This document shows, in pieces, positions 1-64,000 of a stretch of 64,000 nt of DNA. Where the stretch lies: positions 2,559 through 66,558 of the IMG/VR virus record IMGVR_UViG_3300043774_000134. One strand, written 5' to 3'. The notes below the pieces were generated by a model, which had not been told where the DNA came from, ran no database searches, and saw only the letters and a program-made list of their open reading frames with translations. Positions within the stretch are counted from its first letter, which is position 1, and each line of letters opens with the position of its first letter. A program made the translations under genes and the position numbers. Source of the stretch: a virus.

Positions 1-2
1 AC

Positions 3-2588
3 TTCCTTGTATGACTTGAATGGTCGAGCAGCAATGTACTTAGAAGCAATATTATCAGATACAAACTTGATAGCACTAAGTCCAAATCGAATACCCTTGC
101 CCTCAATCTTGAAGTCAATGTCAGACTCATTAACATGAGGAAGACGTACAGGAATATTCATACGCTTTGCCTCAATGAGGTATTCGGTACGAGCATCCTT
201 ATCCTTCTCATTCTTAAGAAGAGCAAACATAAACTCAATTGGGTAGTGGTACTTTAGCCATGCAGTCCAGTAAGACAGCGTAGAGTAGGCTACAGCGTGG
301 CTCTTGTTGAACGAATAACCAGCGTGTGCCTCAAAGTCATGCCACAGGTCACGAGCACCCTCTTCTCCAAGGTACTGGGAAGCACCCTGTACGAATTGGT
401 CCTGGAACTGATCGAACTCCTTAGCATCCTTCTTCTTACCAATAATCTTACGAACCTTATCAGCCTCTGCCATTGTCATACCGCCGAGGTTTGTACACGC
501 AAGCATAACCTGCTCCTGATAAAGGATACAGCCATAGGTGTCAGACGTAAAGTCTTTCATAATCTTGTGCTTGAATCCAATAGCCTGACGACCTTGCTTA
601 CGAGCAATGTAGTCTTTACCAATAGTATTCATAGCACCTGGGCGAACAAGAGCATTAGATGCTGCAAGTTCATCAAAGTTTTTTACGCCCATCTTTACGA
701 TTAGGTTGGTATAGGGCGTAGCTTCACACTGGAACACACCCTTAGTGTATCCGTCTGATAGCATTTGATATACATTAGAGTCCTCCATAGGAATTTCTAA
801 TGGCTCAATCTGAATGCCGTGGCGTTCCTTGATAATCTTAATAGTGTCGTCAAGCACACTCAGGGTCTTAAGACCAAGAGCATCAATCTTAATAAGACCA
901 ATACGCTCTGCCTCTGCCATATCAACAGCAACAACTGGAATACGTTCCTTTGTTCCTGGTGAGGTACGAGTCTCCATTGGAGCATACTTGAAGATAGGCT
1001 CCTTTGCAGTAACAACACCAGCAGCGTGAATACCAGTACCACGAATACGACCACGAAGTTGATCTCCATATTTCTCAATCTCTGGATATTTCTCACGGAA
1101 CTCAGCAGTAGACTTTGAGTTGCAGTAGTCATCCCAAGTGTCAATAAGCTTCATAACCTTGTTAACTTCTGGAAGAGGAATGTGAAGTACACGAGCAATG
1201 TCTCGTACAACACCCTTGTCCTTAAACTGCAAGAAGGTAGCAATAGACGCAACGTGACGGTATTGTTTAACTAGATACTCTTTTACTTCATCACGGCGAG
1301 AGTCTTGAATATCAGTATCGATATCTGGAAAGTCATTTCGTTCTGGGTTAATAAAACGGAAGAATAGAAGGCCATGAATAATTGGATCAATATCTGTGAT
1401 GCCAAGAGCATAACACAATAGAGAACCAGCAGACGAGCCACGACCTGGACCAACAATGATTCCCTCTTTCTTTGCCCAGTTAATCATATTACGAACCACC
1501 AAGAAGTATGGTGCAAACTTCTTATCTTTGATAATCTCAAGCTCTTCGTCTAGACGGTCAAGGTATTCCTGATTGCCGACTAGACCACGAGCAGTAAGCC
1601 CCTCCATAGCAAGAGTGCGAATCTCTCCATCAGGGTCACGGTACTGTGCAGGAAGCAAGTCAATGTGGTCCTGAATATCATAGTCTTCAATCTTGTTTAC
1701 AATTTCAAGAGTAGCATCATACATGTCTTCACGGTCAATCCCCTGAGCCTTCATGGCATTGTGCATCTCTTCATCTGAAAGCAGATGAATCTCAAACTTA
1801 TTAAATGACATTTGACGGTCTGCACCATAAAGGTAGTCAAGTCGATCCATAAGGTTGTCGTACTCACGAGACTTCTCGTATGTAGCATCCTTCTCAGTTT
1901 TATTAGAGTATGAGTTAAGGATAAGCTTAAGCTCCTGGATTTCCTTCTGTGCAGGGTCAGAGTGGTGACAGTCAGGAGTGACCACAGGCTTAATACCAAA
2001 CTCGTCTGCAAGGTCTAGAATAGTCTGATTGATCTCAGCAGGATTATGAGGCATTACCTCAAGGTAGTAGTCGTCACCAAATGTATCCTTGCACCACTTG
2101 ATGTGCTCCTTTGCGTATGCAAGTTCTCCAGCTTCAATAGCCTTTGCCAAGACACCACTAAGGCATCCAGAAGTAATAATAAGACCTTCTTTGTACTGCT
2201 CAAGAATTGTCCAGTCAATGCGTGGCTTCTTGTAAAAACCCTCAGTCCATGCAAGTTCGTTAAGCTTGTTAAGGTTCTCAAGCCCCTTGGCATTCTTAGC
2301 AAGGATAATAAGGTGGTTATAGTTAAGGTCTAGAGGATCATTCTTTTCTTTCTTGTCCTCGTGTAAAAGTCGGTCTTTTGTAATGTACCCCTCAATACCT
2401 AGAATAGGCTTGATACCTGCTTCTTTAGCAGCACGATACATTTCACGGTGTCCAGACAGCGAACCATGATCGGTAATAGCAATGGCTGGCATTCCTAGGG
2501 CGACGGCTCGGTCAACATATTCCTGTGGCGTAGCGATACCGTCGAATAGCGAGTAGTGGGTGTGAACGTGTAGTCCAGCGTAACTCAT
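3..2588 (-). CDS. dnaE: DNA polymerase III alpha subunit (DnaE-type, PHP domain); 3' end runs off the window
   Basis: Manual translation from ATG at 2588: MSYAGLHVHTHYSLFDG..AITDHG..GPGRGSSAGSL..FPDIDTD..GIHAAGVV..KIDALGL..GYSFNKSHAVAY. Absent from the ORF track because there is no stop in the window. Confidence 0.97.
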   Translation of the reverse strand, partial: MSYAGLHVHTHYSLFDGIATPQEYVDRAVALGMPAIAITDHGSLSGHREMYRAAKEAGIKPILGIEGYITKDRLLHEDKKEKNDPLDLNYNHLIILAKNAKGLENLNKLNELAWTEGFYKKPRIDWTILEQYKEGLIITSGCLSGVLAKAIEAGELAYAKEHIKWCKDTFGDDYYLEVMPHNPAEINQTILDLADEFGIKPVVTPDCHHSDPAQKEIQELKLILNSYSNKTEKDATYEKSREYDNLMDRLDYLYGADRQMSFNKFEIHLLSDEEMHNAMKAQGIDREDMYDATLEIVNKIEDYDIQDHIDLLPAQYRDPDGEIRTLAMEGLTARGLVGNQEYLDRLDEELEIIKDKKFAPYFLVVRNMINWAKKEGIIVGPGRGSSAGSLLCYALGITDIDPIIHGLLFFRFINPERNDFPDIDTDIQDSRRDEVKEYLVKQYRHVASIATFLQFKDKGVVRDIARVLHIPLPEVNKVMKLIDTWDDYCNSKSTAEFREKYPEIEKYGDQLRGRIRGTGIHAAGVVTAKEPIFKYAPMETRTSPGTKERIPVVAVDMAEAERIGLIKIDALGLKTLSVLDDTIKIIKERHGIQIEPLEIPMEDSNVYQMLSDGYTKGVFQCEATPYTNLIVKMGVKNFDELAASNALVRPGAMNTIGKDYIARKQGRQAIGFKHKIMKDFTSDTYGCILYQEQVMLACTNLGGMTMAEADKVRKIIGKKKDAKEFDQFQDQFVQGASQYLGEEGARDLWHDFEAHAGYSFNKSHAVAYSTLSYWTAWLKYHYPIEFMFALLKNEKDKDARTEYLIEAKRMNIPVRLPHVNESDIDFKIEGKGIRFGLSAIKFVSDNIASKYIAARPFKSYKE

Positions 2589-2613
2589 TTAAAATCTCTC
2601 TGTAGAAGTTTAT

Positions 2614-2645
2614 AGGGGGGCAGCCTGTATTCAAGCCACCCCCCA
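2614..2645 (-). terminator. GC-rich hairpin between ssb and dnaE
   Basis: Minus strand GGGGGGTGGCTTG-AATA-CAGGCTGCCCCCC; weak U tail. Confidence 0.5.
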
Positions 2646-2651
2646 ATTGTT

Positions 2652-3317
2652 TTACCAGTCGATGCTGGATGTGGATGATGCAGAAGAAGGAGTATCAAAG
2701 CCTAGGTAGAAGGCTTCCTGCTCTGCATATGGGATGTTCTTGAGTGCAGACTCAAGTGGGTATGGCTTAAAGTCTCCCCAGTTGAATGGTTCTGCATCTG
2801 GAGCAGAAGGAATGAGTGTGTAGCTTGTTTCAGTGCTAACACCATTACGCTTTAGCTTCCAGGAGATGTTGGAAATACTTCCAGTCTCAAGAGCATACTC
2901 ACGGATTGTGTTGAAAGCTGACTGCTTTCCAACACCCATTGACCAGATGGCAATGTATGGGTCTTCCATACCGTCGTCAACAAGTACGTTGCAGTAGAAA
3001 CGAAGGCGACCCTTCCAACCTGCATTGTTCTTGTAGTCCTTACGGTACATTTCCTCAGCCCAGTCACGGCCCTCGGAATCCATTGTGTCTACAGCCTTAC
3101 GCTTGTAGTCCTTTGGATTGGTGTGCTCCTTTACAACAAGAGCAAGACCACGGTCTGCATTGTAGTTAGCTGAATCTTCGTCAAGCTCTTCTACAAAACG
3201 GATCTTAACTGCCTGACCATCAGCAATCTTCAGCCAACGCACTCGTGGTGAATCTTCGTCATACTTTGGCTTATCAAGCAGGGCATTGATATTCTTGAGT
3301 CCCTTTGTTACGCTCAT
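2652..3317 (-). CDS. Single-stranded DNA-binding protein (gp32-like)
   Basis: Sits in the replication cluster; aromatic-rich OB-like core; Ser-rich tail ending SSIDW. Confidence 0.65.
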   Translation of the reverse strand: MSVTKGLKNINALLDKPKYDEDSPRVRWLKIADGQAVKIRFVEELDEDSANYNADRGLALVVKEHTNPKDYKRKAVDTMDSEGRDWAEEMYRKDYKNNAGWKGRLRFYCNVLVDDGMEDPYIAIWSMGVGKQSAFNTIREYALETGSISNISWKLKRNGVSTETSYTLIPSAPDAEPFNWGDFKPYPLESALKNIPYAEQEAFYLGFDTPSSASSTSSIDW

Positions 3318-3349
3318 TTTATTTCTCCTTTTGTTTTCTATTGGGTATA

Positions 3350-4294
3350 TCAGTTTAGCATGGCATCGATAGATTTGTCAAACGACACATCGAGATGCTT
3401 GATAGCGTCGTCGTCCATGTCTCCGATGTCTTTATACTCTTTATTTAGTTGTACTACAGTAACACGATTGCCAAGTCTTTCTACAAGCCTGTCTTTCATG
3501 TTACCGCCAGCTGCATCGTTATCAGCAATGACAATGATATCATTAAAGTAACGCTGAAGCAAGTCTATTTGAAAATTAGAAACATTTGCACCGAGTGTTG
3601 CTACTGATGCAAAACCACATTGATCTAGTCTAATAGCATCAAATGATGATTCAACTACATAAACTCTTGGTGCAGTCTTTACTCTGTGTAGGTTAAAAAG
3701 AACTTTTGATTTGGGCAGTCCTGGTGTGTTCTTGAACTCTTTACCCTCCACAGAACGCCCCACAAAGCCTACCAGCATACCGTCAGGCGAATGAACTGGA
3801 ATAGTGACCATATCCTGTCTATCAGAATATCCTAAAGAGAAACGAATTACAGAGTCTTTTGAGATGCGACGACCTTGATAATATGTGACGGCTCTTGGAG
3901 ACTCTAGTGCTATATTGTTTAATCGCTTAACAGTAAATTCATCAAACTGTGTGTACAAAGGTTTCTGGATTAACTGACGATTAATGTCATTCTCAATTGT
4001 GCTTTCCTGCTCTTTACCCTTGATGTATCTAACTGACTCAAAGTATGTGCGACCAGATGTGTGCATAATCAGTTCAACAAGGTCACAAGCCTTGTGGCAA
4101 GAAAAGCAAAAGAAAATACCAGATCGCTTATCTACTTCTCCAGCAGGAGTGCGGTGATTCCCATGAAAAGGGCAAAATACAATAAAGTCAGAATCAACTT
4201 CGCCTTCAATGTTTACTCCACTGCCGACGAGAACTCGTTGGACTTGCTCTTCTGTGTATAGACCATTCGTGTTTCGTCTACCCCAATTATCCAT
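3350..4294 (-). CDS. DNA primase (CHC2 zinc finger + TOPRIM)
   Basis: CPFH..CFSC zinc finger; VYVVES..D..ATLG..IADND.AG TOPRIM motifs. Confidence 0.92.
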   Translation of the reverse strand: MDNWGRRNTNGLYTEEQVQRVLVGSGVNIEGEVDSDFIVFCPFHGNHRTPAGEVDKRSGIFFCFSCHKACDLVELIMHTSGRTYFESVRYIKGKEQESTIENDINRQLIQKPLYTQFDEFTVKRLNNIALESPRAVTYYQGRRISKDSVIRFSLGYSDRQDMVTIPVHSPDGMLVGFVGRSVEGKEFKNTPGLPKSKVLFNLHRVKTAPRVYVVESSFDAIRLDQCGFASVATLGANVSNFQIDLLQRYFNDIIVIADNDAAGGNMKDRLVERLGNRVTVVQLNKEYKDIGDMDDDAIKHLDVSFDKSIDAMLN

Positions 4295-4539
4295 TCGCTT
4301 TTCTTCTTTCCCACATGTACGCCATACATTGATAATATAAATTCAAAATACTCTTTTTCTTCATTGTAATAAATTGTAAAATCTGGATTAATATCTAGCC
4401 TAGGAACATATCCACTTAAACGCATTTCTATGATTAATAGCCTGGTGTACTCATTTCTGAGTCTACCTATTGCTGATTCATCCTTTATTGTGCCGTCTAA
4501 TGTAAACCTTTTGAGTGGTTTGTGGTGGACATTTTCCAT
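4213..4539 (-). CDS. Hypothetical protein, leaderless
   Basis: 108 aa ORF; TATAAT-N6-ATG directly upstream. Confidence 0.75.
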   Translation of the reverse strand: MENVHHKPLKRFTLDGTIKDESAIGRLRNEYTRLLIIEMRLSGYVPRLDINPDFTIYYNEEKEYFEFILSMYGVHVGKKKSEWIIGVDETRMVYTQKSKSNEFSSAVE

Positions 4540-4551
4540 AGTTTAATTATA

Positions 4552-5772
4552 CTAACCATCTTCATAATCCTTGTACTTATAGAATCCTTTGTCGAAATCA
4601 GCCTGTACTAGGAACTCTCCCATAAAGCCGTTACGGTTTTTACGGAAGACACACTCAATGATATCAGAGTTTGTGCCTCGTCCGAGTGCCATTACCCAGT
4701 CAGCATCATAAGCAATCTGTCGTGACCACGAGGTTTGTCCAAGTGTTGGAACAGTGTCAAGCTTATTAACATCGTCTGGTGTAGCAGAAGAGATAGCAAT
4801 AATTGGAATCTCGTCTGAGATAGCAAGAAGCTTTAGTTCACGAGACAAGTTCTTCATACGAACAACCTCAGACTCTGACTTTTGGTTTGGAGACATAAGC
4901 TGAAGGTAGTCCACAACAACAAGATCGGGACTGTATTGGTCAATCTTTCCACGAATAACTGATGGCGTAACTTCTCCACCAGAATCATTAGAGATAATGT
5001 GAAACTCTGGACGACCCTCTACATTCTTCTTGTGCCACATCTTTAGCGTATCAATCTCTACATTACCTGCAGAAAGTTGGCGGTGTGACCACAGACCCTC
5101 GCCCATGATTGTAAAGACACGGTTACGAACCTCTGTCTCTGACATCTCAAGGCTGATAATGAGTGGTGACTTGCCCTGCTTCCATGCTTGTACTGCAAAG
5201 TAAAGAGACAGCCAAGACTTACCAATACCTGGATATGCTAGGAATACTCCAAGCTGTCCTGGCATAATGCCAGCAGGTAGATAGTTATCAAACCCTGGAA
5301 GACCAGTCTTAATACCAATCTGACCAAGTTCGTTTTGCTTCTGAACATTCTCGTAGTAAGCAACTGCAGACTCAAGGTCGGTAACATCAACATCTCGAAT
5401 AACAGCGGTATCTTTCTTAAGCTCAGAAGTCTTTGAGATCAGTCCCTCAAGAGCCTCTACGCCTCTACCACTCTGAACCTCTGTTGCTGCATTACGAAGA
5501 ATGTCCTTAAGATTATCATTAAGATATTCTGCCTGTAGTTCATCTAGGTGATGCTTGGTTGACCCAATACCCTGGACAGGCTCAAAATCACGAAACTTCT
5601 CTACAATCAGAGATGTTGGTGGCATTGCACTATTTTGCTCAAAGTAGTGGCGAATGAATTCCCAGATATCTCCATGTGTACGAAGGAGCTTGTCGGCATT
5701 TGCCTGTAGCATTACATGCATCTGCTTATCTTCTAATACAGCAGAGATAAGCTTTGACTCTGTGTTATTCAC
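4552..5772 (-). CDS. dnaB: DnaB-like replicative helicase
   Basis: Walker A AYPGIGKS, SLEMS, VVVDYLQLM, IAYDAD, KNRNG. Confidence 0.95.
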   Translation of the reverse strand: MNNTESKLISAVLEDKQMHVMLQANADKLLRTHGDIWEFIRHYFEQNSAMPPTSLIVEKFRDFEPVQGIGSTKHHLDELQAEYLNDNLKDILRNAATEVQSGRGVEALEGLISKTSELKKDTAVIRDVDVTDLESAVAYYENVQKQNELGQIGIKTGLPGFDNYLPAGIMPGQLGVFLAYPGIGKSWLSLYFAVQAWKQGKSPLIISLEMSETEVRNRVFTIMGEGLWSHRQLSAGNVEIDTLKMWHKKNVEGRPEFHIISNDSGGEVTPSVIRGKIDQYSPDLVVVDYLQLMSPNQKSESEVVRMKNLSRELKLLAISDEIPIIAISSATPDDVNKLDTVPTLGQTSWSRQIAYDADWVMALGRGTNSDIIECVFRKNRNGFMGEFLVQADFDKGFYKYKDYEDG

Positions 5773-6073
5773 TTAGCCACTCCTTTGCTTTCTGACGGCG
5801 TACTGCACGTTCCCTCTTATCTTGTTCTACTTGTAGTCTGGCATCAACAAGCTTATCTGCGTAGTTAGCAAAGTACTTCCATGTAGGAGACTCTGCAACA
5901 TCAAAATAGTAATCTAACAGATCGTAGCAGTGTGACATACCATATGATTCAATGAGAGCATCTGCTGCCCATTGTTCGACATTAATATTGTACGATGGTC
6001 TTTCCTCATACCTTGCGGTATGCAGCTTAGAATAGCGACTGAGCAAAGCCATACGGTCTTTGCGTTCAGCCAT
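5765..6073 (-). CDS. Hypothetical protein (possibly helicase-associated)
   Basis: 102 aa ORF overlapping the dnaB start. Confidence 0.7.
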   Translation of the reverse strand: MAERKDRMALLSRYSKLHTARYEERPSYNINVEQWAADALIESYGMSHCYDLLDYYFDVAESPTWKYFANYADKLVDARLQVEQDKRERAVRRQKAKEWLSE

Positions 6074-6279
6074 TACTCCTGGACTTCTTCCTTTGCATCG
6101 TTGATCTTAGCAATAAGCTTCTCTTCTACAAATCCGTAGACACGCTCAAACGCCTGATCGATGTTCTCTCCATCACGGCGTGAATCAACAACGCCCAAAT
6201 CAATTCGAAGAGACTGAAAATTACCAAGGTTAAGAGTATAACCAAGAGTAACATTGATTTTAGTATTTTCATTTTCCAT
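6073..6279 (-). CDS. Hypothetical protein
   Basis: MENENTKINVTLGYTLNLGNFQSLRIDLG..; leader AGAGAGAAAC. Confidence 0.7.
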   Translation of the reverse strand: MENENTKINVTLGYTLNLGNFQSLRIDLGVVDSRRDGENIDQAFERVYGFVEEKLIAKINDAKEEVQE

Positions 6280-6297
6280 TTGTTTCTCTCTTTCCAC

Positions 6298-6822
6298 TTA
6301 TAGTGTTTCAGACCAAACAGGGATGAATTCCCCATCTGCAGTCCTCGTATATGTAAGGATACCATCTCCCATACGCCTTGTCAACTCCTGGCGTGTCGGA
6401 GTTATATTGTTATTGATAAGACCATCCTTACGAGGTCTTCCAATGTTCTGTTTAGAAAGTATATCACGAATCTCGTGTACCTGTGTTTCTGAGTAGTAAC
6501 ATCTAATTTGCCACCCTCGGACTTTTCCAATTGATGAACCTGTTGGCTCTGGTATAAGTCCAGACTTCATTAGATCAGGAAGATACTTTTTATTTCTATT
6601 TACAAGTAGTGCTGTTTCAGCAACACTGTATGCTCGCTCTCGCTTACTTCTAAAGTCACCAAGAAGGCATGACTCTATTTGTCCTTTGTTAATGTTGTAT
6701 ACAGACATGATACCACTCGCACGACTAAGGTGGTGTACCCTTACCAAGTCACCATTCATAAAATATACTTTTTTATTGCCTGGAATAATTGGAGAAGAGT
6801 TGTATTCTTCTAGTGGTATCAT
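6298..6822 (-). CDS. Putative HTH (MerR-like) DNA-binding protein
   Basis: AYSVAETALLVNR..L..GLIPEP..RCYYSE..VHEIRDIL pattern; GRPRK. Confidence 0.6.
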   Translation of the reverse strand: MIPLEEYNSSPIIPGNKKVYFMNGDLVRVHHLSRASGIMSVYNINKGQIESCLLGDFRSKRERAYSVAETALLVNRNKKYLPDLMKSGLIPEPTGSSIGKVRGWQIRCYYSETQVHEIRDILSKQNIGRPRKDGLINNNITPTRQELTRRMGDGILTYTRTADGEFIPVWSETL

Positions 6823-6828
6823 AATTAC

Positions 6829-7275
6829 CTAAACTGGAATACCAACAATTAAAAGATTAATACTAACAGATGATACACCAACAGTATTAAACTTTACAAT
6901 ACCTTCTACTGAGTTTGTTGTAATTCGTGTAAGAACAACAACAATGTCCTTGCTGGCAGTTGTGGTTGATTGGTTAGTAATAATTGGGGTAGCTGTAACA
7001 ATTGGAACATATGCAAAATCAGAAAAGTTATATGTAAACTTTTCTTCTGTACCACTAGTAGTAGTTGTGTTGTTTGTTACAGAAACGATACCGCCAGCAA
7101 TTCGAGCATTAGAAGTTCTAACACTTTGCTGACCATTTGCTACAGTATCAATTGTTGTATATTTTGTAACAGTTGGTGAAAGCTCATTTGATAGATTATT
7201 AATACCTTCAGCAAGCTGATAAATATATGACAGATCTAATGGTTGTCCACGATCTGGAAGGGGTACTTTAGCCAT
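6829..7275 (-). CDS. Virion/tail-associated protein
   Basis: Beta-rich 148 aa ORF at the end of the tail module; leaderless TATACT-N6-ATG. Confidence 0.6.
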   Translation of the reverse strand: MAKVPLPDRGQPLDLSYIYQLAEGINNLSNELSPTVTKYTTIDTVANGQQSVRTSNARIAGGIVSVTNNTTTTSGTEEKFTYNFSDFAYVPIVTATPIITNQSTTTASKDIVVVLTRITTNSVEGIVKFNTVGVSSVSINLLIVGIPV

Positions 7276-7326
7276 AGTTATAGTATATCAGATTGTGAGC
7301 TTATTAAAATCAAGTGGCAGATTAGG

Positions 7327-8034
7327 TTATGCTTTAATAATATAGTTCATGGTGATGTATGGCTGAAGATTGTTATGAGCTTGTGAAGCATTTGTTGCAG
7401 TAGTGTTGACAGTTGTAATTCCAGTAGTAGCCGCAATGTTTGTTGCAGTATTGTTTTGGATTGCCGGTGTTTGTCCATCTGTGCGGATGTTTCGGTTACC
7501 AGTACCACCACCCCAAGATTCCGTAAACGCTCCACCCCCACCGCCAGTATTGTTTACGTTGGGGACGTAGTGGTCGTGGGCAGACTGAGTGTGGTTGTGG
7601 GGATTTTGGCTATGATTATGACCTGGATCAGTAATACCGTGATTATGGGCAGGTAGGCCAGACTGAGCACCTGTGAGCACTACAGACTCTACACCGCCAG
7701 TTGAGCCAAGGGTAGCGAAAGTGCCAGTAGTATTTTGTCCAACTGGTACTCGTGTTCTAAGGTCGGGAACATTAAAGGTTGTACCAGACGGCAATCCATA
7801 GGGAGAACTAGCTCCACCAAGAACCTCAAAGAGTGCTGGGTAGTCCGCTCTAAGTTTGCTTGATCCATCACAAATCAAATATCCCTCTGGAGCAGTCGCA
7901 CCAGCAAATGCCATTGTTACACCAATTGGGACTCCAAGTCTTTTTTCACTAAGCCAAGCTCCAGTTGCTGCGTCATAGTAATAACCATTTGACTTTTGTC
8001 CGTCAGTTGGGCTACTAGGAAAATTGTATGCCAT
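7327..8034 (-). CDS. Tail fibre protein with phage tail collar domain
   Basis: PIGVTMAFAGATAPEGYLICDGS..LFEVLG..FNVPDLRTRVPVG, HxH repeats, HNNLQPYITMNYIIK. Confidence 0.88.
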   Translation of the reverse strand: MAYNFPSSPTDGQKSNGYYYDAATGAWLSEKRLGVPIGVTMAFAGATAPEGYLICDGSSKLRADYPALFEVLGGASSPYGLPSGTTFNVPDLRTRVPVGQNTTGTFATLGSTGGVESVVLTGAQSGLPAHNHGITDPGHNHSQNPHNHTQSAHDHYVPNVNNTGGGGGAFTESWGGGTGNRNIRTDGQTPAIQNNTATNIAATTGITTVNTTATNASQAHNNLQPYITMNYIIKA

Positions 8035-8360
8035 TACTCAGTCTCCGCAGGTTTAGGGTACTTTTCTTTTACTGCTAAACATGCTGCAATATAGTCGTCA
8101 ACCTGTTGCTGATCACCTTTTACAATACCGTCCAGATAATCCGCCATTGGGGGGTACTCTGGTGCACGGAGTCGTGTGTATTCAAGTGCATCGTAATCAG
8201 CCTGTATCCGAGCTACCTCTTCAAGAAGAGCTTCTTCCGTAGGCTTTTCAATATCTTCACTAAGCCACTCAAGACCAGAGTAGTCTTCACCAGTAAGTAC
8301 CCACTGTGAACCTGGGGCAAGTGTTTGAATTGCGTCTGGAATTCCAAATATTCTATTCAT
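8034..8360 (-). CDS. Tail fibre assembly chaperone-like protein
   Basis: AIQTLAPGSQWVL..LEW..PTEE..R..EYP..VKEKYPK pattern, adjacent to fibre genes. Confidence 0.6.
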   Translation of the reverse strand: MNRIFGIPDAIQTLAPGSQWVLTGEDYSGLEWLSEDIEKPTEEALLEEVARIQADYDALEYTRLRAPEYPPMADYLDGIVKGDQQQVDDYIAACLAVKEKYPKPAETE

Positions 8361-8409
8361 ATTTTAATTATACACTATCCAATTCTAATTATTCTATTCA
8401 TCATTTTCC

Positions 8410-8991
8410 TTACTGGGCTATTTCCCAAATTGTACCTGTTGAAACCATGTTTTCATAAGCGTCCTGCCCAGCAAAAGATACCGTTCTATTTAGGTAAAGC
8501 GTGGCGGAAACAGCGTCAGAAGCCCTAGGCGCTGGTGCATAAGTTTGCGGCTCGGTAGACCCAGAGATACATGAGTATTGCAGAAAAATGTTGCTAGGAG
8601 TGGAGGAGTCGTTGTTGTCATAGTCCATTGAAGCAAACCCAGACCATCTAGCGTTTCCTGCCTCGGAGTTATAGCCAGTCTCATTAGTGGTCGTAATTAA
8701 AGCCCCGTTTCTATGAATAAGGAAAACGGTATTATTGGCTACTTCAATATTCATCATCCACTGCATAATTAGCCTACTATTTGCAAATTTTGGTGTAATA
8801 CTGAGGTTTAATTGAGTAATAGTTACCCCATTACCAGAGTTAGCAGAAGAAATTGTTGTCCTAGCGTCGCTTCTAACTGTCTGCACCTGAACCACTGAAC
8901 CAGGGTAGTAAAATTGTCCTGTTGCACTGGCAGTTGCAACCGTATTTCCGCTGGTGTTTTGCCAACGGTCAAATCTCATTGTTGATGTCAT
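8410..8991 (-). CDS. Tail fibre/receptor-binding module
   Basis: YPGSVVQVQ..SITPKFANS..EIAQ; paralogous to 9470-10051. Confidence 0.65.
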   Translation of the reverse strand: MTSTMRFDRWQNTSGNTVATASATGQFYYPGSVVQVQTVRSDARTTISSANSGNGVTITQLNLSITPKFANSRLIMQWMMNIEVANNTVFLIHRNGALITTTNETGYNSEAGNARWSGFASMDYDNNDSSTPSNIFLQYSCISGSTEPQTYAPAPRASDAVSATLYLNRTVSFAGQDAYENMVSTGTIWEIAQ

Positions 8992-8993
8992 AA

Positions 8994-9473
8994 TTATCCT
9001 ATCAAAAATCCTGAAAAACCGTTGTGGGCGTTGGGACCGCTTGCGTAAAGCGAAGTTCCTGTGGCATTAATAACTTTCATTTGGTCTGAAGCAGCAAGTT
9101 GAAGAGTTACAGAGCCGTGGTTTCCGTTGTAAAGACCAGTACTGGTTCCGTAAGGGTTTATTCCTACGTCAATATTGTTTTTTTGCAGTCTAAGCTCAAA
9201 GGTTCCGCCGTTGTTGTTCATTCCAAAAAAAGAAAAAAAGTAAACTCCAGCAATTGGGGCTGTAAAAATGCCAGTGCCAGCGTTGTAAGCACTGCCTATA
9301 TTTGATATTACGGTATTCCAAATAATTGTAGTTGGTCCACTCGTAATGTTTCCAGCATCTCGCCTAGCTGAAAAAGCTATTGGATTTATTAAAGATACTG
9401 TTCCAGAAGCTGTAATTGAAAAAGCGTCTGCTCCAGCAGTGTTTGCAATGTTGTTTACTCTTAGCTCACTCAC
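8994..9473 (-). CDS. C1q-domain fibre tip protein
   Basis: AFSA..IIWNTV..NIG.AYN..TGIFTAPIAGVYFFSF..FSGFLI. Confidence 0.8.
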   Translation of the reverse strand: MSELRVNNIANTAGADAFSITASGTVSLINPIAFSARRDAGNITSGPTTIIWNTVISNIGSAYNAGTGIFTAPIAGVYFFSFFGMNNNGGTFELRLQKNNIDVGINPYGTSTGLYNGNHGSVTLQLAASDQMKVINATGTSLYASGPNAHNGFSGFLIG

Positions 9474-10051
9474 TGTGCTACCTCCATTAACATAAGTCCA
9501 GAAGTACCAAGCTCATGAGTTGTCGCTTGGTTCGCCCAGCCTACTGTTCTATTTGTAAAAATAGTTCCAGCACCACTGGCTAGATATGTAACTCTATAGG
9601 TTAGTGCTGAAGTAGAGTTTGGGGAATCAGAAAGAAAAAAGTTCATTGCTTCTGGCGTACTGTTTGCGTCATCTGCGGTGTAGCTAAGTGTTCCAATTGA
9701 TATTCCGCTAATAATTGTTGCACCAGGATCGGGCTGTCTTCCAATCTGAGTACCGTTTCTACTAACGCCAAAAACAGAATCCCAAAGAAGTCCTTGTCCT
9801 GTTACTTCCCCAAACCATCTTGCCTGAATAATTATTTTACTAGTATTTCTTTTGGGTGTAATGGTGGCTACCAAACCTGAAATATCTAAGATTGTATTAG
9901 CAGCAACGCCTTGTGAAGTTCTTGTTACGTTGTCTACATTGACAACTTGTATAATTGAACCTGGAGCATAAAGTGTGTGTCCAGAAGGCACAGTAATTGT
10001 ATTGTTGTTAACCGCTAGTCCTTTTAGTTCGCCAACAGTAAGTTCACTCAT
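9470..10051 (-). CDS. Tail fibre/receptor-binding module
   Basis: YAPGSIIQVV..TITPKRNTSKI..LMEVAQ; paralogous to 8410-8991. Confidence 0.65.
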   Translation of the reverse strand: MSELTVGELKGLAVNNNTITVPSGHTLYAPGSIIQVVNVDNVTRTSQGVAANTILDISGLVATITPKRNTSKIIIQARWFGEVTGQGLLWDSVFGVSRNGTQIGRQPDPGATIISGISIGTLSYTADDANSTPEAMNFFLSDSPNSTSALTYRVTYLASGAGTIFTNRTVGWANQATTHELGTSGLMLMEVAQ

Positions 10052-10557
10052 ACTATACTCCAAGAAGATCCAGCTGGAATTGTTACAACTACCCCAGAGG
10101 AAATCGTAATAGGTCCAGCACTCATTCCATTATACCCTACTGGGATGCTATAGTTTGCAGAAATAGTTTGTGCGTTCATTTTAATAACATCAGTATCTTT
10201 ACTAGCTACCCAGTTAGCCGTGGCAGAATCAAAAACTAAAGCATTTCCAGTAGCAACTCCAGTTGCATTTACATCTGAAAGGTCTTCTAAGTTGCCTAGT
10301 GGATCTAACTCCTGAACGGCTGATGCAAGAATTTCAACCCACTGAGAAGAAGTGCCATCATCGTAATACACAAAAGTAAATCCTGTATCAGAGTCATACC
10401 ACAAATCTCCTGGAAACGGATTTTCGGGGGCACTGTCTGAAGTTGACATACTTGCAATAATAGAAGAATCAATAAGCCAAACATCTTTAGTAGAATCATA
10501 GGTATATCCATTATATACCTGCCCATTTGTGGGGCTATCAGGAAAGTCAAGTGCCAT
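10048..10557 (-). CDS. Tail fibre adaptor protein
   Basis: MALDFPDSPTNGQ N-terminus; GDLWYDSDTG..YYDDGTSSQWV repeat shared with 10626-12041. Confidence 0.7.
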   Translation of the reverse strand: MALDFPDSPTNGQVYNGYTYDSTKDVWLIDSSIIASMSTSDSAPENPFPGDLWYDSDTGFTFVYYDDGTSSQWVEILASAVQELDPLGNLEDLSDVNATGVATGNALVFDSATANWVASKDTDVIKMNAQTISANYSIPVGYNGMSAGPITISSGVVVTIPAGSSWSIV

Positions 10558-10571
10558 AATATTATTATACC

Positions 10572-10616
10572 TTAAAGTTGTTTGCTGTTTGGGCTATTGG
10601 GAAAGTCAAGTGCCAT
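10572..10616 (-). pseudogene. 14-codon remnant of a fibre gene (MALDFPNSPNSKQL*)
   Basis: Near-identical 26-bp direct repeat of the 5' end of 10048-10557. Confidence 0.65.
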
Positions 10617-10625
10617 GTCTATATC

Positions 10626-12041
10626 CTACAGTTCCGCACTAAATCCAAGGAATGCTCCTGCGGTGTTAGCGGCTTCTAAAATAATTCCTTGACCCTGTGT
10701 ATTAGCACCAACGTTTACAAGTATTGTTGCATGTGTTGATGTTGAGCGAGCAGTATCAAGTGTGGGTACAGCTGTGGCTGCAGTAGAGACAACTGCCATG
10801 ACACGATAGTTGGCTGCCGTTCCAGTAGTCTCGGCTGATGTAGGAGCAATCCTCATAGGTACTGGGTATTGCATAAATGCAAGTGCACCAGTGCTGGAGT
10901 ATAAAAATCCTGAACCAAAATCTCCAAACGCTGTCTCTGCATTTTTACGGTAGTAATACCTCTGACACGCAGCCAACTCTGCTTGAATGCTTGGAGCATT
11001 ACGGCGGAATGGAGTGGCTATTGAGCCAGCTTCAAGTTGTACGCCCCAAAGGTCGATAGTATGGGCTAATGCATCAATAGTTCTAATAACTCTTACCTCA
11101 AGGAATGAGTTAGTTCCAATAGTTTTACCAGCAATAGAAGGAACCGAAAACGTTGCGGTGTATCTAGCCCATGATGTAGTCAGGGCATGAGTCACTGGGG
11201 GTGTTGCCACCGCTGTCGAACCACCAGTACCAAAGTTTTGTTCAATAATAACCACATTATTAACAGCAGCATCGGCTTTTGCCCAATATGAAAGCGTTAC
11301 TGTTCCCCCTGCAAAAGTTCTAACATCCTCGATTCGCTGCTGTACTACTTGGAAGCTACCGCCAGCACTAACAGCATGTCTAAGAAAGAATTGGCCCTCG
11401 TATCCTGCAACTGGTGCTGCTCCTGGCGTAAATGCCTGTCTGGAAAGTGTTGCAGTCTTATCAGTAGCTTGAACCCACCTGTCTGCTGTATAAGCTGCTG
11501 CTTGGCTAAAACTTGTGCCTCGTTGCCAAATATCAAACGCACCATTGATGATGTAGTTATAACTCTGTTGCGCGTATGCCTCAATAGCCGTCAACCGACC
11601 ATTTTGAGTAGTGTTCACACCTTCAACAGCCGTCAACCTACTGTCTTGAGTAGTGTTCAGTGTCTCAACGTCGGTGGTTCGAGATTCAAGGGACCCCACT
11701 CGGGTACGAAGATCTGTTCCACCTGATAGTCCAGAAACTGTTTGTACCCACTGAGAAGATGTTCCATCTTCATAATATATAAAAATATCACCAGTTTCAG
11801 AATCAAACCATAAATCTCCATCACCTGGATCTAAAGGCTTTGTTTCTGATATTGATATTCCTCCACCGCCACCACCACCTGTGGCATATAACAAAGTATT
11901 CCAAGGAGTTGTTCCATCCCCATATTTAATTTTACCAGTATCAATTTCAAATCCAGGTTCGGCTTGTCGCAATACCTCGTTTCTTAGCGTCCAGTCTGCA
12001 GCTAATCCACGACGAAGCTGAAGTCTTGTAATGTTTGTCAT
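10626..12041 (-). CDS. Tail fibre (Mtd/hyaluronidase-like N-terminus, coiled coil, carbohydrate-binding C-terminus)
   Basis: RLQLRRG..W..GFEIDTGKIKYGDG..W; heptad repeats; NYIINGAFDIWQRG..ELAACQRYY. Confidence 0.82.
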   Translation of the reverse strand: MTNITRLQLRRGLAADWTLRNEVLRQAEPGFEIDTGKIKYGDGTTPWNTLLYATGGGGGGGISISETKPLDPGDGDLWFDSETGDIFIYYEDGTSSQWVQTVSGLSGGTDLRTRVGSLESRTTDVETLNTTQDSRLTAVEGVNTTQNGRLTAIEAYAQQSYNYIINGAFDIWQRGTSFSQAAAYTADRWVQATDKTATLSRQAFTPGAAPVAGYEGQFFLRHAVSAGGSFQVVQQRIEDVRTFAGGTVTLSYWAKADAAVNNVVIIEQNFGTGGSTAVATPPVTHALTTSWARYTATFSVPSIAGKTIGTNSFLEVRVIRTIDALAHTIDLWGVQLEAGSIATPFRRNAPSIQAELAACQRYYYRKNAETAFGDFGSGFLYSSTGALAFMQYPVPMRIAPTSAETTGTAANYRVMAVVSTAATAVPTLDTARSTSTHATILVNVGANTQGQGIILEAANTAGAFLGFSAEL

Positions 12042-12520
12042 ATTGTCGTGCCTCCGTCAATAGAAATTTCAAAAACATCTTTTCTGTATGGGCTTACTAG
12101 TGTATATACTGGTGACCAAATTGAATACTGTTTTTTATCACCAGAAACAATTCTATATCTACAAGCATATATACTAAGATATGTACTATAGGATGTGCCA
12201 GTTACAGTTGTTAATGAAACATTTGTAGCTGGATCAGAGTTATAGAAAAAAGAAAAAGTATATACGTTTGTTTCTCTATCTATAGATATGTCAGTAACTA
12301 GATGTGAACCATTAAAAATTGAATCAATACCCTCGACTGACACGTATTGTCCTACAGTAAATCCATGACTGGTTGATGTTGTTAGCGTACCAACGTTGTT
12401 TACCATTTGTTTTTTTGTAACTACAAAACTATTTAACTTATTTATATTATTTACAACTATTGGATCTGGAAGATTTCTTGCAAGGTATATCGTTTTTTGT
12501 AGTCCACTAAGAACTGCCAT
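12038..12520 (-). CDS. Minor tail/baseplate protein
   Basis: Tail module context; HGFTVGQYVSVEGI repeat unit. Confidence 0.6.
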   Translation of the reverse strand: MAVLSGLQKTIYLARNLPDPIVVNNINKLNSFVVTKKQMVNNVGTLTTSTSHGFTVGQYVSVEGIDSIFNGSHLVTDISIDRETNVYTFSFFYNSDPATNVSLTTVTGTSYSTYLSIYACRYRIVSGDKKQYSIWSPVYTLVSPYRKDVFEISIDGGTTI

Positions 12521-12522
12521 AG

Positions 12523-13725
12523 CTAAACCACATCCAGACCAAATCTAAATTCTACAAGGTTTGAAGTATTGGCATTTTTTACAATTGGCAAGTTTGTAGA
12601 GTTTGAATTTTTTACAATAGTGTATCCAGTCATTCCATAAATTGGATTTGTTGCTGTTACATTTTCTATTCTAAAAGCATCTAGGGCAACGTAATACTGA
12701 TCAGAGAGAACATCGTCACCACCATCATCAACAAAAACTGATGCATAGATTTTTGCAACCGTGGCATTGCCCCAACTAAATAAGGCACTACTTGTTAGCT
12801 CTGAAAGTTTTTTAGTAATAACCTTATATCTATTTTGAATTGTGTCTGCAGAAATCAAAACATTAAATCTAATTTTGTTTGTTGAGCTTGACGTATCATC
12901 TGACGAAAGTTCAAAAATTAATTTTACTTTGCTAAACGAGTCTATTTCTAGACTATCTTTTCCAATAATTGAAAATGCTAACTTAAGTTCGTCTTCTGGT
13001 GAATTTTGACTTAAATCAATACTTGTTCCAGTTAGATGAACATGGCTTCCATAATAACCGCTTGCATCTGTTGACTTAACCTCTAAAGTTTCTTCTGTTT
13101 CTCCTTCAATATAAGAAAGGTCACTAGGCAAAAGAATAACTCTATTCAAGTATCTTCCTGGCTCTTGCATATTAAGTCTAATGCTATCTTCAAATATAGA
13201 GTTATTTGAATTTGTTCTAAATGGAACTGTGGTTCCTTCTAGCTTAATTGCTCCATCATCACTTTCTCCATATAGTGGCACTGTATATGTCTGTAGTCCA
13301 GAGATTGAATTTTCAGTGTGGTACTCCCATTTTTCAGTATCACCAAAATCATAAATCATTCTACTATCTTTGTTTGCTGCTACAGGATTTGTTTTAGCTG
13401 GGAACAGCCCTAGTTCTGTAATTCTGTAAGTTTGTTCACTAGGAAGTTCTGCTGTAAAAACAATTTTAGAGACTTCTTCATATTCTAGTGTAGTAGGATT
13501 ATAAACAAGATCAGTAACGTATCCTCTTGATGTAACCTGTGTTCTAAACATTTCCATATCAAGAGATTGCTTGTTTGCAAAATCATTATCAATAGCATAA
13601 TCTGCAAGATCATCAGTATTTGCCAAAGCTTCTGGTCCACATCCAAACGCAATGTATGATGCATATGCTGGTGCTTGACCAATCATAAATTTTGCAATAA
13701 TGTCTTTACCTTTATTTGTAATCAT
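12523..13725 (-). CDS. Minor tail/baseplate protein
   Basis: MITNKGKDIIAK..YIAFGCG..ITELGLF, typical of baseplate-type proteins. Confidence 0.7.
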   Translation of the reverse strand: MITNKGKDIIAKFMIGQAPAYASYIAFGCGPEALANTDDLADYAIDNDFANKQSLDMEMFRTQVTSRGYVTDLVYNPTTLEYEEVSKIVFTAELPSEQTYRITELGLFPAKTNPVAANKDSRMIYDFGDTEKWEYHTENSISGLQTYTVPLYGESDDGAIKLEGTTVPFRTNSNNSIFEDSIRLNMQEPGRYLNRVILLPSDLSYIEGETEETLEVKSTDASGYYGSHVHLTGTSIDLSQNSPEDELKLAFSIIGKDSLEIDSFSKVKLIFELSSDDTSSSTNKIRFNVLISADTIQNRYKVITKKLSELTSSALFSWGNATVAKIYASVFVDDGGDDVLSDQYYVALDAFRIENVTATNPIYGMTGYTIVKNSNSTNLPIVKNANTSNLVEFRFGLDVV

Positions 13726-13733
13726 AGTTATCC

Positions 13734-14225
13734 TTAATAAATTATATCACCTAGAGTGTTGCCAGCAGAGAGAACTTCAATCTCAACTTGTTCGCTTTTT
13801 GCCATATTAATAACATTGACTACAAGATTTTGATATAACCCTGATTCATCTGTTTCCATATATAAAATTTCTTGATTTGGACCAGTTCCAGTTTCTGGAG
13901 TTTTTTCGTCAAGCCTAATAGCAAAATTATCAAAATATGCTCCAGCAGTATCTGGCAAAGAAAAAATATTTTTAGGACCGTATCCAATGCTTAAAGATGT
14001 TAAATTTTTAATTGGAGTATAAACAATATTTTGACCATTCACAATATCATTTCTAGAAACATTTAAAATTTCTTGACCACCAATATTTTCAAACAAAAGA
14101 TCAGTCATGTACTCGACTGGAATGTTGTCGTTATTAAAAACAATTAAGTCTGGGGTAGCTGGCTTAACACCTTTAGACGTAGTATACTCTACTGGCGTTG
14201 GCGTATTTGGTGTTGAATTTACCAT
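13734..14225 (-). CDS. Minor tail protein
   Basis: Coupled ORF in the tail module. Confidence 0.6.
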   Translation of the reverse strand: MVNSTPNTPTPVEYTTSKGVKPATPDLIVFNNDNIPVEYMTDLLFENIGGQEILNVSRNDIVNGQNIVYTPIKNLTSLSIGYGPKNIFSLPDTAGAYFDNFAIRLDEKTPETGTGPNQEILYMETDESGLYQNLVVNVINMAKSEQVEIEVLSAGNTLGDIIY

Positions 14226-17200
14226 TATTTAACCTCACTTAAGTATACATCCATAGACGGTCCGTTCACATCTTTTTGATATTGAATGCTGTAAACCACA
14301 AACCTTGAACCCTGTAGGGCTACCTCATCAAGACCTGTGGAATTTTTGTAATTAAACTCTACAACGTCTCCTAGTTGAATAGTTGGAGTAGCAAAAAGTT
14401 TAACGCCCACAGATCTTCTAGGCTTCATAACCTTGTTGACCATCCATTTCATTAAGCTTTCAGCATCATCATATGACTGAATGTATGGTGCTTGCAAAGA
14501 AAATTGTTTTTTGCCATGTGTAATCCTACTAGTTTTAATGTCAAAATAATCTTCTTTAGCTTTTAGTGGTGAATAAACTCCAAAGTCTGTTGAAAATTCT
14601 ACATTAGAAAGATCTGATAGTTTTGAGAAGTATTCATCTACTGTTAGTTCATTTACAGACTGTTGTGTAAACGTTACCCCCTGAATTCTCAAATAATTTC
14701 CACTAGATGAGTCCAAGTTAAGGGCGGTATCTGTAGCATTAAAAATCAAGAACTCTGCACCATAAGAACCAGCAACAAATCCAGAAGTAGTGTATGTTTT
14801 AATTTTATTAAATGTGGGAGACAGCTGAGCATATAGTGCAGGGTATGCCTTATCATATCTTACATTAAAATATGCAGCTTCCCTCATGATTGTTCCAAAC
14901 TCTTCAAAATACATCTTGTACTTGGGAGGCTCGTTGCTACTAATACCCGACAAATATGTGGACTGAATCATCCCACTCATTGCATATTTTTGAAATGCAG
15001 TATTGGCATTAAGCTCTTCATTTCCAAAAGCACTGTTTGAAATATTTCCAATTGAAGCAACTGTGTTTTGACTGTAGTTATTGGTTAAAGCATATACATT
15101 TTCAAACATTACCCTGGAAGAGTCACGTACAAAAAGTGCTATATTATTAGTAATTGGTAGCGGATCTTCGTCATCCACACTAGCTACCAGGGTTCCATTA
15201 ACGTAAAGAAAAAATCTTAGCTTAGACCCAACTTTTTCATATTCTACGGACATGTCGTACACTGTTGGGTTTGCTTCTGCAGTCATTCTGTATTGACCAG
15301 TAAACTGACCGTCGTCAACAATAATGTTTCCTGTGCCTCCCCATAGCTTTATAGGAATTGCTTTTTCTGTGTCTGATGTTGCGTCTGCATTTCTTTTTAC
15401 TTTATAAAAAACCATATTGTTTACAGCAAGATTTGAATAATTATTTAAGTTGGTAGAAGAAAGGGCGGCAAGTTCAAAAAAGTATCCGTTGTTGTTATCA
15501 GTATTAACCATAACTCCCATTCCACCAGAGCCACCAGAAATTGTTGTTGGCTGATCTGATGTGGTTGGGGTAGCCGTGTAATAAGTTTTTGCACCATTTG
15601 CACTTTGACCACGAACTTCGTTGTTATTAATTTTTCCAATTATTCGCATTCTAGTGCCAAAATGAATAAACCTGTCTTCTAATGTTTTAAACACATATGT
15701 TACAAAACCTGGTGTTTCATCGTCAGAAGATGTCGCTGATCCATTCATAATAAATGCTGAAGATTGCATTGTTCCAGTTTGTGTGCTAAGAAGTCTATTA
15801 ACAGTTCCCTCTTCAACATATACATTTGTTAAAAAGTTTTTGATAATTCCGTTACGTGTTGTTGTTTTTGCCCTAGATTGATTAGTATCAATACCTGCGT
15901 TTCCAGGTACAGTTGCAACTTGCTCAAGTATTCTAATTTCGTTCACCAGTGTTTGTTGTGTTGCAGGATCTATTACATTTGCAACAAAATTTGTTGTTGC
16001 TGGTGGATCAATAATAAGTGTGTTAGAGTCTGACAAAACTGATATAACCTTTGTATTTTCAGCAAGAACTCCATTACCTGCAATTTTTTCAACATAGTAT
16101 CCAGCAGAAATTTTTGATACATCCCTTAAAACTAACCTAGACTTTGCTTCATCGTTAGTAAAACTTGTTAGCAAAGAGTGTGTTCCGCTTTGTGTGTTAC
16201 CTACATTTACCAACGTGTTTGTTTTTTGTGATGAATACAGTGTGTGAGTTCCACTTTCGGAAAGTCCTAATGTAGAAATTGCTGTTCCATTTTCTGTTGC
16301 TGATATAGAAAAAGTATTAGTGCTTGACTCAACTACAAAATATTCTACTCCAGAAGAAATAGAAGAGGGAAGTGCTCCTGAAGTTGTAAATCTAATTTTT
16401 TTACCATTTGTTAATCCATGACTATTAAATGTAACTACTGCCTTGTTAGCAATAGAGATTGTGGCACTTCCAATTAATCCAGTATAAACATTAAAATAGT
16501 TATTGTTAAAGCCAGTTTGAGATACGTAATAAAGTGACCCAGCAGTTATTCCAGACGGAAGTGTTCCAGTTGTTGTAAATTTAACCAAATCTTTAGGATT
16601 AAATCTGTGAGAGCTACAAGAAATCTTTACTGGATCTTTTAAAACATGTAGCGTATGCGTTCCAGATTGAGTTCCTGTTGTTTCAATCTGAGTGCCGCCA
16701 GGAATTGATTTAATAGTAAAGTTATCAACATCTACAATTGTATCTACTGCATAAAAAATATTAGCCTGAATACCAGTCAGAAAAGATCCAGTTGTTGTAA
16801 AAAACACTTTTTGATTTTGAACAAGGCCATGACCTGTTTTTGTAATTTTTGCTGGAGTGCTTACTGGACTTGATAAATTAATAGTTGCAGTAGAAGTAGA
16901 AGTTTTTATTGCAATTAAGGTAGAGTGGAAGCCAGACTGAAGATTTATATTTGTTGGACTAATGTTTATGTCTGTTCCGCCTACAGTTTCAGCAATTGTA
17001 AAACTGTTGTCATCAATAACTGATTTTACATAATAAGGATAATTTGTTGTTAGTCCTACTGGAAGAGATCCAGTTGTATAAAAATAAACCAAATCGTTTA
17101 CTGCAAATCCATGTAGCCTAGAAGAAACTATAAGCTTTGAACCGTCTGTAGCAAAGGACGTACTTAAACTTATTGGAGAGGCCTCTTGAATTGTTGCTGT

Positions 17201-19993
17201 TCCTCTATTTACAACATCTGTATAAATATCAGAATATCTGTCGTCTACATTTTGATTAAACAAATACTTAACGTCCATGTTAACTCCACGCAGATTTTCA
17301 TCACTGGACCAGTAAGAGTTTAAACCTGCATAATGATAAACAGGACTCATTGTCCCATCTGCATTTTGTTGTCCAGTATTAAATTGCATACGACCATGCT
17401 TTGCCACTGCTCCAGTTTTTAATTGTGAGCTAACAATGTTTCCAGAACTATCTAAAATATTTTCATAACTAGGTTCTGAGTAAATTCTTACAAGTCCAGT
17501 TGCATACATTTTTCCATTAAACTTAACCTTTGAAAAATAACGCTGATACTCTTGAACATTTGAAATCCAAACATTGCTGCCATCTGCATTTTCTAATTCT
17601 GTAGAGCTTAATCCAGAAACACTAAATTGAACGGCATCATATCTAATGATCTCTCCGTTAGCATAAAAGTATCCTTTATATCTTGGCAGAAGATACACTC
17701 CCTCACCAAAATCTATAATATTGTTTACAACAATGTTGTTTTTTACTTCTGGTAATTCATCTGACAAATCAGTGTTAAGAGGAATTGCAGAAAGCATATA
17801 TGCAGATTGCTGTCCAAGCTCTTCGTTTATTGAAGTTAGGTTTTCTGATGGAGCAACTTCCCAAAGCAGTGCAGGTTTATAAATCCATGTCTTATCTCTA
17901 TCAATTAAGCTGGCTTGTTTAATTGAACTATATGATCTTTGAATTGACTTGCTTGTATAGTTAATTACTCCATCGTTATAAATGTTATTAATACTTGATG
18001 ATAGTTCTTGAATATTAGCCAATTGTTTTTTACCAGTTTGAGCAAGAGCCGTAGGATTTGAATATTCATTTTCTAATACCCCCGAGTCAATAGCGTCTTG
18101 GGAGCCGTATAAATACAGATCTGTCGGTCTTTCGTCAATAGACGGCATCATATAATTTTTACTCATAACAATAAAGTTGTTGTATTCATCAAAGAACATT
18201 GCGTATTGTGTTGAGACAGCAAGATTTGATAAAACTTGTGCTACTGTAACATCTGGCTCTACTGTAAAGTGTGGAATTATTGGCTCATCCTCATTTTCTG
18301 TACGCTTAAATGCATAATTTGAAAAGCCAATTCCATCTAAAAGTAATGAAATTGCATAACTAAGAGAGGCATTTTGAATAAATACTCTTGGAGCAGTCAT
18401 TGACTCAAAGTAAGAAAACAAGTCTCTCATTTGTAGTGTAACTTTTCTATCTGTATTTGAAATTTGTGGAAAGCCTTCAGTGTACAAAGTTTTTAACGGA
18501 ATGTAATAGTCAATGTAATAGTCAAAGTTTAGACTATTTGCTTTTACTTGAGCGATTATTTCATATAGCTTTATTTGTATGTTTTGACTATTATACCCCT
18601 GAACAATGCTTTCAGTATTTTCGTCAAAGAAAGCCTGGTCATAGTCAAACAGCTCTAACTGCCCATTTGAGGCTAGCAATTGACCTACTGGCATCCCACT
18701 GACCCCTAAATCTGAAGCACTTTTAGTGAGTGAAAAAGATGTAACCTTTTCAGATAAATTAACAGTAAGTCTTGGAGACAATTCAATTAGATCAAATGTT
18801 GAATCAAATACGTTCATTGTTTCTACAACAATTCTTAAACCTTCAACATATTCAAATTCTCTATAAATTTCATCTCCAGTTAGTGGATTACTATATGACG
18901 AAGGAGACGTTAAGTCTGTTACAAAATTTGTAAGACTGTCAACAGTTTCTTCTTCAACTACCCATCCATATTGAGCTGAAAAAGTTTGATAGACCCCTTC
19001 ATACGAAATGTGATATGTTCCTATTGGATCCTCTGAATTAGAAACAAAATAAGCTATTCCATCTTGCACTTCATTTGCTGGTGGTAAAAAGTTTTCTGAT
19101 ATATAATCTCCAGCATAAGTAAAAAGTTGTCGATAATCTTCAGGAATAATTAATCCATATGATAATTCAACATAACCATCAATACCAACGATGGGGTTTC
19201 CATTTCTACGTCTTGATCCAGCATTAAAAGAAGCCATGTCAATCCAGTTATCATTAACTAGTTGCTGAACCTTCCAATTAATTGGCGTAGTTTTATTTAT
19301 GTCACCAAAAAATGGATCTTGATATACACCCTTTGAATTTGAGTATTCTCCTAAGTCAATATCTCCGACATTTGTTTGCATTTTAATAACAACCCTGTTT
19401 GCTGGTACAGGATTTTTGTATACAATAAACGGAGCAGCGTCGTGAATTACATTTTCTCCTGAGAGTATGTGATTTGCAACACCAAGCTCTACACCATCTT
19501 CACTTCTATAAGATGTCCAATATTTAAATTGATCATTTTTATCAGACATGTAGTATCTAGGTCTTCTAGACATTTCGATGTTAGTGTAATGAGAATACTT
19601 ATTGTCAAAAAATCTTAGTTTGTTAATGCCAGAACGTGGACGAAATCTTCCAAAACAATCTTCTAAAGAATATAAAAGTTTTTCTTTTTCTTTATAAGAC
19701 AAAAAAGCAACTGGAAGATCTGAGTTGTCAAACCCTCCGTCTACGACAATATCAGAATCTGTTGCACCAGTATAAAACTTAGGCCCAACACCATCTACAT
19801 AATCATTAAGACTAAAAGTAGAAGAAATATTTTGATAAGGACTTCCTACTGGATTTTCTGGACGGTAACGGTAATTTCCAATTTGCTTAATGTTAGAAGC
19901 AATGTTCATATTCCATTCAGCAATTACTGCAGTTTGAGATTTAACAACTGATGAAGTTGCTAGGTGATTGCTTAAATCTTCATCTACAAACAT
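14225..19993 (-). CDS. Large minor tail protein (hub/central fibre), 1922 aa
   Basis: Second gene after the tape measure; beta-rich; four internal HG..V.F.TTG.LP repeats. Confidence 0.75.
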   Translation of the reverse strand: MFVDEDLSNHLATSSVVKSQTAVIAEWNMNIASNIKQIGNYRYRPENPVGSPYQNISSTFSLNDYVDGVGPKFYTGATDSDIVVDGGFDNSDLPVAFLSYKEKEKLLYSLEDCFGRFRPRSGINKLRFFDNKYSHYTNIEMSRRPRYYMSDKNDQFKYWTSYRSEDGVELGVANHILSGENVIHDAAPFIVYKNPVPANRVVIKMQTNVGDIDLGEYSNSKGVYQDPFFGDINKTTPINWKVQQLVNDNWIDMASFNAGSRRRNGNPIVGIDGYVELSYGLIIPEDYRQLFTYAGDYISENFLPPANEVQDGIAYFVSNSEDPIGTYHISYEGVYQTFSAQYGWVVEEETVDSLTNFVTDLTSPSSYSNPLTGDEIYREFEYVEGLRIVVETMNVFDSTFDLIELSPRLTVNLSEKVTSFSLTKSASDLGVSGMPVGQLLASNGQLELFDYDQAFFDENTESIVQGYNSQNIQIKLYEIIAQVKANSLNFDYYIDYYIPLKTLYTEGFPQISNTDRKVTLQMRDLFSYFESMTAPRVFIQNASLSYAISLLLDGIGFSNYAFKRTENEDEPIIPHFTVEPDVTVAQVLSNLAVSTQYAMFFDEYNNFIVMSKNYMMPSIDERPTDLYLYGSQDAIDSGVLENEYSNPTALAQTGKKQLANIQELSSSINNIYNDGVINYTSKSIQRSYSSIKQASLIDRDKTWIYKPALLWEVAPSENLTSINEELGQQSAYMLSAIPLNTDLSDELPEVKNNIVVNNIIDFGEGVYLLPRYKGYFYANGEIIRYDAVQFSVSGLSSTELENADGSNVWISNVQEYQRYFSKVKFNGKMYATGLVRIYSEPSYENILDSSGNIVSSQLKTGAVAKHGRMQFNTGQQNADGTMSPVYHYAGLNSYWSSDENLRGVNMDVKYLFNQNVDDRYSDIYTDVVNRGTATIQEASPISLSTSFATDGSKLIVSSRLHGFAVNDLVYFYTTGSLPVGLTTNYPYYVKSVIDDNSFTIAETVGGTDINISPTNINLQSGFHSTLIAIKTSTSTATINLSSPVSTPAKITKTGHGLVQNQKVFFTTTGSFLTGIQANIFYAVDTIVDVDNFTIKSIPGGTQIETTGTQSGTHTLHVLKDPVKISCSSHRFNPKDLVKFTTTGTLPSGITAGSLYYVSQTGFNNNYFNVYTGLIGSATISIANKAVVTFNSHGLTNGKKIRFTTSGALPSSISSGVEYFVVESSTNTFSISATENGTAISTLGLSESGTHTLYSSQKTNTLVNVGNTQSGTHSLLTSFTNDEAKSRLVLRDVSKISAGYYVEKIAGNGVLAENTKVISVLSDSNTLIIDPPATTNFVANVIDPATQQTLVNEIRILEQVATVPGNAGIDTNQSRAKTTTRNGIIKNFLTNVYVEEGTVNRLLSTQTGTMQSSAFIMNGSATSSDDETPGFVTYVFKTLEDRFIHFGTRMRIIGKINNNEVRGQSANGAKTYYTATPTTSDQPTTISGGSGGMGVMVNTDNNNGYFFELAALSSTNLNNYSNLAVNNMVFYKVKRNADATSDTEKAIPIKLWGGTGNIIVDDGQFTGQYRMTAEANPTVYDMSVEYEKVGSKLRFFLYVNGTLVASVDDEDPLPITNNIALFVRDSSRVMFENVYALTNNYSQNTVASIGNISNSAFGNEELNANTAFQKYAMSGMIQSTYLSGISSNEPPKYKMYFEEFGTIMREAAYFNVRYDKAYPALYAQLSPTFNKIKTYTTSGFVAGSYGAEFLIFNATDTALNLDSSSGNYLRIQGVTFTQQSVNELTVDEYFSKLSDLSNVEFSTDFGVYSPLKAKEDYFDIKTSRITHGKKQFSLQAPYIQSYDDAESLMKWMVNKVMKPRRSVGVKLFATPTIQLGDVVEFNYKNSTGLDEVALQGSRFVVYSIQYQKDVNGPSMDVYLSEVK

Positions 19994-20670
19994 TATACCT
20001 CTTCCAAACTAAGAGAAATGTTCCAAAAATCATGAGTGTTGTTTCCTCTTTTTATAATTGAATAGTTAAAGTCTGAAAAGAATACTTCAACAACTTGATT
20101 ATATTTTACTAAATTACGATACCCTTCCTGATTTTTTCCAAAATTAGAATACTTGTCGTAAGCAAGAAACACAAAAAATGATCCAGTGTACTTTTCATAC
20201 CAGTCTAAAAGCTCAACCCCTCCAGCTCCTCCATCTGTAGTGTAAAGAAAGTTGGTTTTTGTAACTAAGTCTTGTGTATATGTTGTGTCTGGACTTCCAG
20301 ACTCATTAAAGCCAGGACCTGCGTCTGATGATCTAGAGGGAAGCATGTCCCATTTAGTTGAAAACTGTAGCTTATCTGCAATATGGTAAGAACGCATACG
20401 CCCATTAATCATACGTTCTCGTCTTTCGATACGCTGTTCTCTAATGTCTAAGGGTCCACGATTATCGTCTGAAAGAATCAAAAACTCATACCCATATTCT
20501 GCATAATCAGCATTGTAAATGTCAGAGCCTATTTCAGCACCTAGTGGAATGTAGTAACTTTCATTAGTTTCTGAATCAACTTCGATAGTTCCACTATTAT
20601 TAGCAAAAAGCATTGCTTGTGGACGACCATACTTTTTTCTACCATTCATGTAGGCTATACTATTGGGCAT
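19993..20670 (-). CDS. Distal-tail-like minor tail protein
   Basis: Immediately follows the tape measure; ends WNISLSLEEV. Confidence 0.65.
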   Translation of the reverse strand: MPNSIAYMNGRKKYGRPQAMLFANNSGTIEVDSETNESYYIPLGAEIGSDIYNADYAEYGYEFLILSDDNRGPLDIREQRIERRERMINGRMRSYHIADKLQFSTKWDMLPSRSSDAGPGFNESGSPDTTYTQDLVTKTNFLYTTDGGAGGVELLDWYEKYTGSFFVFLAYDKYSNFGKNQEGYRNLVKYNQVVEVFFSDFNYSIIKRGNNTHDFWNISLSLEEV

Positions 20671-23600
20671 AATTAAATCGGTTTCCTCTTACTCTTTGCT
20701 GGTCTATTTGCTTAATTTGATCAAGTACCGTATTTGCAATTTCTCTTGGGTTTGCATTAGTACTTGCATTAACGCTAATACTATAATTATACACTGAGTC
20801 AGAATTATTATTTGTGTTTTTGTCGTACCCTCGGTTAAGCTCTGCTAGTCTACCTACACCAATTTTATCTACGGCAGATTTTTGCATAACGAATTCTCCT
20901 GCTGAAAGCATTGCAGGAATTGTGTCCGTTCCCTTTGCAAACATTTTTGCCATTCCTCCCAGAGCCATATATGACATCTTTCCACCTTTACTCATATATG
21001 CAACTTTTCCACCCTTACCGTAATATTTAACATCATACAGTTTACGCCAAGTTTGTGGACCAACAACACCATCTATGCCAATTCCTTGATTTGTCTGAAA
21101 ATTAATAACGGCTTGTCTTGTTTTTGGTCCAAAAATTCCATCTACTTCAAGACCTGCTCCACCAGTATTAAGAGCAGACTGAAGTTTTTTAACTGTGTCT
21201 CCTCTAGAACCAGAAGAAAGAAGTCCTGGGTAAGAGTATTCTGCTCTGGCAGGAGCTGAAGGTGCAGGAGTAGGTGCAGGGGTAGGCATAGAACCTATTG
21301 TAGGCACTACACCAGTAGCCAAAGCTGTTCCTAATGTAGTTGCAATAGTCAGAGCTTCTCGCATTGCATCTTGGAATTCTTTTGTTTTTGTATTAGCAAG
21401 CTCAAGACTTGTGTTAATTGCGTCCCACTCTTCTCTTGTTTTGCCAAGAACTGTAAGGGCATCAATCTGGTCTTGTTGCATTCTTTCAAGAAGTTCCATT
21501 TGGCGTTGAGCTGGCTCAATTCGTTTTTCTTCAATTTCAAGAATTTGCTGTTTAAGGTCACGAATTTTTTCTTCAATTTCTTCTCTTGTTAGTCCAGATT
21601 CTCCCTTTAGTGCATCAATTTGTGATTTCCTTGATGCGTCAAGCATTGATTTTTGATCTGCAATTGATCCAGCAGATGCCTGTGCTCGCATATCTTGTGC
21701 TGCTTTTGCTGCCCCTGCAATATCACCTCTAGAAAGAGCGTCTGCAAGTCCAAGTTGTGATTTTTGCTGAGCAATAATTTTATCATTAATCTTAGCAACT
21801 TCATCAAGAGCTTTTACTTTTTCATCGTAAGCTTTATTAATTTCAAATTCTTTATTAGAAATTCTTTCAAGGTCTGCGTCTAGATCGTCAAGCCCACCAG
21901 CTCTATTTTGAATATCTGCTATTGCTCTTTGTCCAGCTTCAACAATATCTTCAAATGGACTTCTTTGAATATCAAAATTAATCTTAATAGCATTTTCCTG
22001 TGCAGAGAATGCCTCAGCTGCATTACTCATTCCCTTTTTCCAAATTTCTTGTAGTCCAGGAATTGTGACTCTATTAATGTTAAACTCGTAAGTACCTGCG
22101 TTTTGTGCGTCAAGCAATGCCTGTCTAAGAGCTTCTGGGTCAAGGGTAGGTGTCATATACAGCCTAGCTGCATCAGGATTTTCAAGAAGGAATCTCTTTT
22201 GAATATCTGTTAGCGATGAGTCTGCTGCTAGTCTAGTTGCAAGAGCATTCTTTTCTTTGGTTTCCATTGCTGTGCTAGCAACTTTTTGTGCTGCTGCTAG
22301 GTCTTTTGTTGCCTTTTCAGCTTCTCTAGTTTTGGCGGTAAGCTCAGCAATCTGTGCAGTAGTAGCACCATGAGCAATAAGAGCTGCATCTTCAGCATTG
22401 CTAGCAATTGCATATGCATCTGCAAGGCTTAGCCCAGCTGCTACAAGTTTTCTAACTGCACTTGTTTGATCATTAATTGCTGTAATACGTTTTTGTTGGT
22501 CTGCAATTACTTCTGCAATTGTTCGTGGAGCTTTTTCTGATCCTCCACCGCCGCCGCCTCCACCATCTCCAGTGCCAGTATCAACTGGGAATGAATTAGC
22601 TGCTGACTGGGCAGATTCAACGTTTGATCTTGCAAGAGACTCTGAGTATTCTTGAAGTGCTGTGGACTGATTATAGTTCTTCAAAAAGGCAGCTTTTCCT
22701 CCATGTGCTGACGCATACCAATCTTTTAGTTTGGCTGCATCTGCTGGATTACTTAAATCTAGTGTATCTTTTACAGTTAATAGTGCTGTGGTATAAACTT
22801 TTTGATCGCTTGGAGAAAGGCCATTAAAGTATTCAGTTGCCTCTTTAGACAGTTCTAGTCCATATGTACTAATAAGAATCTCGGCAGTAATTGGGCCATT
22901 TGCAAAAAGATCTTCAAGTTTTTCAAAATCTGCTTTTATCTCATTTAGTCTATTTAGGTCTACCGTTCCATCATCATTGACAGCAAAGTTTACTACAGCA
23001 TCTACAGCCTCTTGACCACCAGCTGCATAAATATCTTTATACATTTTGTATAGTTCTGGATCTCCTCCAGCATCGGCATTAAGTGTTAGTTCAAAGTCTT
23101 GTCTTAGTGCTCCATCTTCAATCTGTGATGCCATTTGAACCATCATTGCACCATCAGCATTACCAATTTCTCCAACAATATCTAGAATAAACTGATTGTG
23201 TTTAGCAGCTTCGGCTTCATCTGCCCCTTCTAAAAGCTTTAGGAATGTTTCTGGAGGAATATCTCCTTGAGCTAAGACTGCTTTTACCTGATACTCTCTT
23301 AGCTGAGCCTCAGCACCGCCTCTTTCACTTCCAACAATTCTATCTCTAGCTCTTTTTGCTTGTTCAAGCATAACAGGATCATCAGCATATCTAGTTTCAA
23401 TTTGAGTATCCATCGCTTTACCCATTTCACCCATAGCAATAGAGTCTTGACCGACTACCTGTCCTTTTCTTGGTCCAGACTGAATTACTGTTCCAAGAGC
23501 TTTTTGGTATGGATCTGAAATAGCAGTTCTTGTATCTCTTTGATCTTGAAGCAATTTTTCTCTTGAGGCTTGATACTCAGTTGTCAATCCAGTAGTGTCT

Positions 23601-26600
23601 TCACCATTTGCAGTAGCATTTCTTAATCTCTTTTCATACTCAGTATCAAGAGAGTCTAGTAGTTGTGTCTGCTGTTCAAGAGTTTGTACCCCCATAGAAA
23701 CTACAAGACCTGAAACTTCAGAAATTCTTGCCCAGTTTAGACCTGCTGCTGGAAGAGTGTCTGTTAGTGATTTAATTTGATTTTGAATATTTGCAGATGA
23801 CTCTGAGCTAATTTCTGCAAGAACCTCAAGCTTTGAGTCTGCAAGAAGTTTTCCATCTGGACCAAACACATCATCAATTCTTGCATTAATGCTAAGCGCA
23901 AGGCTTGGATCTCCAAGTTTTTCTCCAAGAGCCATAACAATACTTTGAGCTGTTTCTTGATCTATTGCACCAGTAGCAACAGCTGTTGTCATTTGCTGAT
24001 AAATTTGTTCTTGAATAGTTGACATGTCAACATTTTTAAGATTATTGGCAATTGAATCTACCATAGCGGTTCCTTGTTCAGAGGCTACGAATTGCTTTCC
24101 AATTTCCTCATCTTCTACACCTTGAATACTTGAACGACCAATAAAGTCTTGTCTTTCTTTATCTTTAATTTGACTATCGCTAACTTGACCGCTGAATTTT
24201 GCAAACTCTTCCATAGCAGCTTTTCCAGCACCTAGAGAATTTCCAAAAGCTATAGCCTTATCTCTTGCTTCATTCATAGATTGATTTATAGCCATTGCAG
24301 CTCCTGCTACAGCAATAAGTCCACCAACAACTAATCCAGCAGGACCAGGAATCATAGTCATGGCAGAAGCAGCACCCATTAGTGGTCCAGCAATCGCCCC
24401 CATAGCGTCTCCTGCAGGTCCTCCAACCATTGAGCCAGCCATCATTGCTGCACTCATACCCATGCCAGCCATGCCTCCGCCTCTTTGGCCCATGCCCCTT
24501 ATGCCAGAAGAGATTCTAGAACGAAGACTTCTCTTTTGTGTTGTTGCAGCCTCTTGTTCTACAGCTGCTGCTGCTCTAGCTTCTGCATTTGCTCTTCGTG
24601 TTTCAACGCCTTTTCTTGCAGACTCTCTACGTTTTGCTGTTGCTGCTTCTCTTTCTGCAATATCTGCCTCTATTTCAGCAGCACGAATTTGTCTTCTTTG
24701 TGCAGCAAGAAGTTGTTTCTTGCGTTCTTCATTAGCTTTTGTATATGCACCTTTTTGTGCTGGTGTCATAGAAGCACGAGCCTCAGCTTCAGAAATTCTT
24801 CTAGATGCTGTGGCTGAATTCCTTGTTTGACTTCCTCCAGCAAGCTCTCTCTTTGCTTGCTCTCTCATTACTGGTACTAGCTCAGAAGGAAGGTTGGCAT
24901 TAATTCTTCTCTTAGAAGACCCTGCTCTAAATTCTCTAGGAGTTGACTGTGCTGTAGTTAGTGCTTGTTGTAGTTTAGGATCTGCTGTTTTAATAGCTGC
25001 GGCATAAAGTTTTTCAAGTGATGTAGCAGCTTTACCAGCATTTTGTGCCATATATTTATCTGCGTCTGCTTGTTTATCAAACATTACAGTGCCCTTACTT
25101 ACACTTGAAATAAGTCCTTGCAATTTTTGATCGAATGCTTTGGTTGAGGCTGCAAGCTGCTCAATATTTCCTCCACCAAGCTTAATACTTTGATTCCATT
25201 TATCAATTCCAGCATCTTTATATGCAGACAAAACTCCAGATTGTGACGCTCCGCCTACCGCAAGCTGTCTGTTGATTGATGAATTAAAGTTTGACATTCC
25301 AAGACCACTCTTAATAGATACAGTTTTATTTTCTTTAATCATTCTATCAAGAGCATCAATTTGTGTTTGTCCAAGACCAACGGTTCCATATTTCTTTTTA
25401 TACTCTGATGCCGACATCTCGACACCACTACCAATATGAGCAAAGTCTCCAGACGCTTGTCTTTTTTCAGCTCTCTGTTGTGTTAGTCCAAGTTTTTCAT
25501 CTAAGCTGCCTACAAGATTCTTGGCATTTTTTGAACCAGAATTTTTCCAAGTCATTAAAGAAGTATTCATTTTATCAATAAATTCAGAAATTGATCCTCC
25601 ACTTTGAGCAGTTGCAACAGCTCTTGACATAACCTGTCTTGCTGCAGTGACAGAAACATTTGCCTTAATAAGCTGTGACTTTATTTCATCGGCTTCGGCA
25701 CTATACCCTATTCCTCCAAGCTTTTTAAAGTTTGCTTGAAAACCAAGCTTATTTTTAGCTGGCTGCCCTTTGTCATTTACGTAACGCTCTCCAATAGTTC
25801 CGCCATTAACAAATCCTTGAATGTTACCAGAAATAAGACCTGAAACCATTCCAGGATATTTTTTAACTGTGCTTGCTGAAAGAATTGCTTCACCATTAGA
25901 AGCCATAATTGGAACGGAATCTGAGGTAGGGCCTCCAGGACCACTAATAATACCACCAGTAGCCATCTTCTTACCCTTGACACCTCTTCCTACTCCAGCA
26001 AGTCCAACCCTAGCAGAAGCAGCTGCTGCTCTTTCATATGCCGCTGTAAGATTGTTAACTGCTCCAGCTTCAGATGTAAACGTTTGAATAAGTCTATTGT
26101 GTGATTGATCAAGAGATGCAGCAACTGCAGCAGCCTCTAGCTGTTGCTGAGTCATATAATCTAGTTGTCCACCAAGTGTTTGAGAACTTCTTCCTACACC
26201 CAAGAATGTTTTACCTACAAATGCAAAAAACTTAATAAGGTTAGCTACACCGTTAGCAACAAGACCAAAGCTCATAAGCAGAATTGGTGCAATACCGCCA
26301 AGGGCAGCTGCAAGGACAACAACAAAATTCTTAGCACCTGCATCCATTTTATTAAATTCGTCTAATATTTTTGTTCCAAATTCAATAATTGGGGTTACAG
26401 CTTTAAGGAATGCCTCTCCTAGTGGTGCTAGTGCTGCCTGAAATTGCTCAACAGCAGCCTGAAACTTAAACATTGGAGAGTCAGAAATCTTTTCCATTTC
26501 TCGTTGTGACAAAATTGAAAGCTCCAAAGCTGATTTTGCTGTTAGCTCAAGAACACGACTAGCCTGTGATCCTTCTTTTGTAACGTTTTGGAATAGAGTA

Positions 26601-27952
26601 GACATACGAGCAAACTGGAACTTACCAAATAGCTGTTCAATTGCCTGTGCTCTGTTTGTTGGATCTAAGCTGTTTAAGGCATAACTTAGATCAAGGATCA
26701 TCTGCTTTACATTGCCCTTGTTACCGTCTACAATTCCTTGAAGATTAATTCCAAACTTACCAAGCATTTCGGTTGCTGCGGTGGTTGGGTTGATCATAGA
26801 GGCAAGACCAGACTTTAGTGCGTTAGCACCTTCAGAAGCATTGATGCCACCTTCGCGCATTGCTGTTAGGAAGAATGCAAGGTCTTGAACATTACCACCA
26901 AGTTGCTGAACAACTGGAGCAGCTGTTGGAATGGCTTCTGTTAAGTCTTCAATAGATGTGACGGTTTGGTTCTCAACTCCGTTAAGAAAGTTAATTTCTT
27001 TGGCAAGGTTTTTTGTTGCAATACCAAAAGCATTTGTAAGAGAGGTCGTTGTTTCAAGTGCTTGTTGCTGATCTACCCCACCAAGAACTGAAAGTCTTGA
27101 TGCTTCATTAACTTGAGCCATTAGGTCAGCACCTTGCTTACCCATAGCAGCAGCATCTGCTGCAAGAGCCATTGTCTTATCAACAGCAAGTCCGTACTTA
27201 GTAAACTCTGTAGCCAGAGTCTTAATCTGTTGAACCATCTGATCTGCTTCTGATGTTGGTGTAAACGTATCACCATAAACACGCTTGAACCTAATCGACT
27301 GTTCTTCAAGCTTCATAAATTCTCTAGCAGCAGCAGCACCAGCAATTCCAAGCGGAATAGAGAAACCGACCATAAGCTGGCGACCAGCCCACTGAGTATT
27401 TTTACCAAAGTTTAGAAGATTTGTAGAGCCTTGCTTTACCATTTGGTTTAGGATCTGCATTTTTTGTGAAGCAATAGCAGTCTTTGTTCCAAGATCATTC
27501 ATATCAAGAACTTGTGGTCTAATGGCAATGGCCTTCATTGCGCCAGATGCGTCACGACCAACTTGAATGTATTGAGTTTGAAGCGTCTTTACTCTTTCAC
27601 GAGCAACTTTTTCAATTGTATTAAATTCTTTAGTAAATATAGTGCTAAAGGTTTTAAATGATCCAGCGGAATATCTAAAATACTCTCGCATTGAAAGCTT
27701 GTTTTTTTCAAGACTTGAGGTAAAGGATTCGGTTGTTGAAGAAACCCTTTTCATTGAAGCAGTAAACTGCCCTGTGGCATTAACAGAGTTCATTAACCCC
27801 TGTTGAAGTTGTGCAGATGTTGCAGCAGCAGCTGCACCACCCTTTGCCATTGAGGTATGGAAGGCTGATAGTTCCGACTGGAGTCTCCTGATAGATGCAA
27901 GAGCACTCGAAGTGTCAATATTTACATTAATATTGGATTCAACATCAGCCAT
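20660..27952 (-). CDS. Tape measure protein (2430 aa) with C-terminal peptidoglycan-binding domain
   Basis: Ala-rich helical; TP901-type core; GSRGDTVKKLQSALN..DGIFGPKT..DGVVGPQTW. Confidence 0.93.
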   Translation of the reverse strand: MADVESNINVNIDTSSALASIRRLQSELSAFHTSMAKGGAAAAATSAQLQQGLMNSVNATGQFTASMKRVSSTTESFTSSLEKNKLSMREYFRYSAGSFKTFSTIFTKEFNTIEKVARERVKTLQTQYIQVGRDASGAMKAIAIRPQVLDMNDLGTKTAIASQKMQILNQMVKQGSTNLLNFGKNTQWAGRQLMVGFSIPLGIAGAAAAREFMKLEEQSIRFKRVYGDTFTPTSEADQMVQQIKTLATEFTKYGLAVDKTMALAADAAAMGKQGADLMAQVNEASRLSVLGGVDQQQALETTTSLTNAFGIATKNLAKEINFLNGVENQTVTSIEDLTEAIPTAAPVVQQLGGNVQDLAFFLTAMREGGINASEGANALKSGLASMINPTTAATEMLGKFGINLQGIVDGNKGNVKQMILDLSYALNSLDPTNRAQAIEQLFGKFQFARMSTLFQNVTKEGSQASRVLELTAKSALELSILSQREMEKISDSPMFKFQAAVEQFQAALAPLGEAFLKAVTPIIEFGTKILDEFNKMDAGAKNFVVVLAAALGGIAPILLMSFGLVANGVANLIKFFAFVGKTFLGVGRSSQTLGGQLDYMTQQQLEAAAVAASLDQSHNRLIQTFTSEAGAVNNLTAAYERAAAASARVGLAGVGRGVKGKKMATGGIISGPGGPTSDSVPIMASNGEAILSASTVKKYPGMVSGLISGNIQGFVNGGTIGERYVNDKGQPAKNKLGFQANFKKLGGIGYSAEADEIKSQLIKANVSVTAARQVMSRAVATAQSGGSISEFIDKMNTSLMTWKNSGSKNAKNLVGSLDEKLGLTQQRAEKRQASGDFAHIGSGVEMSASEYKKKYGTVGLGQTQIDALDRMIKENKTVSIKSGLGMSNFNSSINRQLAVGGASQSGVLSAYKDAGIDKWNQSIKLGGGNIEQLAASTKAFDQKLQGLISSVSKGTVMFDKQADADKYMAQNAGKAATSLEKLYAAAIKTADPKLQQALTTAQSTPREFRAGSSKRRINANLPSELVPVMREQAKRELAGGSQTRNSATASRRISEAEARASMTPAQKGAYTKANEERKKQLLAAQRRQIRAAEIEADIAEREAATAKRRESARKGVETRRANAEARAAAAVEQEAATTQKRSLRSRISSGIRGMGQRGGGMAGMGMSAAMMAGSMVGGPAGDAMGAIAGPLMGAASAMTMIPGPAGLVVGGLIAVAGAAMAINQSMNEARDKAIAFGNSLGAGKAAMEEFAKFSGQVSDSQIKDKERQDFIGRSSIQGVEDEEIGKQFVASEQGTAMVDSIANNLKNVDMSTIQEQIYQQMTTAVATGAIDQETAQSIVMALGEKLGDPSLALSINARIDDVFGPDGKLLADSKLEVLAEISSESSANIQNQIKSLTDTLPAAGLNWARISEVSGLVVSMGVQTLEQQTQLLDSLDTEYEKRLRNATANGEDTTGLTTEYQASREKLLQDQRDTRTAISDPYQKALGTVIQSGPRKGQVVGQDSIAMGEMGKAMDTQIETRYADDPVMLEQAKRARDRIVGSERGGAEAQLREYQVKAVLAQGDIPPETFLKLLEGADEAEAAKHNQFILDIVGEIGNADGAMMVQMASQIEDGALRQDFELTLNADAGGDPELYKMYKDIYAAGGQEAVDAVVNFAVNDDGTVDLNRLNEIKADFEKLEDLFANGPITAEILISTYGLELSKEATEYFNGLSPSDQKVYTTALLTVKDTLDLSNPADAAKLKDWYASAHGGKAAFLKNYNQSTALQEYSESLARSNVESAQSAANSFPVDTGTGDGGGGGGGGSEKAPRTIAEVIADQQKRITAINDQTSAVRKLVAAGLSLADAYAIASNAEDAALIAHGATTAQIAELTAKTREAEKATKDLAAAQKVASTAMETKEKNALATRLAADSSLTDIQKRFLLENPDAARLYMTPTLDPEALRQALLDAQNAGTYEFNINRVTIPGLQEIWKKGMSNAAEAFSAQENAIKINFDIQRSPFEDIVEAGQRAIADIQNRAGGLDDLDADLERISNKEFEINKAYDEKVKALDEVAKINDKIIAQQKSQLGLADALSRGDIAGAAKAAQDMRAQASAGSIADQKSMLDASRKSQIDALKGESGLTREEIEEKIRDLKQQILEIEEKRIEPAQRQMELLERMQQDQIDALTVLGKTREEWDAINTSLELANTKTKEFQDAMREALTIATTLGTALATGVVPTIGSMPTPAPTPAPSAPARAEYSYPGLLSSGSRGDTVKKLQSALNTGGAGLEVDGIFGPKTRQAVINFQTNQGIGIDGVVGPQTWRKLYDVKYYGKGGKVAYMSKGGKMSYMALGGMAKMFAKGTDTIPAMLSAGEFVMQKSAVDKIGVGRLAELNRGYDKNTNNNSDSVYNYSISVNASTNANPREIANTVLDQIKQIDQQRVRGNRFNYAQ

Positions 27953-27970
27953 CCAGTAGCACCTCTAATC

Positions 27971-28282
27971 TTAACCTATAAGGTTTGTATCTGACAGCTT
28001 AACGCCAGAAGCCTCTTCCACAATCTTATAGACTGTAGGTAAGTCAAGGTTATCCTCCAAAGCTTTTAGGTCATCTGCAATTTCAGGCTTGTACTGCTTC
28101 ATAGCGATTTGTACGCATTCCATAAGAATACTCATTGATTTGTCGTTATCATCAGCCACCTCGGCAATCGCCTGGAACTTCTTCATAAATGGACGAAGTA
28201 GCGAAATCTTTAGGGGTCGCACACTAATTGTTTGTCCGTCGATAAGCGTAATAGTCTTATCTTCATTTACAGTTGTAGACAT
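27971..28282 (-). CDS. Tail assembly chaperone (short, G-like)
   Basis: Lies between the major tail and tape measure genes; paralog of the N-terminal half of 28321-28998. Confidence 0.75.
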   Translation of the reverse strand: MSTTVNEDKTITLIDGQTISVRPLKISLLRPFMKKFQAIAEVADDNDKSMSILMECVQIAMKQYKPEIADDLKALEDNLDLPTVYKIVEEASGVKLSDTNLIG

Positions 28283-28320
28283 TAATCCTCCTTGTTTGTC
28301 TTAATCAATTGTATCATATA

Positions 28321-28998
28321 CTAATCCCATTTTTCATAGGACAATCCTTGACCAATTCCAAATCCTGCCATATTTGCAGCCACTCCTTGCAAAGCAAGAA
28401 TATCCTTTGGATCACTAGTTGCTCCACCACTAAACACTTTTGTTTTTAGTTTTTGCCATGCATCTGGCTCACCAGCTTGTTCATCAAGATTTACTCCCTG
28501 GATTGCAGCAAGAAACTTTTTTTCTTGATAATCTAATTCTCTTTTTGAACTTAAAGTAATTGTTATTTCTGGCAAAGATAAAGAACTTTCTAAGTCATTA
28601 TAATCTTTCCAATTACCAAGCAAAAACAACTCTCCTTCAATTTTTGCCAAATCAAACTCTGACCAGCTTGAACCTTTTTCTGCTTGTTCTTTTACAGGTT
28701 CTTCAGAGTCTACGTTAAGCCTAATGTTTGCTGCAAACTCAATAACTTTATAGATCATAGACATGTCGCAAACATCTTCTACTAATTCTTTAGTTGATAT
28801 TTCTGGTCTAAACTGTTTCATACATATTGCTACACATGCTGAAAGTCTTTCAATTGCCTCTTCATCGTCCCTTGCCATTTTTACGTTTTCAAACTCAAGC
28901 ATAAACTCTCTTAAAAATTTAATTTTAAGAGGAGATATTGTTAAAGTATGCCCATCAAGAAGTTCTACTTCGCAAGTTTCATATATTTTTGTAGCCAT
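28321..28998 (-). CDS. Tail assembly chaperone (long, GT-like)
   Basis: Position; N-terminal half paralogous to 27971-28282; leaderless TATACT-N6-ATG. Confidence 0.75.
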   Translation of the reverse strand: MATKIYETCEVELLDGHTLTISPLKIKFLREFMLEFENVKMARDDEEAIERLSACVAICMKQFRPEISTKELVEDVCDMSMIYKVIEFAANIRLNVDSEEPVKEQAEKGSSWSEFDLAKIEGELFLLGNWKDYNDLESSLSLPEITITLSSKRELDYQEKKFLAAIQGVNLDEQAGEPDAWQKLKTKVFSGGATSDPKDILALQGVAANMAGFGIGQGLSYEKWD

Positions 28999-29013
28999 TG
29001 TTTAAGTATAGCA

Positions 29014-29041
29014 AAAAGAAAGGCCCAGGTTTCCCTGGGCC
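29014..29041 (-). terminator. Intrinsic terminator after the major tail gene
   Basis: Minus strand GGCCCAGG-GAAA-CCTGGGCC-TTTCTTTT. Confidence 0.85.
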
Positions 29042-29057
29042 AATCTAACATGTTTAA

Positions 29058-29741
29058 TTATGAACGTGGTGTTGAATCTGCAGTGTATGTGCGGTCAACA
29101 ATCTTACCGTATACTCCTGCGTCATTTGGTAGAAGACGGAATGATACTTCGAACATTGTTGCCTCTTCACGCTTTGCTGCAACTGTAACGCTTTCAATTG
29201 AAAGAGCACGGTATGCAACGTAGATACGCTCAATCTGCTCTGTTGGAGCACAGTTACCTGTACCTGGACCAACAGCAACAAGACCTCGCTCGATTGGACA
29301 TTCACCGAGTTCTCCTGCCTTTAGGACAAGAGTCTTCTCGGATCCAATTCCATTTGTAGTCATAGTTCCAAGATCAGCCTCAGCTGCTGCAGTTGCAAGA
29401 AGAAGGTTCTCTAGAGTTGCTTCTGCAAAAGAAGTTCTCATGTTTACTCTCATGCCCTGCTTGTAAAGCTTTGCTGTATCAAGAATCTGATCTACAGTAA
29501 CCTCACCAAAGTCAGGCTCGAACATTAGCTCAAGACCGTTTGATGTGTAACCTACGTTACGGAAACCCTCTGTTCCAACGTTGTTATTTTCTGCTGTTGC
29601 ACCAATTGACAAAGCTGAAACATAAGAGTTAGCTGCGATTGCTGTAGGTAGTGCTGCATCTGTTAGGATTCCCTCTTCAAATGTAAAGAGAGAAGCTGCA
29701 CCAACAATAATGTTGTTGCTTGTTCCTTTTGAATATGCCAT
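29058..29741 (-). CDS. Major tail (tube) protein
   Basis: NIIVGAA..VGYTSNGLEL..FAEATLENL..FEVSFRLLP; strong SD; terminator downstream. Confidence 0.85.
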   Translation of the reverse strand: MAYSKGTSNNIIVGAASLFTFEEGILTDAALPTAIAANSYVSALSIGATAENNNVGTEGFRNVGYTSNGLELMFEPDFGEVTVDQILDTAKLYKQGMRVNMRTSFAEATLENLLLATAAAEADLGTMTTNGIGSEKTLVLKAGELGECPIERGLVAVGPGTGNCAPTEQIERIYVAYRALSIESVTVAAKREEATMFEVSFRLLPNDAGVYGKIVDRTYTADSTPRS

Positions 29742-29804
29742 ATTTTTTCACCTCATTTTTCTGTAAAATTTGGGGCGTTTCCTCATTTAAAGTTTATCAT
29801 TCAT

Positions 29805-30350
29805 TTATGAATAATCTTTTGTGTGATAACAATAGTCAATAATTATTTTATTTCCAGCATAAGTTCTAGCTGTTCCAAAATCAATAATATCTCTTGTTTC
29901 TTGCAGCTGAAAAACTTTTAGGTAGTGAAAGTATACTGGCTTAAACTCTCTTTGCAAAGACCCAGAACCAAAAGGCACTACGCCATTAACAACCTTCTTT
30001 TGTAGCCATTCGTTTATTTCTTGTCCTGACTCATCTCCACGGTCTAGAAGATCTGCAACAATTTGGGTAGTTTCAATAAGTGCTTCTGGATCACTATTAG
30101 TCTTATAGAAGTAATAGATAACTTGTTCTCTTTTAATGTGTGGAAATGGCCCTGGACGCATTTTAAGCATTCTGTCATATACCGCAAAAACATCGCTTGA
30201 TGCTTCTGGAAATCCCTCTGTCAACGCACTGATGTCTGTTGGCAGTGTGGGAAAAAATCTCATTGCTCCAGAAAATCTTTCTGGTATTCTATCTGTAACC
30301 TTTTCTGCTAAGTATTCATTAATAAATACTGGTGGATATGAAATAGCCAT
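29805..30350 (-). CDS. Tail terminator/completion protein (putative)
   Basis: Synteny: last neck gene before the major tail gene. Confidence 0.55.
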   Translation of the reverse strand: MAISYPPVFINEYLAEKVTDRIPERFSGAMRFFPTLPTDISALTEGFPEASSDVFAVYDRMLKMRPGPFPHIKREQVIYYFYKTNSDPEALIETTQIVADLLDRGDESGQEINEWLQKKVVNGVVPFGSGSLQREFKPVYFHYLKVFQLQETRDIIDFGTARTYAGNKIIIDYCYHTKDYS

Positions 30351-31027
30351 TATTTAATTCCTCCTGAAATCCACTTAATTCCCATTCTTGTTCCAAGTGT
30401 TCTTCCTCCAGATTTTGCTGAACGAAATCCATCATTAAACTCTGAAGCAACTTCAAAATGTTTTCTTAGTCCAGTTACATCGAGCAATGCTTGTGAAATA
30501 TACTGTGTAAAAAATTGTGTAAAAGCATTTTTTAATCCACCTTCAGCATTTGCCCCTCCTGGATTTTCTACAGTTACAGGTCTTTTTGTAAACACTGTTT
30601 TTCCATCAACATCAAAAGCTAATGCCTGAGCCTTAACTGGAGTAATTGTTACTGGAACACCATACTCCATAATTCTTGCTTTATCATAAAATGGTGTGGT
30701 TGATCCATTTTTAACAGAGCTAGACTGACTTAGTGTAAAGCCAAAAGTCAATCCTCTACCAGTTGATGTATATACAATATCGAACAGTCTTGCATCTGAG
30801 CTTCCATTTTGATACCACTCATAAACATGACTAAGAGATTCTGGATCTACTCTTGCACTTGAGTCAATAAACTCTTCAAGAATTTTTTTAACGCTTACAC
30901 CAACAAGTTTCATTAATTGTGGCTTTCCTGCCCTTGTTCCATCTAAAAAACCAAGCATATATTCTGTAACACTCTTCATGTCTTTTGTAAATTGAGCATC
31001 ATCAAAAGATGGGGTAATTGTTGTCAT
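30350..31027 (-). CDS. Neck/tail completion protein (putative)
   Basis: Synteny in the head-tail joining cluster. Confidence 0.55.
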   Translation of the reverse strand: MTTITPSFDDAQFTKDMKSVTEYMLGFLDGTRAGKPQLMKLVGVSVKKILEEFIDSSARVDPESLSHVYEWYQNGSSDARLFDIVYTSTGRGLTFGFTLSQSSSVKNGSTTPFYDKARIMEYGVPVTITPVKAQALAFDVDGKTVFTKRPVTVENPGGANAEGGLKNAFTQFFTQYISQALLDVTGLRKHFEVASEFNDGFRSAKSGGRTLGTRMGIKWISGGIK

Positions 31028-31476
31028 ACATCTACCCCCTGGTTTTCAGATCTTCTAATTAAAACCTTGTAGTATTCTACTTTTCCAAAAGCACCGACTA
31101 TTGGATCATTTGTTGCAATCTCAAAAATAGTTGATTTTCCTGATCTTGGGCCACTTGTTTCAATATAAATTGGATTACCTCTATTGTCACGGATATTTGT
31201 AATAATGATATTAGTTATAGAATTTGCTGCAGCTAAGCTAGAAATACGAATATCGTTTTTTGTCCTGCCAATAAGAATATTGTCTAATGTTATATGAACA
31301 TTGGGCTTCACTTCTTCCTTAGTCTTTGAGCTGAGTGATGCAAATGAACAAGCTATTGTAGCGTCAAGCATCCACTGTTTGGCTACGTTTCCGTAAGGTC
31401 CCTGCTCTACTATTGGATAATAGATATCTGCAAGTAGTGGATAAAATACATTAGTGGTTTCACAAACAATTTGCAT
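31024..31476 (-). CDS. Head-tail stopper (putative)
   Basis: Synteny; beta-rich 150 aa. Confidence 0.55.
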   Translation of the reverse strand: MQIVCETTNVFYPLLADIYYPIVEQGPYGNVAKQWMLDATIACSFASLSSKTKEEVKPNVHITLDNILIGRTKNDIRISSLAAANSITNIIITNIRDNRGNPIYIETSGPRSGKSTIFEIATNDPIVGAFGKVEYYKVLIRRSENQGVDV

Positions 31477-32420
31477 TATAGTATTCCTGGTTTAACTAGA
31501 TTACCCTTATAGTTGCTAAGGATTTTATCTACTATAATATTACCAGTACCCTCCAAAAATTGTGGGGCAAACTTAACATCAAACTGATCTGTACTATACT
31601 GTGTAATAAAGCGTTTCCAGTAATCATTGTTTCCACATTTAATGTCTTCAATCAGATATTTAATTGCAAGCTCAACATCTGGTGGAACTGCTTTGTATCC
31701 AGCATCAACAATAAGGGTGTAATCGTATCCTTTTGGAAATGCCACTCCATGTCCACTTCTTCCATATAGTCCAAGATCTCCCATTCCAATTGGAAGACGT
31801 GTTGGATTGTATTCAAGCCTGTTAAACTCTGATGCTGGGTTTGTTAGCTCAGTAGTTGGATATCTGTAAACACTTGAATTGTCTAGTGTTACTGCGTATT
31901 GATGTTCCCAATCTGTTTTGGTGTCATAATCAAAAACAAGAATATTGTTTTCATAAACTTTTAATACACGATTTGTGTCGTGCCACAATGGGAAGTAGTC
32001 TGTTCCTTGACCAACTTGCTGAATAATAAGTTTGTGGTTATAAAAACCTCCAGCAACACCCAGATAGGCATCGATAATGCTTCTTGCTATAATCTCTAGC
32101 TCTTTGTATTCTGCAACTTCTGATGCAGTTGTTCCTAAAACATTTGGATCTACATATGGCCTATAAACTGTTAGATTTGAATCTATTACAATTTCACCAT
32201 CTATATCTTCTTCATATACACGAAAAACAAAGTCTCTGTCAAACTGAGCCTTTGATCTTGGAAGAATATATTCAATTTTAGAGTTTCCGTCTGATGTTAC
32301 ATTAGATGTTTCAAATGAGTGATCAACCAAGTCCTCCACATAAATTGTATAATCTGCGTTCGCTTCTGGAACATCCCATGTAGTTGTAATGGGATATGGT
32401 GGCACTCTTAAAATTTCCAT
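31476..32420 (-). CDS. Head-to-tail adaptor
   Basis: First gene after the capsid; ARSIIDAY..AGYKAVPPDVELA..TGNIIVDKIL. Confidence 0.7.
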   Translation of the reverse strand: MEILRVPPYPITTTWDVPEANADYTIYVEDLVDHSFETSNVTSDGNSKIEYILPRSKAQFDRDFVFRVYEEDIDGEIVIDSNLTVYRPYVDPNVLGTTASEVAEYKELEIIARSIIDAYLGVAGGFYNHKLIIQQVGQGTDYFPLWHDTNRVLKVYENNILVFDYDTKTDWEHQYAVTLDNSSVYRYPTTELTNPASEFNRLEYNPTRLPIGMGDLGLYGRSGHGVAFPKGYDYTLIVDAGYKAVPPDVELAIKYLIEDIKCGNNDYWKRFITQYSTDQFDVKFAPQFLEGTGNIIVDKILSNYKGNLVKPGIL

Positions 32421-32460
32421 AAAATGATCAAACTCCTTAATTAATTATACAACACAAATA

Positions 32461-32492
32461 AAGAAGGGGCGAGGACTATTGTCCTCACCCCC
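32461..32492 (-). terminator. Intrinsic terminator after the major capsid gene
   Basis: Minus strand GGGGTGAGGAC-AATA-GTCCTCGCCCC-TTCTTT. Confidence 0.8.
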
Positions 32493-32507
32493 TCAATATT
32501 GTTCTAA

Positions 32508-33617
32508 TTAGGAAGCAGATGGCTTAGTTGCGTAAGCAACAGCATCCTGCTCTTCCCAGTTGATACCAAAGCGTACGAATACTGTGTACTCAATGGTGTC
32601 CTTCTTGGGAACATAGAAGCGGTTGACAGTAATGTCACGCTGGAAGCCCCAGATACGGTTCTGTGGGAATGTAAGGTCTACATAATCCGCAGGGTAGTAA
32701 GGAACCTCAAGCACTGGAATACCGAGAACGCGAGTCTGACGAGCACCGCCAACTGTCTGGTCAATACCACCAAGGTATGAACCACGAGCAGCCTCAGTTG
32801 AACCAATTGAATCCCAAACTGTACCGTTGTTCTTTACAATGTTTGCAAAGGTATCGGTTCCAGCATAGAACTTGAGTCCAGTCTGAAGAGCACGGTAACG
32901 ACGAGGCATAGCTAGAACTAGCTTCTGCATGTCTTCTACCGTCCAGTTAGCATCGTTCTGAGCAACAGCAGCTTCGTGGGCAAATCCATCGGTTTCTACA
33001 CGATTGACAAAACCTTCCATAATGTTAAGGAAGGCATCGCCACCTGAACCAATACCATTAATGGCAAGGTCCTCGATGTCGTTACCGAATGCTGTAGTCA
33101 TAAGACGTACTAGGTGATCCTCAAGAGCACCACCTTCAATATTGTCTTCTAGAGCTTCAGCTGAGACTTCCCAGTCTAGACGTAGCTTCTTTGTTGTAAG
33201 TTCAACCTTACTAAAGGTTGCACCTGCGTTAGTGAATGATGGATCGCCCTGATTAGCAGCACGAACCACACGCTCTCCAACGTTTACCTTCTCTAGTTCC
33301 ATAGTGTTGGCTCGCATAGTTACGCGACGACCATCGTTAGCGAGGGTTGTTGCATCCCAAATGTAGTCGATAAAACGACGAGCTTGCTCGGGACGTAGGA
33401 TACCAGCACCTTCGTAGAGGGGGTTTGCGGTGGATGAAGGGTTAACAGCGTTAGGACCTGTTGTTAGACCATACTCTGCTTCTCCTGGTACATTGTTACC
33501 AACAAAAGCAAAAGCAGGATCTGCTACACCACCGATACCACCTGCAGCAAACTGACCGTCTGAGTTAGGAAACGTTCCGCCTGTTCCAGGGATATTTTTA
33601 ATGATTTCTTCTGACAT
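32508..33617 (-). CDS. Major capsid protein (HK97 fold)
   Basis: GILRPEQARRFIDY..ELTTKKLRLDWEVS.EALEDNIEG..EDLAING; GGAGGTG SD. Confidence 0.92.
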   Translation of the reverse strand: MSEEIIKNIPGTGGTFPNSDGQFAAGGIGGVADPAFAFVGNNVPGEAEYGLTTGPNAVNPSSTANPLYEGAGILRPEQARRFIDYIWDATTLANDGRRVTMRANTMELEKVNVGERVVRAANQGDPSFTNAGATFSKVELTTKKLRLDWEVSAEALEDNIEGGALEDHLVRLMTTAFGNDIEDLAINGIGSGGDAFLNIMEGFVNRVETDGFAHEAAVAQNDANWTVEDMQKLVLAMPRRYRALQTGLKFYAGTDTFANIVKNNGTVWDSIGSTEAARGSYLGGIDQTVGGARQTRVLGIPVLEVPYYPADYVDLTFPQNRIWGFQRDITVNRFYVPKKDTIEYTVFVRFGINWEEQDAVAYATKPSAS

Positions 33618-33647
33618 ATTTTTCACCTCCAAGTGATTTTTTGTTTT

Positions 33648-34937
33648 TTATTTCAGTAGATCGGCATTGTTGAGGAAACGTCCGCCCCATACTGATTTTT
33701 CAACCATTGCTGGTTCCTGTACGATCTCGCCTAGATCGCCAGACTTGCGGAAAGCTGTATCTGCTTCTACTGCATCGATACGCTTGCCAAGATTGTTGAA
33801 ATCGCTTTCTGCGTCAGTGAGAACCTCATTGACATGTCCAAGTGATTTCTTTAGTGCAGCAACTTCATCGCTAAGTGACTTAACCATTGTTGCCATATCG
33901 CTAAAGGCTGATGTAAGAGTATTTTTCATGTCAGTAATTGTTTCCACAATTTCCTCGTCTGACTTTGAAACTGGCTTCATATCCTCTTCAGCATCTTCCT
34001 GCTCGTCGTCGTCTGATTCCTCATCCTCTGACCCAGGCTTCGCTGGTACAACATCATTAGCTGCCTTTTCTACTTCAGCCTCTACGACCTCTGTAGTCTC
34101 TTCGACAACCTCTTCAATTGCGGCATCTGCCTCTGGAGCGATTTCGACTTCTTCAACATTTGTTGTTTCATCTGTCATATTATCCTCCTTGTTAATCTCA
34201 GTATTCTTAATGCCCTTAGCACTATTAACCAAGAATTTAATCATGTCTACCTTGTCAGAATCTGACTTTTCGACAAACCCAATGTTTTGCATTGGAATTC
34301 CGCTTGTTGGACTTACTTCTGATTCATTTTCTGAAACCATAACTAGACCAGACTGCTTGTCCCAAAATACATTTTCAATTTCAAGGTCTGTGACCTCTCC
34401 CTTTACTATTGTATCTCCAGCTTGATTCTTTTCAATTGAAATAACATTGGCAAACTGATTAGCAGGATTGTCAACAAGTGAAAGCTCAACAAGGTCGTAG
34501 TCTTTAATAATACGAATTGCTGCATCTATCTTCTCGTCATACCCATCGTCCCACTTATTCATCTTTCCACCAATGGAGAAACCTGAAAGTGTACCGTCAA
34601 GAACCTTCTCCCAAGTATCCTGAGCACCCTTTGAAACATATGCAGAAACAAATACTCCGTTATAGAACTTCTTTGTCTCTGGATCAAAGTACTTATCTTC
34701 CTTAAAGTTGACCATCTTACCTACCGCCATTGGTTGGTGCATTTCACGAATGTTTCCACGGAACTTGGCAAATGCTTTTAGTGATGCATCTGTAGTAACA
34801 ACATCTGACTGCTTGTCAATGTTATCGAGGGTGGCAAAACCAGAGACAATACGTCTCTCCTGATCAACTTTACTGAACGGCATTGAGAGGCGAACGTTGT
34901 CGCCCTCAGATTCCCAGTGTGCTTTTTGAATAGTCAT
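33648..34937 (-). CDS. Prohead (capsid maturation) protease with acidic scaffold-like C-terminus
   Basis: IVSGFATLDNID..IREMH..GFSIGG..ELSLVDNPAN. Confidence 0.92.
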   Translation of the reverse strand: MTIQKAHWESEGDNVRLSMPFSKVDQERRIVSGFATLDNIDKQSDVVTTDASLKAFAKFRGNIREMHQPMAVGKMVNFKEDKYFDPETKKFYNGVFVSAYVSKGAQDTWEKVLDGTLSGFSIGGKMNKWDDGYDEKIDAAIRIIKDYDLVELSLVDNPANQFANVISIEKNQAGDTIVKGEVTDLEIENVFWDKQSGLVMVSENESEVSPTSGIPMQNIGFVEKSDSDKVDMIKFLVNSAKGIKNTEINKEDNMTDETTNVEEVEIAPEADAAIEEVVEETTEVVEAEVEKAANDVVPAKPGSEDEESDDDEQEDAEEDMKPVSKSDEEIVETITDMKNTLTSAFSDMATMVKSLSDEVAALKKSLGHVNEVLTDAESDFNNLGKRIDAVEADTAFRKSGDLGEIVQEPAMVEKSVWGGRFLNNADLLK

Positions 34938-35000
34938 ACTAATCTAATTATATTCCCTTTTTGATAAAAGTTACTATTTTGTTATATTATACATCATTTT

Positions 35001-36599
35001 TTAATTTGATGCTCTACCTTCACCTTTTGGATTTCGTCCAGAGGTGGTAGCAGTATTATCAGCCTGTTCTTGTTGACGCTGAGCATCACGAGTTCTGTTT
35101 TGCTGATTGTTGGCATTAGAATCTGTTGCCTGTCTAGCAGTTGGGGTAATCATCTTGTCACTATCTTTACGCTGTGGCAAGTTCAGTGCGTCACGAGCCT
35201 CATTGGGAGCCATGATCTGATTCTTTACATAGTTTGTAAGAATCTGTGACTGTGCAAGTTCATCAGTAAGCGTAAGCTCATTAAATTTAAACTCAAGAAC
35301 ATCTGTTTTTTCACGAATGATTTTATTAAGAATCTTTTCAAGATTACGCTGTGCAGGTCTTGCAACTTGTTCCTTAAATGTACGGTCTTGTGCAAGTGCT
35401 GCAGCAATGTTTGCAGCTTCTCCACCACCAAGCTTTGAAAGTGGAACCTGGTGTGCAATCAAAATGTCGTCACGAACCTGTTGGCGGTATTGGTGGAAAG
35501 ATCCTTCCTGAACACCTGCCTCAATTGGCTCCATTCTAAACTCTACCTTATTCATGTCAGAGTCGCCTGGAAGTGGAATATAAAGAGTTCTGTGGTTTTG
35601 ACTCTTAAGCCCAGTCTGAAGGAACCTGAATAGCTTGTCTTCAGCTTCCTGTGATAGCTGAGCACCCTTTAGAGTTACAATGTAACGAGGCACTGCTTTA
35701 TTCTGAAAGTAGTCTACATTGTATTGTGAAGCGAATCCGTCACCAATCAAAGAGGGCATTGCAGAAATAATATCTGGCACACCATAGAAAGTATTTAGTG
35801 GAGAGTAATCTTTAATGTGAATAATCTCATTAGGTCGTGGGTCTTGCGTAACTGGGTTCTTGTTAGATGCCCCAAAATTACGGAAGTACACAACTTTGTT
35901 AGCAATGATCTGAACAAAGCCATCGTGAAGACGACGAACGCGAACGGTAGTAGCAGGAATATGCCCAATGTAACCAATCTGACCATTTGTAGTACGACCT
36001 ACCTCAATGTAGCCGTTACCTGTTGCCTGAACATCTGTATAAACTTTTTCCATTGTTGTGGTAAAGCTATCGTCTGAATTAAGACTTTCCATCCAGTCAC
36101 GAAGCTCAATTTTTGCTCGCTCAATACGACTACGAGCACGACTTACCTTTGATGCATCTTCCTCTATTTCAAGACGCATAAGAGTTCTGTCTGAAATTAT
36201 AAAATCATAACCAAGACCAACAATATTTTCTACCTTCGCATCAATAGCTGCGTGATTTGCAAAAGAAGTGTCGTAGTATCCAGCAAGCTGATAAACATCG
36301 TATGGAGGAGTAATAATGTCAAAGATACCGTATGCATTGCGATAAACAGCACCAGGATTTAGCTTCTTTGATTTAGCATCCTCACGACCAGAGTCAATAG
36401 CACTTGCAGAATCCATATAGGCTTCGGACATTGCTGTTTTTTCTATACGAGACTCACGACGCTTAAAGTTTGGATCAATGCCCACATAGTTTTTAATTTC
36501 ATCCCAAGACTTTGTAAAAGGATCATTGTTTACAGCAACATCCTGATCAAGATATGAGTCATCTCTAATTGGAATTGCAATTTTAGTTAAATCATTCAT
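35001..36599 (-). CDS. Portal protein (start could be 36605)
   Basis: TGNGYIEV.R..HIPATTVR..NEIIH..YGVPDI..YFQNKAVP..PNEAR. Confidence 0.92.
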   Translation of the reverse strand: MNDLTKIAIPIRDDSYLDQDVAVNNDPFTKSWDEIKNYVGIDPNFKRRESRIEKTAMSEAYMDSASAIDSGREDAKSKKLNPGAVYRNAYGIFDIITPPYDVYQLAGYYDTSFANHAAIDAKVENIVGLGYDFIISDRTLMRLEIEEDASKVSRARSRIERAKIELRDWMESLNSDDSFTTTMEKVYTDVQATGNGYIEVGRTTNGQIGYIGHIPATTVRVRRLHDGFVQIIANKVVYFRNFGASNKNPVTQDPRPNEIIHIKDYSPLNTFYGVPDIISAMPSLIGDGFASQYNVDYFQNKAVPRYIVTLKGAQLSQEAEDKLFRFLQTGLKSQNHRTLYIPLPGDSDMNKVEFRMEPIEAGVQEGSFHQYRQQVRDDILIAHQVPLSKLGGGEAANIAAALAQDRTFKEQVARPAQRNLEKILNKIIREKTDVLEFKFNELTLTDELAQSQILTNYVKNQIMAPNEARDALNLPQRKDSDKMITPTARQATDSNANNQQNRTRDAQRQQEQADNTATTSGRNPKGEGRASN

Positions 36600-36966
36600 C
36601 GCCATACATCTCCAAGGTCTTCTTGGCAGCAATAACTGCACCAAGGTCATTCATAGATGGGATTAGTCCCTGTGACATGCGATCCCTTTGTTCTGAGTGT
36701 TCTTCGTCTGAAATTCGTCCAGTACCTTCGAAGAACACCGCCTCTCCATCTGGCTCACCATAATATGCAGCTGCTTTTTTAAGCTCTTCAATCTTAGACT
36801 GATCTCCACGCATTGCTGGAATATTTAAAACATTGTTATCGCCATCGGTAAAGAACTTACCGTTTGACTTCTTCCAAACGTAAATACCTGCATTTGTGAG
36901 GTTGTCACCAACAAATTGGATCTTAGTCTTACCAATTTGGCCCTTCATAATCTTATCCATGAACAC
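36592..36966 (-). CDS. Hypothetical protein upstream of portal
   Basis: 124 aa ORF with a TATACT promoter. Confidence 0.7.
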   Translation of the reverse strand: MFMDKIMKGQIGKTKIQFVGDNLTNAGIYVWKKSNGKFFTDGDNNVLNIPAMRGDQSKIEELKKAAAYYGEPDGEAVFFEGTGRISDEEHSEQRDRMSQGLIPSMNDLGAVIAAKKTLEMYGDE

Positions 36967-36978
36967 TAGTATACCATA

Positions 36979-39900
36979 TTAAGCAGGAGTAACAATATTT
37001 TCTTGCCACGTTACGTTGTCAAAGAATGTGTACTGGTACTTGTTTAACCTAAATACGCTATCTGTGTCTGCAACAATTCTATCTGTCCCAGTATATTTTT
37101 TGTATACTGATTCACCGTCAACTGTTGGAAGACTTCTTTCGTTAGAAAACAGTACAGTTTTCCATGAGTATGGCGTTGTTGCTAAAATTGGTGGGGTATT
37201 AGATGGATCTGTACCAGTCTTCCAATACCCCCAATGTGCCTGATTGCCGTCTACAGAATTAACAGCAAACCATTTACGATAAGTTGATCTAGCATTTGAT
37301 TCCAACAAAGACGACTGATACTGAAGAATGTTATCTACAGAAATTTCACCAGTTAGATTTAAAGCACCAGTATAGTTGTCAAATATAAGAGGTGTTCCAA
37401 AAACCAAGCCTAAGATTGTCCAAGAATCAATGTTAATTACTGGCGTCTTAACAATTTTTCCATTAACATAAAACACAATATTAGAATCAAGTAATCCAGT
37501 ATTTGAGTCAACCGCATAGACTCTTGCTCTTTTTCTGTTTGCTGTGTCTGGAACCATATAGAATCTTGTATTTAATTCTGAGTTTTCAATTTGAAAAACT
37601 TCTGTAATTTCTTCTGGAAAAAGATTATCTTTATATCTTAAAGCCATTTGTAGTCCAGAAAGTCTGTAAAAGCTTGAGGCATTTTGATTAATAGGAACTC
37701 TAATGCCATGCTCTTCACCTTGACCAACAGTATCTCTAAGCCTAACTCCACTGCTTCCAGTTAAATAAAAATATGGAGAGCTTCCTTTATAAATGGTATA
37801 AGGGTTTCTATGCTTGTAATCTGTAAAATCTGTTGATCTTGTATATGGGTAAATATCTGTTCCGTACTTAGTTCCAATTGCTGTTGGAATAAACGAGTTT
37901 AATGCTTGTGATGAAAGCTGTAAAGATTGAATTTTAATTGGGTTTTCTACAATTCCAGCAGCCAACACTTCTAAGTGAACAACAAGTGCTAGATCTTTAA
38001 AGTCTATGTCTCTTGGTGGGTAAATAATCATATCATTAGTAATTCCGTATTTCTCAAATTCCCAATTTTCTCCTGGCTCAATCACGCCACTAATTGGTGG
38101 CAAAAATGTATTTTCATCAGTGAACTGCTTAACACTAGTATTAGCATTTTCTGTAAGTCTTTGAAAGGATACGTGAGTTTTAATTATTGAATCCGTAGTG
38201 TCGTATCCATTAAAAGTAAAGATGTTTAGTTCTGGATAAGAAATATTAAACTGAATAAAATCAAGATCAAAAACTTTTTCATTAAGTTTTGAAGTTACAT
38301 ATTTTCCAAAATAAGCAAGTGGAACATAATCTTGCCAATATCCATTTGTTGCTACATCTAAAGTAAATGTGTCGATAAACTTTTTTGGAACCAATGTATA
38401 ACTTGCAATATGCTCAGTTGTTTCAACAGGATCATAACTATCTGCAATAATTGCCATACCTGTTAATTCTCCAGTTATGTTAAACAAACTTTCAATTTTT
38501 TCTAAATTTCTGGCTGTGCAAAAACCTACACGATAAATTTTTCCAGAAAATGTATTACTTAAAGAACCCTTTCCACCAACATAAACTTTTAGTTTTTGTC
38601 TTAATCCAAAAAAGGATAAGGCTTCTGTCCCATTTGCCTTACAAAAATTATCAATATTTAAGCCAGCAACAAAAATGTCTCCTGGGGTATATGTTTGTGA
38701 TGGAGATGCGTTGTCATAAATTTTAATAATTGGTGTGTTTGGTGAACCAGTAGAGTCAAAAGTTTGAAGAGTGTAAACAATGTCAGATCCCTCAATTGTT
38801 ATTTCAAAATAATCAAAGTTAAGTGTGTTTTCAACATAAAATAATGTCTGTTTTGAAGAGTCTTCTGTATTGCTTTCAAAAAGTCCGTAAAAACATTTAG
38901 TGTCTTGAATTAAAGAATTAATAGATGAAAACTCAATGTACCCATTAGTATTATCCCATAAACTGTTTGGTCTTAAAGTAATAAAGGAGTCCTCATCTTC
39001 TGGCTGAATTGCAGACAAGTCTTTGTAAAAATCATTTATTGTTTTATTGCTAAATGTAATTTGCGGTAAAGAATAGTCTGGCAAGTTAATTGATGTATTG
39101 TCAATTTTTAAGTTTTCTGAAATTCCTTGTTGCCATTTTCCAATATCTGGATAAAAATAGTTTTTAGAATAGTTTGCCATTGGATAGTCAATAGCTACTG
39201 CTGTTCCAAGATTAAAGTTACCAATATTTTCAAAAGCATCTAGACCTTGACCATAAATCCATCTACGTTTTTGTACAATTGCTGGAACTAGATATGGATA
39301 TATCCCAACACAATCAAGCTCTATTAATGGGACGTCTTCGTATGCATAAAAAGCAAGCCAGTCTTGATCTTTTGTTGTTTCTTCTGATGTGTCGTATTTT
39401 GGGGGGTAGTCAATAGTTGATGCAATAAATGTCATTGAAATAACTTCTTCACCATTAAGCATTAAGCTTGCTGATGTACTACTCAACTTAATGCTAATAA
39501 GCATTGGTCTATCCCATTCACCAATATAATAAGAACTTGTATTTGTTCCTACTTTTAATACTAAGAATGAGTCATTTACATAGAGTCCATCAGATGATGA
39601 AACTGGTCCCACTATTCTTCTTGGAACTGTAGCTGAACTTTGTATCTTTACCCAAAATTCTAGTGTTGCGTCTGAATATTGTCCGCTATCGTTCATAAAT
39701 CCAAAACCAGGTAAAACCAAAGATGGATAGTTTTCTCCAGTAATTTCATCAATATTAGGAATAATTCTTGTGCTGTTACTAGCACCATAAACTAGTGGCA
39801 AACCAGCATTAGAGGCACACATAAGTCCTTTGTTTGACAAATAGTATCCAAGAGTATCTTGCAAGCCATAAGGCTTTGTAGTAGCCCCTGTTCCTATTGG

Positions 39901-40533
39901 AGTTATGCTATCTGGAAGCTCTATAGTGTTTACTCCTAAAGAAGATACGTTAAACTGTTCTGACCATTGAGAAACATCTAGTCCATTAATAAAGAATGAA
40001 TAAACACTACCTGCGGCTGGATAGGTAAGTTTAAGGTATGCCTGTAAATTTGAAAAAGAATCAGGAATATCAAAAGATTCTGATATAAAAGCCCATTTCT
40101 GAATTTCATCAATAGTTACAGTTTTATAAACTAGTTGTTGAACACTTTCTTCATCGAGATAAGAATATCCAATGTCCACCGTTGCTTGCTGATCCCCAGC
40201 ATATAAATATGTAGAAACTACAAACGACTCTAAGTCTACATTAAAGTCTGAATAGTTTGCAAAAGCTGGACTTAAGACTGTAGTAGAGTCTCCAATGCTT
40301 ACAGTTCCTACTAAAATTTTATTGACTACTGATTCTAATTGTGCCTCTGGCGAAGACTCGGAATATACTGATGGAGTTCCATTTGTAACTGTCCACCCAT
40401 TTCCTGTAGAAATAGTTCTTTCATTTTCTGGCACAAAAGAAACATGCGTTACGTTTTCGTCAAGTGCCCATAAAACTACTGGCTGCTCTGCAAAAACTTT
40501 ATCTGCATATGAATTTGAAGTTACTATAGACAC
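36979..40533 (-). CDS. Large virion protein with LamG/ConA-like region
   Basis: YADKVFAEQPVVLWALDE start; TLEFWVKI..LMLNGEEV. Confidence 0.65.
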   Translation of the reverse strand: MSIVTSNSYADKVFAEQPVVLWALDENVTHVSFVPENERTISTGNGWTVTNGTPSVYSESSPEAQLESVVNKILVGTVSIGDSTTVLSPAFANYSDFNVDLESFVVSTYLYAGDQQATVDIGYSYLDEESVQQLVYKTVTIDEIQKWAFISESFDIPDSFSNLQAYLKLTYPAAGSVYSFFINGLDVSQWSEQFNVSSLGVNTIELPDSITPIGTGATTKPYGLQDTLGYYLSNKGLMCASNAGLPLVYGASNSTRIIPNIDEITGENYPSLVLPGFGFMNDSGQYSDATLEFWVKIQSSATVPRRIVGPVSSSDGLYVNDSFLVLKVGTNTSSYYIGEWDRPMLISIKLSSTSASLMLNGEEVISMTFIASTIDYPPKYDTSEETTKDQDWLAFYAYEDVPLIELDCVGIYPYLVPAIVQKRRWIYGQGLDAFENIGNFNLGTAVAIDYPMANYSKNYFYPDIGKWQQGISENLKIDNTSINLPDYSLPQITFSNKTINDFYKDLSAIQPEDEDSFITLRPNSLWDNTNGYIEFSSINSLIQDTKCFYGLFESNTEDSSKQTLFYVENTLNFDYFEITIEGSDIVYTLQTFDSTGSPNTPIIKIYDNASPSQTYTPGDIFVAGLNIDNFCKANGTEALSFFGLRQKLKVYVGGKGSLSNTFSGKIYRVGFCTARNLEKIESLFNITGELTGMAIIADSYDPVETTEHIASYTLVPKKFIDTFTLDVATNGYWQDYVPLAYFGKYVTSKLNEKVFDLDFIQFNISYPELNIFTFNGYDTTDSIIKTHVSFQRLTENANTSVKQFTDENTFLPPISGVIEPGENWEFEKYGITNDMIIYPPRDIDFKDLALVVHLEVLAAGIVENPIKIQSLQLSSQALNSFIPTAIGTKYGTDIYPYTRSTDFTDYKHRNPYTIYKGSSPYFYLTGSSGVRLRDTVGQGEEHGIRVPINQNASSFYRLSGLQMALRYKDNLFPEEITEVFQIENSELNTRFYMVPDTANRKRARVYAVDSNTGLLDSNIVFYVNGKIVKTPVINIDSWTILGLVFGTPLIFDNYTGALNLTGEISVDNILQYQSSLLESNARSTYRKWFAVNSVDGNQAHWGYWKTGTDPSNTPPILATTPYSWKTVLFSNERSLPTVDGESVYKKYTGTDRIVADTDSVFRLNKYQYTFFDNVTWQENIVTPA

Positions 40534-40580
40534 GTATTCACCTTAGTTAATTTTATCATATTTTAACTTATACTATTACA

Positions 40581-40611
40581 AAAAGAATACCCCCAGATTT
40601 CTCCAGGGGCA
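40581..40611 (-). terminator. Intrinsic terminator after the endolysin
   Basis: Minus strand GCCCCTGG..CTGGGGGT-ATTCTTTT. Confidence 0.6.
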
Positions 40612-40626
40612 GTCTTAAGTTTTTAT

Positions 40627-41910
40627 CTACTTAGCAGTTTTAGGTGCATTGGCAATAGCAAGTGTAGTAAACGGAACAGCAAGGTTTCCTACAACTGCAC
40701 TAGCAACTATGACCCAGATTGGAGCCTGAACTCCAGCAGCCATAATTCCTACGCCAATGTTGCTAACGATTAGTGCTGCAAGGCCATAGAGTGCATAAGC
40801 AAGCTTACGCCCCTTTGCATTTGGAATAAGAATTCCAAGAGCATCAGCTCCTGCATGTGTTGCTTCTGTTGGAAGCGGCTTTACGTTTGGCATTGGTTTT
40901 GTCTCCTTATTTGGTTTTACCACAGGCTTAGTAACAGGTTTTGTTACTGGCTCAGTTGGTTTTGTAACTGGTTTTGCTGGCTCTGGTGTGACAGTTGGCT
41001 TTTCAATTGGTTTCTCAACTGGCTTGTCAACTGGCTTTTCAATTGGTTTTGAATCAGGGACAACAGGTTTTACAGCTGGTTTAGTAAACTGACCAGCGTT
41101 AAGACGATTTTGCATTGCAGTAATAGTTGCAGGACCAAATGATCCATCGGCAGTTACTCCAAGATATGTCTGAAGAGCCTTTGTAGTTGCAGGTCCCCAC
41201 GAACCATCTTGAGCAGTACCCAAGAAAGCCTGAAGAGCCTTTGTGCTAGCAGGTCCAAACGAACCATCATCAGCAACTCCAAGAGCACGTTGAAGTGCCT
41301 TTTTTGTTGAAGGACCAAATGATCCGTCAGCAGAAAGACCACTAGCAGGGCCAGCATTTAGCACAGCCAGTGTTTTAGGACCCACAATACCGTCAACAAC
41401 TAGTCCGTTTTTAGACTGAAAATCTTTGATAGCAGCTAGTGTCTTAGGACCAACAACTCCATCTGCAACCAACCCATATCCAAACTTGTTAAGAAGATTT
41501 TGAATATTAAGTGAGTTTGAGTTATTCCCAGAACCACCATTAACATAGTCAAGAGGGTCTACTCTACGACCACTAGGATCAATAAGATGCCAGTGGATAT
41601 GAGGTCCAGTTGATTGTCCTGTCGAACCCGAGTATCCAATAATTTGACCCTGCTTGTAGTTTCCTTCAGGAACAAATCCGCCGTCACGCAAATGCAAGTA
41701 TTCGTCAATAAATCCGTTGCCGTGATGGAAACGAATGTAATTGCCGTAACCATTAGTCATTGGTCGATTTTCTAGACGACCATCTGTGGGGGCAGGAATT
41801 GGTGTGTTACTTCGTACAGCATAGTCAATTCCTCCACGCGAACCCCTAGCGATATGATCATTCCAATCATCGCTTATGGGGTACTGAGAAAGTGTGTTAA
41901 TATAAGTCAT
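40627..41910 (-). CDS. Endolysin: M23 peptidase + peptidoglycan-binding repeats + C-terminal two-TM holin-like domain
   Basis: HIARG..GIDY, YLHL, STGPHIHW; DG..GP.T repeats; Pro/Lys linker; two hydrophobic helices. Confidence 0.9.
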   Translation of the reverse strand: MTYINTLSQYPISDDWNDHIARGSRGGIDYAVRSNTPIPAPTDGRLENRPMTNGYGNYIRFHHGNGFIDEYLHLRDGGFVPEGNYKQGQIIGYSGSTGQSTGPHIHWHLIDPSGRRVDPLDYVNGGSGNNSNSLNIQNLLNKFGYGLVADGVVGPKTLAAIKDFQSKNGLVVDGIVGPKTLAVLNAGPASGLSADGSFGPSTKKALQRALGVADDGSFGPASTKALQAFLGTAQDGSWGPATTKALQTYLGVTADGSFGPATITAMQNRLNAGQFTKPAVKPVVPDSKPIEKPVDKPVEKPIEKPTVTPEPAKPVTKPTEPVTKPVTKPVVKPNKETKPMPNVKPLPTEATHAGADALGILIPNAKGRKLAYALYGLAALIVSNIGVGIMAAGVQAPIWVIVASAVVGNLAVPFTTLAIANAPKTAK

Positions 41911-41940
41911 TTTTCCTCCTCTTATAGTTTACCACATTTA

Positions 41941-42516
41941 TTAAGATGCGTATTTAGCCATTAAAGGTTCAGGATTTACTTGAACATCCATGTCTTGTAT
42001 TTCAAAGTGAAGGTGTGGTCCAGTTGACCTACCAGTATTTCCTACAAGTCCAATTACTTGTCCTTGTGTTACTTTAGTACCCACAGAGATTCCGTATTGT
42101 TCGAATGATCCAGCAATTAAATGTGCGTAAAGAGTTGAGTACTGATATCCATCATAAATCTTAACCATATATCCATAATTGTCAGTTCCATATTCTACCT
42201 TTGTTACAACTCCATCTGTAGCTGCACGAACTTCTGCACCATGACCAGGAAAAATATCCATTCCCATGTGCATACTATTAGTGTCTGGCCTCCACACACC
42301 AAAACCTTCGCCAATCCTAGAATGCTCAACAGGCCAAATAAAGTTTGGTGTATAAATTGCTGGTCCACGAGTCGCATCCTGAATGTAGCCACTTGCAGTT
42401 AAAGTTTGAACATGTTCAACTCTTTCGCTAGCTGTTACTGAAGGGCCACAATAACTAGGCCCTGGAACACATAATGTAGAAGCAATTAAAACATTAGAAA
42501 AAATAAAATTTAAAAT
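41941..42516 (-). CDS. Secreted M23 peptidase, probable ATT start
   Basis: HMGMD, YAHL, STGPHLHFE; the frame stays open 73 codons upstream of the tracked GTG to an ATT 7 nt after AGGAGG. Confidence 0.8.
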   Translation of the reverse strand: MLNFIFSNVLIASTLCVPGPSYCGPSVTASERVEHVQTLTASGYIQDATRGPAIYTPNFIWPVEHSRIGEGFGVWRPDTNSMHMGMDIFPGHGAEVRAATDGVVTKVEYGTDNYGYMVKIYDGYQYSTLYAHLIAGSFEQYGISVGTKVTQGQVIGLVGNTGRSTGPHLHFEIQDMDVQVNPEPLMAKYAS

Positions 42517-42564
42517 TTTCTTACCTCCTAAAAATAACGGTAAGTTTTTATTATAGCGTAATTA

Positions 42565-44157
42565 TTATGTTAAGTCTACCCAAGCTGTACCATTCCAACG
42601 TTTAGCATTAGAAAGATCCCAATATTTAACAGTTTGGCTTAGTGGAGGAGCACCCTCAACACCGTAACGTTTTGCTGTTTCTGTTGGCTGGTATGTATTT
42701 GGGCTTGTTTCTCCAGCACCCCGATATCTACGTCCTCCAGCGGAAACAAACATTGCAGTTGTTCCATCTGAGGAAGGAGAAAAGTTAGCGGTATATGAAA
42801 GATTTGTATCTGGATAATAGGTAATTGCTCCAGCTGAATTGTTTATAATAGAGTTTTTTGCATACACTCTAAATTTATACCAAAGAGCTGCTGGAAGAAG
42901 AACAAACGTGTATTCTTGATTTGCTCCATTTAGTGTCATTAATTGTGGGGTAGACCAAGCACTATAAGTACCGCCAGAAGTTGTGGCAGATTGATACTGA
43001 ACATAATAGCCAGATATTGCTTTTCCATAATTTAAAGAGTCGCTAGAGACAATTACTGTAACGTTTCTTCCAACCTTAAATGGCGGATTTGCTCCAAATG
43101 TTGGCGGTGACGGTGCACCTGGTGTTTGCACAATAGATGATTGTGACGACACTGTTCCTGTGCCAATTGCATTTTTTGCTTCTAACCTATAAGTATAATT
43201 TACACCAATAGTTCCAGAAGTATCTGTAAAAGATGTTCCAGTCGCTGTTGTACTTAGTGTTGTTAAAATATTACCACTTGAGTCACACCTATAAACATTG
43301 TATGCGGTTATTGAAGAGCCACCATTATAAGGAGCAGTCCAAGAAATATTTATATTTTGCGAATTTGTGTTGCTTGCAGATACAGTTGGTTGTCCAACTT
43401 GACTTGGAATACCAGCAATTGTTGTACTAGATTCTCCACTGTATCCCCAGTTAACATTATAGTTGTTAGCTACTCTTGTATAGACAGTGTACTGACTTGT
43501 TGGTGTAACACTTATAGATGCTGTACGAGATGGTGTTCGGTTTGGATAAGTTCCTGTAGCAGACATATCAATATAGCTTGCAGACCCCAACCAGCTTGAT
43601 GTCGTATTATCATAAGTTCTATATTGATAAAGTTGTGGGGCAAAACTTCCATTAGATGCTGGTATTTGTGCTGTAATGCCAATAGTTCCTGGTGAAGATC
43701 TTGTCAATGCAGGTACAGCAGGTGTTGATGGTGCAGTAAATGTTGTAAGTGTTATTGACGATCCTGGAGTTGCAGACGCACTCCCAACTGGAGTATCAAC
43801 TGTTACAAATTGAGCATTACCATTAACAGATCCACCAGCACCAGTGTTTGAATTATGACCTATATCAAATGAGCCACTTCTTACTGGTCCTGGGAATGCT
43901 GGTCCAGTAATTACACCGCTACCAAAATCGTAGTTACCACTCCACGTTCCTCTTCTTGTACCAGCCACATCAATAAAATGTGTGTTTCCAGTAGTAAAAG
44001 AATAGCCACCTGTAGAACCGTTGTTGTCATAAACCTGTGTTGACCAAGAAATTACAGATTTATTATTTGCTGGATCATCAGTATTCGTTATAGAAATATT
44101 TACGGCGGCTCTGGCAGAGCCATCACTGGTAGCTGCTGCTGCACTAATAGTAGCCAT
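42565..44157 (-). CDS. Minor tail protein with fibronectin type III domains
   Basis: ISWTAPYNGGSSITAYNV..YTYRLEAKNAIG. Confidence 0.8.
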   Translation of the reverse strand: MATISAAAATSDGSARAAVNISITNTDDPANNKSVISWSTQVYDNNGSTGGYSFTTGNTHFIDVAGTRRGTWSGNYDFGSGVITGPAFPGPVRSGSFDIGHNSNTGAGGSVNGNAQFVTVDTPVGSASATPGSSITLTTFTAPSTPAVPALTRSSPGTIGITAQIPASNGSFAPQLYQYRTYDNTTSSWLGSASYIDMSATGTYPNRTPSRTASISVTPTSQYTVYTRVANNYNVNWGYSGESSTTIAGIPSQVGQPTVSASNTNSQNINISWTAPYNGGSSITAYNVYRCDSSGNILTTLSTTATGTSFTDTSGTIGVNYTYRLEAKNAIGTGTVSSQSSIVQTPGAPSPPTFGANPPFKVGRNVTVIVSSDSLNYGKAISGYYVQYQSATTSGGTYSAWSTPQLMTLNGANQEYTFVLLPAALWYKFRVYAKNSIINNSAGAITYYPDTNLSYTANFSPSSDGTTAMFVSAGGRRYRGAGETSPNTYQPTETAKRYGVEGAPPLSQTVKYWDLSNAKRWNGTAWVDLT

Positions 44158-44162
44158 TTACA

Positions 44163-44921
44163 TCACCAGAACCAAAGGTCACCAGCCTGTGGAGTATATC
44201 CAGAGTTATTTGTACTATTAGGCTCTAACTCTTGAACAAATATACGAGTTCCTGAAACGACACCGCTAGTATTATAAATTGTTGGTTTAACATTTAACTG
44301 TGACTGTACGGTTGAGCCTGATGCAGTAGTTATACCAACAAGAGTTGCAAGCTCAGTTGAAGAAACGGTACTGTTAGCAATTTTTTGACCACTGTCTACA
44401 ATTACTGCTCTATTTGCAGTAAGAGATGCAGAAACAATTGATGAAGCAGATCCTGTAATTTGATCAGTAGAAGTTTGCCAGCTACTCCAAGATCCACTAA
44501 AATAGACTCTCCAATACTTAATAGTGTTTGTTGAACTAATATACATGTGATAAGTTTGATAAATTACTGCACCTTCAGTCAACACTTCTAACATTCCAGC
44601 ATACTGTGTTCCACCAAAAGTAGGGTAATTAGATGTTCCAGTTCTTGCACCTGAATTTGTTGGTTGGTGGTAATAGCCAGTTAAGGTATATGGAGAATTA
44701 TTTAAGTTTGCATTTGCAGTAATTGCAATTGGTTTAGAAATTTTTATTGTGTTTAAAGCATTTAAGTGTCCAGCAACTGAGTCTTCTGGAAGTGGTGAAG
44801 GGTTGCTTGTGTCTGAACCAAAGTGGTAAATGCGTAAAGCTGCTTGAATATCAGCATTGTCTCCTAGTTCTGGAATTTTTGCTTGATATGGCGCACCGCC
44901 ATCTCCAATATTTGTAACCAT
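44163..44921 (-). CDS. Tail fibre protein (knob-like domain)
   Basis: NLN..GYY..NYP..AGMLEV..YQTY..WSSW; ends GDLWFW. Confidence 0.65.
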   Translation of the reverse strand: MVTNIGDGGAPYQAKIPELGDNADIQAALRIYHFGSDTSNPSPLPEDSVAGHLNALNTIKISKPIAITANANLNNSPYTLTGYYHQPTNSGARTGTSNYPTFGGTQYAGMLEVLTEGAVIYQTYHMYISSTNTIKYWRVYFSGSWSSWQTSTDQITGSASSIVSASLTANRAVIVDSGQKIANSTVSSTELATLVGITTASGSTVQSQLNVKPTIYNTSGVVSGTRIFVQELEPNSTNNSGYTPQAGDLWFW

Positions 44922-44937
44922 ATAATCACCTAATTAA

Positions 44938-45525
44938 TTATATCACGTTAATCGATACGTTTACGTTTGCTTGTCCAGATAGTGCTGACCAAACTCCAGT
45001 TCCAGGATTGATCTGAGCTGCAGTTACTGTAATTGGAAGAACATATGCACTATCCTCATTTATTGTATATTGTCCAACAACAAAAGACGAAGCAATCGGA
45101 GCATTAGTTTGACCCTGTACATCAATATGTACATTTAGTTTACTGGTAAGAGTTTGTTGCAATAGTGGTGCTGTTGTATTTGAAACTACAACGCTAAGCA
45201 CTGTTTGACCTGAAGTAAATGTGGCAGTTTCATTAGTATTGTAAGTATTTGGAATGATCTTAAAAATTTTTACCCAAGTACCGTTTTGATATTGGTAAAC
45301 ATACAAATACTCTGAGTCGGTAGTTTTTAAATTAATGTACCAATCTAGATTTTGCAAAGTTTCAACAAATGTAACACCAGAGTCTTCTGGTTTTCCAGAT
45401 CCATAAAGAATTAGTCCACCACGTACGCCCTGTGTTCCTAAATCAGTATTTACCTGAATGGAGTCTGCTCCACCACTAACAATAAAAGAGTCTGTGTTTA
45501 CTAAGACTGTTTGTTGAGTTGCCAT
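44938..45525 (-). CDS. Virion protein, paralog of 45534-46337
   Basis: Shared G..G.RG..G.P..DW.INLKT.D.EY..WVK.F...PN. Confidence 0.65.
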   Translation of the reverse strand: MATQQTVLVNTDSFIVSGGADSIQVNTDLGTQGVRGGLILYGSGKPEDSGVTFVETLQNLDWYINLKTTDSEYLYVYQYQNGTWVKIFKIIPNTYNTNETATFTSGQTVLSVVVSNTTAPLLQQTLTSKLNVHIDVQGQTNAPIASSFVVGQYTINEDSAYVLPITVTAAQINPGTGVWSALSGQANVNVSINVI

Positions 45526-45533
45526 AACATTAA

Positions 45534-46337
45534 TTATATCATGTTCAAGCTTATATGTGTAGCAATGTGTCCTGAAGTTGTAAGAGGAATAAAGCCAGAT
45601 ATTGGATTAGCCTCTACTGCCGTAATTGTTAAAGGAAAAGAATATGTTTTGTTTTCTCCAACAATAGACGAGGTTGGTGATGCACTAAATTCAAAAGATG
45701 TAACAACTGGATATTGGTTTTCAATATCTAAAGAAATGTTGATCTTGACCCCCTCTTCCCAATTAGATAGTATTGAAGTAGGAAGGGATGTTAATTTAAA
45801 AAATTGATTTTTATCTTTTTGAAATGCGTAGTCTCCAACACTTTTTCCAGTAAGGGCAAGCATGGCGGCTTGATTGTTTACAAATGATGCTGATGCTGGA
45901 ATGTCTTTTAATGCTACTCCCGACTCGTCTACACCATATTGCTGTTCAGCGATAAAAGTTTTTGATGACACTACATATGTATGTGATGTTGCACCGCTAG
46001 TAAAAGTTAGTTTATTACTTCCATCAAGAGTTGAGTGATAAATATTTGGAACAAGCCTAAACATTTTTACCCACTCAAACCCCTCTGAACTAGGTCGATA
46101 ATTGTATGCCATCATATATTCATCATCATCTGTTTTTAAATTAATACACCAATCATAAAGTTGTGGTTCGACAAAGTTTTGATCAGATCCAACAAATACA
46201 GACTGATTGTATGGTTTTCCAGGATTTGGAAAAATATAGCTTCCACGAGCACCTTCTAATCCAGGATCAACCTTAACTGTTATAGCAGCTGGACCACTTA
46301 TGTCTAGACTAAGAGCTGAAACATTGATATCAGGCAT
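45534..46337 (-). CDS. Virion protein, paralog of 44938-45525
   Basis: Shared motifs as above. Confidence 0.65.
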   Translation of the reverse strand: MPDINVSALSLDISGPAAITVKVDPGLEGARGSYIFPNPGKPYNQSVFVGSDQNFVEPQLYDWCINLKTDDDEYMMAYNYRPSSEGFEWVKMFRLVPNIYHSTLDGSNKLTFTSGATSHTYVVSSKTFIAEQQYGVDESGVALKDIPASASFVNNQAAMLALTGKSVGDYAFQKDKNQFFKLTSLPTSILSNWEEGVKINISLDIENQYPVVTSFEFSASPTSSIVGENKTYSFPLTITAVEANPISGFIPLTTSGHIATHISLNMI

Positions 46338-46349
46338 ATTTTATTTATC

Positions 46350-47066
46350 CTATGATCCCAATGTTGACCCAATAGCATATCCGTTTCCTTCGTTTGCAAT
46401 ATCTACAGTTCCTTCTCCAGCAGCATTTATTGCAACAACAGCAAGATAATACGCTGTATCTGGAGTTAGTCCTTCAAATGTATAAGTTGTTGCTGGTGCA
46501 CTAATAGTTATTGGCGTACCCAAGCTAAGTGGATTAACAGTTGCGTAAAGCTTGTAAGAAGATACTTGATATACGGATGAAGGGGCTGTCCAGTTTATTG
46601 TAATAGATGTGTAGTCTTCATCTGAAACAGTAACATCCTCAACATATGGAGGAACAGAAAGAATTGAGTCTACGTTTACCTGCTCTGTTACAAAAATTTC
46701 TCCAGTAAGAAGTGTATAGACATAGTTATATGGTGAAGATGTTTTACCAATTTCAACATCATAGTAATATGTAGTACCTGCGACTAAACCAACTGGGGAG
46801 TTTGATCCTGTAGGATTTGTGGTTGATACAAGGCTTGGCTGAATAGCACAAAGAATATATTCGTTATTAATAATGCTGGCATAACCGTTGTATTCTAGTT
46901 TTCCACTAACGCCTACAGTTCCACCCTTTTCATTAGAAATTTTAAACTTACAAGATGTATAAGAAGATAGGTCAAAAGCATTACCTGCTGCATCTTTGGG
47001 GTAAATCGTAAATTCAAAGGTATCACCCTTGTAGTAACTAATGTTATAGGTTCCTGGAAATGCCAT
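46350..47066 (-). CDS. Baseplate-upper-like N-terminus + FN3 domain
   Basis: YKGDTFEF..DL..YYYDVEI..TLLTG; FN3 W..P..Y..GLTPDTAY..VVAINAAG. Confidence 0.65.
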   Translation of the reverse strand: MAFPGTYNISYYKGDTFEFTIYPKDAAGNAFDLSSYTSCKFKISNEKGGTVGVSGKLEYNGYASIINNEYILCAIQPSLVSTTNPTGSNSPVGLVAGTTYYYDVEIGKTSSPYNYVYTLLTGEIFVTEQVNVDSILSVPPYVEDVTVSDEDYTSITINWTAPSSVYQVSSYKLYATVNPLSLGTPITISAPATTYTFEGLTPDTAYYLAVVAINAAGEGTVDIANEGNGYAIGSTLGS

Positions 47067-47085
47067 AGCTTTATTATATCATGAT

Positions 47086-47481
47086 TTAAAGACTGTTTAT
47101 TGTCACATCTGAAATTACCTGAATAATTCCAATAGCAGGTGTCCAAACAACATCATCACTTGTTCTAATTGCTTGTAGATCAAAACTTAGTTCTGCTGAT
47201 ATTGACTGATTGTTTTCTGTTCCCCATGTTTCTGTAATATTGGCATCTGCTGTCACAGTAACTGATCCATTATTTACAGAAATATCTAAAGAATCTGAAG
47301 AATCTGTTTTTGAATTAAATGCTGTTGCAGAAAATGTCCAATCAGAAAGATCTAAAAATGTTGTTTCATCATTTTCAAGAAACTGAAACTCAAGTGACGA
47401 GGTATCTCCACGAACAACACGCCACTTAACCTGTGCTGGATCTGCACCAATAAACTCGTCAGGACAACAAGCATTAGTCAT
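47086..47481 (-). CDS. Baseplate-upper-like virion protein
   Basis: VVRGDT..DLSDW..FDLQ..WT. Confidence 0.55.
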   Translation of the reverse strand: MTNACCPDEFIGADPAQVKWRVVRGDTSSLEFQFLENDETTFLDLSDWTFSATAFNSKTDSSDSLDISVNNGSVTVTADANITETWGTENNQSISAELSFDLQAIRTSDDVVWTPAIGIIQVISDVTINSL

Positions 47482-49856
47482 TACACACCATCCAGAGCTA
47501 TGTAATCACCAGAAATGTGGAAGTTATCTTCCGCGTTCAGGGTTACAGGCTGAGTTGATGTGAAAGGTACGTTGTACGCAGAGTTCCCACTTGCATCAAT
47601 ACTCTTCAATACCACTCTAGATTCACCAGCTGCAACGTGTCCAAACATTGGATAGTCACGACCAGTAGAAATGTCGTGGTAGCAGCCAGCTGCGAACTGG
47701 TAGTTGTACTTGGAAGGGAAAGGAAGGTCTACGTAGTATTGTCCAGTTCCAAAGTTAGTGATGTTGTCCATATCAACGTCAATTCTGAAGTGAACCATTG
47801 GACCAGTCTTTACATAAGAACCAGTAAACAGCGGAGCACCAGTAAAGGTTGGCTGAGTACCCAGCGTTCCACCAACGACGGTAAACGAAGTGTCTCCACC
47901 TAAGTCTCCAATAGTTGCAATCTGATTTTCTGGTTGGTTGTTTCCTAAGAATTCTCCACCTTCATTACCGCCTTGAATAATAACATCTTGATCTGAAGAA
48001 ACGTATAAATCATTCTCATAGTTAGCAACACTTTGAACCAGTAGACCACCCATTCCTGGGCCATATAGGTATCCATCTGAGTTAAACTCCCAGAAATTAT
48101 CATAGGTTGGTTCATTGGTGAATGTGTAGGTATCTCCTGTTACAAAGCTTAGTCCAGTTGCTGTAACAGTTGCTAGACCTTCAGTTGGGCTGTTAAGTGT
48201 AACTGCGGCTATTTCAAAATCGGTACTCTCAACATTAACTTTGTATCCAACCTCAATATTTACTGGCATAGAAGTTATAAACTCTGCGTTGCTTGTTTCA
48301 TTTAAGTTTTGATAGCTATTTTCAATTCTTGTTGGTCTTGTACGAATTGAAACTTCTCTGGCACTATCAGAAACATAGACATGGTTTCTTTCTCCACCAA
48401 TAATAACTTTTGCAATTGACTCATCTATTTCACCACCAGCACGAATGTGGATGTGGTTTGGGTCAGTTGGGTCAATAACAAGGTACTGATCATTGGCGTA
48501 TAGGTCTGCGTCTGGAACCAATTCCATAGTACCAGCACCAAGTCCATCGCCAGAAGCTGTACCAGCACCAATAATCTGTACGCCATCAAATGTAATGTCT
48601 CCAAGACCTGTTGCTGCTGTAACGTCTGCAATAGTTGCAACTCTGTTGGTTGCATCAGGAGTAAGCTCTGCGTCTCCCCAGCCAATGTAGACGTTTCCAT
48701 CTCCATCGCTGCCAGGAAACAGTGTTATGTCTCTAGCAGAACGAAGTGATAGATCGTCCTGTGGAGTTGCAATGCGAGCAGTGTTAGTTGAAGTTCTTGT
48801 AAAGGTAATGAAGTCATCGCCGTCACCGTCCTTGATGGCTACTGGGAGAACAAGGTCTGTGTCTGATGTAGTTCCAGAGTTTCCTGTGTCTAACTCTGCT
48901 CCGTAGTTGTCGTCGCCATCGTTAACATTTATTGACATGTAGGTCATGTAGGTTTTTGTGGTGTCAGAGTCTTGGTCTGCTGCAAAACCAATTCGGTAAG
49001 GACCAGCAGGTAGAGCTTCATTGATACTTAATGACTCAATAACCTCTTGGGAACCCTGTGCAGTGTAAGAAACGGTTACCTTGTTAGTAGAGGCTGTTGG
49101 GTCATATGCAAATCTAACTCTGTAAAGTCCACTCTCTGGAATACTAACGTCTCCAGCTGCGGAAGTGGTGCGACCAAAAAGTTTTAGGTCTAAGCAATCA
49201 AACTGAGCAGCGATTCTTGATGAGTTTGTCGCATAATCCCACTCTGGGTTATCGCCATCTGAATAAACACATACACCAATATTGTTGCACTCGGTGTTGG
49301 CATCAAAGATAAACTCAACAACTACAGAGCTGTCCTCTGGAATAGTAAAGTCTGTAAAGACTGGGTAGGAAGTAGCTCCATCTGATTCGTCTGCATTCTG
49401 AAACCAAAGGCCGTTAGAGTTCCAACCAAAGTGTGTGTTTAGGTCTGGAAGATGGGTTGTTCCCTCTCCCCAGGTAAGGAAGTATGCAGCAGGACGAATG
49501 TTTCCAGTGGTTTGAATAGTTCCATCTGGGAACTCTAGTCTTCCGTCAGGACGGAATGTCCACTCGTAACTAAAACCTTCGTTATCGTCGTTACTTGAAA
49601 TTCTTACTTCATCTTTTGCAGAGATAGCTACATCATCTCCATATGCACGAATAAACACATCATCTGCTGCCTCGATATTGATGTCGCAGTCTGAACCTAC
49701 AGAATCTTCATCACGAAGAGTACGAATAGTCATGTCGTGGTCTGTGATAGTCATAAAGCTGCCGTCACCACCGTCATCAATGAACTCGAAGTCAGCGATA
49801 TCGCCGTTTCCAGCTCCTGCTGGACCAGGGAAGGGTACAATTTTAATAACAGCCAT
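47481..49856 (-). CDS. Acidic mosaic fibre/decoration protein (791 aa)
   Basis: Repeated DI.IEAADD, WTF..DG.L.FPDG, ATIADV/ATIGDL fibre motifs. Confidence 0.6.
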   Translation of the reverse strand: MAVIKIVPFPGPAGAGNGDIADFEFIDDGGDGSFMTITDHDMTIRTLRDEDSVGSDCDINIEAADDVFIRAYGDDVAISAKDEVRISSNDDNEGFSYEWTFRPDGRLEFPDGTIQTTGNIRPAAYFLTWGEGTTHLPDLNTHFGWNSNGLWFQNADESDGATSYPVFTDFTIPEDSSVVVEFIFDANTECNNIGVCVYSDGDNPEWDYATNSSRIAAQFDCLDLKLFGRTTSAAGDVSIPESGLYRVRFAYDPTASTNKVTVSYTAQGSQEVIESLSINEALPAGPYRIGFAADQDSDTTKTYMTYMSINVNDGDDNYGAELDTGNSGTTSDTDLVLPVAIKDGDGDDFITFTRTSTNTARIATPQDDLSLRSARDITLFPGSDGDGNVYIGWGDAELTPDATNRVATIADVTAATGLGDITFDGVQIIGAGTASGDGLGAGTMELVPDADLYANDQYLVIDPTDPNHIHIRAGGEIDESIAKVIIGGERNHVYVSDSAREVSIRTRPTRIENSYQNLNETSNAEFITSMPVNIEVGYKVNVESTDFEIAAVTLNSPTEGLATVTATGLSFVTGDTYTFTNEPTYDNFWEFNSDGYLYGPGMGGLLVQSVANYENDLYVSSDQDVIIQGGNEGGEFLGNNQPENQIATIGDLGGDTSFTVVGGTLGTQPTFTGAPLFTGSYVKTGPMVHFRIDVDMDNITNFGTGQYYVDLPFPSKYNYQFAAGCYHDISTGRDYPMFGHVAAGESRVVLKSIDASGNSAYNVPFTSTQPVTLNAEDNFHISGDYIALDGV

Positions 49857-49882
49857 AGTACTTCTAGTATATCATTTATTAT

Positions 49883-49944
49883 AAAATAAAAAGACTAGTA
49901 ACCAAGGAAGTGGGTGTGAGAGAGAGAAACCCTGGTTACTAGCC
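49883..49944 (-). ncRNA. Candidate ~60 nt sRNA: long stem, CU-rich loop, U tail
   Basis: TGtTATAAT (49951-49959) 6 nt upstream; stem GGCTAGTAACCAGG/CCTTGGTTACTAGTC; TTTTATTTT tail. Confidence 0.65.
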
Positions 49945-50090
49945 ATATCAATTATAACATATTGGTAACGTTATCAAACCGTTATAAAATATTTGGGGTA
50001 TTGGTATCAAGAACGATGATTTTGTGTGTATAATTGTAATAATTGGGAAGAGAATAATATTAGGCTAGCTGAGATAGAGAATAATAAATA

Positions 50091-50393
50091 CTAGTTAGAT
50101 AGCTTCTCAATAACAATCTTCAGCACATCGTCAACCTTGCCTTCAAGCTTGTCAAGTCTTTTTTCAAACCTTTCATCGTCTTCATGTTGCTTGTTTGCAA
50201 TTTCTATTTGTTTTGCTTCTAACCGAGTAACTTGATCTTTTATAGATGATCCTCCATTTGGTCTTAGCTCATGTCTAATATCTTGCATACCTTCTTTTAC
50301 ATGGTATCTTACAAAAAATCTAACTGCAGCCAAAATAGCTGTTAGGATACCCAAAATACCTAAAATAACAGGGACCCATTCATACCAAAGCAT
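50091..50393 (-). CDS. Membrane protein (single TM + coiled coil; lysis-associated type)
   Basis: N-terminal TM; ELRPNGGSSIKDQVTRLE. Confidence 0.7.
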   Translation of the reverse strand: MLWYEWVPVILGILGILTAILAAVRFFVRYHVKEGMQDIRHELRPNGGSSIKDQVTRLEAKQIEIANKQHEDDERFEKRLDKLEGKVDDVLKIVIEKLSN

Positions 50394-50799
50394 AATAATA
50401 TAATTATATCGTATGTTTTATAAGTTATCCACACCCTGTTGATAACATATAACTAATTAAGCTCGCTTTTAGTCGGCGGTAAATTTCGGCGCCGAGAAGT
50501 ACCCCATATACCTGTCCAAACAAGATGAAACATCCAAATGGACAAATAAATATGATATCGAAGTATCGGAAAATAACAATATATCCCCCATATCGGAATA
50601 TCCAGATATTGTGCTATCCTTATATCGACCCCAGTCATGCCACAGGTTCGGAAACCAGCATAAACCCCAAATAGGATTGCTCTCTAGTAATAGGGAGCTT
50701 TCTTATTTGATCAATAGAAGTAACACTAATGAGTGATTGATCAAGACAGCCTTTGGCTGTTATGTACCCTCGAAAATTAAGCTATGTTATAATTGAGAT

Positions 50800-51018
50800 A
50801 TGGAAAATAAAGAAAATGAACCAGAAGATGTTAAATTCCTTGATCTATTTAATCCAAACTCACCAAGATCAAATGAGGATGAAATTAAAGCTAGACTTGA
50901 TATTTGTAACCAATGTCCTTACTTAGGAAAGAAACTAAAGCGTTGTGGTCTATGTGGTTGTTTTATGTCATTGAAGACTACTTTGTTAGAAGCTAAATGT
51001 CCTATTGACAAATGGTAA
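50800..51018 (+). CDS. Small Cys-rich protein
   Basis: RLDICNQC..CGLCGCFM..KT..CP..KW; leaderless TATAAT-N6-ATG. Confidence 0.75.
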   Translation: MENKENEPEDVKFLDLFNPNSPRSNEDEIKARLDICNQCPYLGKKLKRCGLCGCFMSLKTTLLEAKCPIDKW

Positions 51019-51182
51019 GCATCTTTGCTATAATAGATCTATGTGTAATGGAAATTGCTCTTGTGATACCCCCGAAGTTTTAAAATATGATCTATCAGAA
51101 GATTGCTTATGCATCTTTGATGGAAACCCAGACTTTTGTATTTGTATTGACATAAGTGAACCCACAGCGTAAGGAGAGAAAC

Positions 51183-51356
51183 GTGGATAAACCAAAAGAT
51201 AAACTTTATCAGGATAAGACCTGGCTTGCTACTGAGCTTGAAACTAAATCTACCCGAAAAATTGCTAAAGAGCAAAGGGTTAGCTATAAGCTTATTAATG
51301 TATGGGCTTTGAACTATGGACTCATTGAGCGATCAGAAGAAACAATCCTTGCATGA
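51183..51356 (+). CDS. Small HTH protein
   Basis: LYQDKTWL..KSTRKIAKEQRVSYKLINVW..YGL; AAGGAG before GTG 51183. Confidence 0.65.
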   Translation: MDKPKDKLYQDKTWLATELETKSTRKIAKEQRVSYKLINVWALNYGLIERSEETILA

Positions 51357-51712
51357 GGGATAAATTGTCTACCCTGCAAAAAATTCTAATATCTATAGCA
51401 GGACTTGGCACTATTGTGTTGTGCAATCTTGTTGTGATCTTTATTGCAAAAGCATTTGGTGCTTAATCTGAAAAATTTTGTATTTTCCAATTTGAAGATT
51501 TTCTGAATAATTTTTAGAGATGTACGATACATGCCTCACAGAAATAAATCAACAAAAATATAGTGAGCACACTGAAAGTGACTATACGCACCCAAAACTT
51601 TCTCAAACTATTTTTTGACTTATCGGCGTGTCGCATTGCTAATGTCAGTGGTTACTGATTAGATATAGATATAGAAAGAAACCAAGCAAAACCTAAAAGA
51701 ATGGAAAACAAA

Positions 51713-51832
51713 ATGTTCGGAATCACAAAGTCAGAAGGCTACTACTGGGTACGCGTTGGACAGAGCACTACTAAGGTTGGTCACAAGACTTTCCGTTCAG
51801 CACTTGCTCACCTTATCACTGGCATTGCCTAA
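51713..51832 (+). CDS. Small hypothetical protein (39 aa)
   Basis: MFGITKSEGYYWVRVG..; promoter and SD upstream. Confidence 0.65.
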   Translation: MFGITKSEGYYWVRVGQSTTKVGHKTFRSALAHLITGIA

Positions 51833-51885
51833 GTTTCACTGTCATAGGCTAACGATAAACTAAAGACATAAAGAAAGGATAACTA

Positions 51886-52029
51886 ATGTATATAGTAGAA
51901 GTAATCAAGAAGGGAATCGGAGTCATTGAGACTTTCGGTTCACGCTCTAGGGCAGAAGCAGAAGCACAGAAGAATGTGTATGCTCTCATGTATCCTGAGT
52001 GTGTAGTAATGATGGAGTGGAGTAACTAA
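51886..52029 (+). CDS. Small hypothetical protein (47 aa)
   Basis: MYIVEVIKKG..; AGAAAGGA SD. Confidence 0.7.
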   Translation: MYIVEVIKKGIGVIETFGSRSRAEAEAQKNVYALMYPECVVMMEWSN

Positions 52030-52259
52030 GGGTAGGGGATCCCCTCCCTATACCCCCAACATATGGGCCTGTGTATAACTTATCCACAATTTGGCGCCGC
52101 CCTGTGTATAACTTGTCCACAGGTTACGCATACGTCTAAGATCCCTCGAAAAAAATCTTTTATTTATTTTTGCGTTTGTCGGCGTGTCGCGTAGGTAATG
52201 TCGTAGGTGTGTGATTAGATATAGATATAGAAACAAACACAGAAAGAATGGAAAACAAA

Positions 52260-52346
52260 ATGGAAATCGTAATCGTAATCATGTGGTCGCTTGCTCTCGC
52301 ACCATTCGCATACATTGCTGTATCGTACTGGTGGAGTGGTCGCTAG
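52260..52346 (+). CDS. Membrane micropeptide (28 aa)
   Basis: MEIVIVIMWSLALAPFAYIAVSYWWSGR. Confidence 0.6.
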   Translation: MEIVIVIMWSLALAPFAYIAVSYWWSGR

Positions 52347-52406
52347 TTTCACTGTCAGACCCTACTGCTATACTCTAACTAACAAACAAAAAGAATGGAT
52401 AACAAA

Positions 52407-52532
52407 ATGTCAGAAGAAACTCGAATGCTAACAAGCCTTATCATTGGTGGAGGTCTTTGTGCCTTCGTCTTCATCGGTATCATCGCAATGGCTATTGCGG
52501 CTACCTACTACGGAAAGAAAGAGGGTAAGTAA
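52407..52532 (+). CDS. Membrane micropeptide (41 aa)
   Basis: MSEETRMLTSLIIGGGLCAFVFIGIIAMAIAATYYGKKEGK. Confidence 0.65.
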   Translation: MSEETRMLTSLIIGGGLCAFVFIGIIAMAIAATYYGKKEGK

Positions 52533-52533
52533 T

Positions 52534-52680
52534 ATGACTACCACTACTAAGACTTGCTACCTATGCTATACCCCTGGTATGCCTGATGTACCTGCTGTAG
52601 AGTATTCGCCCTATGGCTACCCTGCCTGTGCTAGCCACTATGCTAGTGACTTTGATGAGTTTGCTAGCGATTATTCGTAA
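52534..52680 (+). CDS. Small zinc-binding protein
   Basis: MTTTTKTCYLC..CASH; true start inside tracked ORF 52444. Confidence 0.65.
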   Translation: MTTTTKTCYLCYTPGMPDVPAVEYSPYGYPACASHYASDFDEFASDYS

Positions 52681-52850
52681 TCACGGCGTGTCGCCTTGAC
52701 ATTCCCCCGATTTTGGGCGCCGCCTGTGGATAACTTTGTGGATAACTCTGTTACGGAACCGTTATAAAATCTTCCCGATTGGTGGAAAAAGTAGGGGTCA
52801 AATGTCAGTGGGTCGTGTTAGTCTGTTTACAGATAGAAAGGAAAAAGCAA

Positions 52851-52961
52851 ATGGGATTTATGAAAATCATCACCGCTGAAGGTGTACAAGACATTGAGAC
52901 TATGACGGTTGAGCAATTGCTCGGTCTTCAGGTCGCCCTAATGGCAGAAAAAGATAAATAA
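52851..52961 (+). CDS. Small hypothetical protein (36 aa)
   Basis: MGFMKIITAEG..; GAAAGGAA SD. Confidence 0.65.
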   Translation: MGFMKIITAEGVQDIETMTVEQLLGLQVALMAEKDK

Positions 52962-53035
52962 CTTTTTTTCGCAAACACGGCGTGTCGTCTTGACAAATCG
53001 TAGAATGTGTGATTAGATAGTAATATAAATAAACA

Positions 53036-53128
53036 GAGAGAGAATGAGCCTCAGAGAATGAGCCTTAGCAAATAATCCCGATAGGGTGAGCCTAAGCAAA
53101 TAAGTCTCAGAGCAAATAAGTCTCTCTC
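53036..53128 (+). ncRNA. Candidate structured RNA with three UGAGCC/AGCAAAUAA modules
   Basis: Closing stem GAGAGAGA/TCTCTCTC; inner GAGA/TCTC and CCC-GATA-GGG; TTGACA-N17 promoter upstream. Confidence 0.55.
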
Positions 53129-53146
53129 ACTAAGAAAGGTAAACTA

Positions 53147-53311
53147 ATGGAATATGTAAACAAGACTCCCCTAATGGATGAGGTATTGGAAGCCGTTATG
53201 GCTAAGTATGGCTACGAGACTAAGTCTCAGGCATACCCCTTCGTAATCGGTATGGCTACCGAATGTATCTCAGTCGAATCGTTTAGCCGTATGCTAGACG
53301 CACTAAAGTAA
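53147..53311 (+). CDS. Small hypothetical protein (54 aa)
   Basis: MEYVNKTPLMDEVL..; AGAAAGG SD. Confidence 0.7.
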   Translation: MEYVNKTPLMDEVLEAVMAKYGYETKSQAYPFVIGMATECISVESFSRMLDALK

Positions 53312-53328
53312 AGAAAGGAAAACTCAAA

Positions 53329-53466
53329 ATGAAAATTTGTGAAGTTTGTGAAAAGTCTGTAGAGACTGTGTTCGTGTCCGCTTATGGCGAATGGCTTATC
53401 TGTAAGCCTTGCCTTATCTCTGAGCGTTTCGCAATTATGCGTAGCGAGGGTGAGTTTGCTAGTTAG
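53329..53466 (+). CDS. Small CxxC-CxxC zinc finger protein
   Basis: MKICEVC..ICKPC; SD. Confidence 0.7.
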   Translation: MKICEVCEKSVETVFVSAYGEWLICKPCLISERFAIMRSEGEFAS

Positions 53467-53682
53467 CAGACTACCCCCAGGGATCCCCGACATATACCAA
53501 TTTTAGAATACACGGCGTGTCGGTTTGCGTATTCCCAAAAAATCGGCGCCCCCCTGTGGATAACTTATCAACAGTTTACGTTGGACTACAAAAATGCCTC
53601 AAACTTTTTTCAGACTTATCGGCGTGTCGTGGTTTCATTGTCGGTGGGTCGTGCTAGGCTGAGGGTAACGAAAGGAAAACTA

Positions 53683-53889
53683 ATGGAAACTAGAACACAA
53701 AAGGCTAAGGGCTTCGTCGGTAAGACTGTCCGCTTCACTAGCAAGCCTCGCCCATTCGGTCCAGCCTACACCTATGAGGGTCTGGTCGTAAAGGTAAAGG
53801 GTCTGAACGCTGACGGCTCAGAGATTCACTTTGAGGACGGTCGAAAGACTTTCTACAACTGGGGAGTGTCCGCCGAGATTCTCTCTTAG
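53683..53889 (+). CDS. Small beta-barrel-like hypothetical protein
   Basis: METRTQKAKGFVGKTVRF..; AACGAAAGGAAAACTAATG. Confidence 0.75.
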   Translation: METRTQKAKGFVGKTVRFTSKPRPFGPAYTYEGLVVKVKGLNADGSEIHFEDGRKTFYNWGVSAEILS

Positions 53890-53939
53890 AGTGTCGGTGG
53901 CTACCCCTATACTGTAATCATAACGAAAGGAAAACTAAA

Positions 53940-54110
53940 ATGGAATGTGAAATCTGTGACTACCGTCAGGCACTTGAGGTGCTTCAGTATGACACCGAAA
54001 TTGCTGAGTTGGAGTTTGTGGCTGTGTGCCAGAACTGCCACGACGCTATCGTGTGCGATAAGTTGGAAACTCAATTCGCTATCGTTGATATCTTCCCGAT
54101 TGCAGACTAG
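53940..54110 (+). CDS. Small CxxC-CxxC zinc finger protein
   Basis: MECEIC..VCQNC; promoter + SD. Confidence 0.7.
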   Translation: MECEICDYRQALEVLQYDTEIAELEFVAVCQNCHDAIVCDKLETQFAIVDIFPIAD

Positions 54111-54118
54111 GAGAAAAA

Positions 54119-54250
54119 ATGGAACGCTCACCGCTTTATTATTTTGTCCGTGGCGTGTGTCGGTTTATTGTTCAAATCGGCATAGCCATAGGCGTATTGT
54201 TTTCTGCCTATTGGTTCATTCTTCTGTTTTGGGCAACCTTCTACCCCTAG
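54119..54250 (+). CDS. Membrane micropeptide (43 aa)
   Basis: MERSPLYYFVRGVCRFIVQIGIAIGVLFSAYWFILLFWATFYP; AGGAG SD. Confidence 0.65.
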   Translation: MERSPLYYFVRGVCRFIVQIGIAIGVLFSAYWFILLFWATFYP

Positions 54251-54386
54251 GAAAATGGATCGACCCTATCGGCGTGTCGGCTTGACAAATGTCGGTGGGG
54301 GCGGCGCCGCCCACCGTTACCTATTTGTTATTAAGGAATACGAAAAAAATGCCTCAAATGTCAGAGTGGTGTGGTAGGGTTTAGGT

Positions 54387-54746
54387 ATGAAGAAATGCTC
54401 GAAGTGCGAACAGACCCTCGCTCACTCCTCGTTCTCTCCCTCCTCTGGTGGGAAGTATCTGCGACCTGAGTGTCGTGACTGTGGTCGCAAGTTGGCTAAT
54501 GAGCGTCGTGCTTTGCGTAAAGAGTATGGCTACCCCGAATCAGGACACACCTGCCCTATCTGTCTAAAGTCAGAAGATGAACTCAAGGGGACAGGTGGCA
54601 ACGCTTCCATTTGGGTAGTAGACCACGACCACGGTACAGGTGCATTCCGTGGACACATCTGCCACAACTGCAACCGTGGCTTGGGTGTGTTCCAAGATGA
54701 CCTAGACCGTATCGCTAGGGCAATGGAATATTTGCAAAACGCCTAG
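54387..54746 (+). CDS. Endonuclease VII-family (HNH-like) nuclease, leaderless
   Basis: [26 protein letters not shown]; N-terminal CxxC..CxxC. Confidence 0.88.
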
Positions 54747-54875
54747 CCAGGACTTGACAGTTCGCTAGGGATCGGCGCCCCCCTTCGTTACCAAAACGTT
54801 ATTAAGTAAGTTACGAAAAACCTTGTAAATGTCGGAGGCTCGTGTTAGTCTTGTATTACAACGAAAGGATAACTA

Positions 54876-55097
54876 ATGATTTTTGAGCCTGTCTTCGGTG
54901 AAGACTTTGAGATTGTCGCCTACCTTGACGACCTCGGCAACGAGTGGACTGTTGAGGAAACCCAGGACTACTGGAATGTTTCTGGCAACTCGCTTGAGTC
55001 GCAAGACTATGAGCCTGACGAGTCTTGGTGGGATGCCGACGCTATTGCCTCTGCTGGCTGGGGAACCGACGAGGACTACGGATACTACGGAGAGTAG
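54876..55097 (+). CDS. Hyper-acidic small protein
   Basis: 21 D/E and no K/R/H in 73 aa; DADAIASAGWGTDEDYG. Confidence 0.8.
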   Translation: MIFEPVFGEDFEIVAYLDDLGNEWTVEETQDYWNVSGNSLESQDYEPDESWWDADAIASAGWGTDEDYGYYGE

Positions 55098-55144
55098 GCG
55101 AGGGCGCCGATCTCGCTGTCGGTGGCTCATGTTATAGTCATTAT

Positions 55145-55366
55145 ATGAACGAATACGAAACCCTTGAAATCCTGTCCGAATACGAAGCAAAGGCTAACTA
55201 TGATGCCTTACTAGACGAGTGCTACCCTATCGTGTCTATTGGTTACTCAGAGTTTTATCCCTCAACGGTACTCAAAGAGTGTGACCCAATCGCATATCGC
55301 TGTGGCTTTGCTGACTATGTAGACTCATTAGCAGAAGAGGGAACTATGGTCGAGGGCTACTGCTAG
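55145..55366 (+). CDS. Acidic hypothetical protein, leaderless
   Basis: MNEYETLEIL..LDECYP..LKECDPIAYRCGF. Confidence 0.8.
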   Translation: MNEYETLEILSEYEAKANYDALLDECYPIVSIGYSEFYPSTVLKECDPIAYRCGFADYVDSLAEEGTMVEGYC

Positions 55367-55476
55367 GGGGGGCGGCGCCGCCGCTTCGTTACCATTTTGT
55401 TATACGAAACGCCCTCTAAATGCCCTAGAATGTCGGTGGTCACTGCTACACTGTTTATATAACGAAAGGAAAACTA

Positions 55477-55623
55477 ATGCCAGAATGTGAAGTATGCCAG
55501 CACCGTGATTCGGTCTACATGGTAGATGTTGACTATGGTCGCATTATTCTTGTTTGTGCTACCTGTATCAACATCTTCCCCGATGGAGTAATCGTGGCTG
55601 AGGCAGATACCCGACTCATTTGA
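55477..55623 (+). CDS. Small CxxC-CxxC zinc finger protein
   Basis: MPECEVC..VCATC; consensus SD. Confidence 0.7.
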   Translation: MPECEVCQHRDSVYMVDVDYGRIILVCATCINIFPDGVIVAEADTRLI

Positions 55624-55669
55624 GTGTCAGTGGTCACTGCTAAAATAGAAACATAACGAAAGGAAAACT

Positions 55670-55840
55670 ATGGAATACAAATATGTAACTGTATCAGTCT
55701 CACTGCTTGAGAACTTGGTGCGACTGAATCGTGAAGACCAGGCACGATGCAAAGAAATGGGTCTTCGTGAAATGGAACAATGGCACGAGGGTCGTGCTAT
55801 GGCTTTTGAGTTTATTCTCTCTGAGTTTGCAAACAACTAA
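55670..55840 (+). CDS. Small hypothetical protein (56 aa)
   Basis: MEYKYVTVSVSLLE..; consensus SD. Confidence 0.7.
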   Translation: MEYKYVTVSVSLLENLVRLNREDQARCKEMGLREMEQWHEGRAMAFEFILSEFANN

Positions 55841-55858
55841 CGAAAGGCAAGAACTAAA

Positions 55859-56041
55859 ATGATGACACGCAAAGACTATGTATTTACCGCTGATGTAATC
55901 AACGATATGTATCACTTTTCACACGCTACCGATAAAGAAATTGAGAATATGTCAATCGCTTTTGCTGATTACTTTAGCAATGACAATGAGCGTTTTGACC
56001 GTAAGATTTTCTTCAACGCTTGCTACCGAGAGAAGGACTAA
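55859..56041 (+). CDS. Conserved-type small phage protein
   Basis: MTRKDY..A..F..DN.RFD..F..AC pattern. Confidence 0.75.
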   Translation: MMTRKDYVFTADVINDMYHFSHATDKEIENMSIAFADYFSNDNERFDRKIFFNACYREKD

Positions 56042-56170
56042 ATGAGTATGCTCCCATTGTTCGCATTTATGTTTGGGGTCATTGTGTTTGACACGGTAGT
56101 GATTCTCTACCTGTATGCCAAATACAAGAATGCTAAGTATGAGGCATATCTAAACCGACCACCCTTCTAG
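56042..56170 (+). CDS. Membrane micropeptide (42 aa)
   Basis: MSMLPLFAFMFGVIVFDTVVILYLYAKYK.. Confidence 0.6.
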   Translation: MSMLPLFAFMFGVIVFDTVVILYLYAKYKNAKYEAYLNRPPF

Positions 56171-56262
56171 GAGGGGGCGGCGCCCCGATCCGTTATCGGA
56201 ATGTTATTAAGTATCTTACGAAAAATGCCGTGAATGTCAGTGGTCAATGCTAAGATTGAGTT

Positions 56263-56424
56263 ATGAAGAAGAAACCAGCACCCAAGAAGATTCAGAACAC
56301 CGCATACATTATTGCTATGCGAGGTCTGCGTAGTTCCAATGCGGCTACTACGCACGACAATCGACCTAATCGTCAGAGGACTCGTTCAGCAGTCAAGCAG
56401 GTTGCTATTCGGGAGTATGCCTGA
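56263..56424 (+). CDS. Basic small protein, leaderless
   Basis: MKKKPAPKK..MRGLRSSNAATTHDNRPNRQRTRSAVKQVAIREYA. Confidence 0.7.
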   Translation: MKKKPAPKKIQNTAYIIAMRGLRSSNAATTHDNRPNRQRTRSAVKQVAIREYA

Positions 56425-56438
56425 TAGAATAGGATAAT

Positions 56439-56512
56439 GGCTCTGTAGCTCAGTTGGTTAGAGCACTACCCTGTCACGGTAGGGGTCGCCAGTTCAAGTC
56501 TGGTCAGAGTCG
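56439..56512 (+). tRNA. tRNA-Asp(GTC)
   Basis: Acceptor GGCTCTG/CAGAGTC; anticodon arm CTACC-CTGTCAC-GGTAG; TTCAAGT T-loop; no encoded CCA. Confidence 0.95.
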
Positions 56513-56610
56513 CAAATCGAACAAAGGAGTTACTATGTAACAGAGTAAACCAGCCACACTTACCGAAACCTAGGTGTAAAAAAGTAGGGGTGTGGTGTAG
56601 TAAATGTTAT

Positions 56611-56685
56611 TCCCCTTTAGCTCAACGGCAGAGCAACGAGCTGTTAACTCGTAGGTTCTTGGTTCGAATCCAAGAGGGGGAGCCA
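56611..56685 (+). tRNA. tRNA-Asn(GTT)
   Basis: Acceptor TCCCCTT/AGGGGGA; ACGAG-CTGTTAA-CTCGT; TTCGAAT; encoded CCA. Confidence 0.95.
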
Positions 56686-56756
56686 GGATCCAAGGGCGCC
56701 GACCTCACTGTCAGTGGTAGGTGTTACGATAGTATTACTTAGGAAAGGAAAAAATC

Positions 56757-56936
56757 ATGGCTTATGTATCTGAGTATGGTAACTATGGTGGTGAGGGAGT
56801 AATTGTATTCCCAGACTATCAACTTACCCCCGAACAATGGGATGAGTTAGATGTTCTGCCAGACAACGACAAAATGTCGTATGTTAAGGGTATACTAGAT
56901 GAAAACGAACTAGGATATATGGAGTTTAACGACTAA
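56757..56936 (+). CDS. Acidic small hypothetical protein (59 aa)
   Basis: MAYVSEYGNYG..LTPEQWDEL; SD. Confidence 0.7.
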   Translation: MAYVSEYGNYGGEGVIVFPDYQLTPEQWDELDVLPDNDKMSYVKGILDENELGYMEFND

Positions 56937-57127
56937 TGGGAGAAGCAATGAAGCGTGAATCATACATTCCACCTAAAGGAATGACACAAAAAGAGTTCCT
57001 AACTATAGTTGCAAATGACCTAGTAGATATGGTAGTCTTGAAACAGGTAGACTTTACCTATGTGCCAAGTGTTCGTGACTTTATTATCAAACATTCTAAA
57101 TCCCGCCACAGAAAGGTAGCAAAGTGA
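56936..57127 (+). CDS. Hypothetical protein
   Basis: Translationally coupled ORF. Confidence 0.6.
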   Translation: MGEAMKRESYIPPKGMTQKEFLTIVANDLVDMVVLKQVDFTYVPSVRDFIIKHSKSRHRKVAK

Positions 57128-57267
57128 AAAGCAATCCATTTGAGGGAGACGAGCAGGGTATGGAAATTATGGATGCCCTTGACGAATACTATAAGAATCC
57201 CCAAGACTACACATTCCGTGACCTTGAGGAAATCTTCCAAGACCGTGACCCATTCGAGTTTCTCTAA
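57124..57267 (+). CDS. Acidic small hypothetical protein
   Basis: GTG start overlapping the upstream stop; KSNPFEGDEQG..DRDPFEFL. Confidence 0.6.
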   Translation: MKSNPFEGDEQGMEIMDALDEYYKNPQDYTFRDLEEIFQDRDPFEFL

Positions 57268-57275
57268 GGAGCAAA

Positions 57276-57488
57276 ATGAAAAAGTATGATATCACTGCTA
57301 CTGTCAAGCTGTATGACTTTTGTATGCCTGACGACTTTGACCCTGAGAACAATGACGGTGGAGACATCCTAGTCGCCCTTGATATGTATGTAGATGAAAA
57401 GACATATCAAACAGGATGGCGAACATTCGAAGAGACTATGAAGGTGTCTGGCGATTGGGTTAGTGCTACCTATAAGGTAGTCGAGTAG
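57276..57488 (+). CDS. Hypothetical protein
   Basis: AAGGAG SD; 70 aa. Confidence 0.7.
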   Translation: MKKYDITATVKLYDFCMPDDFDPENNDGGDILVALDMYVDEKTYQTGWRTFEETMKVSGDWVSATYKVVE

Positions 57489-57613
57489 TGGAGTTTTTCC
57501 TACTACTCGTGATATCGGTATTGTTGATAGGAGTTATTTTGTTAATCATCTCTCCCCTGATTTTTACCGTGCTGTTTATCATTGAGAGTGTTTTGCAGAG
57601 ACGAAGACACTAG
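57488..57613 (+). CDS. Membrane micropeptide
   Basis: EFFLLLVISVLLIGVILLIISPLIFTVLFII.. Confidence 0.5.
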   Translation: MEFFLLLVISVLLIGVILLIISPLIFTVLFIIESVLQRRRH

Positions 57614-57680
57614 GAAAGATCGGCGCCGCTTTCACTGTCAGTGGGTACTGATACAGTTGTATTACAACGAAAGGGAAAAA

Positions 57681-57809
57681 ATGCCGAACATGAAACTCAC
57701 ACCAACTAGGGCTGGACTTATTTTTGAGTGTGTAGACTGTGGCTCAAAGTTTGAGGCACTTGGCACAGAGGCAGACGAACACGAATGTATGACCGTCTTC
57801 TCATTCTAA
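57681..57809 (+). CDS. Small zinc-binding protein
   Basis: FECVDC..EHEC; SD. Confidence 0.65.
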   Translation: MPNMKLTPTRAGLIFECVDCGSKFEALGTEADEHECMTVFSF

Positions 57810-57855
57810 TGTCGGTGGCTACTGCTAAACTGAAACCCTACGAAAGGAAAAACTA

Positions 57856-58332
57856 ATGGGCTTGGATATGTATCTTGAGGTTCGTCGCACACTTCGTACC
57901 TACACTTGGGATGACCAGTTTGAGAAAATTGACAACCAGTTTGGGCAGTCTCTTGTTGCTCTTGCTGGTATGGAACACTTGGCTGGTCAAGAAAACTCTA
58001 GCGTCAGCATTGAGGTCAATGCAATCTATTGGCGTAAGGTAAACTCTGTTCACCAGTGGTTTGTTGATAACATCGGTGGTGGTGTAGACGAGTGTCAGCG
58101 TATGTATGTCAAACGCAAAGACCTAGAGGACTTGCGTGACTTGGTGAAGGACACTCTCATTCACCGCAACAAGGCTAGCGTTACTCTGCCAACGCAGGGT
58201 GGATTCTTCTTTGGCTCAACCGAGTATGACGAATACTATTGGGGAGATTTGGAATACACGGCTAAGGAGTTAGACCGTGTGCTTGCCAACGCTAAGGAAA
58301 GCGATGACTTCTTCTATCAGGCTTCCTGGTAG
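57856..58332 (+). CDS. Conserved-type phage protein of unknown function
   Basis: MGLDMYL..YWRKVN.VH.WFV..LPT..GFFFGSTEYDEYY..Y.ASW. Confidence 0.85.
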   Translation: MGLDMYLEVRRTLRTYTWDDQFEKIDNQFGQSLVALAGMEHLAGQENSSVSIEVNAIYWRKVNSVHQWFVDNIGGGVDECQRMYVKRKDLEDLRDLVKDTLIHRNKASVTLPTQGGFFFGSTEYDEYYWGDLEYTAKELDRVLANAKESDDFFYQASW

Positions 58333-58458
58333 CAAGACGAGGGGTGCGACTCGATAACGCATGACCCTTCGGGGTCGGCGCCGATCCGTAACCTAATTGT
58401 TACTTACGATATGTCTATTAAGACTCTCACTGTCGGTGGCTGGTGTTATAGTAAAGGT

Positions 58459-59181
58459 ATGACAAAGTTGATTCGTAGCAAAGACCGTAAAGTAACCAAC
58501 GCTGTAACGCCTAACGGCAAGCAAGCCAGTATCGCTAACACTTTTGGTTTGCCTAGCGGAACGGCATTCTCATGTCCAGGTGCTACTAGCGTATGCGAAA
58601 CTATCTGCTACGCTGGCAAGTTGGAAAAAGTCTTCAAGGGTGTGCGTATCAACCTCGAACACAACTGGGCATTAGTCAAAGACGCAGACTACCTAACCAT
58701 GTATAACCTTATCCACGAAATGATTAGCGACTTTGTTTCTGATTGCGAGCGTCGTGGTGCAGAGAAACTATTCCGCATTCACTGGGACGGTGACTTCTTC
58801 AACGAAGACTACACTATCGCATGGCGTGATGTGATTTGTGACTTTCAGGATGTGCAATTCTGGGCATACACACGAAGCGACTTTGCTGTGCCTATCCTGA
58901 TTGACATTCCTAATCTTGGTTTCTACTTCTCAACCGATAGTGCTAACAAAGAATTGGCTATCAGTCTCAAAGAGACTCACGGTATCAAGTTGGCTTACCT
59001 TGCTCAGACATTCGCTATTGGTAAGGCTGACATTCTTGAGATTACTGGTGAGAGTGCTATCCCATGCCCCGAAAATAACAAGAAACTGCCAATGATTAGC
59101 GAAAAGGGTAGTGCCTGTGTTACCTGTGGGCAATGTATCTTCCAACGCAATGACATTCTGTTTTCTGCTACCAAAAAGTAG
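58459..59181 (+). CDS. GP88-family protein (Cys-cluster, radical-SAM-like), leaderless
   Basis: FGLPSG..CPGATSVC...CYA; FRIHWDGDF; FWAYTR. Confidence 0.8.
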   Translation: MTKLIRSKDRKVTNAVTPNGKQASIANTFGLPSGTAFSCPGATSVCETICYAGKLEKVFKGVRINLEHNWALVKDADYLTMYNLIHEMISDFVSDCERRGAEKLFRIHWDGDFFNEDYTIAWRDVICDFQDVQFWAYTRSDFAVPILIDIPNLGFYFSTDSANKELAISLKETHGIKLAYLAQTFAIGKADILEITGESAIPCPENNKKLPMISEKGSACVTCGQCIFQRNDILFSATKK

Positions 59182-59351
59182 CGGAGGGCGGCGCCCCCCC
59201 GATCCAAATCCCTATGTTACGATTAGGTAACAAAAGGCTGAAAAGTGCCATTTGGACTTGCTATTGTCGGTGGTTACTGTCATACTTGATATATCAGCAA
59301 GACCGCTGGTAAATAAGTTGGCTGGCTCGCCAACAGAAAATGAGGAAGCAA

Positions 59352-59492
59352 ATGAATATCGGAGAAACCTTCACCACGCAGAAGTCGGGTGTGACTGGCA
59401 CGATTGCCGAAGTAATCAAGAACGCAAGCGGTTCAGTTCGTGTTCTGCTCACCCTGCCTAACGGCGACAGCCGTTGGACTACCGTCAAGTAG
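59352..59492 (+). CDS. Small beta-rich protein (46 aa)
   Basis: MNIGETFTTQKSGVTGTI..SVRV..RWTTVK. Confidence 0.75.
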   Translation: MNIGETFTTQKSGVTGTIAEVIKNASGSVRVLLTLPNGDSRWTTVK

Positions 59493-59564
59493 TCTAACCC
59501 ATTGTGCTGGGCATCACCCTAAACTGCCCACTCCAAATCAAAAGCCAAATGAAAGGAAAACATA

Positions 59565-60014
59565 ATGGCTCGTTCACTCTCTGTGAAGATTCCCACCGCA
59601 ACGCTTATTGCTGATGTCGAGGCTACGATTGCTAAGATTGAGGAAGATGTTGCTAACTACCCTGCCCTGACCGAGAAGTATCGTGCGGACTCTAAGGCTT
59701 ACAACGACAAGATTGTCCAACTGACGATTGACGCTATCAAGAAGAAGTCTGACCTTATCGGAACTGACTACGGCTCGCCTATTCGTGTGACCTCTGGCTA
59801 CCGAGGCAACTCCGTTCAGATTGAGGTAGACGGTGACGCTCTTGGATTCCCACAGAAGCCTGACGCACCCTCTAACCCTAATGACCGCACCTACTATGGT
59901 CGTGACTACACGACTAAGTTGGACTTGCTGAAGAAGAACCTCAAGGTTCTCAATATGACCAACCAAGAGGAAGTCAATGCCTCCACCTACAATACGGTAA
60001 TGGAACTCCTCTAA
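59565..60014 (+). CDS. Hypothetical protein (149 aa)
   Basis: Consensus SD; biased codon usage. Confidence 0.8.
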   Translation: MARSLSVKIPTATLIADVEATIAKIEEDVANYPALTEKYRADSKAYNDKIVQLTIDAIKKKSDLIGTDYGSPIRVTSGYRGNSVQIEVDGDALGFPQKPDAPSNPNDRTYYGRDYTTKLDLLKKNLKVLNMTNQEEVNASTYNTVMELL

Positions 60015-60053
60015 TGGAAAATGACCTGAGTATGTCTAAGTAAACTGCTCAAG

Positions 60054-60108
60054 CCCCCTATGTGAAGCGTCTGGATAGATTGCTGGTAAACATAGGGGGT
60101 TTCCTTTT
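60054..60108 (+). terminator. Long hairpin + U tract
   Basis: CCCCCTATGT..ACATAGGGGG-TTTCCTTTT. Confidence 0.7.
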
Positions 60109-60216
60109 GGGCGAGGGCGGCGCCCCGATCAGTCGCCATGTAACAAACAGGTTACGATGTTACGAAAACAACCCCTAGAGGTTGTAAATGTCAGTGGTTG
60201 CTGTCATACTTAGGAT

Positions 60217-60441
60217 ATGGAAAAGAAAATGGGAACATACTTCATCGTTAGCGGTGAGTCGTATTATGTGCGAGCCAATTCTGAGGAAGAGGCTGAGGCT
60301 GTTTGGAATGTCGGCATGGGATACCTTGACGCTTCTAACTACCCAGAATTTGATATTGAAGAAGACCCCTTCGAGCGTATCGAATATGGAGAGGCATACA
60401 CCACGGTTGAGTCTATCGTAGACTTCAGTGTCAGTGGCTAG
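60217..60441 (+). CDS. Acidic small protein
   Basis: YVRANSEEEAEA motif; leaderless. Confidence 0.7.
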   Translation: MEKKMGTYFIVSGESYYVRANSEEEAEAVWNVGMGYLDASNYPEFDIEEDPFERIEYGEAYTTVESIVDFSVSG

Positions 60442-60475
60442 TGTTAGACTTAGAATAACAACGAAAGGGAAAAGA

Positions 60476-60733
60476 ATGATTGACAAGGCTTTTGGACTAC
60501 AAGAGGCAGTGCGTAACGCTGTCTACTCAGATGGTGTGCGACTGTCGGCACTAAACATTCTTCACGGTCACCAGATGATGAACGAGGAAGAAATGCAAAA
60601 GGCACTAATGGAACTTGTCTCAGAATTGGCAAGTGTGTCGTCCTTCTTCACAGTACAGGTTTTGCTGTCGGAGGATGAACAGAACGAATTGGCAGACACG
60701 ATTGATATGCTTCAGGGAATGGGGAACAACTAA
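60476..60733 (+). CDS. Hypothetical protein
   Basis: MIDKAFGLQEAV..; promoter 60429 + SD. Confidence 0.75.
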   Translation: MIDKAFGLQEAVRNAVYSDGVRLSALNILHGHQMMNEEEMQKALMELVSELASVSSFFTVQVLLSEDEQNELADTIDMLQGMGNN

Positions 60734-61206
60734 TGATGGACTTTGAGAACATAAACATTGAGATGAAAGACCTGCCACCTGTACCTAGTGATGGCGACCT
60801 TGGTATCGAGACGGCTCTGGCTAATCGTGTCAACGACCTGACTAAGGAACTTGAGGTAGTCAAGGCTAGCAATGACGACTGGCGTGAGCGTTTCGGCAAA
60901 GAGCAAAACAAGATTTATGAGATTCGTAACAACCTTGGGGAACTTCTCAAGACACAGATTGAGCACGAACTAATCACCAACACTGGTGCTAAAGAGATTG
61001 CTGAACTGGTCGGTATCGAACTGACCAAGACGGTTACCGTCACTGGCTCGGTATCATTCCAAGGAACCATTGAGATTAGTATCTTCGATGACACTGATGA
61101 ACTTAGTCAGTATGACATTGAGGTAGACCTGAACGTTAGCCACGACTACGACTCTCTGAACAACTTCGACTATGATGTAGAGTCTATGGAGTTTGAGGAA
61201 GAGTAG
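60733..61206 (+). CDS. Acidic coiled-coil protein
   Basis: 157 aa, translationally coupled. Confidence 0.8.
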   Translation: MMDFENINIEMKDLPPVPSDGDLGIETALANRVNDLTKELEVVKASNDDWRERFGKEQNKIYEIRNNLGELLKTQIEHELITNTGAKEIAELVGIELTKTVTVTGSVSFQGTIEISIFDDTDELSQYDIEVDLNVSHDYDSLNNFDYDVESMEFEEE

Positions 61207-61434
61207 GCCATTAAAGCTAGGGTGGGACCTTGTTAATTCCTTTCTTAGCTCCCATCCTATAGACCTGGGCATGTCTTTAAAAGGCCCTTTCTCATACCCT
61301 GCGAGGGCGGCGCCCCGATCTGCGAATGTAACGTTTTAATTACGATGATTAAGAAAATGTCCCCAAAGCTTGTAATTGTCGGTGGTCTGTGTCATACTTA
61401 GATAAGTAAACAAACCGCTAACGAAAGGCACGAT

Positions 61435-62457
61435 ATGTCACACGAATTGGAAAAGGGCGAGAACGGCGAGGTTGCTTTCGCATCGTTCCGTGAACCTGCT
61501 TGGCATGGTCTTGGGACTGTGTTCGAGGAAGAAGTAAAGACCGCAGATATGCTGAAGTTGGCACATCTTGACAACTGGAATGTTCGCCTTGAGGAGATTC
61601 CTATCCCTGACGGCTTTGTCTCTGACAAGACTAACTACTTTGTTGCTCGCACTAACCCATTCAACGACAAGCAGAATGACATTCTCGGTATCGTTGGTGA
61701 ACGTTACAACACTCTTCAGAACGAGGACTTGTTCACATTCGGTGACAACCTGCTAGACGGTGGTGGACGCTGGGAGACTGCTGGCTCTATCAAGGGTGGT
61801 CGTGTTGTGTTCGGTGCTCTTGCTCTTGAGCGTGAGACTGTGCTTGACCCTAACGGTGTAGGCGACAAGGTAAACACTTACCTGTTGGTAAACACCTCTC
61901 ACGACGGTAGCGTATCCATTATGGCTAGCATTACCCCTGTGCGTGTCGTGTGTGCCAACACTCTGAACATGGCTATCGGTAGTGGCACAGGTCACTGGCG
62001 TAGTGCTAAGCAGTCGTTCAAGATTCGTCACACTCAGACTGCTGAGGGTCGTGTTCACGAGGCTCGTGTTGCTCTTGGTCTTGCCAACGAATACATGGAC
62101 GAGTTTGACAAGATGGCACAGGCTATGATTGAGACTGAGGTCAGTAACGACACATTCCAAGATATCATTCGTGAGGTCTACCCCATGCCTGAGAAAGACG
62201 CTAAGGGTGCTATGTCCAAGTGGAACACCAAGCTGGAACTCATTGAGGACATCTACAACGGTCAGTTCAACAACACGATTTCTGGAACGGCTTGGGGTGT
62301 GCTCAACGGTATCACCGAGCGTCTTGACTGGTATCGTGCTGGACGCAAGGGTAACAGCGAGTCTGTCCTTGCCTCTGCCTCTGGCTTTGACCCTGCTATG
62401 AACGCTGAGAAGAATCGTATCCTTCGCATTGTTCAGAACATGACAATGGCTTCCTAG
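61435..62457 (+). CDS. DUF932 (phage/plasmid-like) protein
   Basis: PAWHGLG..LQN..F..ETAGSIKGGRVVF..YLLV..SHDGS..TPVRVVCANTL..IRHT..GTAWG. Confidence 0.9.
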   Translation: MSHELEKGENGEVAFASFREPAWHGLGTVFEEEVKTADMLKLAHLDNWNVRLEEIPIPDGFVSDKTNYFVARTNPFNDKQNDILGIVGERYNTLQNEDLFTFGDNLLDGGGRWETAGSIKGGRVVFGALALERETVLDPNGVGDKVNTYLLVNTSHDGSVSIMASITPVRVVCANTLNMAIGSGTGHWRSAKQSFKIRHTQTAEGRVHEARVALGLANEYMDEFDKMAQAMIETEVSNDTFQDIIREVYPMPEKDAKGAMSKWNTKLELIEDIYNGQFNNTISGTAWGVLNGITERLDWYRAGRKGNSESVLASASGFDPAMNAEKNRILRIVQNMTMAS

Positions 62458-62605
62458 TCGGTCAGTCACTGCCTCCCTTCGGGGAGGTGGTGGCGGCGCC
62501 GATCCTTTCTATATATAAATAGAGAAACATATAATTACGATTACGATAGTGTAACAAAACTCCTGGGAAGTTTACATTGTCAGTGGCCTATGTCATACTT
62601 GAGGT

Positions 62606-62707
62606 ATGAATGAATTTGAGAAGGCTATGCAGATTGTACTGTCAGAGGCTCTTGCTAGACTAGAGTCAATACCAGATGAAGAAATCGAAAGGTTGTATAT
62701 ATCCTAA
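62606..62707 (+). CDS. Small hypothetical protein, leaderless
   Basis: MNEFEKAMQIVLSEALARL.. Confidence 0.55.
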   Translation: MNEFEKAMQIVLSEALARLESIPDEEIERLYIS

Positions 62708-62880
62708 TGGGCATTTACTATGTTAAGACTGTTGTAGAGTTTTCTGGTGAGGTTGAGGCTGATACCGCCGAGGAAGCAGAAGCAATGGGCTGGAAGTGGG
62801 AAGACGAACTCATGTATGACGGAGTGTATTCTATCGATGTAGAGGAATTGGAGTCTGATGAAGATGACGATGAGAGTTAA
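62707..62880 (+). CDS. Acidic small protein
   Basis: MGIYYVKTVVEFSGEVEADTAEEAEA.. Confidence 0.7.
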   Translation: MGIYYVKTVVEFSGEVEADTAEEAEAMGWKWEDELMYDGVYSIDVEELESDEDDDES

Positions 62881-62986
62881 GCCTTGTGTTGATTGCAACA
62901 TAATGATTGACGCAGATGTATGGCAAGAAGAATTAGGTATGTGTTTAGATTGTTCAAACAAGTATTGGAGTCACGAAGATGAGTAG
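62870..62986 (+). CDS. Small CxxC-CxxC protein
   Basis: MRVKPCVDC..EELGMCLDC. Confidence 0.65.
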   Translation: MRVKPCVDCNIMIDADVWQEELGMCLDCSNKYWSHEDE

Positions 62987-63140
62987 TTACCGAGTTAAGG
63001 TTGAGCAGACCAGTTACTGTGTTGTAGATGTAGAGGCCGAAGATGAGTTTGACGCTGAGTCTGTAGCAATTGAGATGTGGGGCGACGGCGACCTTGATGG
63101 ATTGTTCCAGCACGATGTTCAGATTATCATTGAAGACTAG
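62979..63140 (+). CDS. Acidic small protein
   Basis: MSSYRVKVEQ..VDVEAEDEFDAESVA. Confidence 0.65.
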   Translation: MSSYRVKVEQTSYCVVDVEAEDEFDAESVAIEMWGDGDLDGLFQHDVQIIIED

Positions 63141-63148
63141 GAGTAATA

Positions 63149-63394
63149 ATGGCTAAACCAAAAGCAAGCGACCAAACCTGGAGACGTATCTATCACTCGC
63201 AGGTTGCGGAGGTATTCGAATCAGATACCGAGAACGACTACTACAAGGTAGTACTAGAAGGACAACGACCTAAGTATTTATATGGTGAGTTAGCATTTCA
63301 AAACTACCAGCGTATTGTGCATGACTATGAGATGAAGACTATTTACTCACAAGACTACTCAGTTTACAAAAAGTATGAGTCCGTGGTAAAATAG
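63149..63394 (+). CDS. Hypothetical protein
   Basis: AGGAG SD; 81 aa. Confidence 0.7.
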   Translation: MAKPKASDQTWRRIYHSQVAEVFESDTENDYYKVVLEGQRPKYLYGELAFQNYQRIVHDYEMKTIYSQDYSVYKKYESVVK

Positions 63395-63397
63395 AAT

Positions 63398-63631
63398 ATG
63401 ACACCTACTATTTATACTAAACCCAACTGTGTACAGTGTGAGGCAACCAAGCGTTACTTTGATAACAAAGGTGTAGCCTACACTACCGTCGATATTACAC
63501 AGGATGCGGACGCACTCGATCGACTTATTGAAGAAGGATTTCAGGCTGCACCTGTAGTCAATGCAGGAATAGACTGGTGGAGTGGATTCCAACCAGACAA
63601 AATAGATAAGTACATCTCTGACTATTCGTAA
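63398..63631 (+). CDS. nrdH: NrdH-like glutaredoxin
   Basis: IYTKPNCVQC..GFQAAPVV..WSGFQPDKI. Confidence 0.93.
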   Translation: MTPTIYTKPNCVQCEATKRYFDNKGVAYTTVDITQDADALDRLIEEGFQAAPVVNAGIDWWSGFQPDKIDKYISDYS

Positions 63632-63659
63632 TGTCAGACCCTAGTGGTAAGGTGATAAC

Positions 63660-64000
63660 ATGGAAACAATTATAGACCTCACATACGAGGAATGGATAGA
63701 GCAGTACAAGCCACACCTAGATTTCGAAGGTAGCCCTATAGCCTACGAAACCTATGGTGACGACTATGACTACATCGCAGATATTGACAATGAGTATATT
63801 TGGACATGGACAGACGGTGGTGACTACAGTGTAATCACTAATGGTTTTAGTTATGTTAATCGACTCAACTACTATGTTTGTACCGTGCCGTCAGACACCA
63901 ATAAGATTATTCAGATAGATATGTATGTCATGACACTGTGTGACATGGGTAATCACATCTGGGTAGACCATGAGCGATACGACGGTACGCCTGTAATTAT
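63660..64000 (+). CDS. Acidic hypothetical protein, truncated by the window edge
   Basis: Leaderless; TYEEWIEQYKP..YETYG..IWTW..G..YVNRLNY. Confidence 0.75.
   Translation, partial: METIIDLTYEEWIEQYKPHLDFEGSPIAYETYGDDYDYIADIDNEYIWTWTDGGDYSVITNGFSYVNRLNYYVCTVPSDTNKIIQIDMYVMTLCDMGNHIWVDHERYDGTPVI

Follow-up and report, generated by a model that had tools for sequence, protein, structure and literature searches.

Promoters resembling the PafBC class precede the small genes of an uncultured lake phage of actinobacteria

What makes RNA polymerase start at some two dozen promoters that share an upstream element and lie before the small genes of an uncultured lake phage of actinobacteria? Phages take over the host polymerase with proteins of their own, as T4 does with MotA and AsiA and other phages do with sigma factors. 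The window (the whole 64-kb stretch of DNA analysed here) ends where the phage record ends, and its last part is the early arm (50500–64000, plus strand), which by the ORF list and a tRNA scan holds about 40 small genes and two tRNAs and runs to the record end. In complete relatives part of this arm lies within the terminal repeat; in one of them (G005), a record classed as having direct terminal repeats, the sites recur, always 116,023 nt apart. WhiB is present in all five complete relatives, which points to an actinobacterial host, and the portal protein shares 45% identity with its counterparts in Streptomyces BE/BK phages. We infer the timing of expression of the arm genes, and the small-gene block is probably early.

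Anatomy of the 24 sites

The pattern TGTCRG-N10-TANNNT has 19 exact matches in the 64-kb window as against a mean of 1.05 per shuffled window (100 shuffles, largest count 5, none reaching 19). Seventeen of the 19 fall in the arm, on the plus strand, from 52353 to 63653; the other two (5691 and 42180) are also on the plus strand but are isolated inside the minus-strand gene arm. Four further sites have CATACT as the −10 (59265, 60189, 61377 and 62578) and three are variants, two with TTAGAT as the −10 (51643 and 52199) and one reading TGTCAT...TAAACT (51840). This gives 24 sites, all on the plus strand from 51643 to 63653, and our recount agrees in every class with that of the preliminary description; a search of the minus strand of the early arm for exact and CATACT sites found none. 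The sites, together with an ordinary promoter at the start of the arm, are as follows.

51005–51034, plus strand: canonical sigma-A promoter TTGACA-18-TATAAT with TG, 12/12 consensus positions, no TGTC; candidate immediate-early promoter
51643–51664, plus strand: variant TGTCAGTGG, −10 TTAGAT, −35-like TTGCTA, CGGCGTGTCG 14 nt upstream
51840–51861, plus strand: variant TGTCATAGG...TAAACT, without TG
52199–52220, plus strand: variant TGTCGTAGG, −10 TTAGAT, CGGCGTGTCG 14 nt upstream
52353–52374, plus strand: exact, TGTCAGACCC subtype
52803–52824, plus strand: exact, then SD-led gene
53639–53660, plus strand: exact, CGGCGTGTCG 14 nt upstream
53892–53913, plus strand: exact, without TG at −15/−14
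54359–54380, plus strand: exact, leaderless, before endonuclease VII gene (54387–54746)
54830–54851, plus strand: exact, −35-like TTGTAA
55117–55138, plus strand: exact, leaderless
55431–55452, plus strand: exact, then SD-led gene
55625–55646, plus strand: exact, then SD-led gene
56235–56256, plus strand: exact, leaderless, transcript would enter tRNA-Asp and tRNA-Asn
56709–56730, plus strand: exact, then SD-led gene
57636–57657, plus strand: exact, then SD-led gene
57810–57831, plus strand: exact TGTCGGTGGCTACTGCTAAACT, resembles the recA promoter of G100, a small actinobacterial genome
58431–58452, plus strand: exact, leaderless, before GP88-family gene (true start 58459)
59265–59286, plus strand: CATACT, −35-like TTGCTA at 17 nt
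60189–60210, plus strand: CATACT, leaderless, −35-like TTGTAA
60429–60450, plus strand: exact, then SD-led gene
61377–61398, plus strand: CATACT, −35-like TTGTAA, before DUF932 gene (61435–62457)
62578–62599, plus strand: CATACT, leaderless, −35 TTTACA
62640–62661, plus strand: exact, inside preceding small ORF
63632–63653, plus strand: exact, TGTCAGACCC subtype, leaderless

The 24 sites have the anatomy of promoters. An extended −10 (TG at −15/−14) is found in 22 of 24, the seventh base after the −10 is A in 23 of 24 (read from the printed downstream sequences), and counting from this conserved A as +1 places TGTC at −28 to −25 in all 24. Seven sites (54359, 55117, 56235, 58431, 60189, 62578 and 63632) are followed by exactly 6 nt and then ATG, as had been described, and would give leaderless messages; every arm site is oriented to drive a gene, with ATG or SD at the proper distance. 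The remark that a good −35 is often absent is borne out by 18 of the 24, which match TTGACA at no more than three of six positions (16–18 nt spacing). A TTGnnA-type −35 at 17 nt is present at six sites, including all four with CATACT. A standard sigma-70 scan of 50400–64000 returned 26 sites as against 22.8 expected and recovered a single one of the 24. LexA boxes do not occur with the phage sites. A repeat that contains TGTCG, CGGCGTGTCG, occurs in seven copies (0.57 expected) and at three promoters lies 14 nt upstream of TGTC. A single decoy-like copy of the element that lacks a −10 is found near 54290. The late genes were said to use plain promoters, and accordingly the minus strand has ten TGNTA(T/A/C)AAT sites, of which about seven lie immediately ahead of genes and none carries TGTC.

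The element in host-type genomes and in related phages

The available text of PMC8635444 gives the motif of PafBC-dependent promoters as tGTCgg(N10)tA(N3)T; its hexamer spans −28 to −23 and forms a −26 element whose GTC is read by PafB residues R46 and R50, and there is no −35 consensus. The phage sites equal this motif in sequence and geometry, a closer likeness than the preliminary description could see when it proposed it: the hexamer is at −28 to −23 with near-invariant GTC, and the gap from hexamer to TAnnnT is fixed at 10 nt, with TTAGAT in place of TAnnnT at 51643 and 52199.

Small genomes picked by size from a class-wide Actinomycetia set, which nothing links to this phage and whose GC content is 49% as against 40% for the phage, served as a sample of possible host types. 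All 14 recA loci fetched from them carry TGTC(A/G)G-N10-(T/C)AnnnT upstream, and these recA promoters hardly differ from the phage sites; in G100 the sequence is TGTCAGTGGCTCCTGCTACCTT, with a LexA-type box after it. Two adjacent WYL genes, as in a pafB–pafC pair, were present in all ten small genomes tested. In G100 the pair is followed by tatC, and its first gene matches M. smegmatis PafB (7p5x_AY, E 2.6e-32) with R46 and R50 kept. These genomes, of 1.3–1.5 Mb, hold only 8–11 such sites each (1–4 for a control pattern), so that the element is the mark of a small regulon and no general trait of promoters. Four of the ten element sites of G100 are leaderless. The host sites carry T or C where the phage sites have A-30/A-29.

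The element is kept in more than 100 related IMG/VR contigs, where TGTC is essentially invariant and so is its spacing of 12 nt from the −10. Spacing was surveyed in 113 sources (112 related loci and the window), a sample biased by the choice of 80 loci for holding the motif. Of 980 extended −10 sites collected without requiring TGTC, 438 have it exactly 12 nt before the −10; shifts of 1 to 4 nt give at most five TGTC sites each, and the next commonest 4-mer at the 12-nt position occurs ten times. As the proteins common to these phages are only 50–70% identical, such constancy of sequence and distance argues for a contact within the initiation complex and not for drift. The family logo (320 non-redundant sites) has G-23 in 84%; T-28 is invariant in the phage sites, with A-30 in 88% and A-29 in 66%. 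The bases after TGTC vary by phage clade (GTGG, CGTGGGT, TGACCCC, GTAGGGT), and different variants coexist within one genome.

Candidate readers of the element

The preliminary description had allowed for a phage-encoded mimic of the activator outside the window. This found no support, as a WYL domain was found in none of 11 records of the phage and its relatives and a PafB homologue in none of five. Phage sigma factors received no support either: no sigma-70 family gene was found in the five complete relatives (Sigma70_r4 0/5; the control gave matches in 14/14 genomes), and the 12-nt gap would be too short for a −35/−10 pair. The MotA C-terminal domain (MotCF) and AsiA were each missing from all seven records searched, which is weak evidence as neither search had a positive control.

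The explanation that we prefer, while giving it no better than an even chance, is that the sites are hybrid PafBC-class promoters most likely read by the host's own PafBC through ‘sigma adaptation’. Such a promoter would pair an ordinary sigma-A −10, in most cases preceded by TG, with TGTCnG at −28 to −23 in place of the −35. Host PafBC would be activated by ssDNA, perhaps arising from injected DNA ends, early nuclease action or replication; PafB would then read the GTC triplet while PafC held sigma-A domain 4, and the housekeeping polymerase would fire at promoters that it otherwise ignores, coupling the small-gene block to the ssDNA alarm of the host. The first transcripts could come from a handful of ordinary promoters where the arm begins, such as that at 51005. 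Rather more tentatively, we suggest that the lake actinophage lineage exchanged the −35 of its early promoters, kept in its Streptomyces-phage relatives, for the host PafBC −26 element, so that the start of infection is gated by the host alarm; a virus that hijacks ‘sigma adaptation’ while encoding no adaptor might then have been met in nature for the first time. We found no published description of phage early promoters of the PafBC type.

We infer that the host possesses PafBC, that PafBC binds these sites and that it activates them, and we go no further because the genomes surveyed are only possible host types, a −35 is present at some sites, 4 of 15 orthologous promoters have lost TGTC, the phage element adds invariant T-28 and A-30, and cultured Streptomyces relatives have ordinary promoters. 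The Streptomyces hosts of Coruscant and Bmoc should carry PafBC; in the one Streptomyces genome inspected, where only the Pup-ligase locus and not pafBC was sought, that locus is present. According to the available text of PMC11804915 PafBC is inactive without ssDNA, which makes dependence on it a risk for genes that look first-expressed.

It is unlikely, though it deserves to be weighed seriously, that the −26 element is read by some other factor, either a phage protein of novel fold (made from the canonical promoters or brought in with the virion, in the manner of MotA/AsiA) or another host regulator. The phage element extends further than the host motif and tolerates less variation (A-30, A-29, invariant T-28, G-23), its clade-specific bases after TGTC are what co-evolution with a phage protein would give, a second repeat with TGTCG in it, CGGCGTGTCG, lies upstream of TGTC at three promoters, and the early-arm proteins, mostly of no known family, leave room for a new factor. 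However, no DNA-binding family was recognized among the 20 early-arm proteins scanned, the records searched yielded none of the domains named above, and the coexistence of variants in one genome does not fit a single co-evolving reader; moreover, the element equals a motif with a known host reader, and possible host genomes use that motif at recA.

That no factor is involved seems to us improbable. Sigma-A polymerase would here read the extended −10, plus a −35 where the −10 is weak, and TGTC would be a conserved spacer spread by duplication of promoter cassettes or the operator of a later shut-off repressor. The extended −10, which is found in 76% of the sites across the phages and at 22 of the 24 here, could make them factor-independent, and in the window a −35 appears exactly where the −10 is the weaker CATACT. 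All 15 orthologues of the DUF932 promoter keep the TTG of the −35, whereas TGTC is missing in four that retain −35 and −10, indicating that some of these promoters are open to polymerase even when the element is absent. Among the relatives TGTC and TTG are negatively associated (33/154/67/170, TTG at 33 of 187 TGTC sites, odds ratio 0.54, p 0.011), although the set is noisy. Against this, four invariant bases at a fixed distance from the −10 are kept across these diverged phages, a repressor site would need no single fixed spacing, and the element is rare in possible host genomes, where it is found at recA, so that it reflects no general preference of sigma-A. Finally, it is most improbable that the sites act chiefly as a sponge, dozens per phage genome copy drawing PafBC and polymerase off host repair or defence genes with phage transcription secondary: the 21 exact and CATACT sites of the 12-kb arm do exceed the 8–11 of a whole small genome, and PafBC is reported to affect phage resistance in mycobacteria (a 2025 paper as cited in the available text of PMC12848934), but the position and orientation of each site suit it to drive a gene, the +1 A and a leaderless ATG or SD lying at the proper distance, and only the copy near 54290 resembles a decoy.

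Significance and comparison with known systems

If activation by host PafBC is correct, the phage takes the polymerase by way of a host stress activator and ties its early genes to the ssDNA sensor of the cell, and PafBC gains a role in infection. It would also explain why PafBC-type sites are more numerous in these abundant freshwater phages than in an entire host-type genome, and some two dozen promoter variants found in nature would become available for dissection of the −26 element. Because the motif is conserved, as are the PafB residues that recognize it, model actinobacteria allow a direct test of the idea.

PafBC-dependent promoters (RecA-NDp, recA P1-type) resemble the phage sites in having TGTCnG at −28 to −23 with invariant GTC and a 10-nt gap to TAnnnT, in usually lacking a −35 and in being often leaderless. 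They differ in that the phage has a dense array (some 24 sites within 12 kb) that precedes small genes of no known function and not repair genes, conserves T-28, A-30 and A-29 in addition, and has the extended −10 as the rule, a −35 at a quarter of the sites and no LexA box. The nearest cultured relatives, the Bmoc-type BE-cluster phages of Streptomyces, share a homologous small-gene arm in the terminal repeat (DUF932 52–54% identical) and a GC-rich palindromic block before each cassette, but Bmoc uses ordinary TTGnnn-N17/18-TAGACT promoters, about 16 in number, only 3 of which have TGTC at the N12 position, and Coruscant has no enrichment (3 element hits as against 5 for a control). In T4 middle promoters a MotA box at −30 and a −10 are used with AsiA and MotA in ‘sigma appropriation’, a parallel to PafBC that is drawn in the available text of PMC8635444 itself. 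There too a class of phage genes is served by a sigma-70-type polymerase, and an upstream element set at a constant distance from the −10 takes the place of the −35. T4, however, encodes its adaptors, whereas here none was found and a host protein with the matching specificity exists.

Promoter character of the TGTC sites

The pattern TGTCRG-N10-TANNNT matches the window 19 times against 1.05 expected, and 17 of these matches lie on the plus strand between 52353 and 63653. These 17, four sites whose −10 is CATACT and three variants make 24 in all, every one on the plus strand, which reproduces the counts of the preliminary description; a pattern search of the minus strand of the early arm (the small genes from about 50.5 kb to the window end) found no TGTC site. 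Of the 24, 22 have TG before the −10 and 23 have A as the seventh base after it, the same A standing at 78% in the family logo (320 non-redundant sites). At seven sites, the same seven for which leaderless transcription had been proposed, this A is the first base of ATG so that the mRNA would be leaderless there, and at most others a GAAAGG-type ribosome site lies some 8–12 nt ahead of the ATG (13 were flagged by script). By their −10 context, the +1 A and the placement of leaderless starts or ribosome sites, the TGTC sites are built like promoters. A standard −35/−10 scan gives 26 sites against 22.8 expected, which is no excess, and detects one of the 24. A −35-like hexamer is present at 17 nt in all four CATACT sites, so that their weak −10 is probably compensated in the ordinary sigma-A way. 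That the late genes on the minus strand use plain extended −10 promoters was likewise borne out: these are of the TGATA(T/A/C)AAT type, often followed by TAAT, and, lacking both a −35 and TGTC, they form a third promoter class.

49959, 47081, 45541, 44945, 40558, 28316 and 13749, minus strand: TGATATAAT-type extended −10 promoters preceding structural genes

The early arm also holds other repeats. CGGCGTGTCG occurs in seven exact copies, all on the plus strand between 51624 and 54279 (a one-mismatch search gave nine against 0.57 expected); at 51643, 52199 and 53639 a TGTC within the repeat precedes the promoter TGTC by 14 nt, in other places the repeat stands directly before TTGACA, and it is a candidate second site, either for the reader of the promoter TGTC or for a different one. 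The 16 GGCGCC sites in the window (2.77 expected) all fall in the early arm (50488–62500) within GC-rich blocks, which lie upstream of a TGTC site by 14 nt (three), 54–57 nt (five) or 68–83 nt (four). At 54282–54310 a decoy-like copy, TTGACA-AA-TGTCGGTGG, has no −10 hexamer and runs directly into a GGCGCC block. The DnaA-box-like TGTGGATAAC, often paired, is found at the early-arm start (50424–50446, 52070–52112, 52725–52746 and 53555–53564); with up to one mismatch it gives 12 matches against 4.69 expected, a number reached in one of 100 shuffles, and in several relatives the 9-mer TGTGGATAA also ranks with the most frequent words. The ribosome-site context AACGAAAGGAAAACTAATG is nearly the same before many early genes (53670–60480), and AACGAAAGG has nine copies within the last 14 kb of the window.

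The phage and the element among its relatives

The record (66,558 bases, 62% complete by CheckV) ends where the window ends, and the phage has a GC content of about 40%. Its minus strand carries genes for DnaE, DnaG, DnaB, tail proteins, capsid protein, protease, portal protein and an M23/PG-binding lysin from 1 to 50 kb; from about 50.5 kb onwards it is the plus strand that is coding, with roughly 40 small genes along with two tRNAs. The portal protein is 44–47% identical to portals of BE- and BK-cluster Streptomyces phages, mycobacteriophages and Streptomyces phages commonly have homologues of GP88 and DUF932, and all five complete relatives encode WhiB, which among 14 control genomes matched Corynebacterium only; from these proteins the host should be an actinobacterium. 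Two attempts to place the host more closely were set aside, as an Atlas search that took the lysin as query returned a mixture of taxa scoring below 0.9 and a scan of genome contigs with a relative's WhiB gave one Streptomyces locus at 41% identity. The search for a near DNA match to cultured phages found none, and when distant matches were allowed the DUF932 gene of BE phages was the sole hit (about 66%). Among the matches listed, none of which was an RNA run, 12 public runs held half or more of the sampled words, and three of these may be the source; runs containing most of this DNA were labelled lake water or freshwater metagenome (one simply metagenome), labels that are only a hint of a lake or freshwater habitat; fish-gut runs held 0.30–0.32 of the words, which is not evidence on habitat.

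With the DUF932 protein as query 33 related IMG/VR loci were found, and a motif scan of IMG/VR gave at least 120 stretches, with 80 loci among the matches listed, most of which have a GC content of 34–43% and share DUF932 or GP88 at 50–70% identity. What stays constant across related loci is (A)A-TGTC-N12-TAnnnT. The sequence that follows TGTC varies by clade, being GTGG in that of the window and CGTGGGT, TGACCCC or GTAGGGT in others, and such variants also coexist inside one genome. When extended −10 sites on the early strand were collected without requiring TGTC, 438 of 980 had it exactly 12 nt upstream, a count biased upward because its 80 motif-scan loci were chosen by motif; TGTC at shifts of 1 to 4 nt was found at no more than five sites for any shift, and the next commonest 4-mer occurred 10 times. 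In complete relatives the sites are restricted to the early arm (about 10 kb), part of which lies inside an 8.5-kb terminal repeat in one of them (G005).

PafBC and PafBC-type sites in small Actinomycetia genomes

As possible host types, small genomes (1.2–1.8 Mb) were taken out of 401 Actinomycetia genomes sampled across the class. TGTC(A/G)G-N10-(T/C)AnnnT lies upstream of recA in all 14 recA loci retrieved. In six single-contig genomes of 1.3–1.5 Mb the recA site is like TGTCAGTGGCTCCTGCTACCTT, followed by a LexA-type box, and GC is about 49% in the two of the six sampled and in a seventh small genome, G123. This recA promoter closely resembles phage sites, for example TGTCGGTGGCTACTGCTAAACT at 57810. 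TGTC-type sites number 8–11 per small genome against 1–4 for a control pattern, so few that the element would mark a small regulon. In one such genome, G100, the full phage consensus (GTGG plus TG) occurs at the recA promoter only, of 11 sites, which precede recA, carD, a LysM protein with a LexA-type box, a C5 DNA methylase, a trypsin-like peptidase, DUF4395 and others; in mycobacteria recA, carD and the LysM gene are DNA-damage-responsive. Five of the 11 sites fall within 24 kb (G100:C1:450915-474346), before the methylase, the peptidase, the LysM protein and two unknown proteins, and this cluster may be a damage-inducible island.

Two adjacent WYL genes are present in all 10 small genomes tested, and the first of the G100 pair matches M. 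smegmatis PafB (E 2.6e-32) with R46 and R50 kept. PafBC takes its name from the adjoining Pup-proteasome system. A Pup-ligase match was absent in nine of the 10 (G044, G074, G100, G123, G145, G166, G186, G206 and G222), GC being about 49% in the three sampled of these nine (G100, G123 and G222). All nine keep the pafB-pafC pair and the PafBC-type recA promoter, suggesting that PafBC is retained without the Pup-proteasome system; tatC follows the pair in G100, the sole one checked.

Comparison with PafBC promoters and cultured phages

The preliminary description words the RecA-NDp promoter consensus as tTGTCRgtg-N8-TAnnnT. LexA boxes gave two matches in the window, each with two mismatches, against 1.21 expected, and none in the early arm. 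In extracts from the published account of PafBC (PMC8635444) the in vivo motif is tGTCgg(N10)tA(N3)T with the hexamer at −28 to −23, the GTC triplet is read by PafB R46 and R50, a −35 consensus is absent and PafBC bridges the space from the DNA to domain 4 of sigma-A. With the conserved A taken as +1, TGTC of the phage sites is at −28 to −25 and a conserved G at −23; as these positions coincide with those of the hexamer, the phage sites match the PafBC motif of these extracts in sequence and geometry, and the likeness to this promoter class stands. Extracts from a second paper have PafBC active only with ssDNA bound (PMC11804915), so that truly first genes would need a trigger, a point against simple PafBC dependence. 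We propose, with about an even chance of being right, that a few canonical promoters at the early-arm start would fire first, that host PafBC would then be activated by ssDNA that injected ends, nucleases or replication supply, and that it would adapt sigma-A polymerase to the two dozen −26/−10 promoters.

The phage element has an invariant T−28 and conserved A−30 and A−29 that PafBC-type host sites do not share, and these phage-specific bases would count against simple PafBC dependence. A different reader of the −26 element, encoded by phage or host, is possible though rather unlikely. The phage-encoded PafBC mimic that had been suggested was not borne out: a WYL domain was found in none of 11 phage records (the record G000, the five complete relatives and five closer relatives 52–100% complete) and a PafB homologue in none of five (E up to 1; no positive control). 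Sigma-70 region 4 was likewise found in none of five phage records, and the MotA C-terminal domain (MotCF) and AsiA in none of seven (no positive control). Among 20 early-arm proteins we recognized only endonuclease VII, GP88, DUF932, glutaredoxin, DUF7178 and PHROG families of unknown function.

When 15 orthologous DUF932 promoters were aligned the TTG of the −35 was invariant and TGTC was missing in four, which would also count against simple PafBC dependence, as would the −35-like hexamers at the CATACT sites and the nearest cultured relatives not using the element. A weak negative association between TGTC and TTG (odds ratio 0.54, p 0.011) fits TGTC replacing the −35 but would also show that either element suffices. 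That the promoters are factor-independent extended −10 promoters, with TGTC as a conserved spacer element or shut-off operator, we consider improbable, and that the array is a PafBC sponge very improbable indeed.

Among the papers listed by literature searches on PafBC, RecA-NDp, sigma adaptation and actinophages, none describes phage promoters of this class; a 2025 paper in ACS Infect Dis reportedly concerns pafBC and mycobacteriophage resistance. Added here are the spacing census, the −35/−10 compensation, an orthologous promoter that has lost TGTC, the difference from BE phages and the small-genome data on pafBC and recA. Adaptation of sigma-A polymerase by host PafBC remains our preferred reading. 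One of the nearest cultured relatives is the Streptomyces phage Bmoc (L210, record 1–13305). Its homologous early arm lies in the terminal repeat and has GGCCGCCCCGGCC blocks before early promoters, analogous to the GC-rich GGCGCC blocks of the window, but the promoters are TTGnnn-N17/18-TAGACT and three only have TGTC at the same N12 position, so that the freshwater lineage seems to have turned an occasional element into the rule.

Follow-up and report, generated by a model that had tools for sequence, protein, structure and literature searches.

The window, that is, the whole 64,000-nt stretch analyzed here (W), comes from an uncultured freshwater (lake) phage, probably an actinophage, whose contig is a linear IMG/VR record of ~62% completeness; all 20 sequencing runs found were in contig form. 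Related records and loci compared with it carry G- and L-numbers. It holds an early zone delimited by the last coding GATC before it (51436) and the first coding GATC after it (63518). The 38 early genes, all on the + strand between 51713 and 63394, were curated by hand from open reading frames, ribosome-binding sites (RBS), and promoters, and with these calls the interval 51640-63400 divides into 8,823 nt of coding or tRNA sequence and 2,938 nt of intergenic sequence. The ~20 promoter copies follow the pattern TGTCRGTGG-N8-TAnnnT. Seventeen of the 38 early proteins have a pI of <4.6, a value that would suit DNA-mimic-type anti-defence proteins. When 20 early proteins were scanned against PHROGs and Pfam, the only matches were DUF932, GP88, endonuclease VII, families of unknown function, and, weakly for g3, "DNA binding protein"; no anti-restriction family was recognized among these 20, which counts against the interpretation favored below. 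The zone and its junctions are as follows.

51440-63517 (~12.1 kb, + strand): early ("host-takeover") zone, GATC-poor and palindrome-purged, with 38 small genes, two tRNAs, and ~20 promoters
50488-50493: GGCGCC in a divergent intergenic region, beside the DnaA-box-like TTATCCACA
52038-52143: GGGGATCCCC (GATC at 52038), GGCGCCGCCC (52093-52102) between DnaA-box-like words, and GATC at 52140
52715-52724: GC block GGGCGCCGCC touching two TGTGGATAAC words, without GATC nearby
53482-53554: GATC (53482) inside GGGATCCCC, and GC block CGGCGCCCCCC (53544-53554)
54258-54312: GATC (54258) and 16-nt GC block GGGGGCGGCGCCGCCC (54297-54312); W/L003 homology breakpoint at 54312
54770-54783: GATC fused with a GC block (GATCGGCGCCCCCC); W/L003 homology breakpoint at 54784
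55101-55112: compact junction GGGCGCCGATC, 4 nt after the stop codon; GGCGCC start to TGTC of promoter 55117, 14 nt
55366-55384: GC block GGGGGGGCGGCGCCGCCGC, beginning within the stop codon, without GATC nearby
56173-56190: GC block GGGGGCGGCGCCCCG and GATC
56687-56701: GGATCC, 4 nt, and GGCGCC, right behind tRNA-Asn; GGCGCC start to TGTC of promoter 56709, 14 nt
57618-57629: GATCGGCGCCGC, 4 nt after the stop codon; GGCGCC start to TGTC of promoter 57636, 14 nt
58376-58386: CGGCGCCGATC behind a UUCG-loop hairpin
59186-59204: GC block GGGCGGCGCCCCCCCG and GATC, 4 nt after the stop codon
60115-60130: GC block GGGCGGCGCCCCG and GATC
61305-61320: GC block GGGCGGCGCCCCG and GATC, upstream of the DUF932 gene
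62492-62504: GGCGGCGCCGATC behind a UUCG-loop hairpin, the last junction of the array

The 14 GATC positions between 51700 and 63400 given by the sequence-only reading of this DNA matched exactly, and all 14 are intergenic by the curated gene calls, as it had claimed. The whole window contains 180 GATC, versus 193 ± 13.5 in shuffled sequences. GGCGCC occurs 16 times, at the places already listed by that reading and all within 50488-62500 (2.77 ± 1.73 shuffled; 0 of 100 shuffles reach 16). Early intergenic DNA holds 33 six-base palindromes, 15 of them GGCGCC. The claim that most GATC lie a few nucleotides from GGCGCC also holds: 10 of 14 do so at 0 to 5 nt (3 upstream and 7 downstream), and the remaining 4 lie at 41 to 59 nt. 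Ten of the 14 GATC fall within the 19% of intergenic bases that adjoin GC-only runs (binomial P = 3e-5), and the placement of the surviving GATC and GGCGCC at junctions is nonrandom.

Depletion in coding DNA was measured against 300 synonymous-codon shuffles. Early genes contain no GATC versus 28.5 ± 4.3 expected, and the same holds across palindromes: AGCT (2 versus 40), ACGT (3 versus 34.5), GCGC (0 versus 12.5), CCGG (0 versus 7.8), and GGCC (1 versus 16). For 14 of the 16 four-base palindromes, none of the 300 shuffles fell as low as the actual count; only ATAT and CTAG escape, and CTAG is enriched (38 versus 23). When the 256 four-mers of early coding DNA are ranked by observed/expected value, palindromes fill the bottom 7 places, and six-base palindromes number 31 versus 118 expected. 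Late genes, where GATC had been described as common, show no depletion of GATC (139 versus 145) or AGCT (219 versus 233) and are depleted for CCGG (1 versus 37) and GCGC (6 versus 32). These counts, depleted in early coding DNA and enriched at junctions, confirm the initial observation in a stronger form than first stated, and they support the purge as a signature of restriction-site avoidance limited to one sub-genomic zone.

Relatives keep both the GATC-poor zone and GATC beside a GC block. In the 8 IMG/VR loci examined, the zone spans ~10 to 11 kb with ~1 GATC per kb, versus 4 to 6 per kb in the flanks, and the depleted words differ from lineage to lineage. Across 13 lineages, 61 of 143 zone GATC fall within the 4% of sequence that adjoins GC runs, the strongest enrichment among four-mers of ≤50% GC (the next reaches 12.6%). 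The pattern is thus conserved, and the observation behind the sequence-only reading stands on this side as well. Counting against the interpretation favored below, the association is absent in 3 of the 13 lineages (L024, L026, and L028), and the only related record with end repeats, G005, has an exact repeat of 8,517 bp whose position does not match that of its GATC-poor zone. The cassettes stand in different orders in W and L003 (A-C-B-E-D-G versus A-B-C-D-E-G), and their homology stops at the GC block (54312 and 54784), in promoters, or in RBS leaders.

More distant homologues occur in cultured phages. The DUF932 gene (61435-62457) is 52 to 54% identical to a gene found twice per record in Streptomyces BE-type phages, and one of these, Samisti12, has a homologous cassette array (903-9634) with the same grammar as that of W, enclosed within an exact terminal repeat of 10,666 bp. 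This array has a junction-restricted GC palindrome of its own, GGGCCC: of the 19 copies in the first 14 kb, 17 are intergenic, and the next 50 kb hold 2. Beyond the zone, W genes stay on the same strand, whereas Samisti12 genes converge, which again counts against the favored interpretation. The Streptomyces relatives have no GATC in 64 kb versus ~203 expected.

GGCGCC forms the core of a GC-only word of ~9 to 19 nt between the preceding stop codon and the next promoter; by coordinate subtraction, the distance from GGCGCC start to promoter TGTC is 14 nt at three junctions and 54 to 57 nt at five. The word is GGCGGCGCC in W and L003, GGCGGCCCCC in L008 (one letter off the W/L003 word and in both orientations), GCCGCGCCCC in L005, GGGGCGGCC in L013, GGCCGG-(loop ending GAT)-CCGGCC in L002 and L009, and GGCTAGCC or GGGCCCAGGGCC behind a CCCCGAAAGGGG hairpin in L026 and L022. 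At the junctions where W has its word, sister phages whose flanking DUF932 protein is ~92% identical have different ones (GGCCGG-loop-CCGGCC, GGCGGCCCCC, and GCCGCGCCCC), and relatives have other GC words at the junction orthologous to 61305-61320, with GATC in most. Some sister-phage words are asymmetric and found in both orientations (GGCGGCCCCC and GCCGCGCCCC). Since the block differs by lineage and is sometimes nonpalindromic, GGCGCC is not kept as a restriction site, contrary to what had been proposed. A search for a protein that reads the GC word found none, which also counts against the interpretation favored below; the helix-turn-helix of the immediate-early HTH protein (51183-51356) is identical in W and L002, though their words differ.

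Could the words instead act in RNA, as terminators or 3'-end-protecting hairpins of each cassette, with palindromes as a by-product of stem symmetry? UUCG- or GAAA-loop hairpins lie just upstream of the word at some junctions (58350-58376 and 62470-62487), as does the CCCCGAAAGGGG hairpin in L022 and L026; the L002/L009 word forms a 6-bp stem (GGCCGG/CCGGCC) with loops of 4 to 6 nt and variable sequence; the element begins ≤5 nt from the stop codon at five junctions; and W/L003 homology spans gene plus GC block and then ends. However, junction RNAs reach z ≤ -2 versus shuffles in just 4 of 16 cases, the position of GGCGCC in the folds is inconsistent, and a hairpin-plus-T-run scan placed only two weak + strand sites at blocks (15 sites in the whole region versus 9.0 ± 2.7 shuffled). 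Asymmetric words occur in both orientations relative to transcription, and the six-base core is invariant in 16 of 16 copies while its flanks vary, a constancy that structure alone does not need. We therefore consider an RNA-level role unlikely.

Uniformity could also arise with no function of the word itself, if recombination or gene conversion homogenized the junction repeats and GATC and GGCGCC hitchhiked. Cassettes are shuffled between relatives with breakpoints inside repeated motifs, each sister phage has one uniform word, and Logan contigs in the zone are short (0.4 to 1.3 kb) and join in many alternative ways at promoter, RBS, and CGGCGTGTCG motifs, although these joints are weak evidence because most joint sides measure 20 to 32 nt. 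GATC stands at varying distances from the block and on varying sides of it (0 to 5 nt away in W, to the left or right in relatives), yet 10 of 13 lineages keep it; passive copying is not expected to retain GATC despite its shifting position and the coding purge, nor does it sit well with a constant core between variable flanks, making this explanation unlikely.

We put somewhat better than even weight on a different reading, namely, that the zone is a host-takeover module that faces restriction unprotected and whose genes are parted by composite boundary/promoter cassettes. Its DNA would have to work before the phage neutralizes host restriction, and selection would therefore have stripped it of nearly all 4-bp palindromes and thereby of almost every 6-bp type II site, while the rest of the genome keeps GATC, AGCT, TGCA, and others. 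The probable cause of this early need is that the zone enters the cell, or is expressed, first. Rather than being restriction sites retained for their own sake, the GGCGCC/GATC strings would make up the core of a boundary element that recurs through the array, each copy placed after the preceding stop codon and ahead of the next cassette's operator-like repeats and promoter. This element probably works at the level of double-stranded DNA, as a putative binding site or insulating block, with a presumed reader protein and a possible role for the adjoining GATC. It may be kept because its function outweighs the cost of a few sites, a cost that would be bearable since each removal elsewhere still raises the chance of escape. 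The repeated cassettes may double as recombination points that shuffle small genes. Two further points count against this reading: the 14 retained GATC are remaining targets for a GATC-specific enzyme, and acI-type freshwater Actinobacteria, if these are the hosts, may exert little restriction pressure. For Lake Biwa actinobacterial drafts, Table 2 of the source gives 0 methylated motifs and 0 methyltransferases in 7 of 7, in drafts 17 to 77% complete and with a method that sees m5C poorly (PMC6329791).

The closest known parallel is phage T5. Restriction-site avoidance is reported to concentrate in the first-injected region, and T5 to turn sensitive on acquiring an EcoRI site in its first-transfer region (PMC12455610). 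The first-step-transfer DNA of T5 is described as ~8% of a 121,750-bp genome, within 10.2-kb terminal repeats (preprint 10.64898/2026.04.02.716235). The W zone is likewise a sub-genomic block (~10 kb, ~10% of a ~110-kb genome) of small early genes in which site content would matter while sites elsewhere are tolerated (PMC12455610; T5 preprint), and the homologous array of the cultured relative sits in a 10.7-kb terminal repeat. W differs from T5 in that the purge hits 14 of 16 four-base palindromes and not just one enzyme's site, that two words survive at cassette junctions, and that its order of entry is presumed. Like the first-step-transfer DNA of T5, the leading region of Murciavirus phages faces restriction unprotected.

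A methylation-sensing or epigenetic switch, in which a Dam-type mark at junction GATC is read near each early promoter, appears improbable. About one GATC per junction with loose spacing would be more in keeping with a modification target than with a composite binding site, and G005 encodes an N6_N4 methyltransferase (59.9 bits) a short distance upstream of its zone. However, PF02086, PF01555, and PF00145 were unmatched in G000 and in four of the five related records (one with a completeness rating of 100%), the seven freshwater actinobacterial drafts are tabulated without m6A motifs (PMC6329791), and the Streptomyces relatives lack any GATC.

Least probable, and very improbable in our view, is the original proposal that restriction cuts or phage nicks are steered to the junction words, leaving expressible promoter-plus-gene fragments whose ends feed an ssDNA alarm that drives the promoters: the geometry fits (each of the 14 GATC is preceded by a stop codon and followed by a promoter), and a second terminal-repeat copy could restore a damaged first if the zone is terminal, as Samisti12 would suggest, but near-identical phages differ in their GC word, which in some cases does not form a type II-like palindrome, the GATC association is absent from three lineages, short linear fragments would be exposed to host exonucleases, and the claim that each fragment keeps promoter plus gene follows trivially from the sites being intergenic and lends no support. 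Localized sequence-specific nicks are known in T5, phiKMV-like phages, and phage tf, likewise at a short recurrent word that in T5 contains GCGC (consensus R/GCGCRGG; PMC3517423), but those words are asymmetric and lie on one strand, whereas W-type words are palindromic or in both orientations. Sites for a phage protein, which the sequence-only reading had listed as an alternative to such cleavage, appear closer to the boundary-cassette reading than its main proposal does.

As a regulatory arrangement, the boundary cassettes resemble several known systems. Bacillus phage SPO1 carries its host-takeover module in its terminal redundancy and, like W, has many small early genes with their own promoters, each of them strong in SPO1; we know of no palindrome purge or junction word there. 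The stoperators of mycobacteriophage L5 and the conserved inverted repeats of phiC31 are operator-type sites that recur in intergenic gaps and are recognized on DNA by a single protein, and they share with W one short word at many actinophage gene boundaries; in contrast, the W-type word varies between sister phages, has GATC alongside, and would be read by a presumed protein. The promoter-early stem-loops of T4-type phages differ in that W promoters are not of the sigma-70 -35/-10 type and that its GC word is not a demonstrable terminator hairpin. They too are described as short composite motifs between small variable early genes, and in close relatives their gene order likewise varies, with breakpoints in the motifs (PMC2839356, PMC4122927).

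Gene junctions hold every GATC in the early array of the window's phage (W), a stretch of small + strand genes at 51440..63517 (the zone). The 14 sites that the sequence-only reading had placed there were recovered exactly, with flanking sites at 51436 and 63518, and all 14 proved intergenic against 38 genes curated from ORFs, ribosome-binding sites, and promoters. Ten of them lie 0 to 5 nt from a GGCGCC (3 upstream, 7 downstream) and the remaining 4 at 41 to 59 nt, in keeping with the closeness claimed for most. GGCGCC itself, said to occur only at these junctions and at 50488, does so in 16 copies between 50488 and 62500, compared to 2.8 ± 1.7 in shuffles.

How far does this avoidance extend beyond GATC? 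Expectations were taken from synonymous-codon shuffles, 300 per test, of the early (8,712 nt) and late (44 kb) coding DNA. GATC is purged from early coding DNA (0 versus 28.5 expected) and kept in late coding DNA (139 versus 145 expected), as had been proposed, and 14 of the 16 four-base palindromes are depleted in early coding DNA, none of the 300 shuffles giving a count as low as that observed. The early counts are 2 versus 40 for AGCT, 3 versus 34.5 for ACGT, 11 versus 41 for GTAC, 0 versus 12.5 for GCGC, 0 versus 7.8 for CCGG, and 1 versus 16 for GGCC; only ATAT and CTAG are spared, CTAG being enriched (38 versus 23 ± 3.8; window 51713-63394). The bottom seven observed/expected values of all 256 four-mers belong to palindromes. 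Six-base palindromes total 31 versus 118 expected in early coding DNA, and early intergenic DNA has 33, including 15 GGCGCC and 3 GGATCC. Late coding DNA shows no depletion of GATC, AGCT, CATG, TGCA, CTAG, or TTAA; depleted there are CCGG (1 versus 37) and GCGC (6 versus 32), along with GGCC, ACGT, GTAC, and TCGA. The early versus late counts indicate that the purge takes in type II-like words generally and is specific to the zone. W shows the pattern of a leading region, with sites depleted in one sub-genomic region and kept elsewhere, and its relatives agree. It represents an extreme case of restriction shaping a genome by region, with ~12 kb nearly palindrome-free and the other 50 kb not.

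The window covers bases 2559 to 66558 of a single 66,558-bp IMG/VR virus record, which is rated linear and ~62% complete and has 40% G+C. Genes for portal, protease, capsid, tail fibre, and lysis occupy the - strand over window 1-50.4 kb, and small genes run on the + strand from ~50.7 kb through the contig end. Two early genes are used below.

50800-51018, + strand: g1, the first early gene, for a 72-aa CxxC...CxxC zinc-ribbon-like protein (phrog_13558)
61435-62457, + strand: DUF932 protein, 52-54% identical to a Streptomyces BE-type phage protein

The portal is ~45% identical to Streptomyces phage portals, and the remaining matches of the DUF932 protein are mostly from Mycobacterium, Microbacterium, Arthrobacter, and Gordonia phages. 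Lake-water metagenomes also contain window DNA (20 rows, drawn from 15 studies; 12 of the rows have half or more of the sampled words), and we infer that the host of W is probably a freshwater actinobacterium. A scan of bacterial genome contigs with the DUF932 gene found no relatives and gave no host clue, megablast of the zone against the phage collection returned no match, and a search of the window's contig for a WhiB gene was negative.

A full junction begins with a stop codon, after which a UUCG-loop hairpin stands in some cases; next come a GC-only word, usually GGGCGGCGCCCC, and GATC, followed in order by GTTAC/GTTAT repeats, TTACGAAAAA, a TGTCRGTGG-N8-TAnnnT promoter, and then either a AACGAAAGGAAAAC leader or a start codon 6 to 7 nt past the -10 element. 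The early array has ~20 promoter copies; of the 24 intergenic gaps that are 40 nt or longer, 15 contain the GC word and the others hold a promoter only. GGCGCC starts 14 nt upstream of the promoter TGTC at three junctions and 54 to 57 nt upstream at five, and the element starts at most 5 nt from the stop codon at five junctions. The starts at 55145, 56263, 58459, 60217, and 62606 lie 6 to 7 nt past the -10 hexamer of a TGTCRGTGG-type promoter and are thus probably leaderless; the other early genes have a near-identical AACGAAAGGAAAACTAATG leader.

Is this arrangement peculiar to W? A related set of 33 IMG/VR loci (L001 and so on) was retrieved with the DUF932 gene, and the pattern is conserved in all eight relatives examined in detail, each with a GATC-poor stretch of ~10-11 kb at ~1 GATC/kb between flanks at 4-6/kb. 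Palindrome depletion within these stretches holds too, and which words are depleted differs by lineage. The GC word differs as well.

GC words at the cassette junctions of W and related loci
GGCGGCGCC: W, L003, L001, L004
GGGGCGCCCC: L010, L021
GCGGGGCGCCCCGC: L028
GGCCGG-(4-6-nt loop ending GAT)-CCGGCC: L002, L009
GGCGGCCCCC: L008; asymmetric, both orientations; one letter away from the W word
GCCGCGCCCC: L005; asymmetric, both orientations
GGGGCGGCC: L013; asymmetric
GGCTAGCC or GGGCCCAGGGCC: L026, L022; preceded by a CCCCGAAAGGGG hairpin

In the DUF932 protein, L002 and L009 share ~92% identity with W, although their GC word is different. Because the word changes by lineage, GGCGCC as a restriction site is not the conserved thing. 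The earlier proposal that junction words are kept as restriction targets accordingly divides: GATC is conserved in relatives, but GGCGCC is replaced, for example by GGCGGCCCCC, GCCGCGCCCC, or GGGGCGGCC. Asymmetric words in both orientations argue for a putative action on double-stranded DNA, not RNA. Across 13 lineages, 61 of 143 zone GATC sites fall within the 4% of sequence that adjoins GC runs, and GATC is the most enriched of the four-mers with at most 50% G+C beside such runs (runner-up, 12.6%); the association is individually significant in 10 of the 13 and absent in L024, L026, and L028. No fixed composite of GATC and GC word was found by side, spacing, or GGATC context. Since GATC is not constant in its side or spacing, the two would not form one rigid site, and passive copying seems unlikely. 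In L026, whose junction word is GGCTAGCC, CTAG is depleted (8 versus 42), opposite to W.

Why should a phage purge only one part of its genome? Restriction presses hardest on first-injected DNA, according to a published principle (PMC12455610), and an EcoRI site in T5 is described as harmful only within the first-transfer region (cited in PMC12455610). The first-step-transfer region of T5 is put at ~8% of 121,750 bp (preprint 10.64898/2026.04.02.716235), and the W zone resembles it in size, at ~12 kb of an estimated 107-116 kb. In the cultured Streptomyces phage Samisti12 (NC_042012.1), the homologous array (genes 1-20, 903-9634, DUF932 homologue included) falls within a terminal repeat that is exact over 10,666 bp. 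The junction grammar of Samisti12 is like that of W, with a UUCG hairpin, a GC palindrome round GGGCCC, a TAGACT -10 element, and finally a CGAAAGGGAG leader. The first 14 kb contain 19 copies of GGGCCC, 17 of which are intergenic, versus 2 over the next 50 kb. GATC is missing altogether over the 64 kb examined (~203 expected) and, unlike in W, palindromes other than GATC are not purged. With its GGGCCC words nearly confined to junctions of the 10.7-kb terminal repeat, Samisti12 offers a bench model.

Since the purge fits the first-injected principle, and the T5-like size of the zone and the place of the Samisti12 array in a terminal repeat accord with it, we take the zone for a host-takeover array that would work unprotected, with the GC words as functional parts of repeated boundary/promoter cassettes, a reading that we put just on the probable side. 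The array would have to act before protection from host restriction, and the GC words would be retained in boundary and promoter cassettes despite the cost of carrying sites. The host-takeover module of Bacillus phage SPO1 and the operator arrays of L5 and phiC31 are comparison systems. A regional purge may be a sequence-only marker of DNA that acts before host defences are disarmed, and as such it indicates where to seek the anti-defence genes of uncultured phages. The lineage-specific GC word with GATC at cassette boundaries is a conserved exception to the purge and a defined, mutable element; our literature search returned no description of such junction words or of a wholesale loss of palindromes from the early arrays of actinophages.

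Seventeen of the 38 early proteins (window 51713-63394) have a pI below 4.6, among them the following.

54876-55097: acidic early protein, net -21 in 73 aa
60733-61206: acidic early protein, net -26 in 157 aa
62707-62880: acidic early protein, net -19 in 57 aa

These are candidate DNA mimics, although no family match backs this. Several results count against the host-takeover reading. The first is that PHROGs and Pfam scans of acidic early proteins recognized no anti-restriction family. The second is that methyltransferase searches found none in the window's record and 4 of 5 related records, and a methylase encoded by the phage was rejected as an explanation that would hold generally. The sole such gene in the six records belongs to G005, a related record.

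G005, 124,540-bp record: exact direct repeat of 8,517 bp at its ends
G005:110034-110645: N6_N4 methyltransferase gene, just upstream of the G005 GATC-poor zone

In G005 the end repeat and the GATC-poor zone fail to coincide, so the repeat was rejected as evidence for termini and likewise counts against the host-takeover reading. The same is true of g3, an early helix-turn-helix protein considered as a partner of the GC word: it does not co-vary with the word, its helix-turn-helix being identical in W and L002, which have different words. The g1 zinc-ribbon protein was rejected as such a partner too, its presence in 18 loci not matching the word types. Finally, freshwater actinobacterial draft genomes are reported without methylation systems (PMC6329791), for drafts that are incomplete and in which m5C is poorly seen.

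An alternative makes the junction words (GC block plus GATC) programmed weak or protein-capped points in the first-entering, terminally repeated copy of the array. Breaks or nicks by a host enzyme or phage nuclease would leave promoter-plus-gene units expressible and make single-stranded DNA that activates PafBC-type promoters, and the genome would be restored afterwards from the second copy of the repeat; we consider this very improbable. Cleavage steered to junctions and feeding DNA-damage promoters, the sequence-only reading's own suggestion, is likewise very improbable and drew no support from this analysis. The literature found on RecA-NDp with phage, judging by titles and abstract openings, yielded nothing on phage promoters. 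Steered breaks have their closest precedent in the sequence-specific nicks of T5, phiKMV-like phages, and phage tf, the role of which is given as unknown (PMC3517423). Those nick sites are asymmetric and on one strand, whereas the words of W and its relatives are palindromic or stand in both orientations, and an asymmetric one-strand consensus that would make them localised phage nick sites was not found. The GC word as an intrinsic terminator (GC-rich hairpin plus T/U run) is not supported: a hairpin-plus-T-run scan of the zone gave 15 sites versus 9.0 ± 2.7 in shuffles, with only two + strand sites touching a block, both weak, and 4 of 16 junction RNA folds beat shuffles (z of -2 or lower), the other 12 being no better and GGCGCC having no constant place in the folds.

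Comparison of W with L003 bears on the cassettes of the proposed host-takeover array. The two are ~70-88% identical in nucleotides in the zone, and cassette order is A-B-C-D-E-G in W and A-C-B-E-D-G in L003 (B/C and D/E swapped), with homology ending at the GC block (54312, 54784), promoters, and RBS leaders. Promoter-early stem-loop (PeSL) cassettes of T4-type phages are described as behaving similarly (PMC2839356, PMC4122927), and as with PeSL, the rearrangement end points of W and L003 fall in repeated motifs. However, PeSL joins a promoter to a stem-loop terminator; W has ~20 promoters, but a stem-loop part for the GC word is unsupported by the folds and the terminator scan. Logan contigs of four runs are short in the zone with alternative joints at like motifs, a weak signal, the joint sides being mostly short.

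Other repeated words adjoin the junctions. At each of the first four junctions, DnaA-box-like words (TTATCCACA, TGTGGATAA, TTGTCCACA), often in pairs, stand immediately next to the GC word, an arrangement common to L003, L008, and L010. A second repeated word, CGGCGTGTCG, usually with (C)TTGACA next, sits upstream of the GC word or promoter, also in related loci, and a conserved structured stretch, GAGGGGTGCGACTCGATAACGCA..., probably a gene-end RNA motif, follows the gene that stops at 58332 and comes before the hairpin and GC word there.

50417-50440, 52069-52130, 52725-52750, 53555-53575: DnaA-box-like words
51625, 52181, 52685, 52980, 53515, 53620, 54271: CGGCGTGTCG word
58340-58376 (L003 ~6885-6920; L002 ~6890-6918): structured stretch GAGGGGTGCGACTCGATAACGCA...

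The immediate-early part (window 50785-51172) retains GATC and has consensus sigma-70-type promoters (TTGACA-18-TATAAT at 51005-51034; TGTTATAAT at ~50785). Its starts at 50800 and 51041 lie only 5 to 6 nt past the -10 element, which suggests leaderless messages, and g1, kept in 18 of the 33 related loci, is its best-conserved gene. The bin holding tRNA-Asp and tRNA-Asn (window 56302-56755) has a contig depth 7 to 40 times that of its neighbours in 4 of 4 runs, with many and varied flanks; tRNAs at least 85% alike to these two are evidently present in abundant lake organisms.
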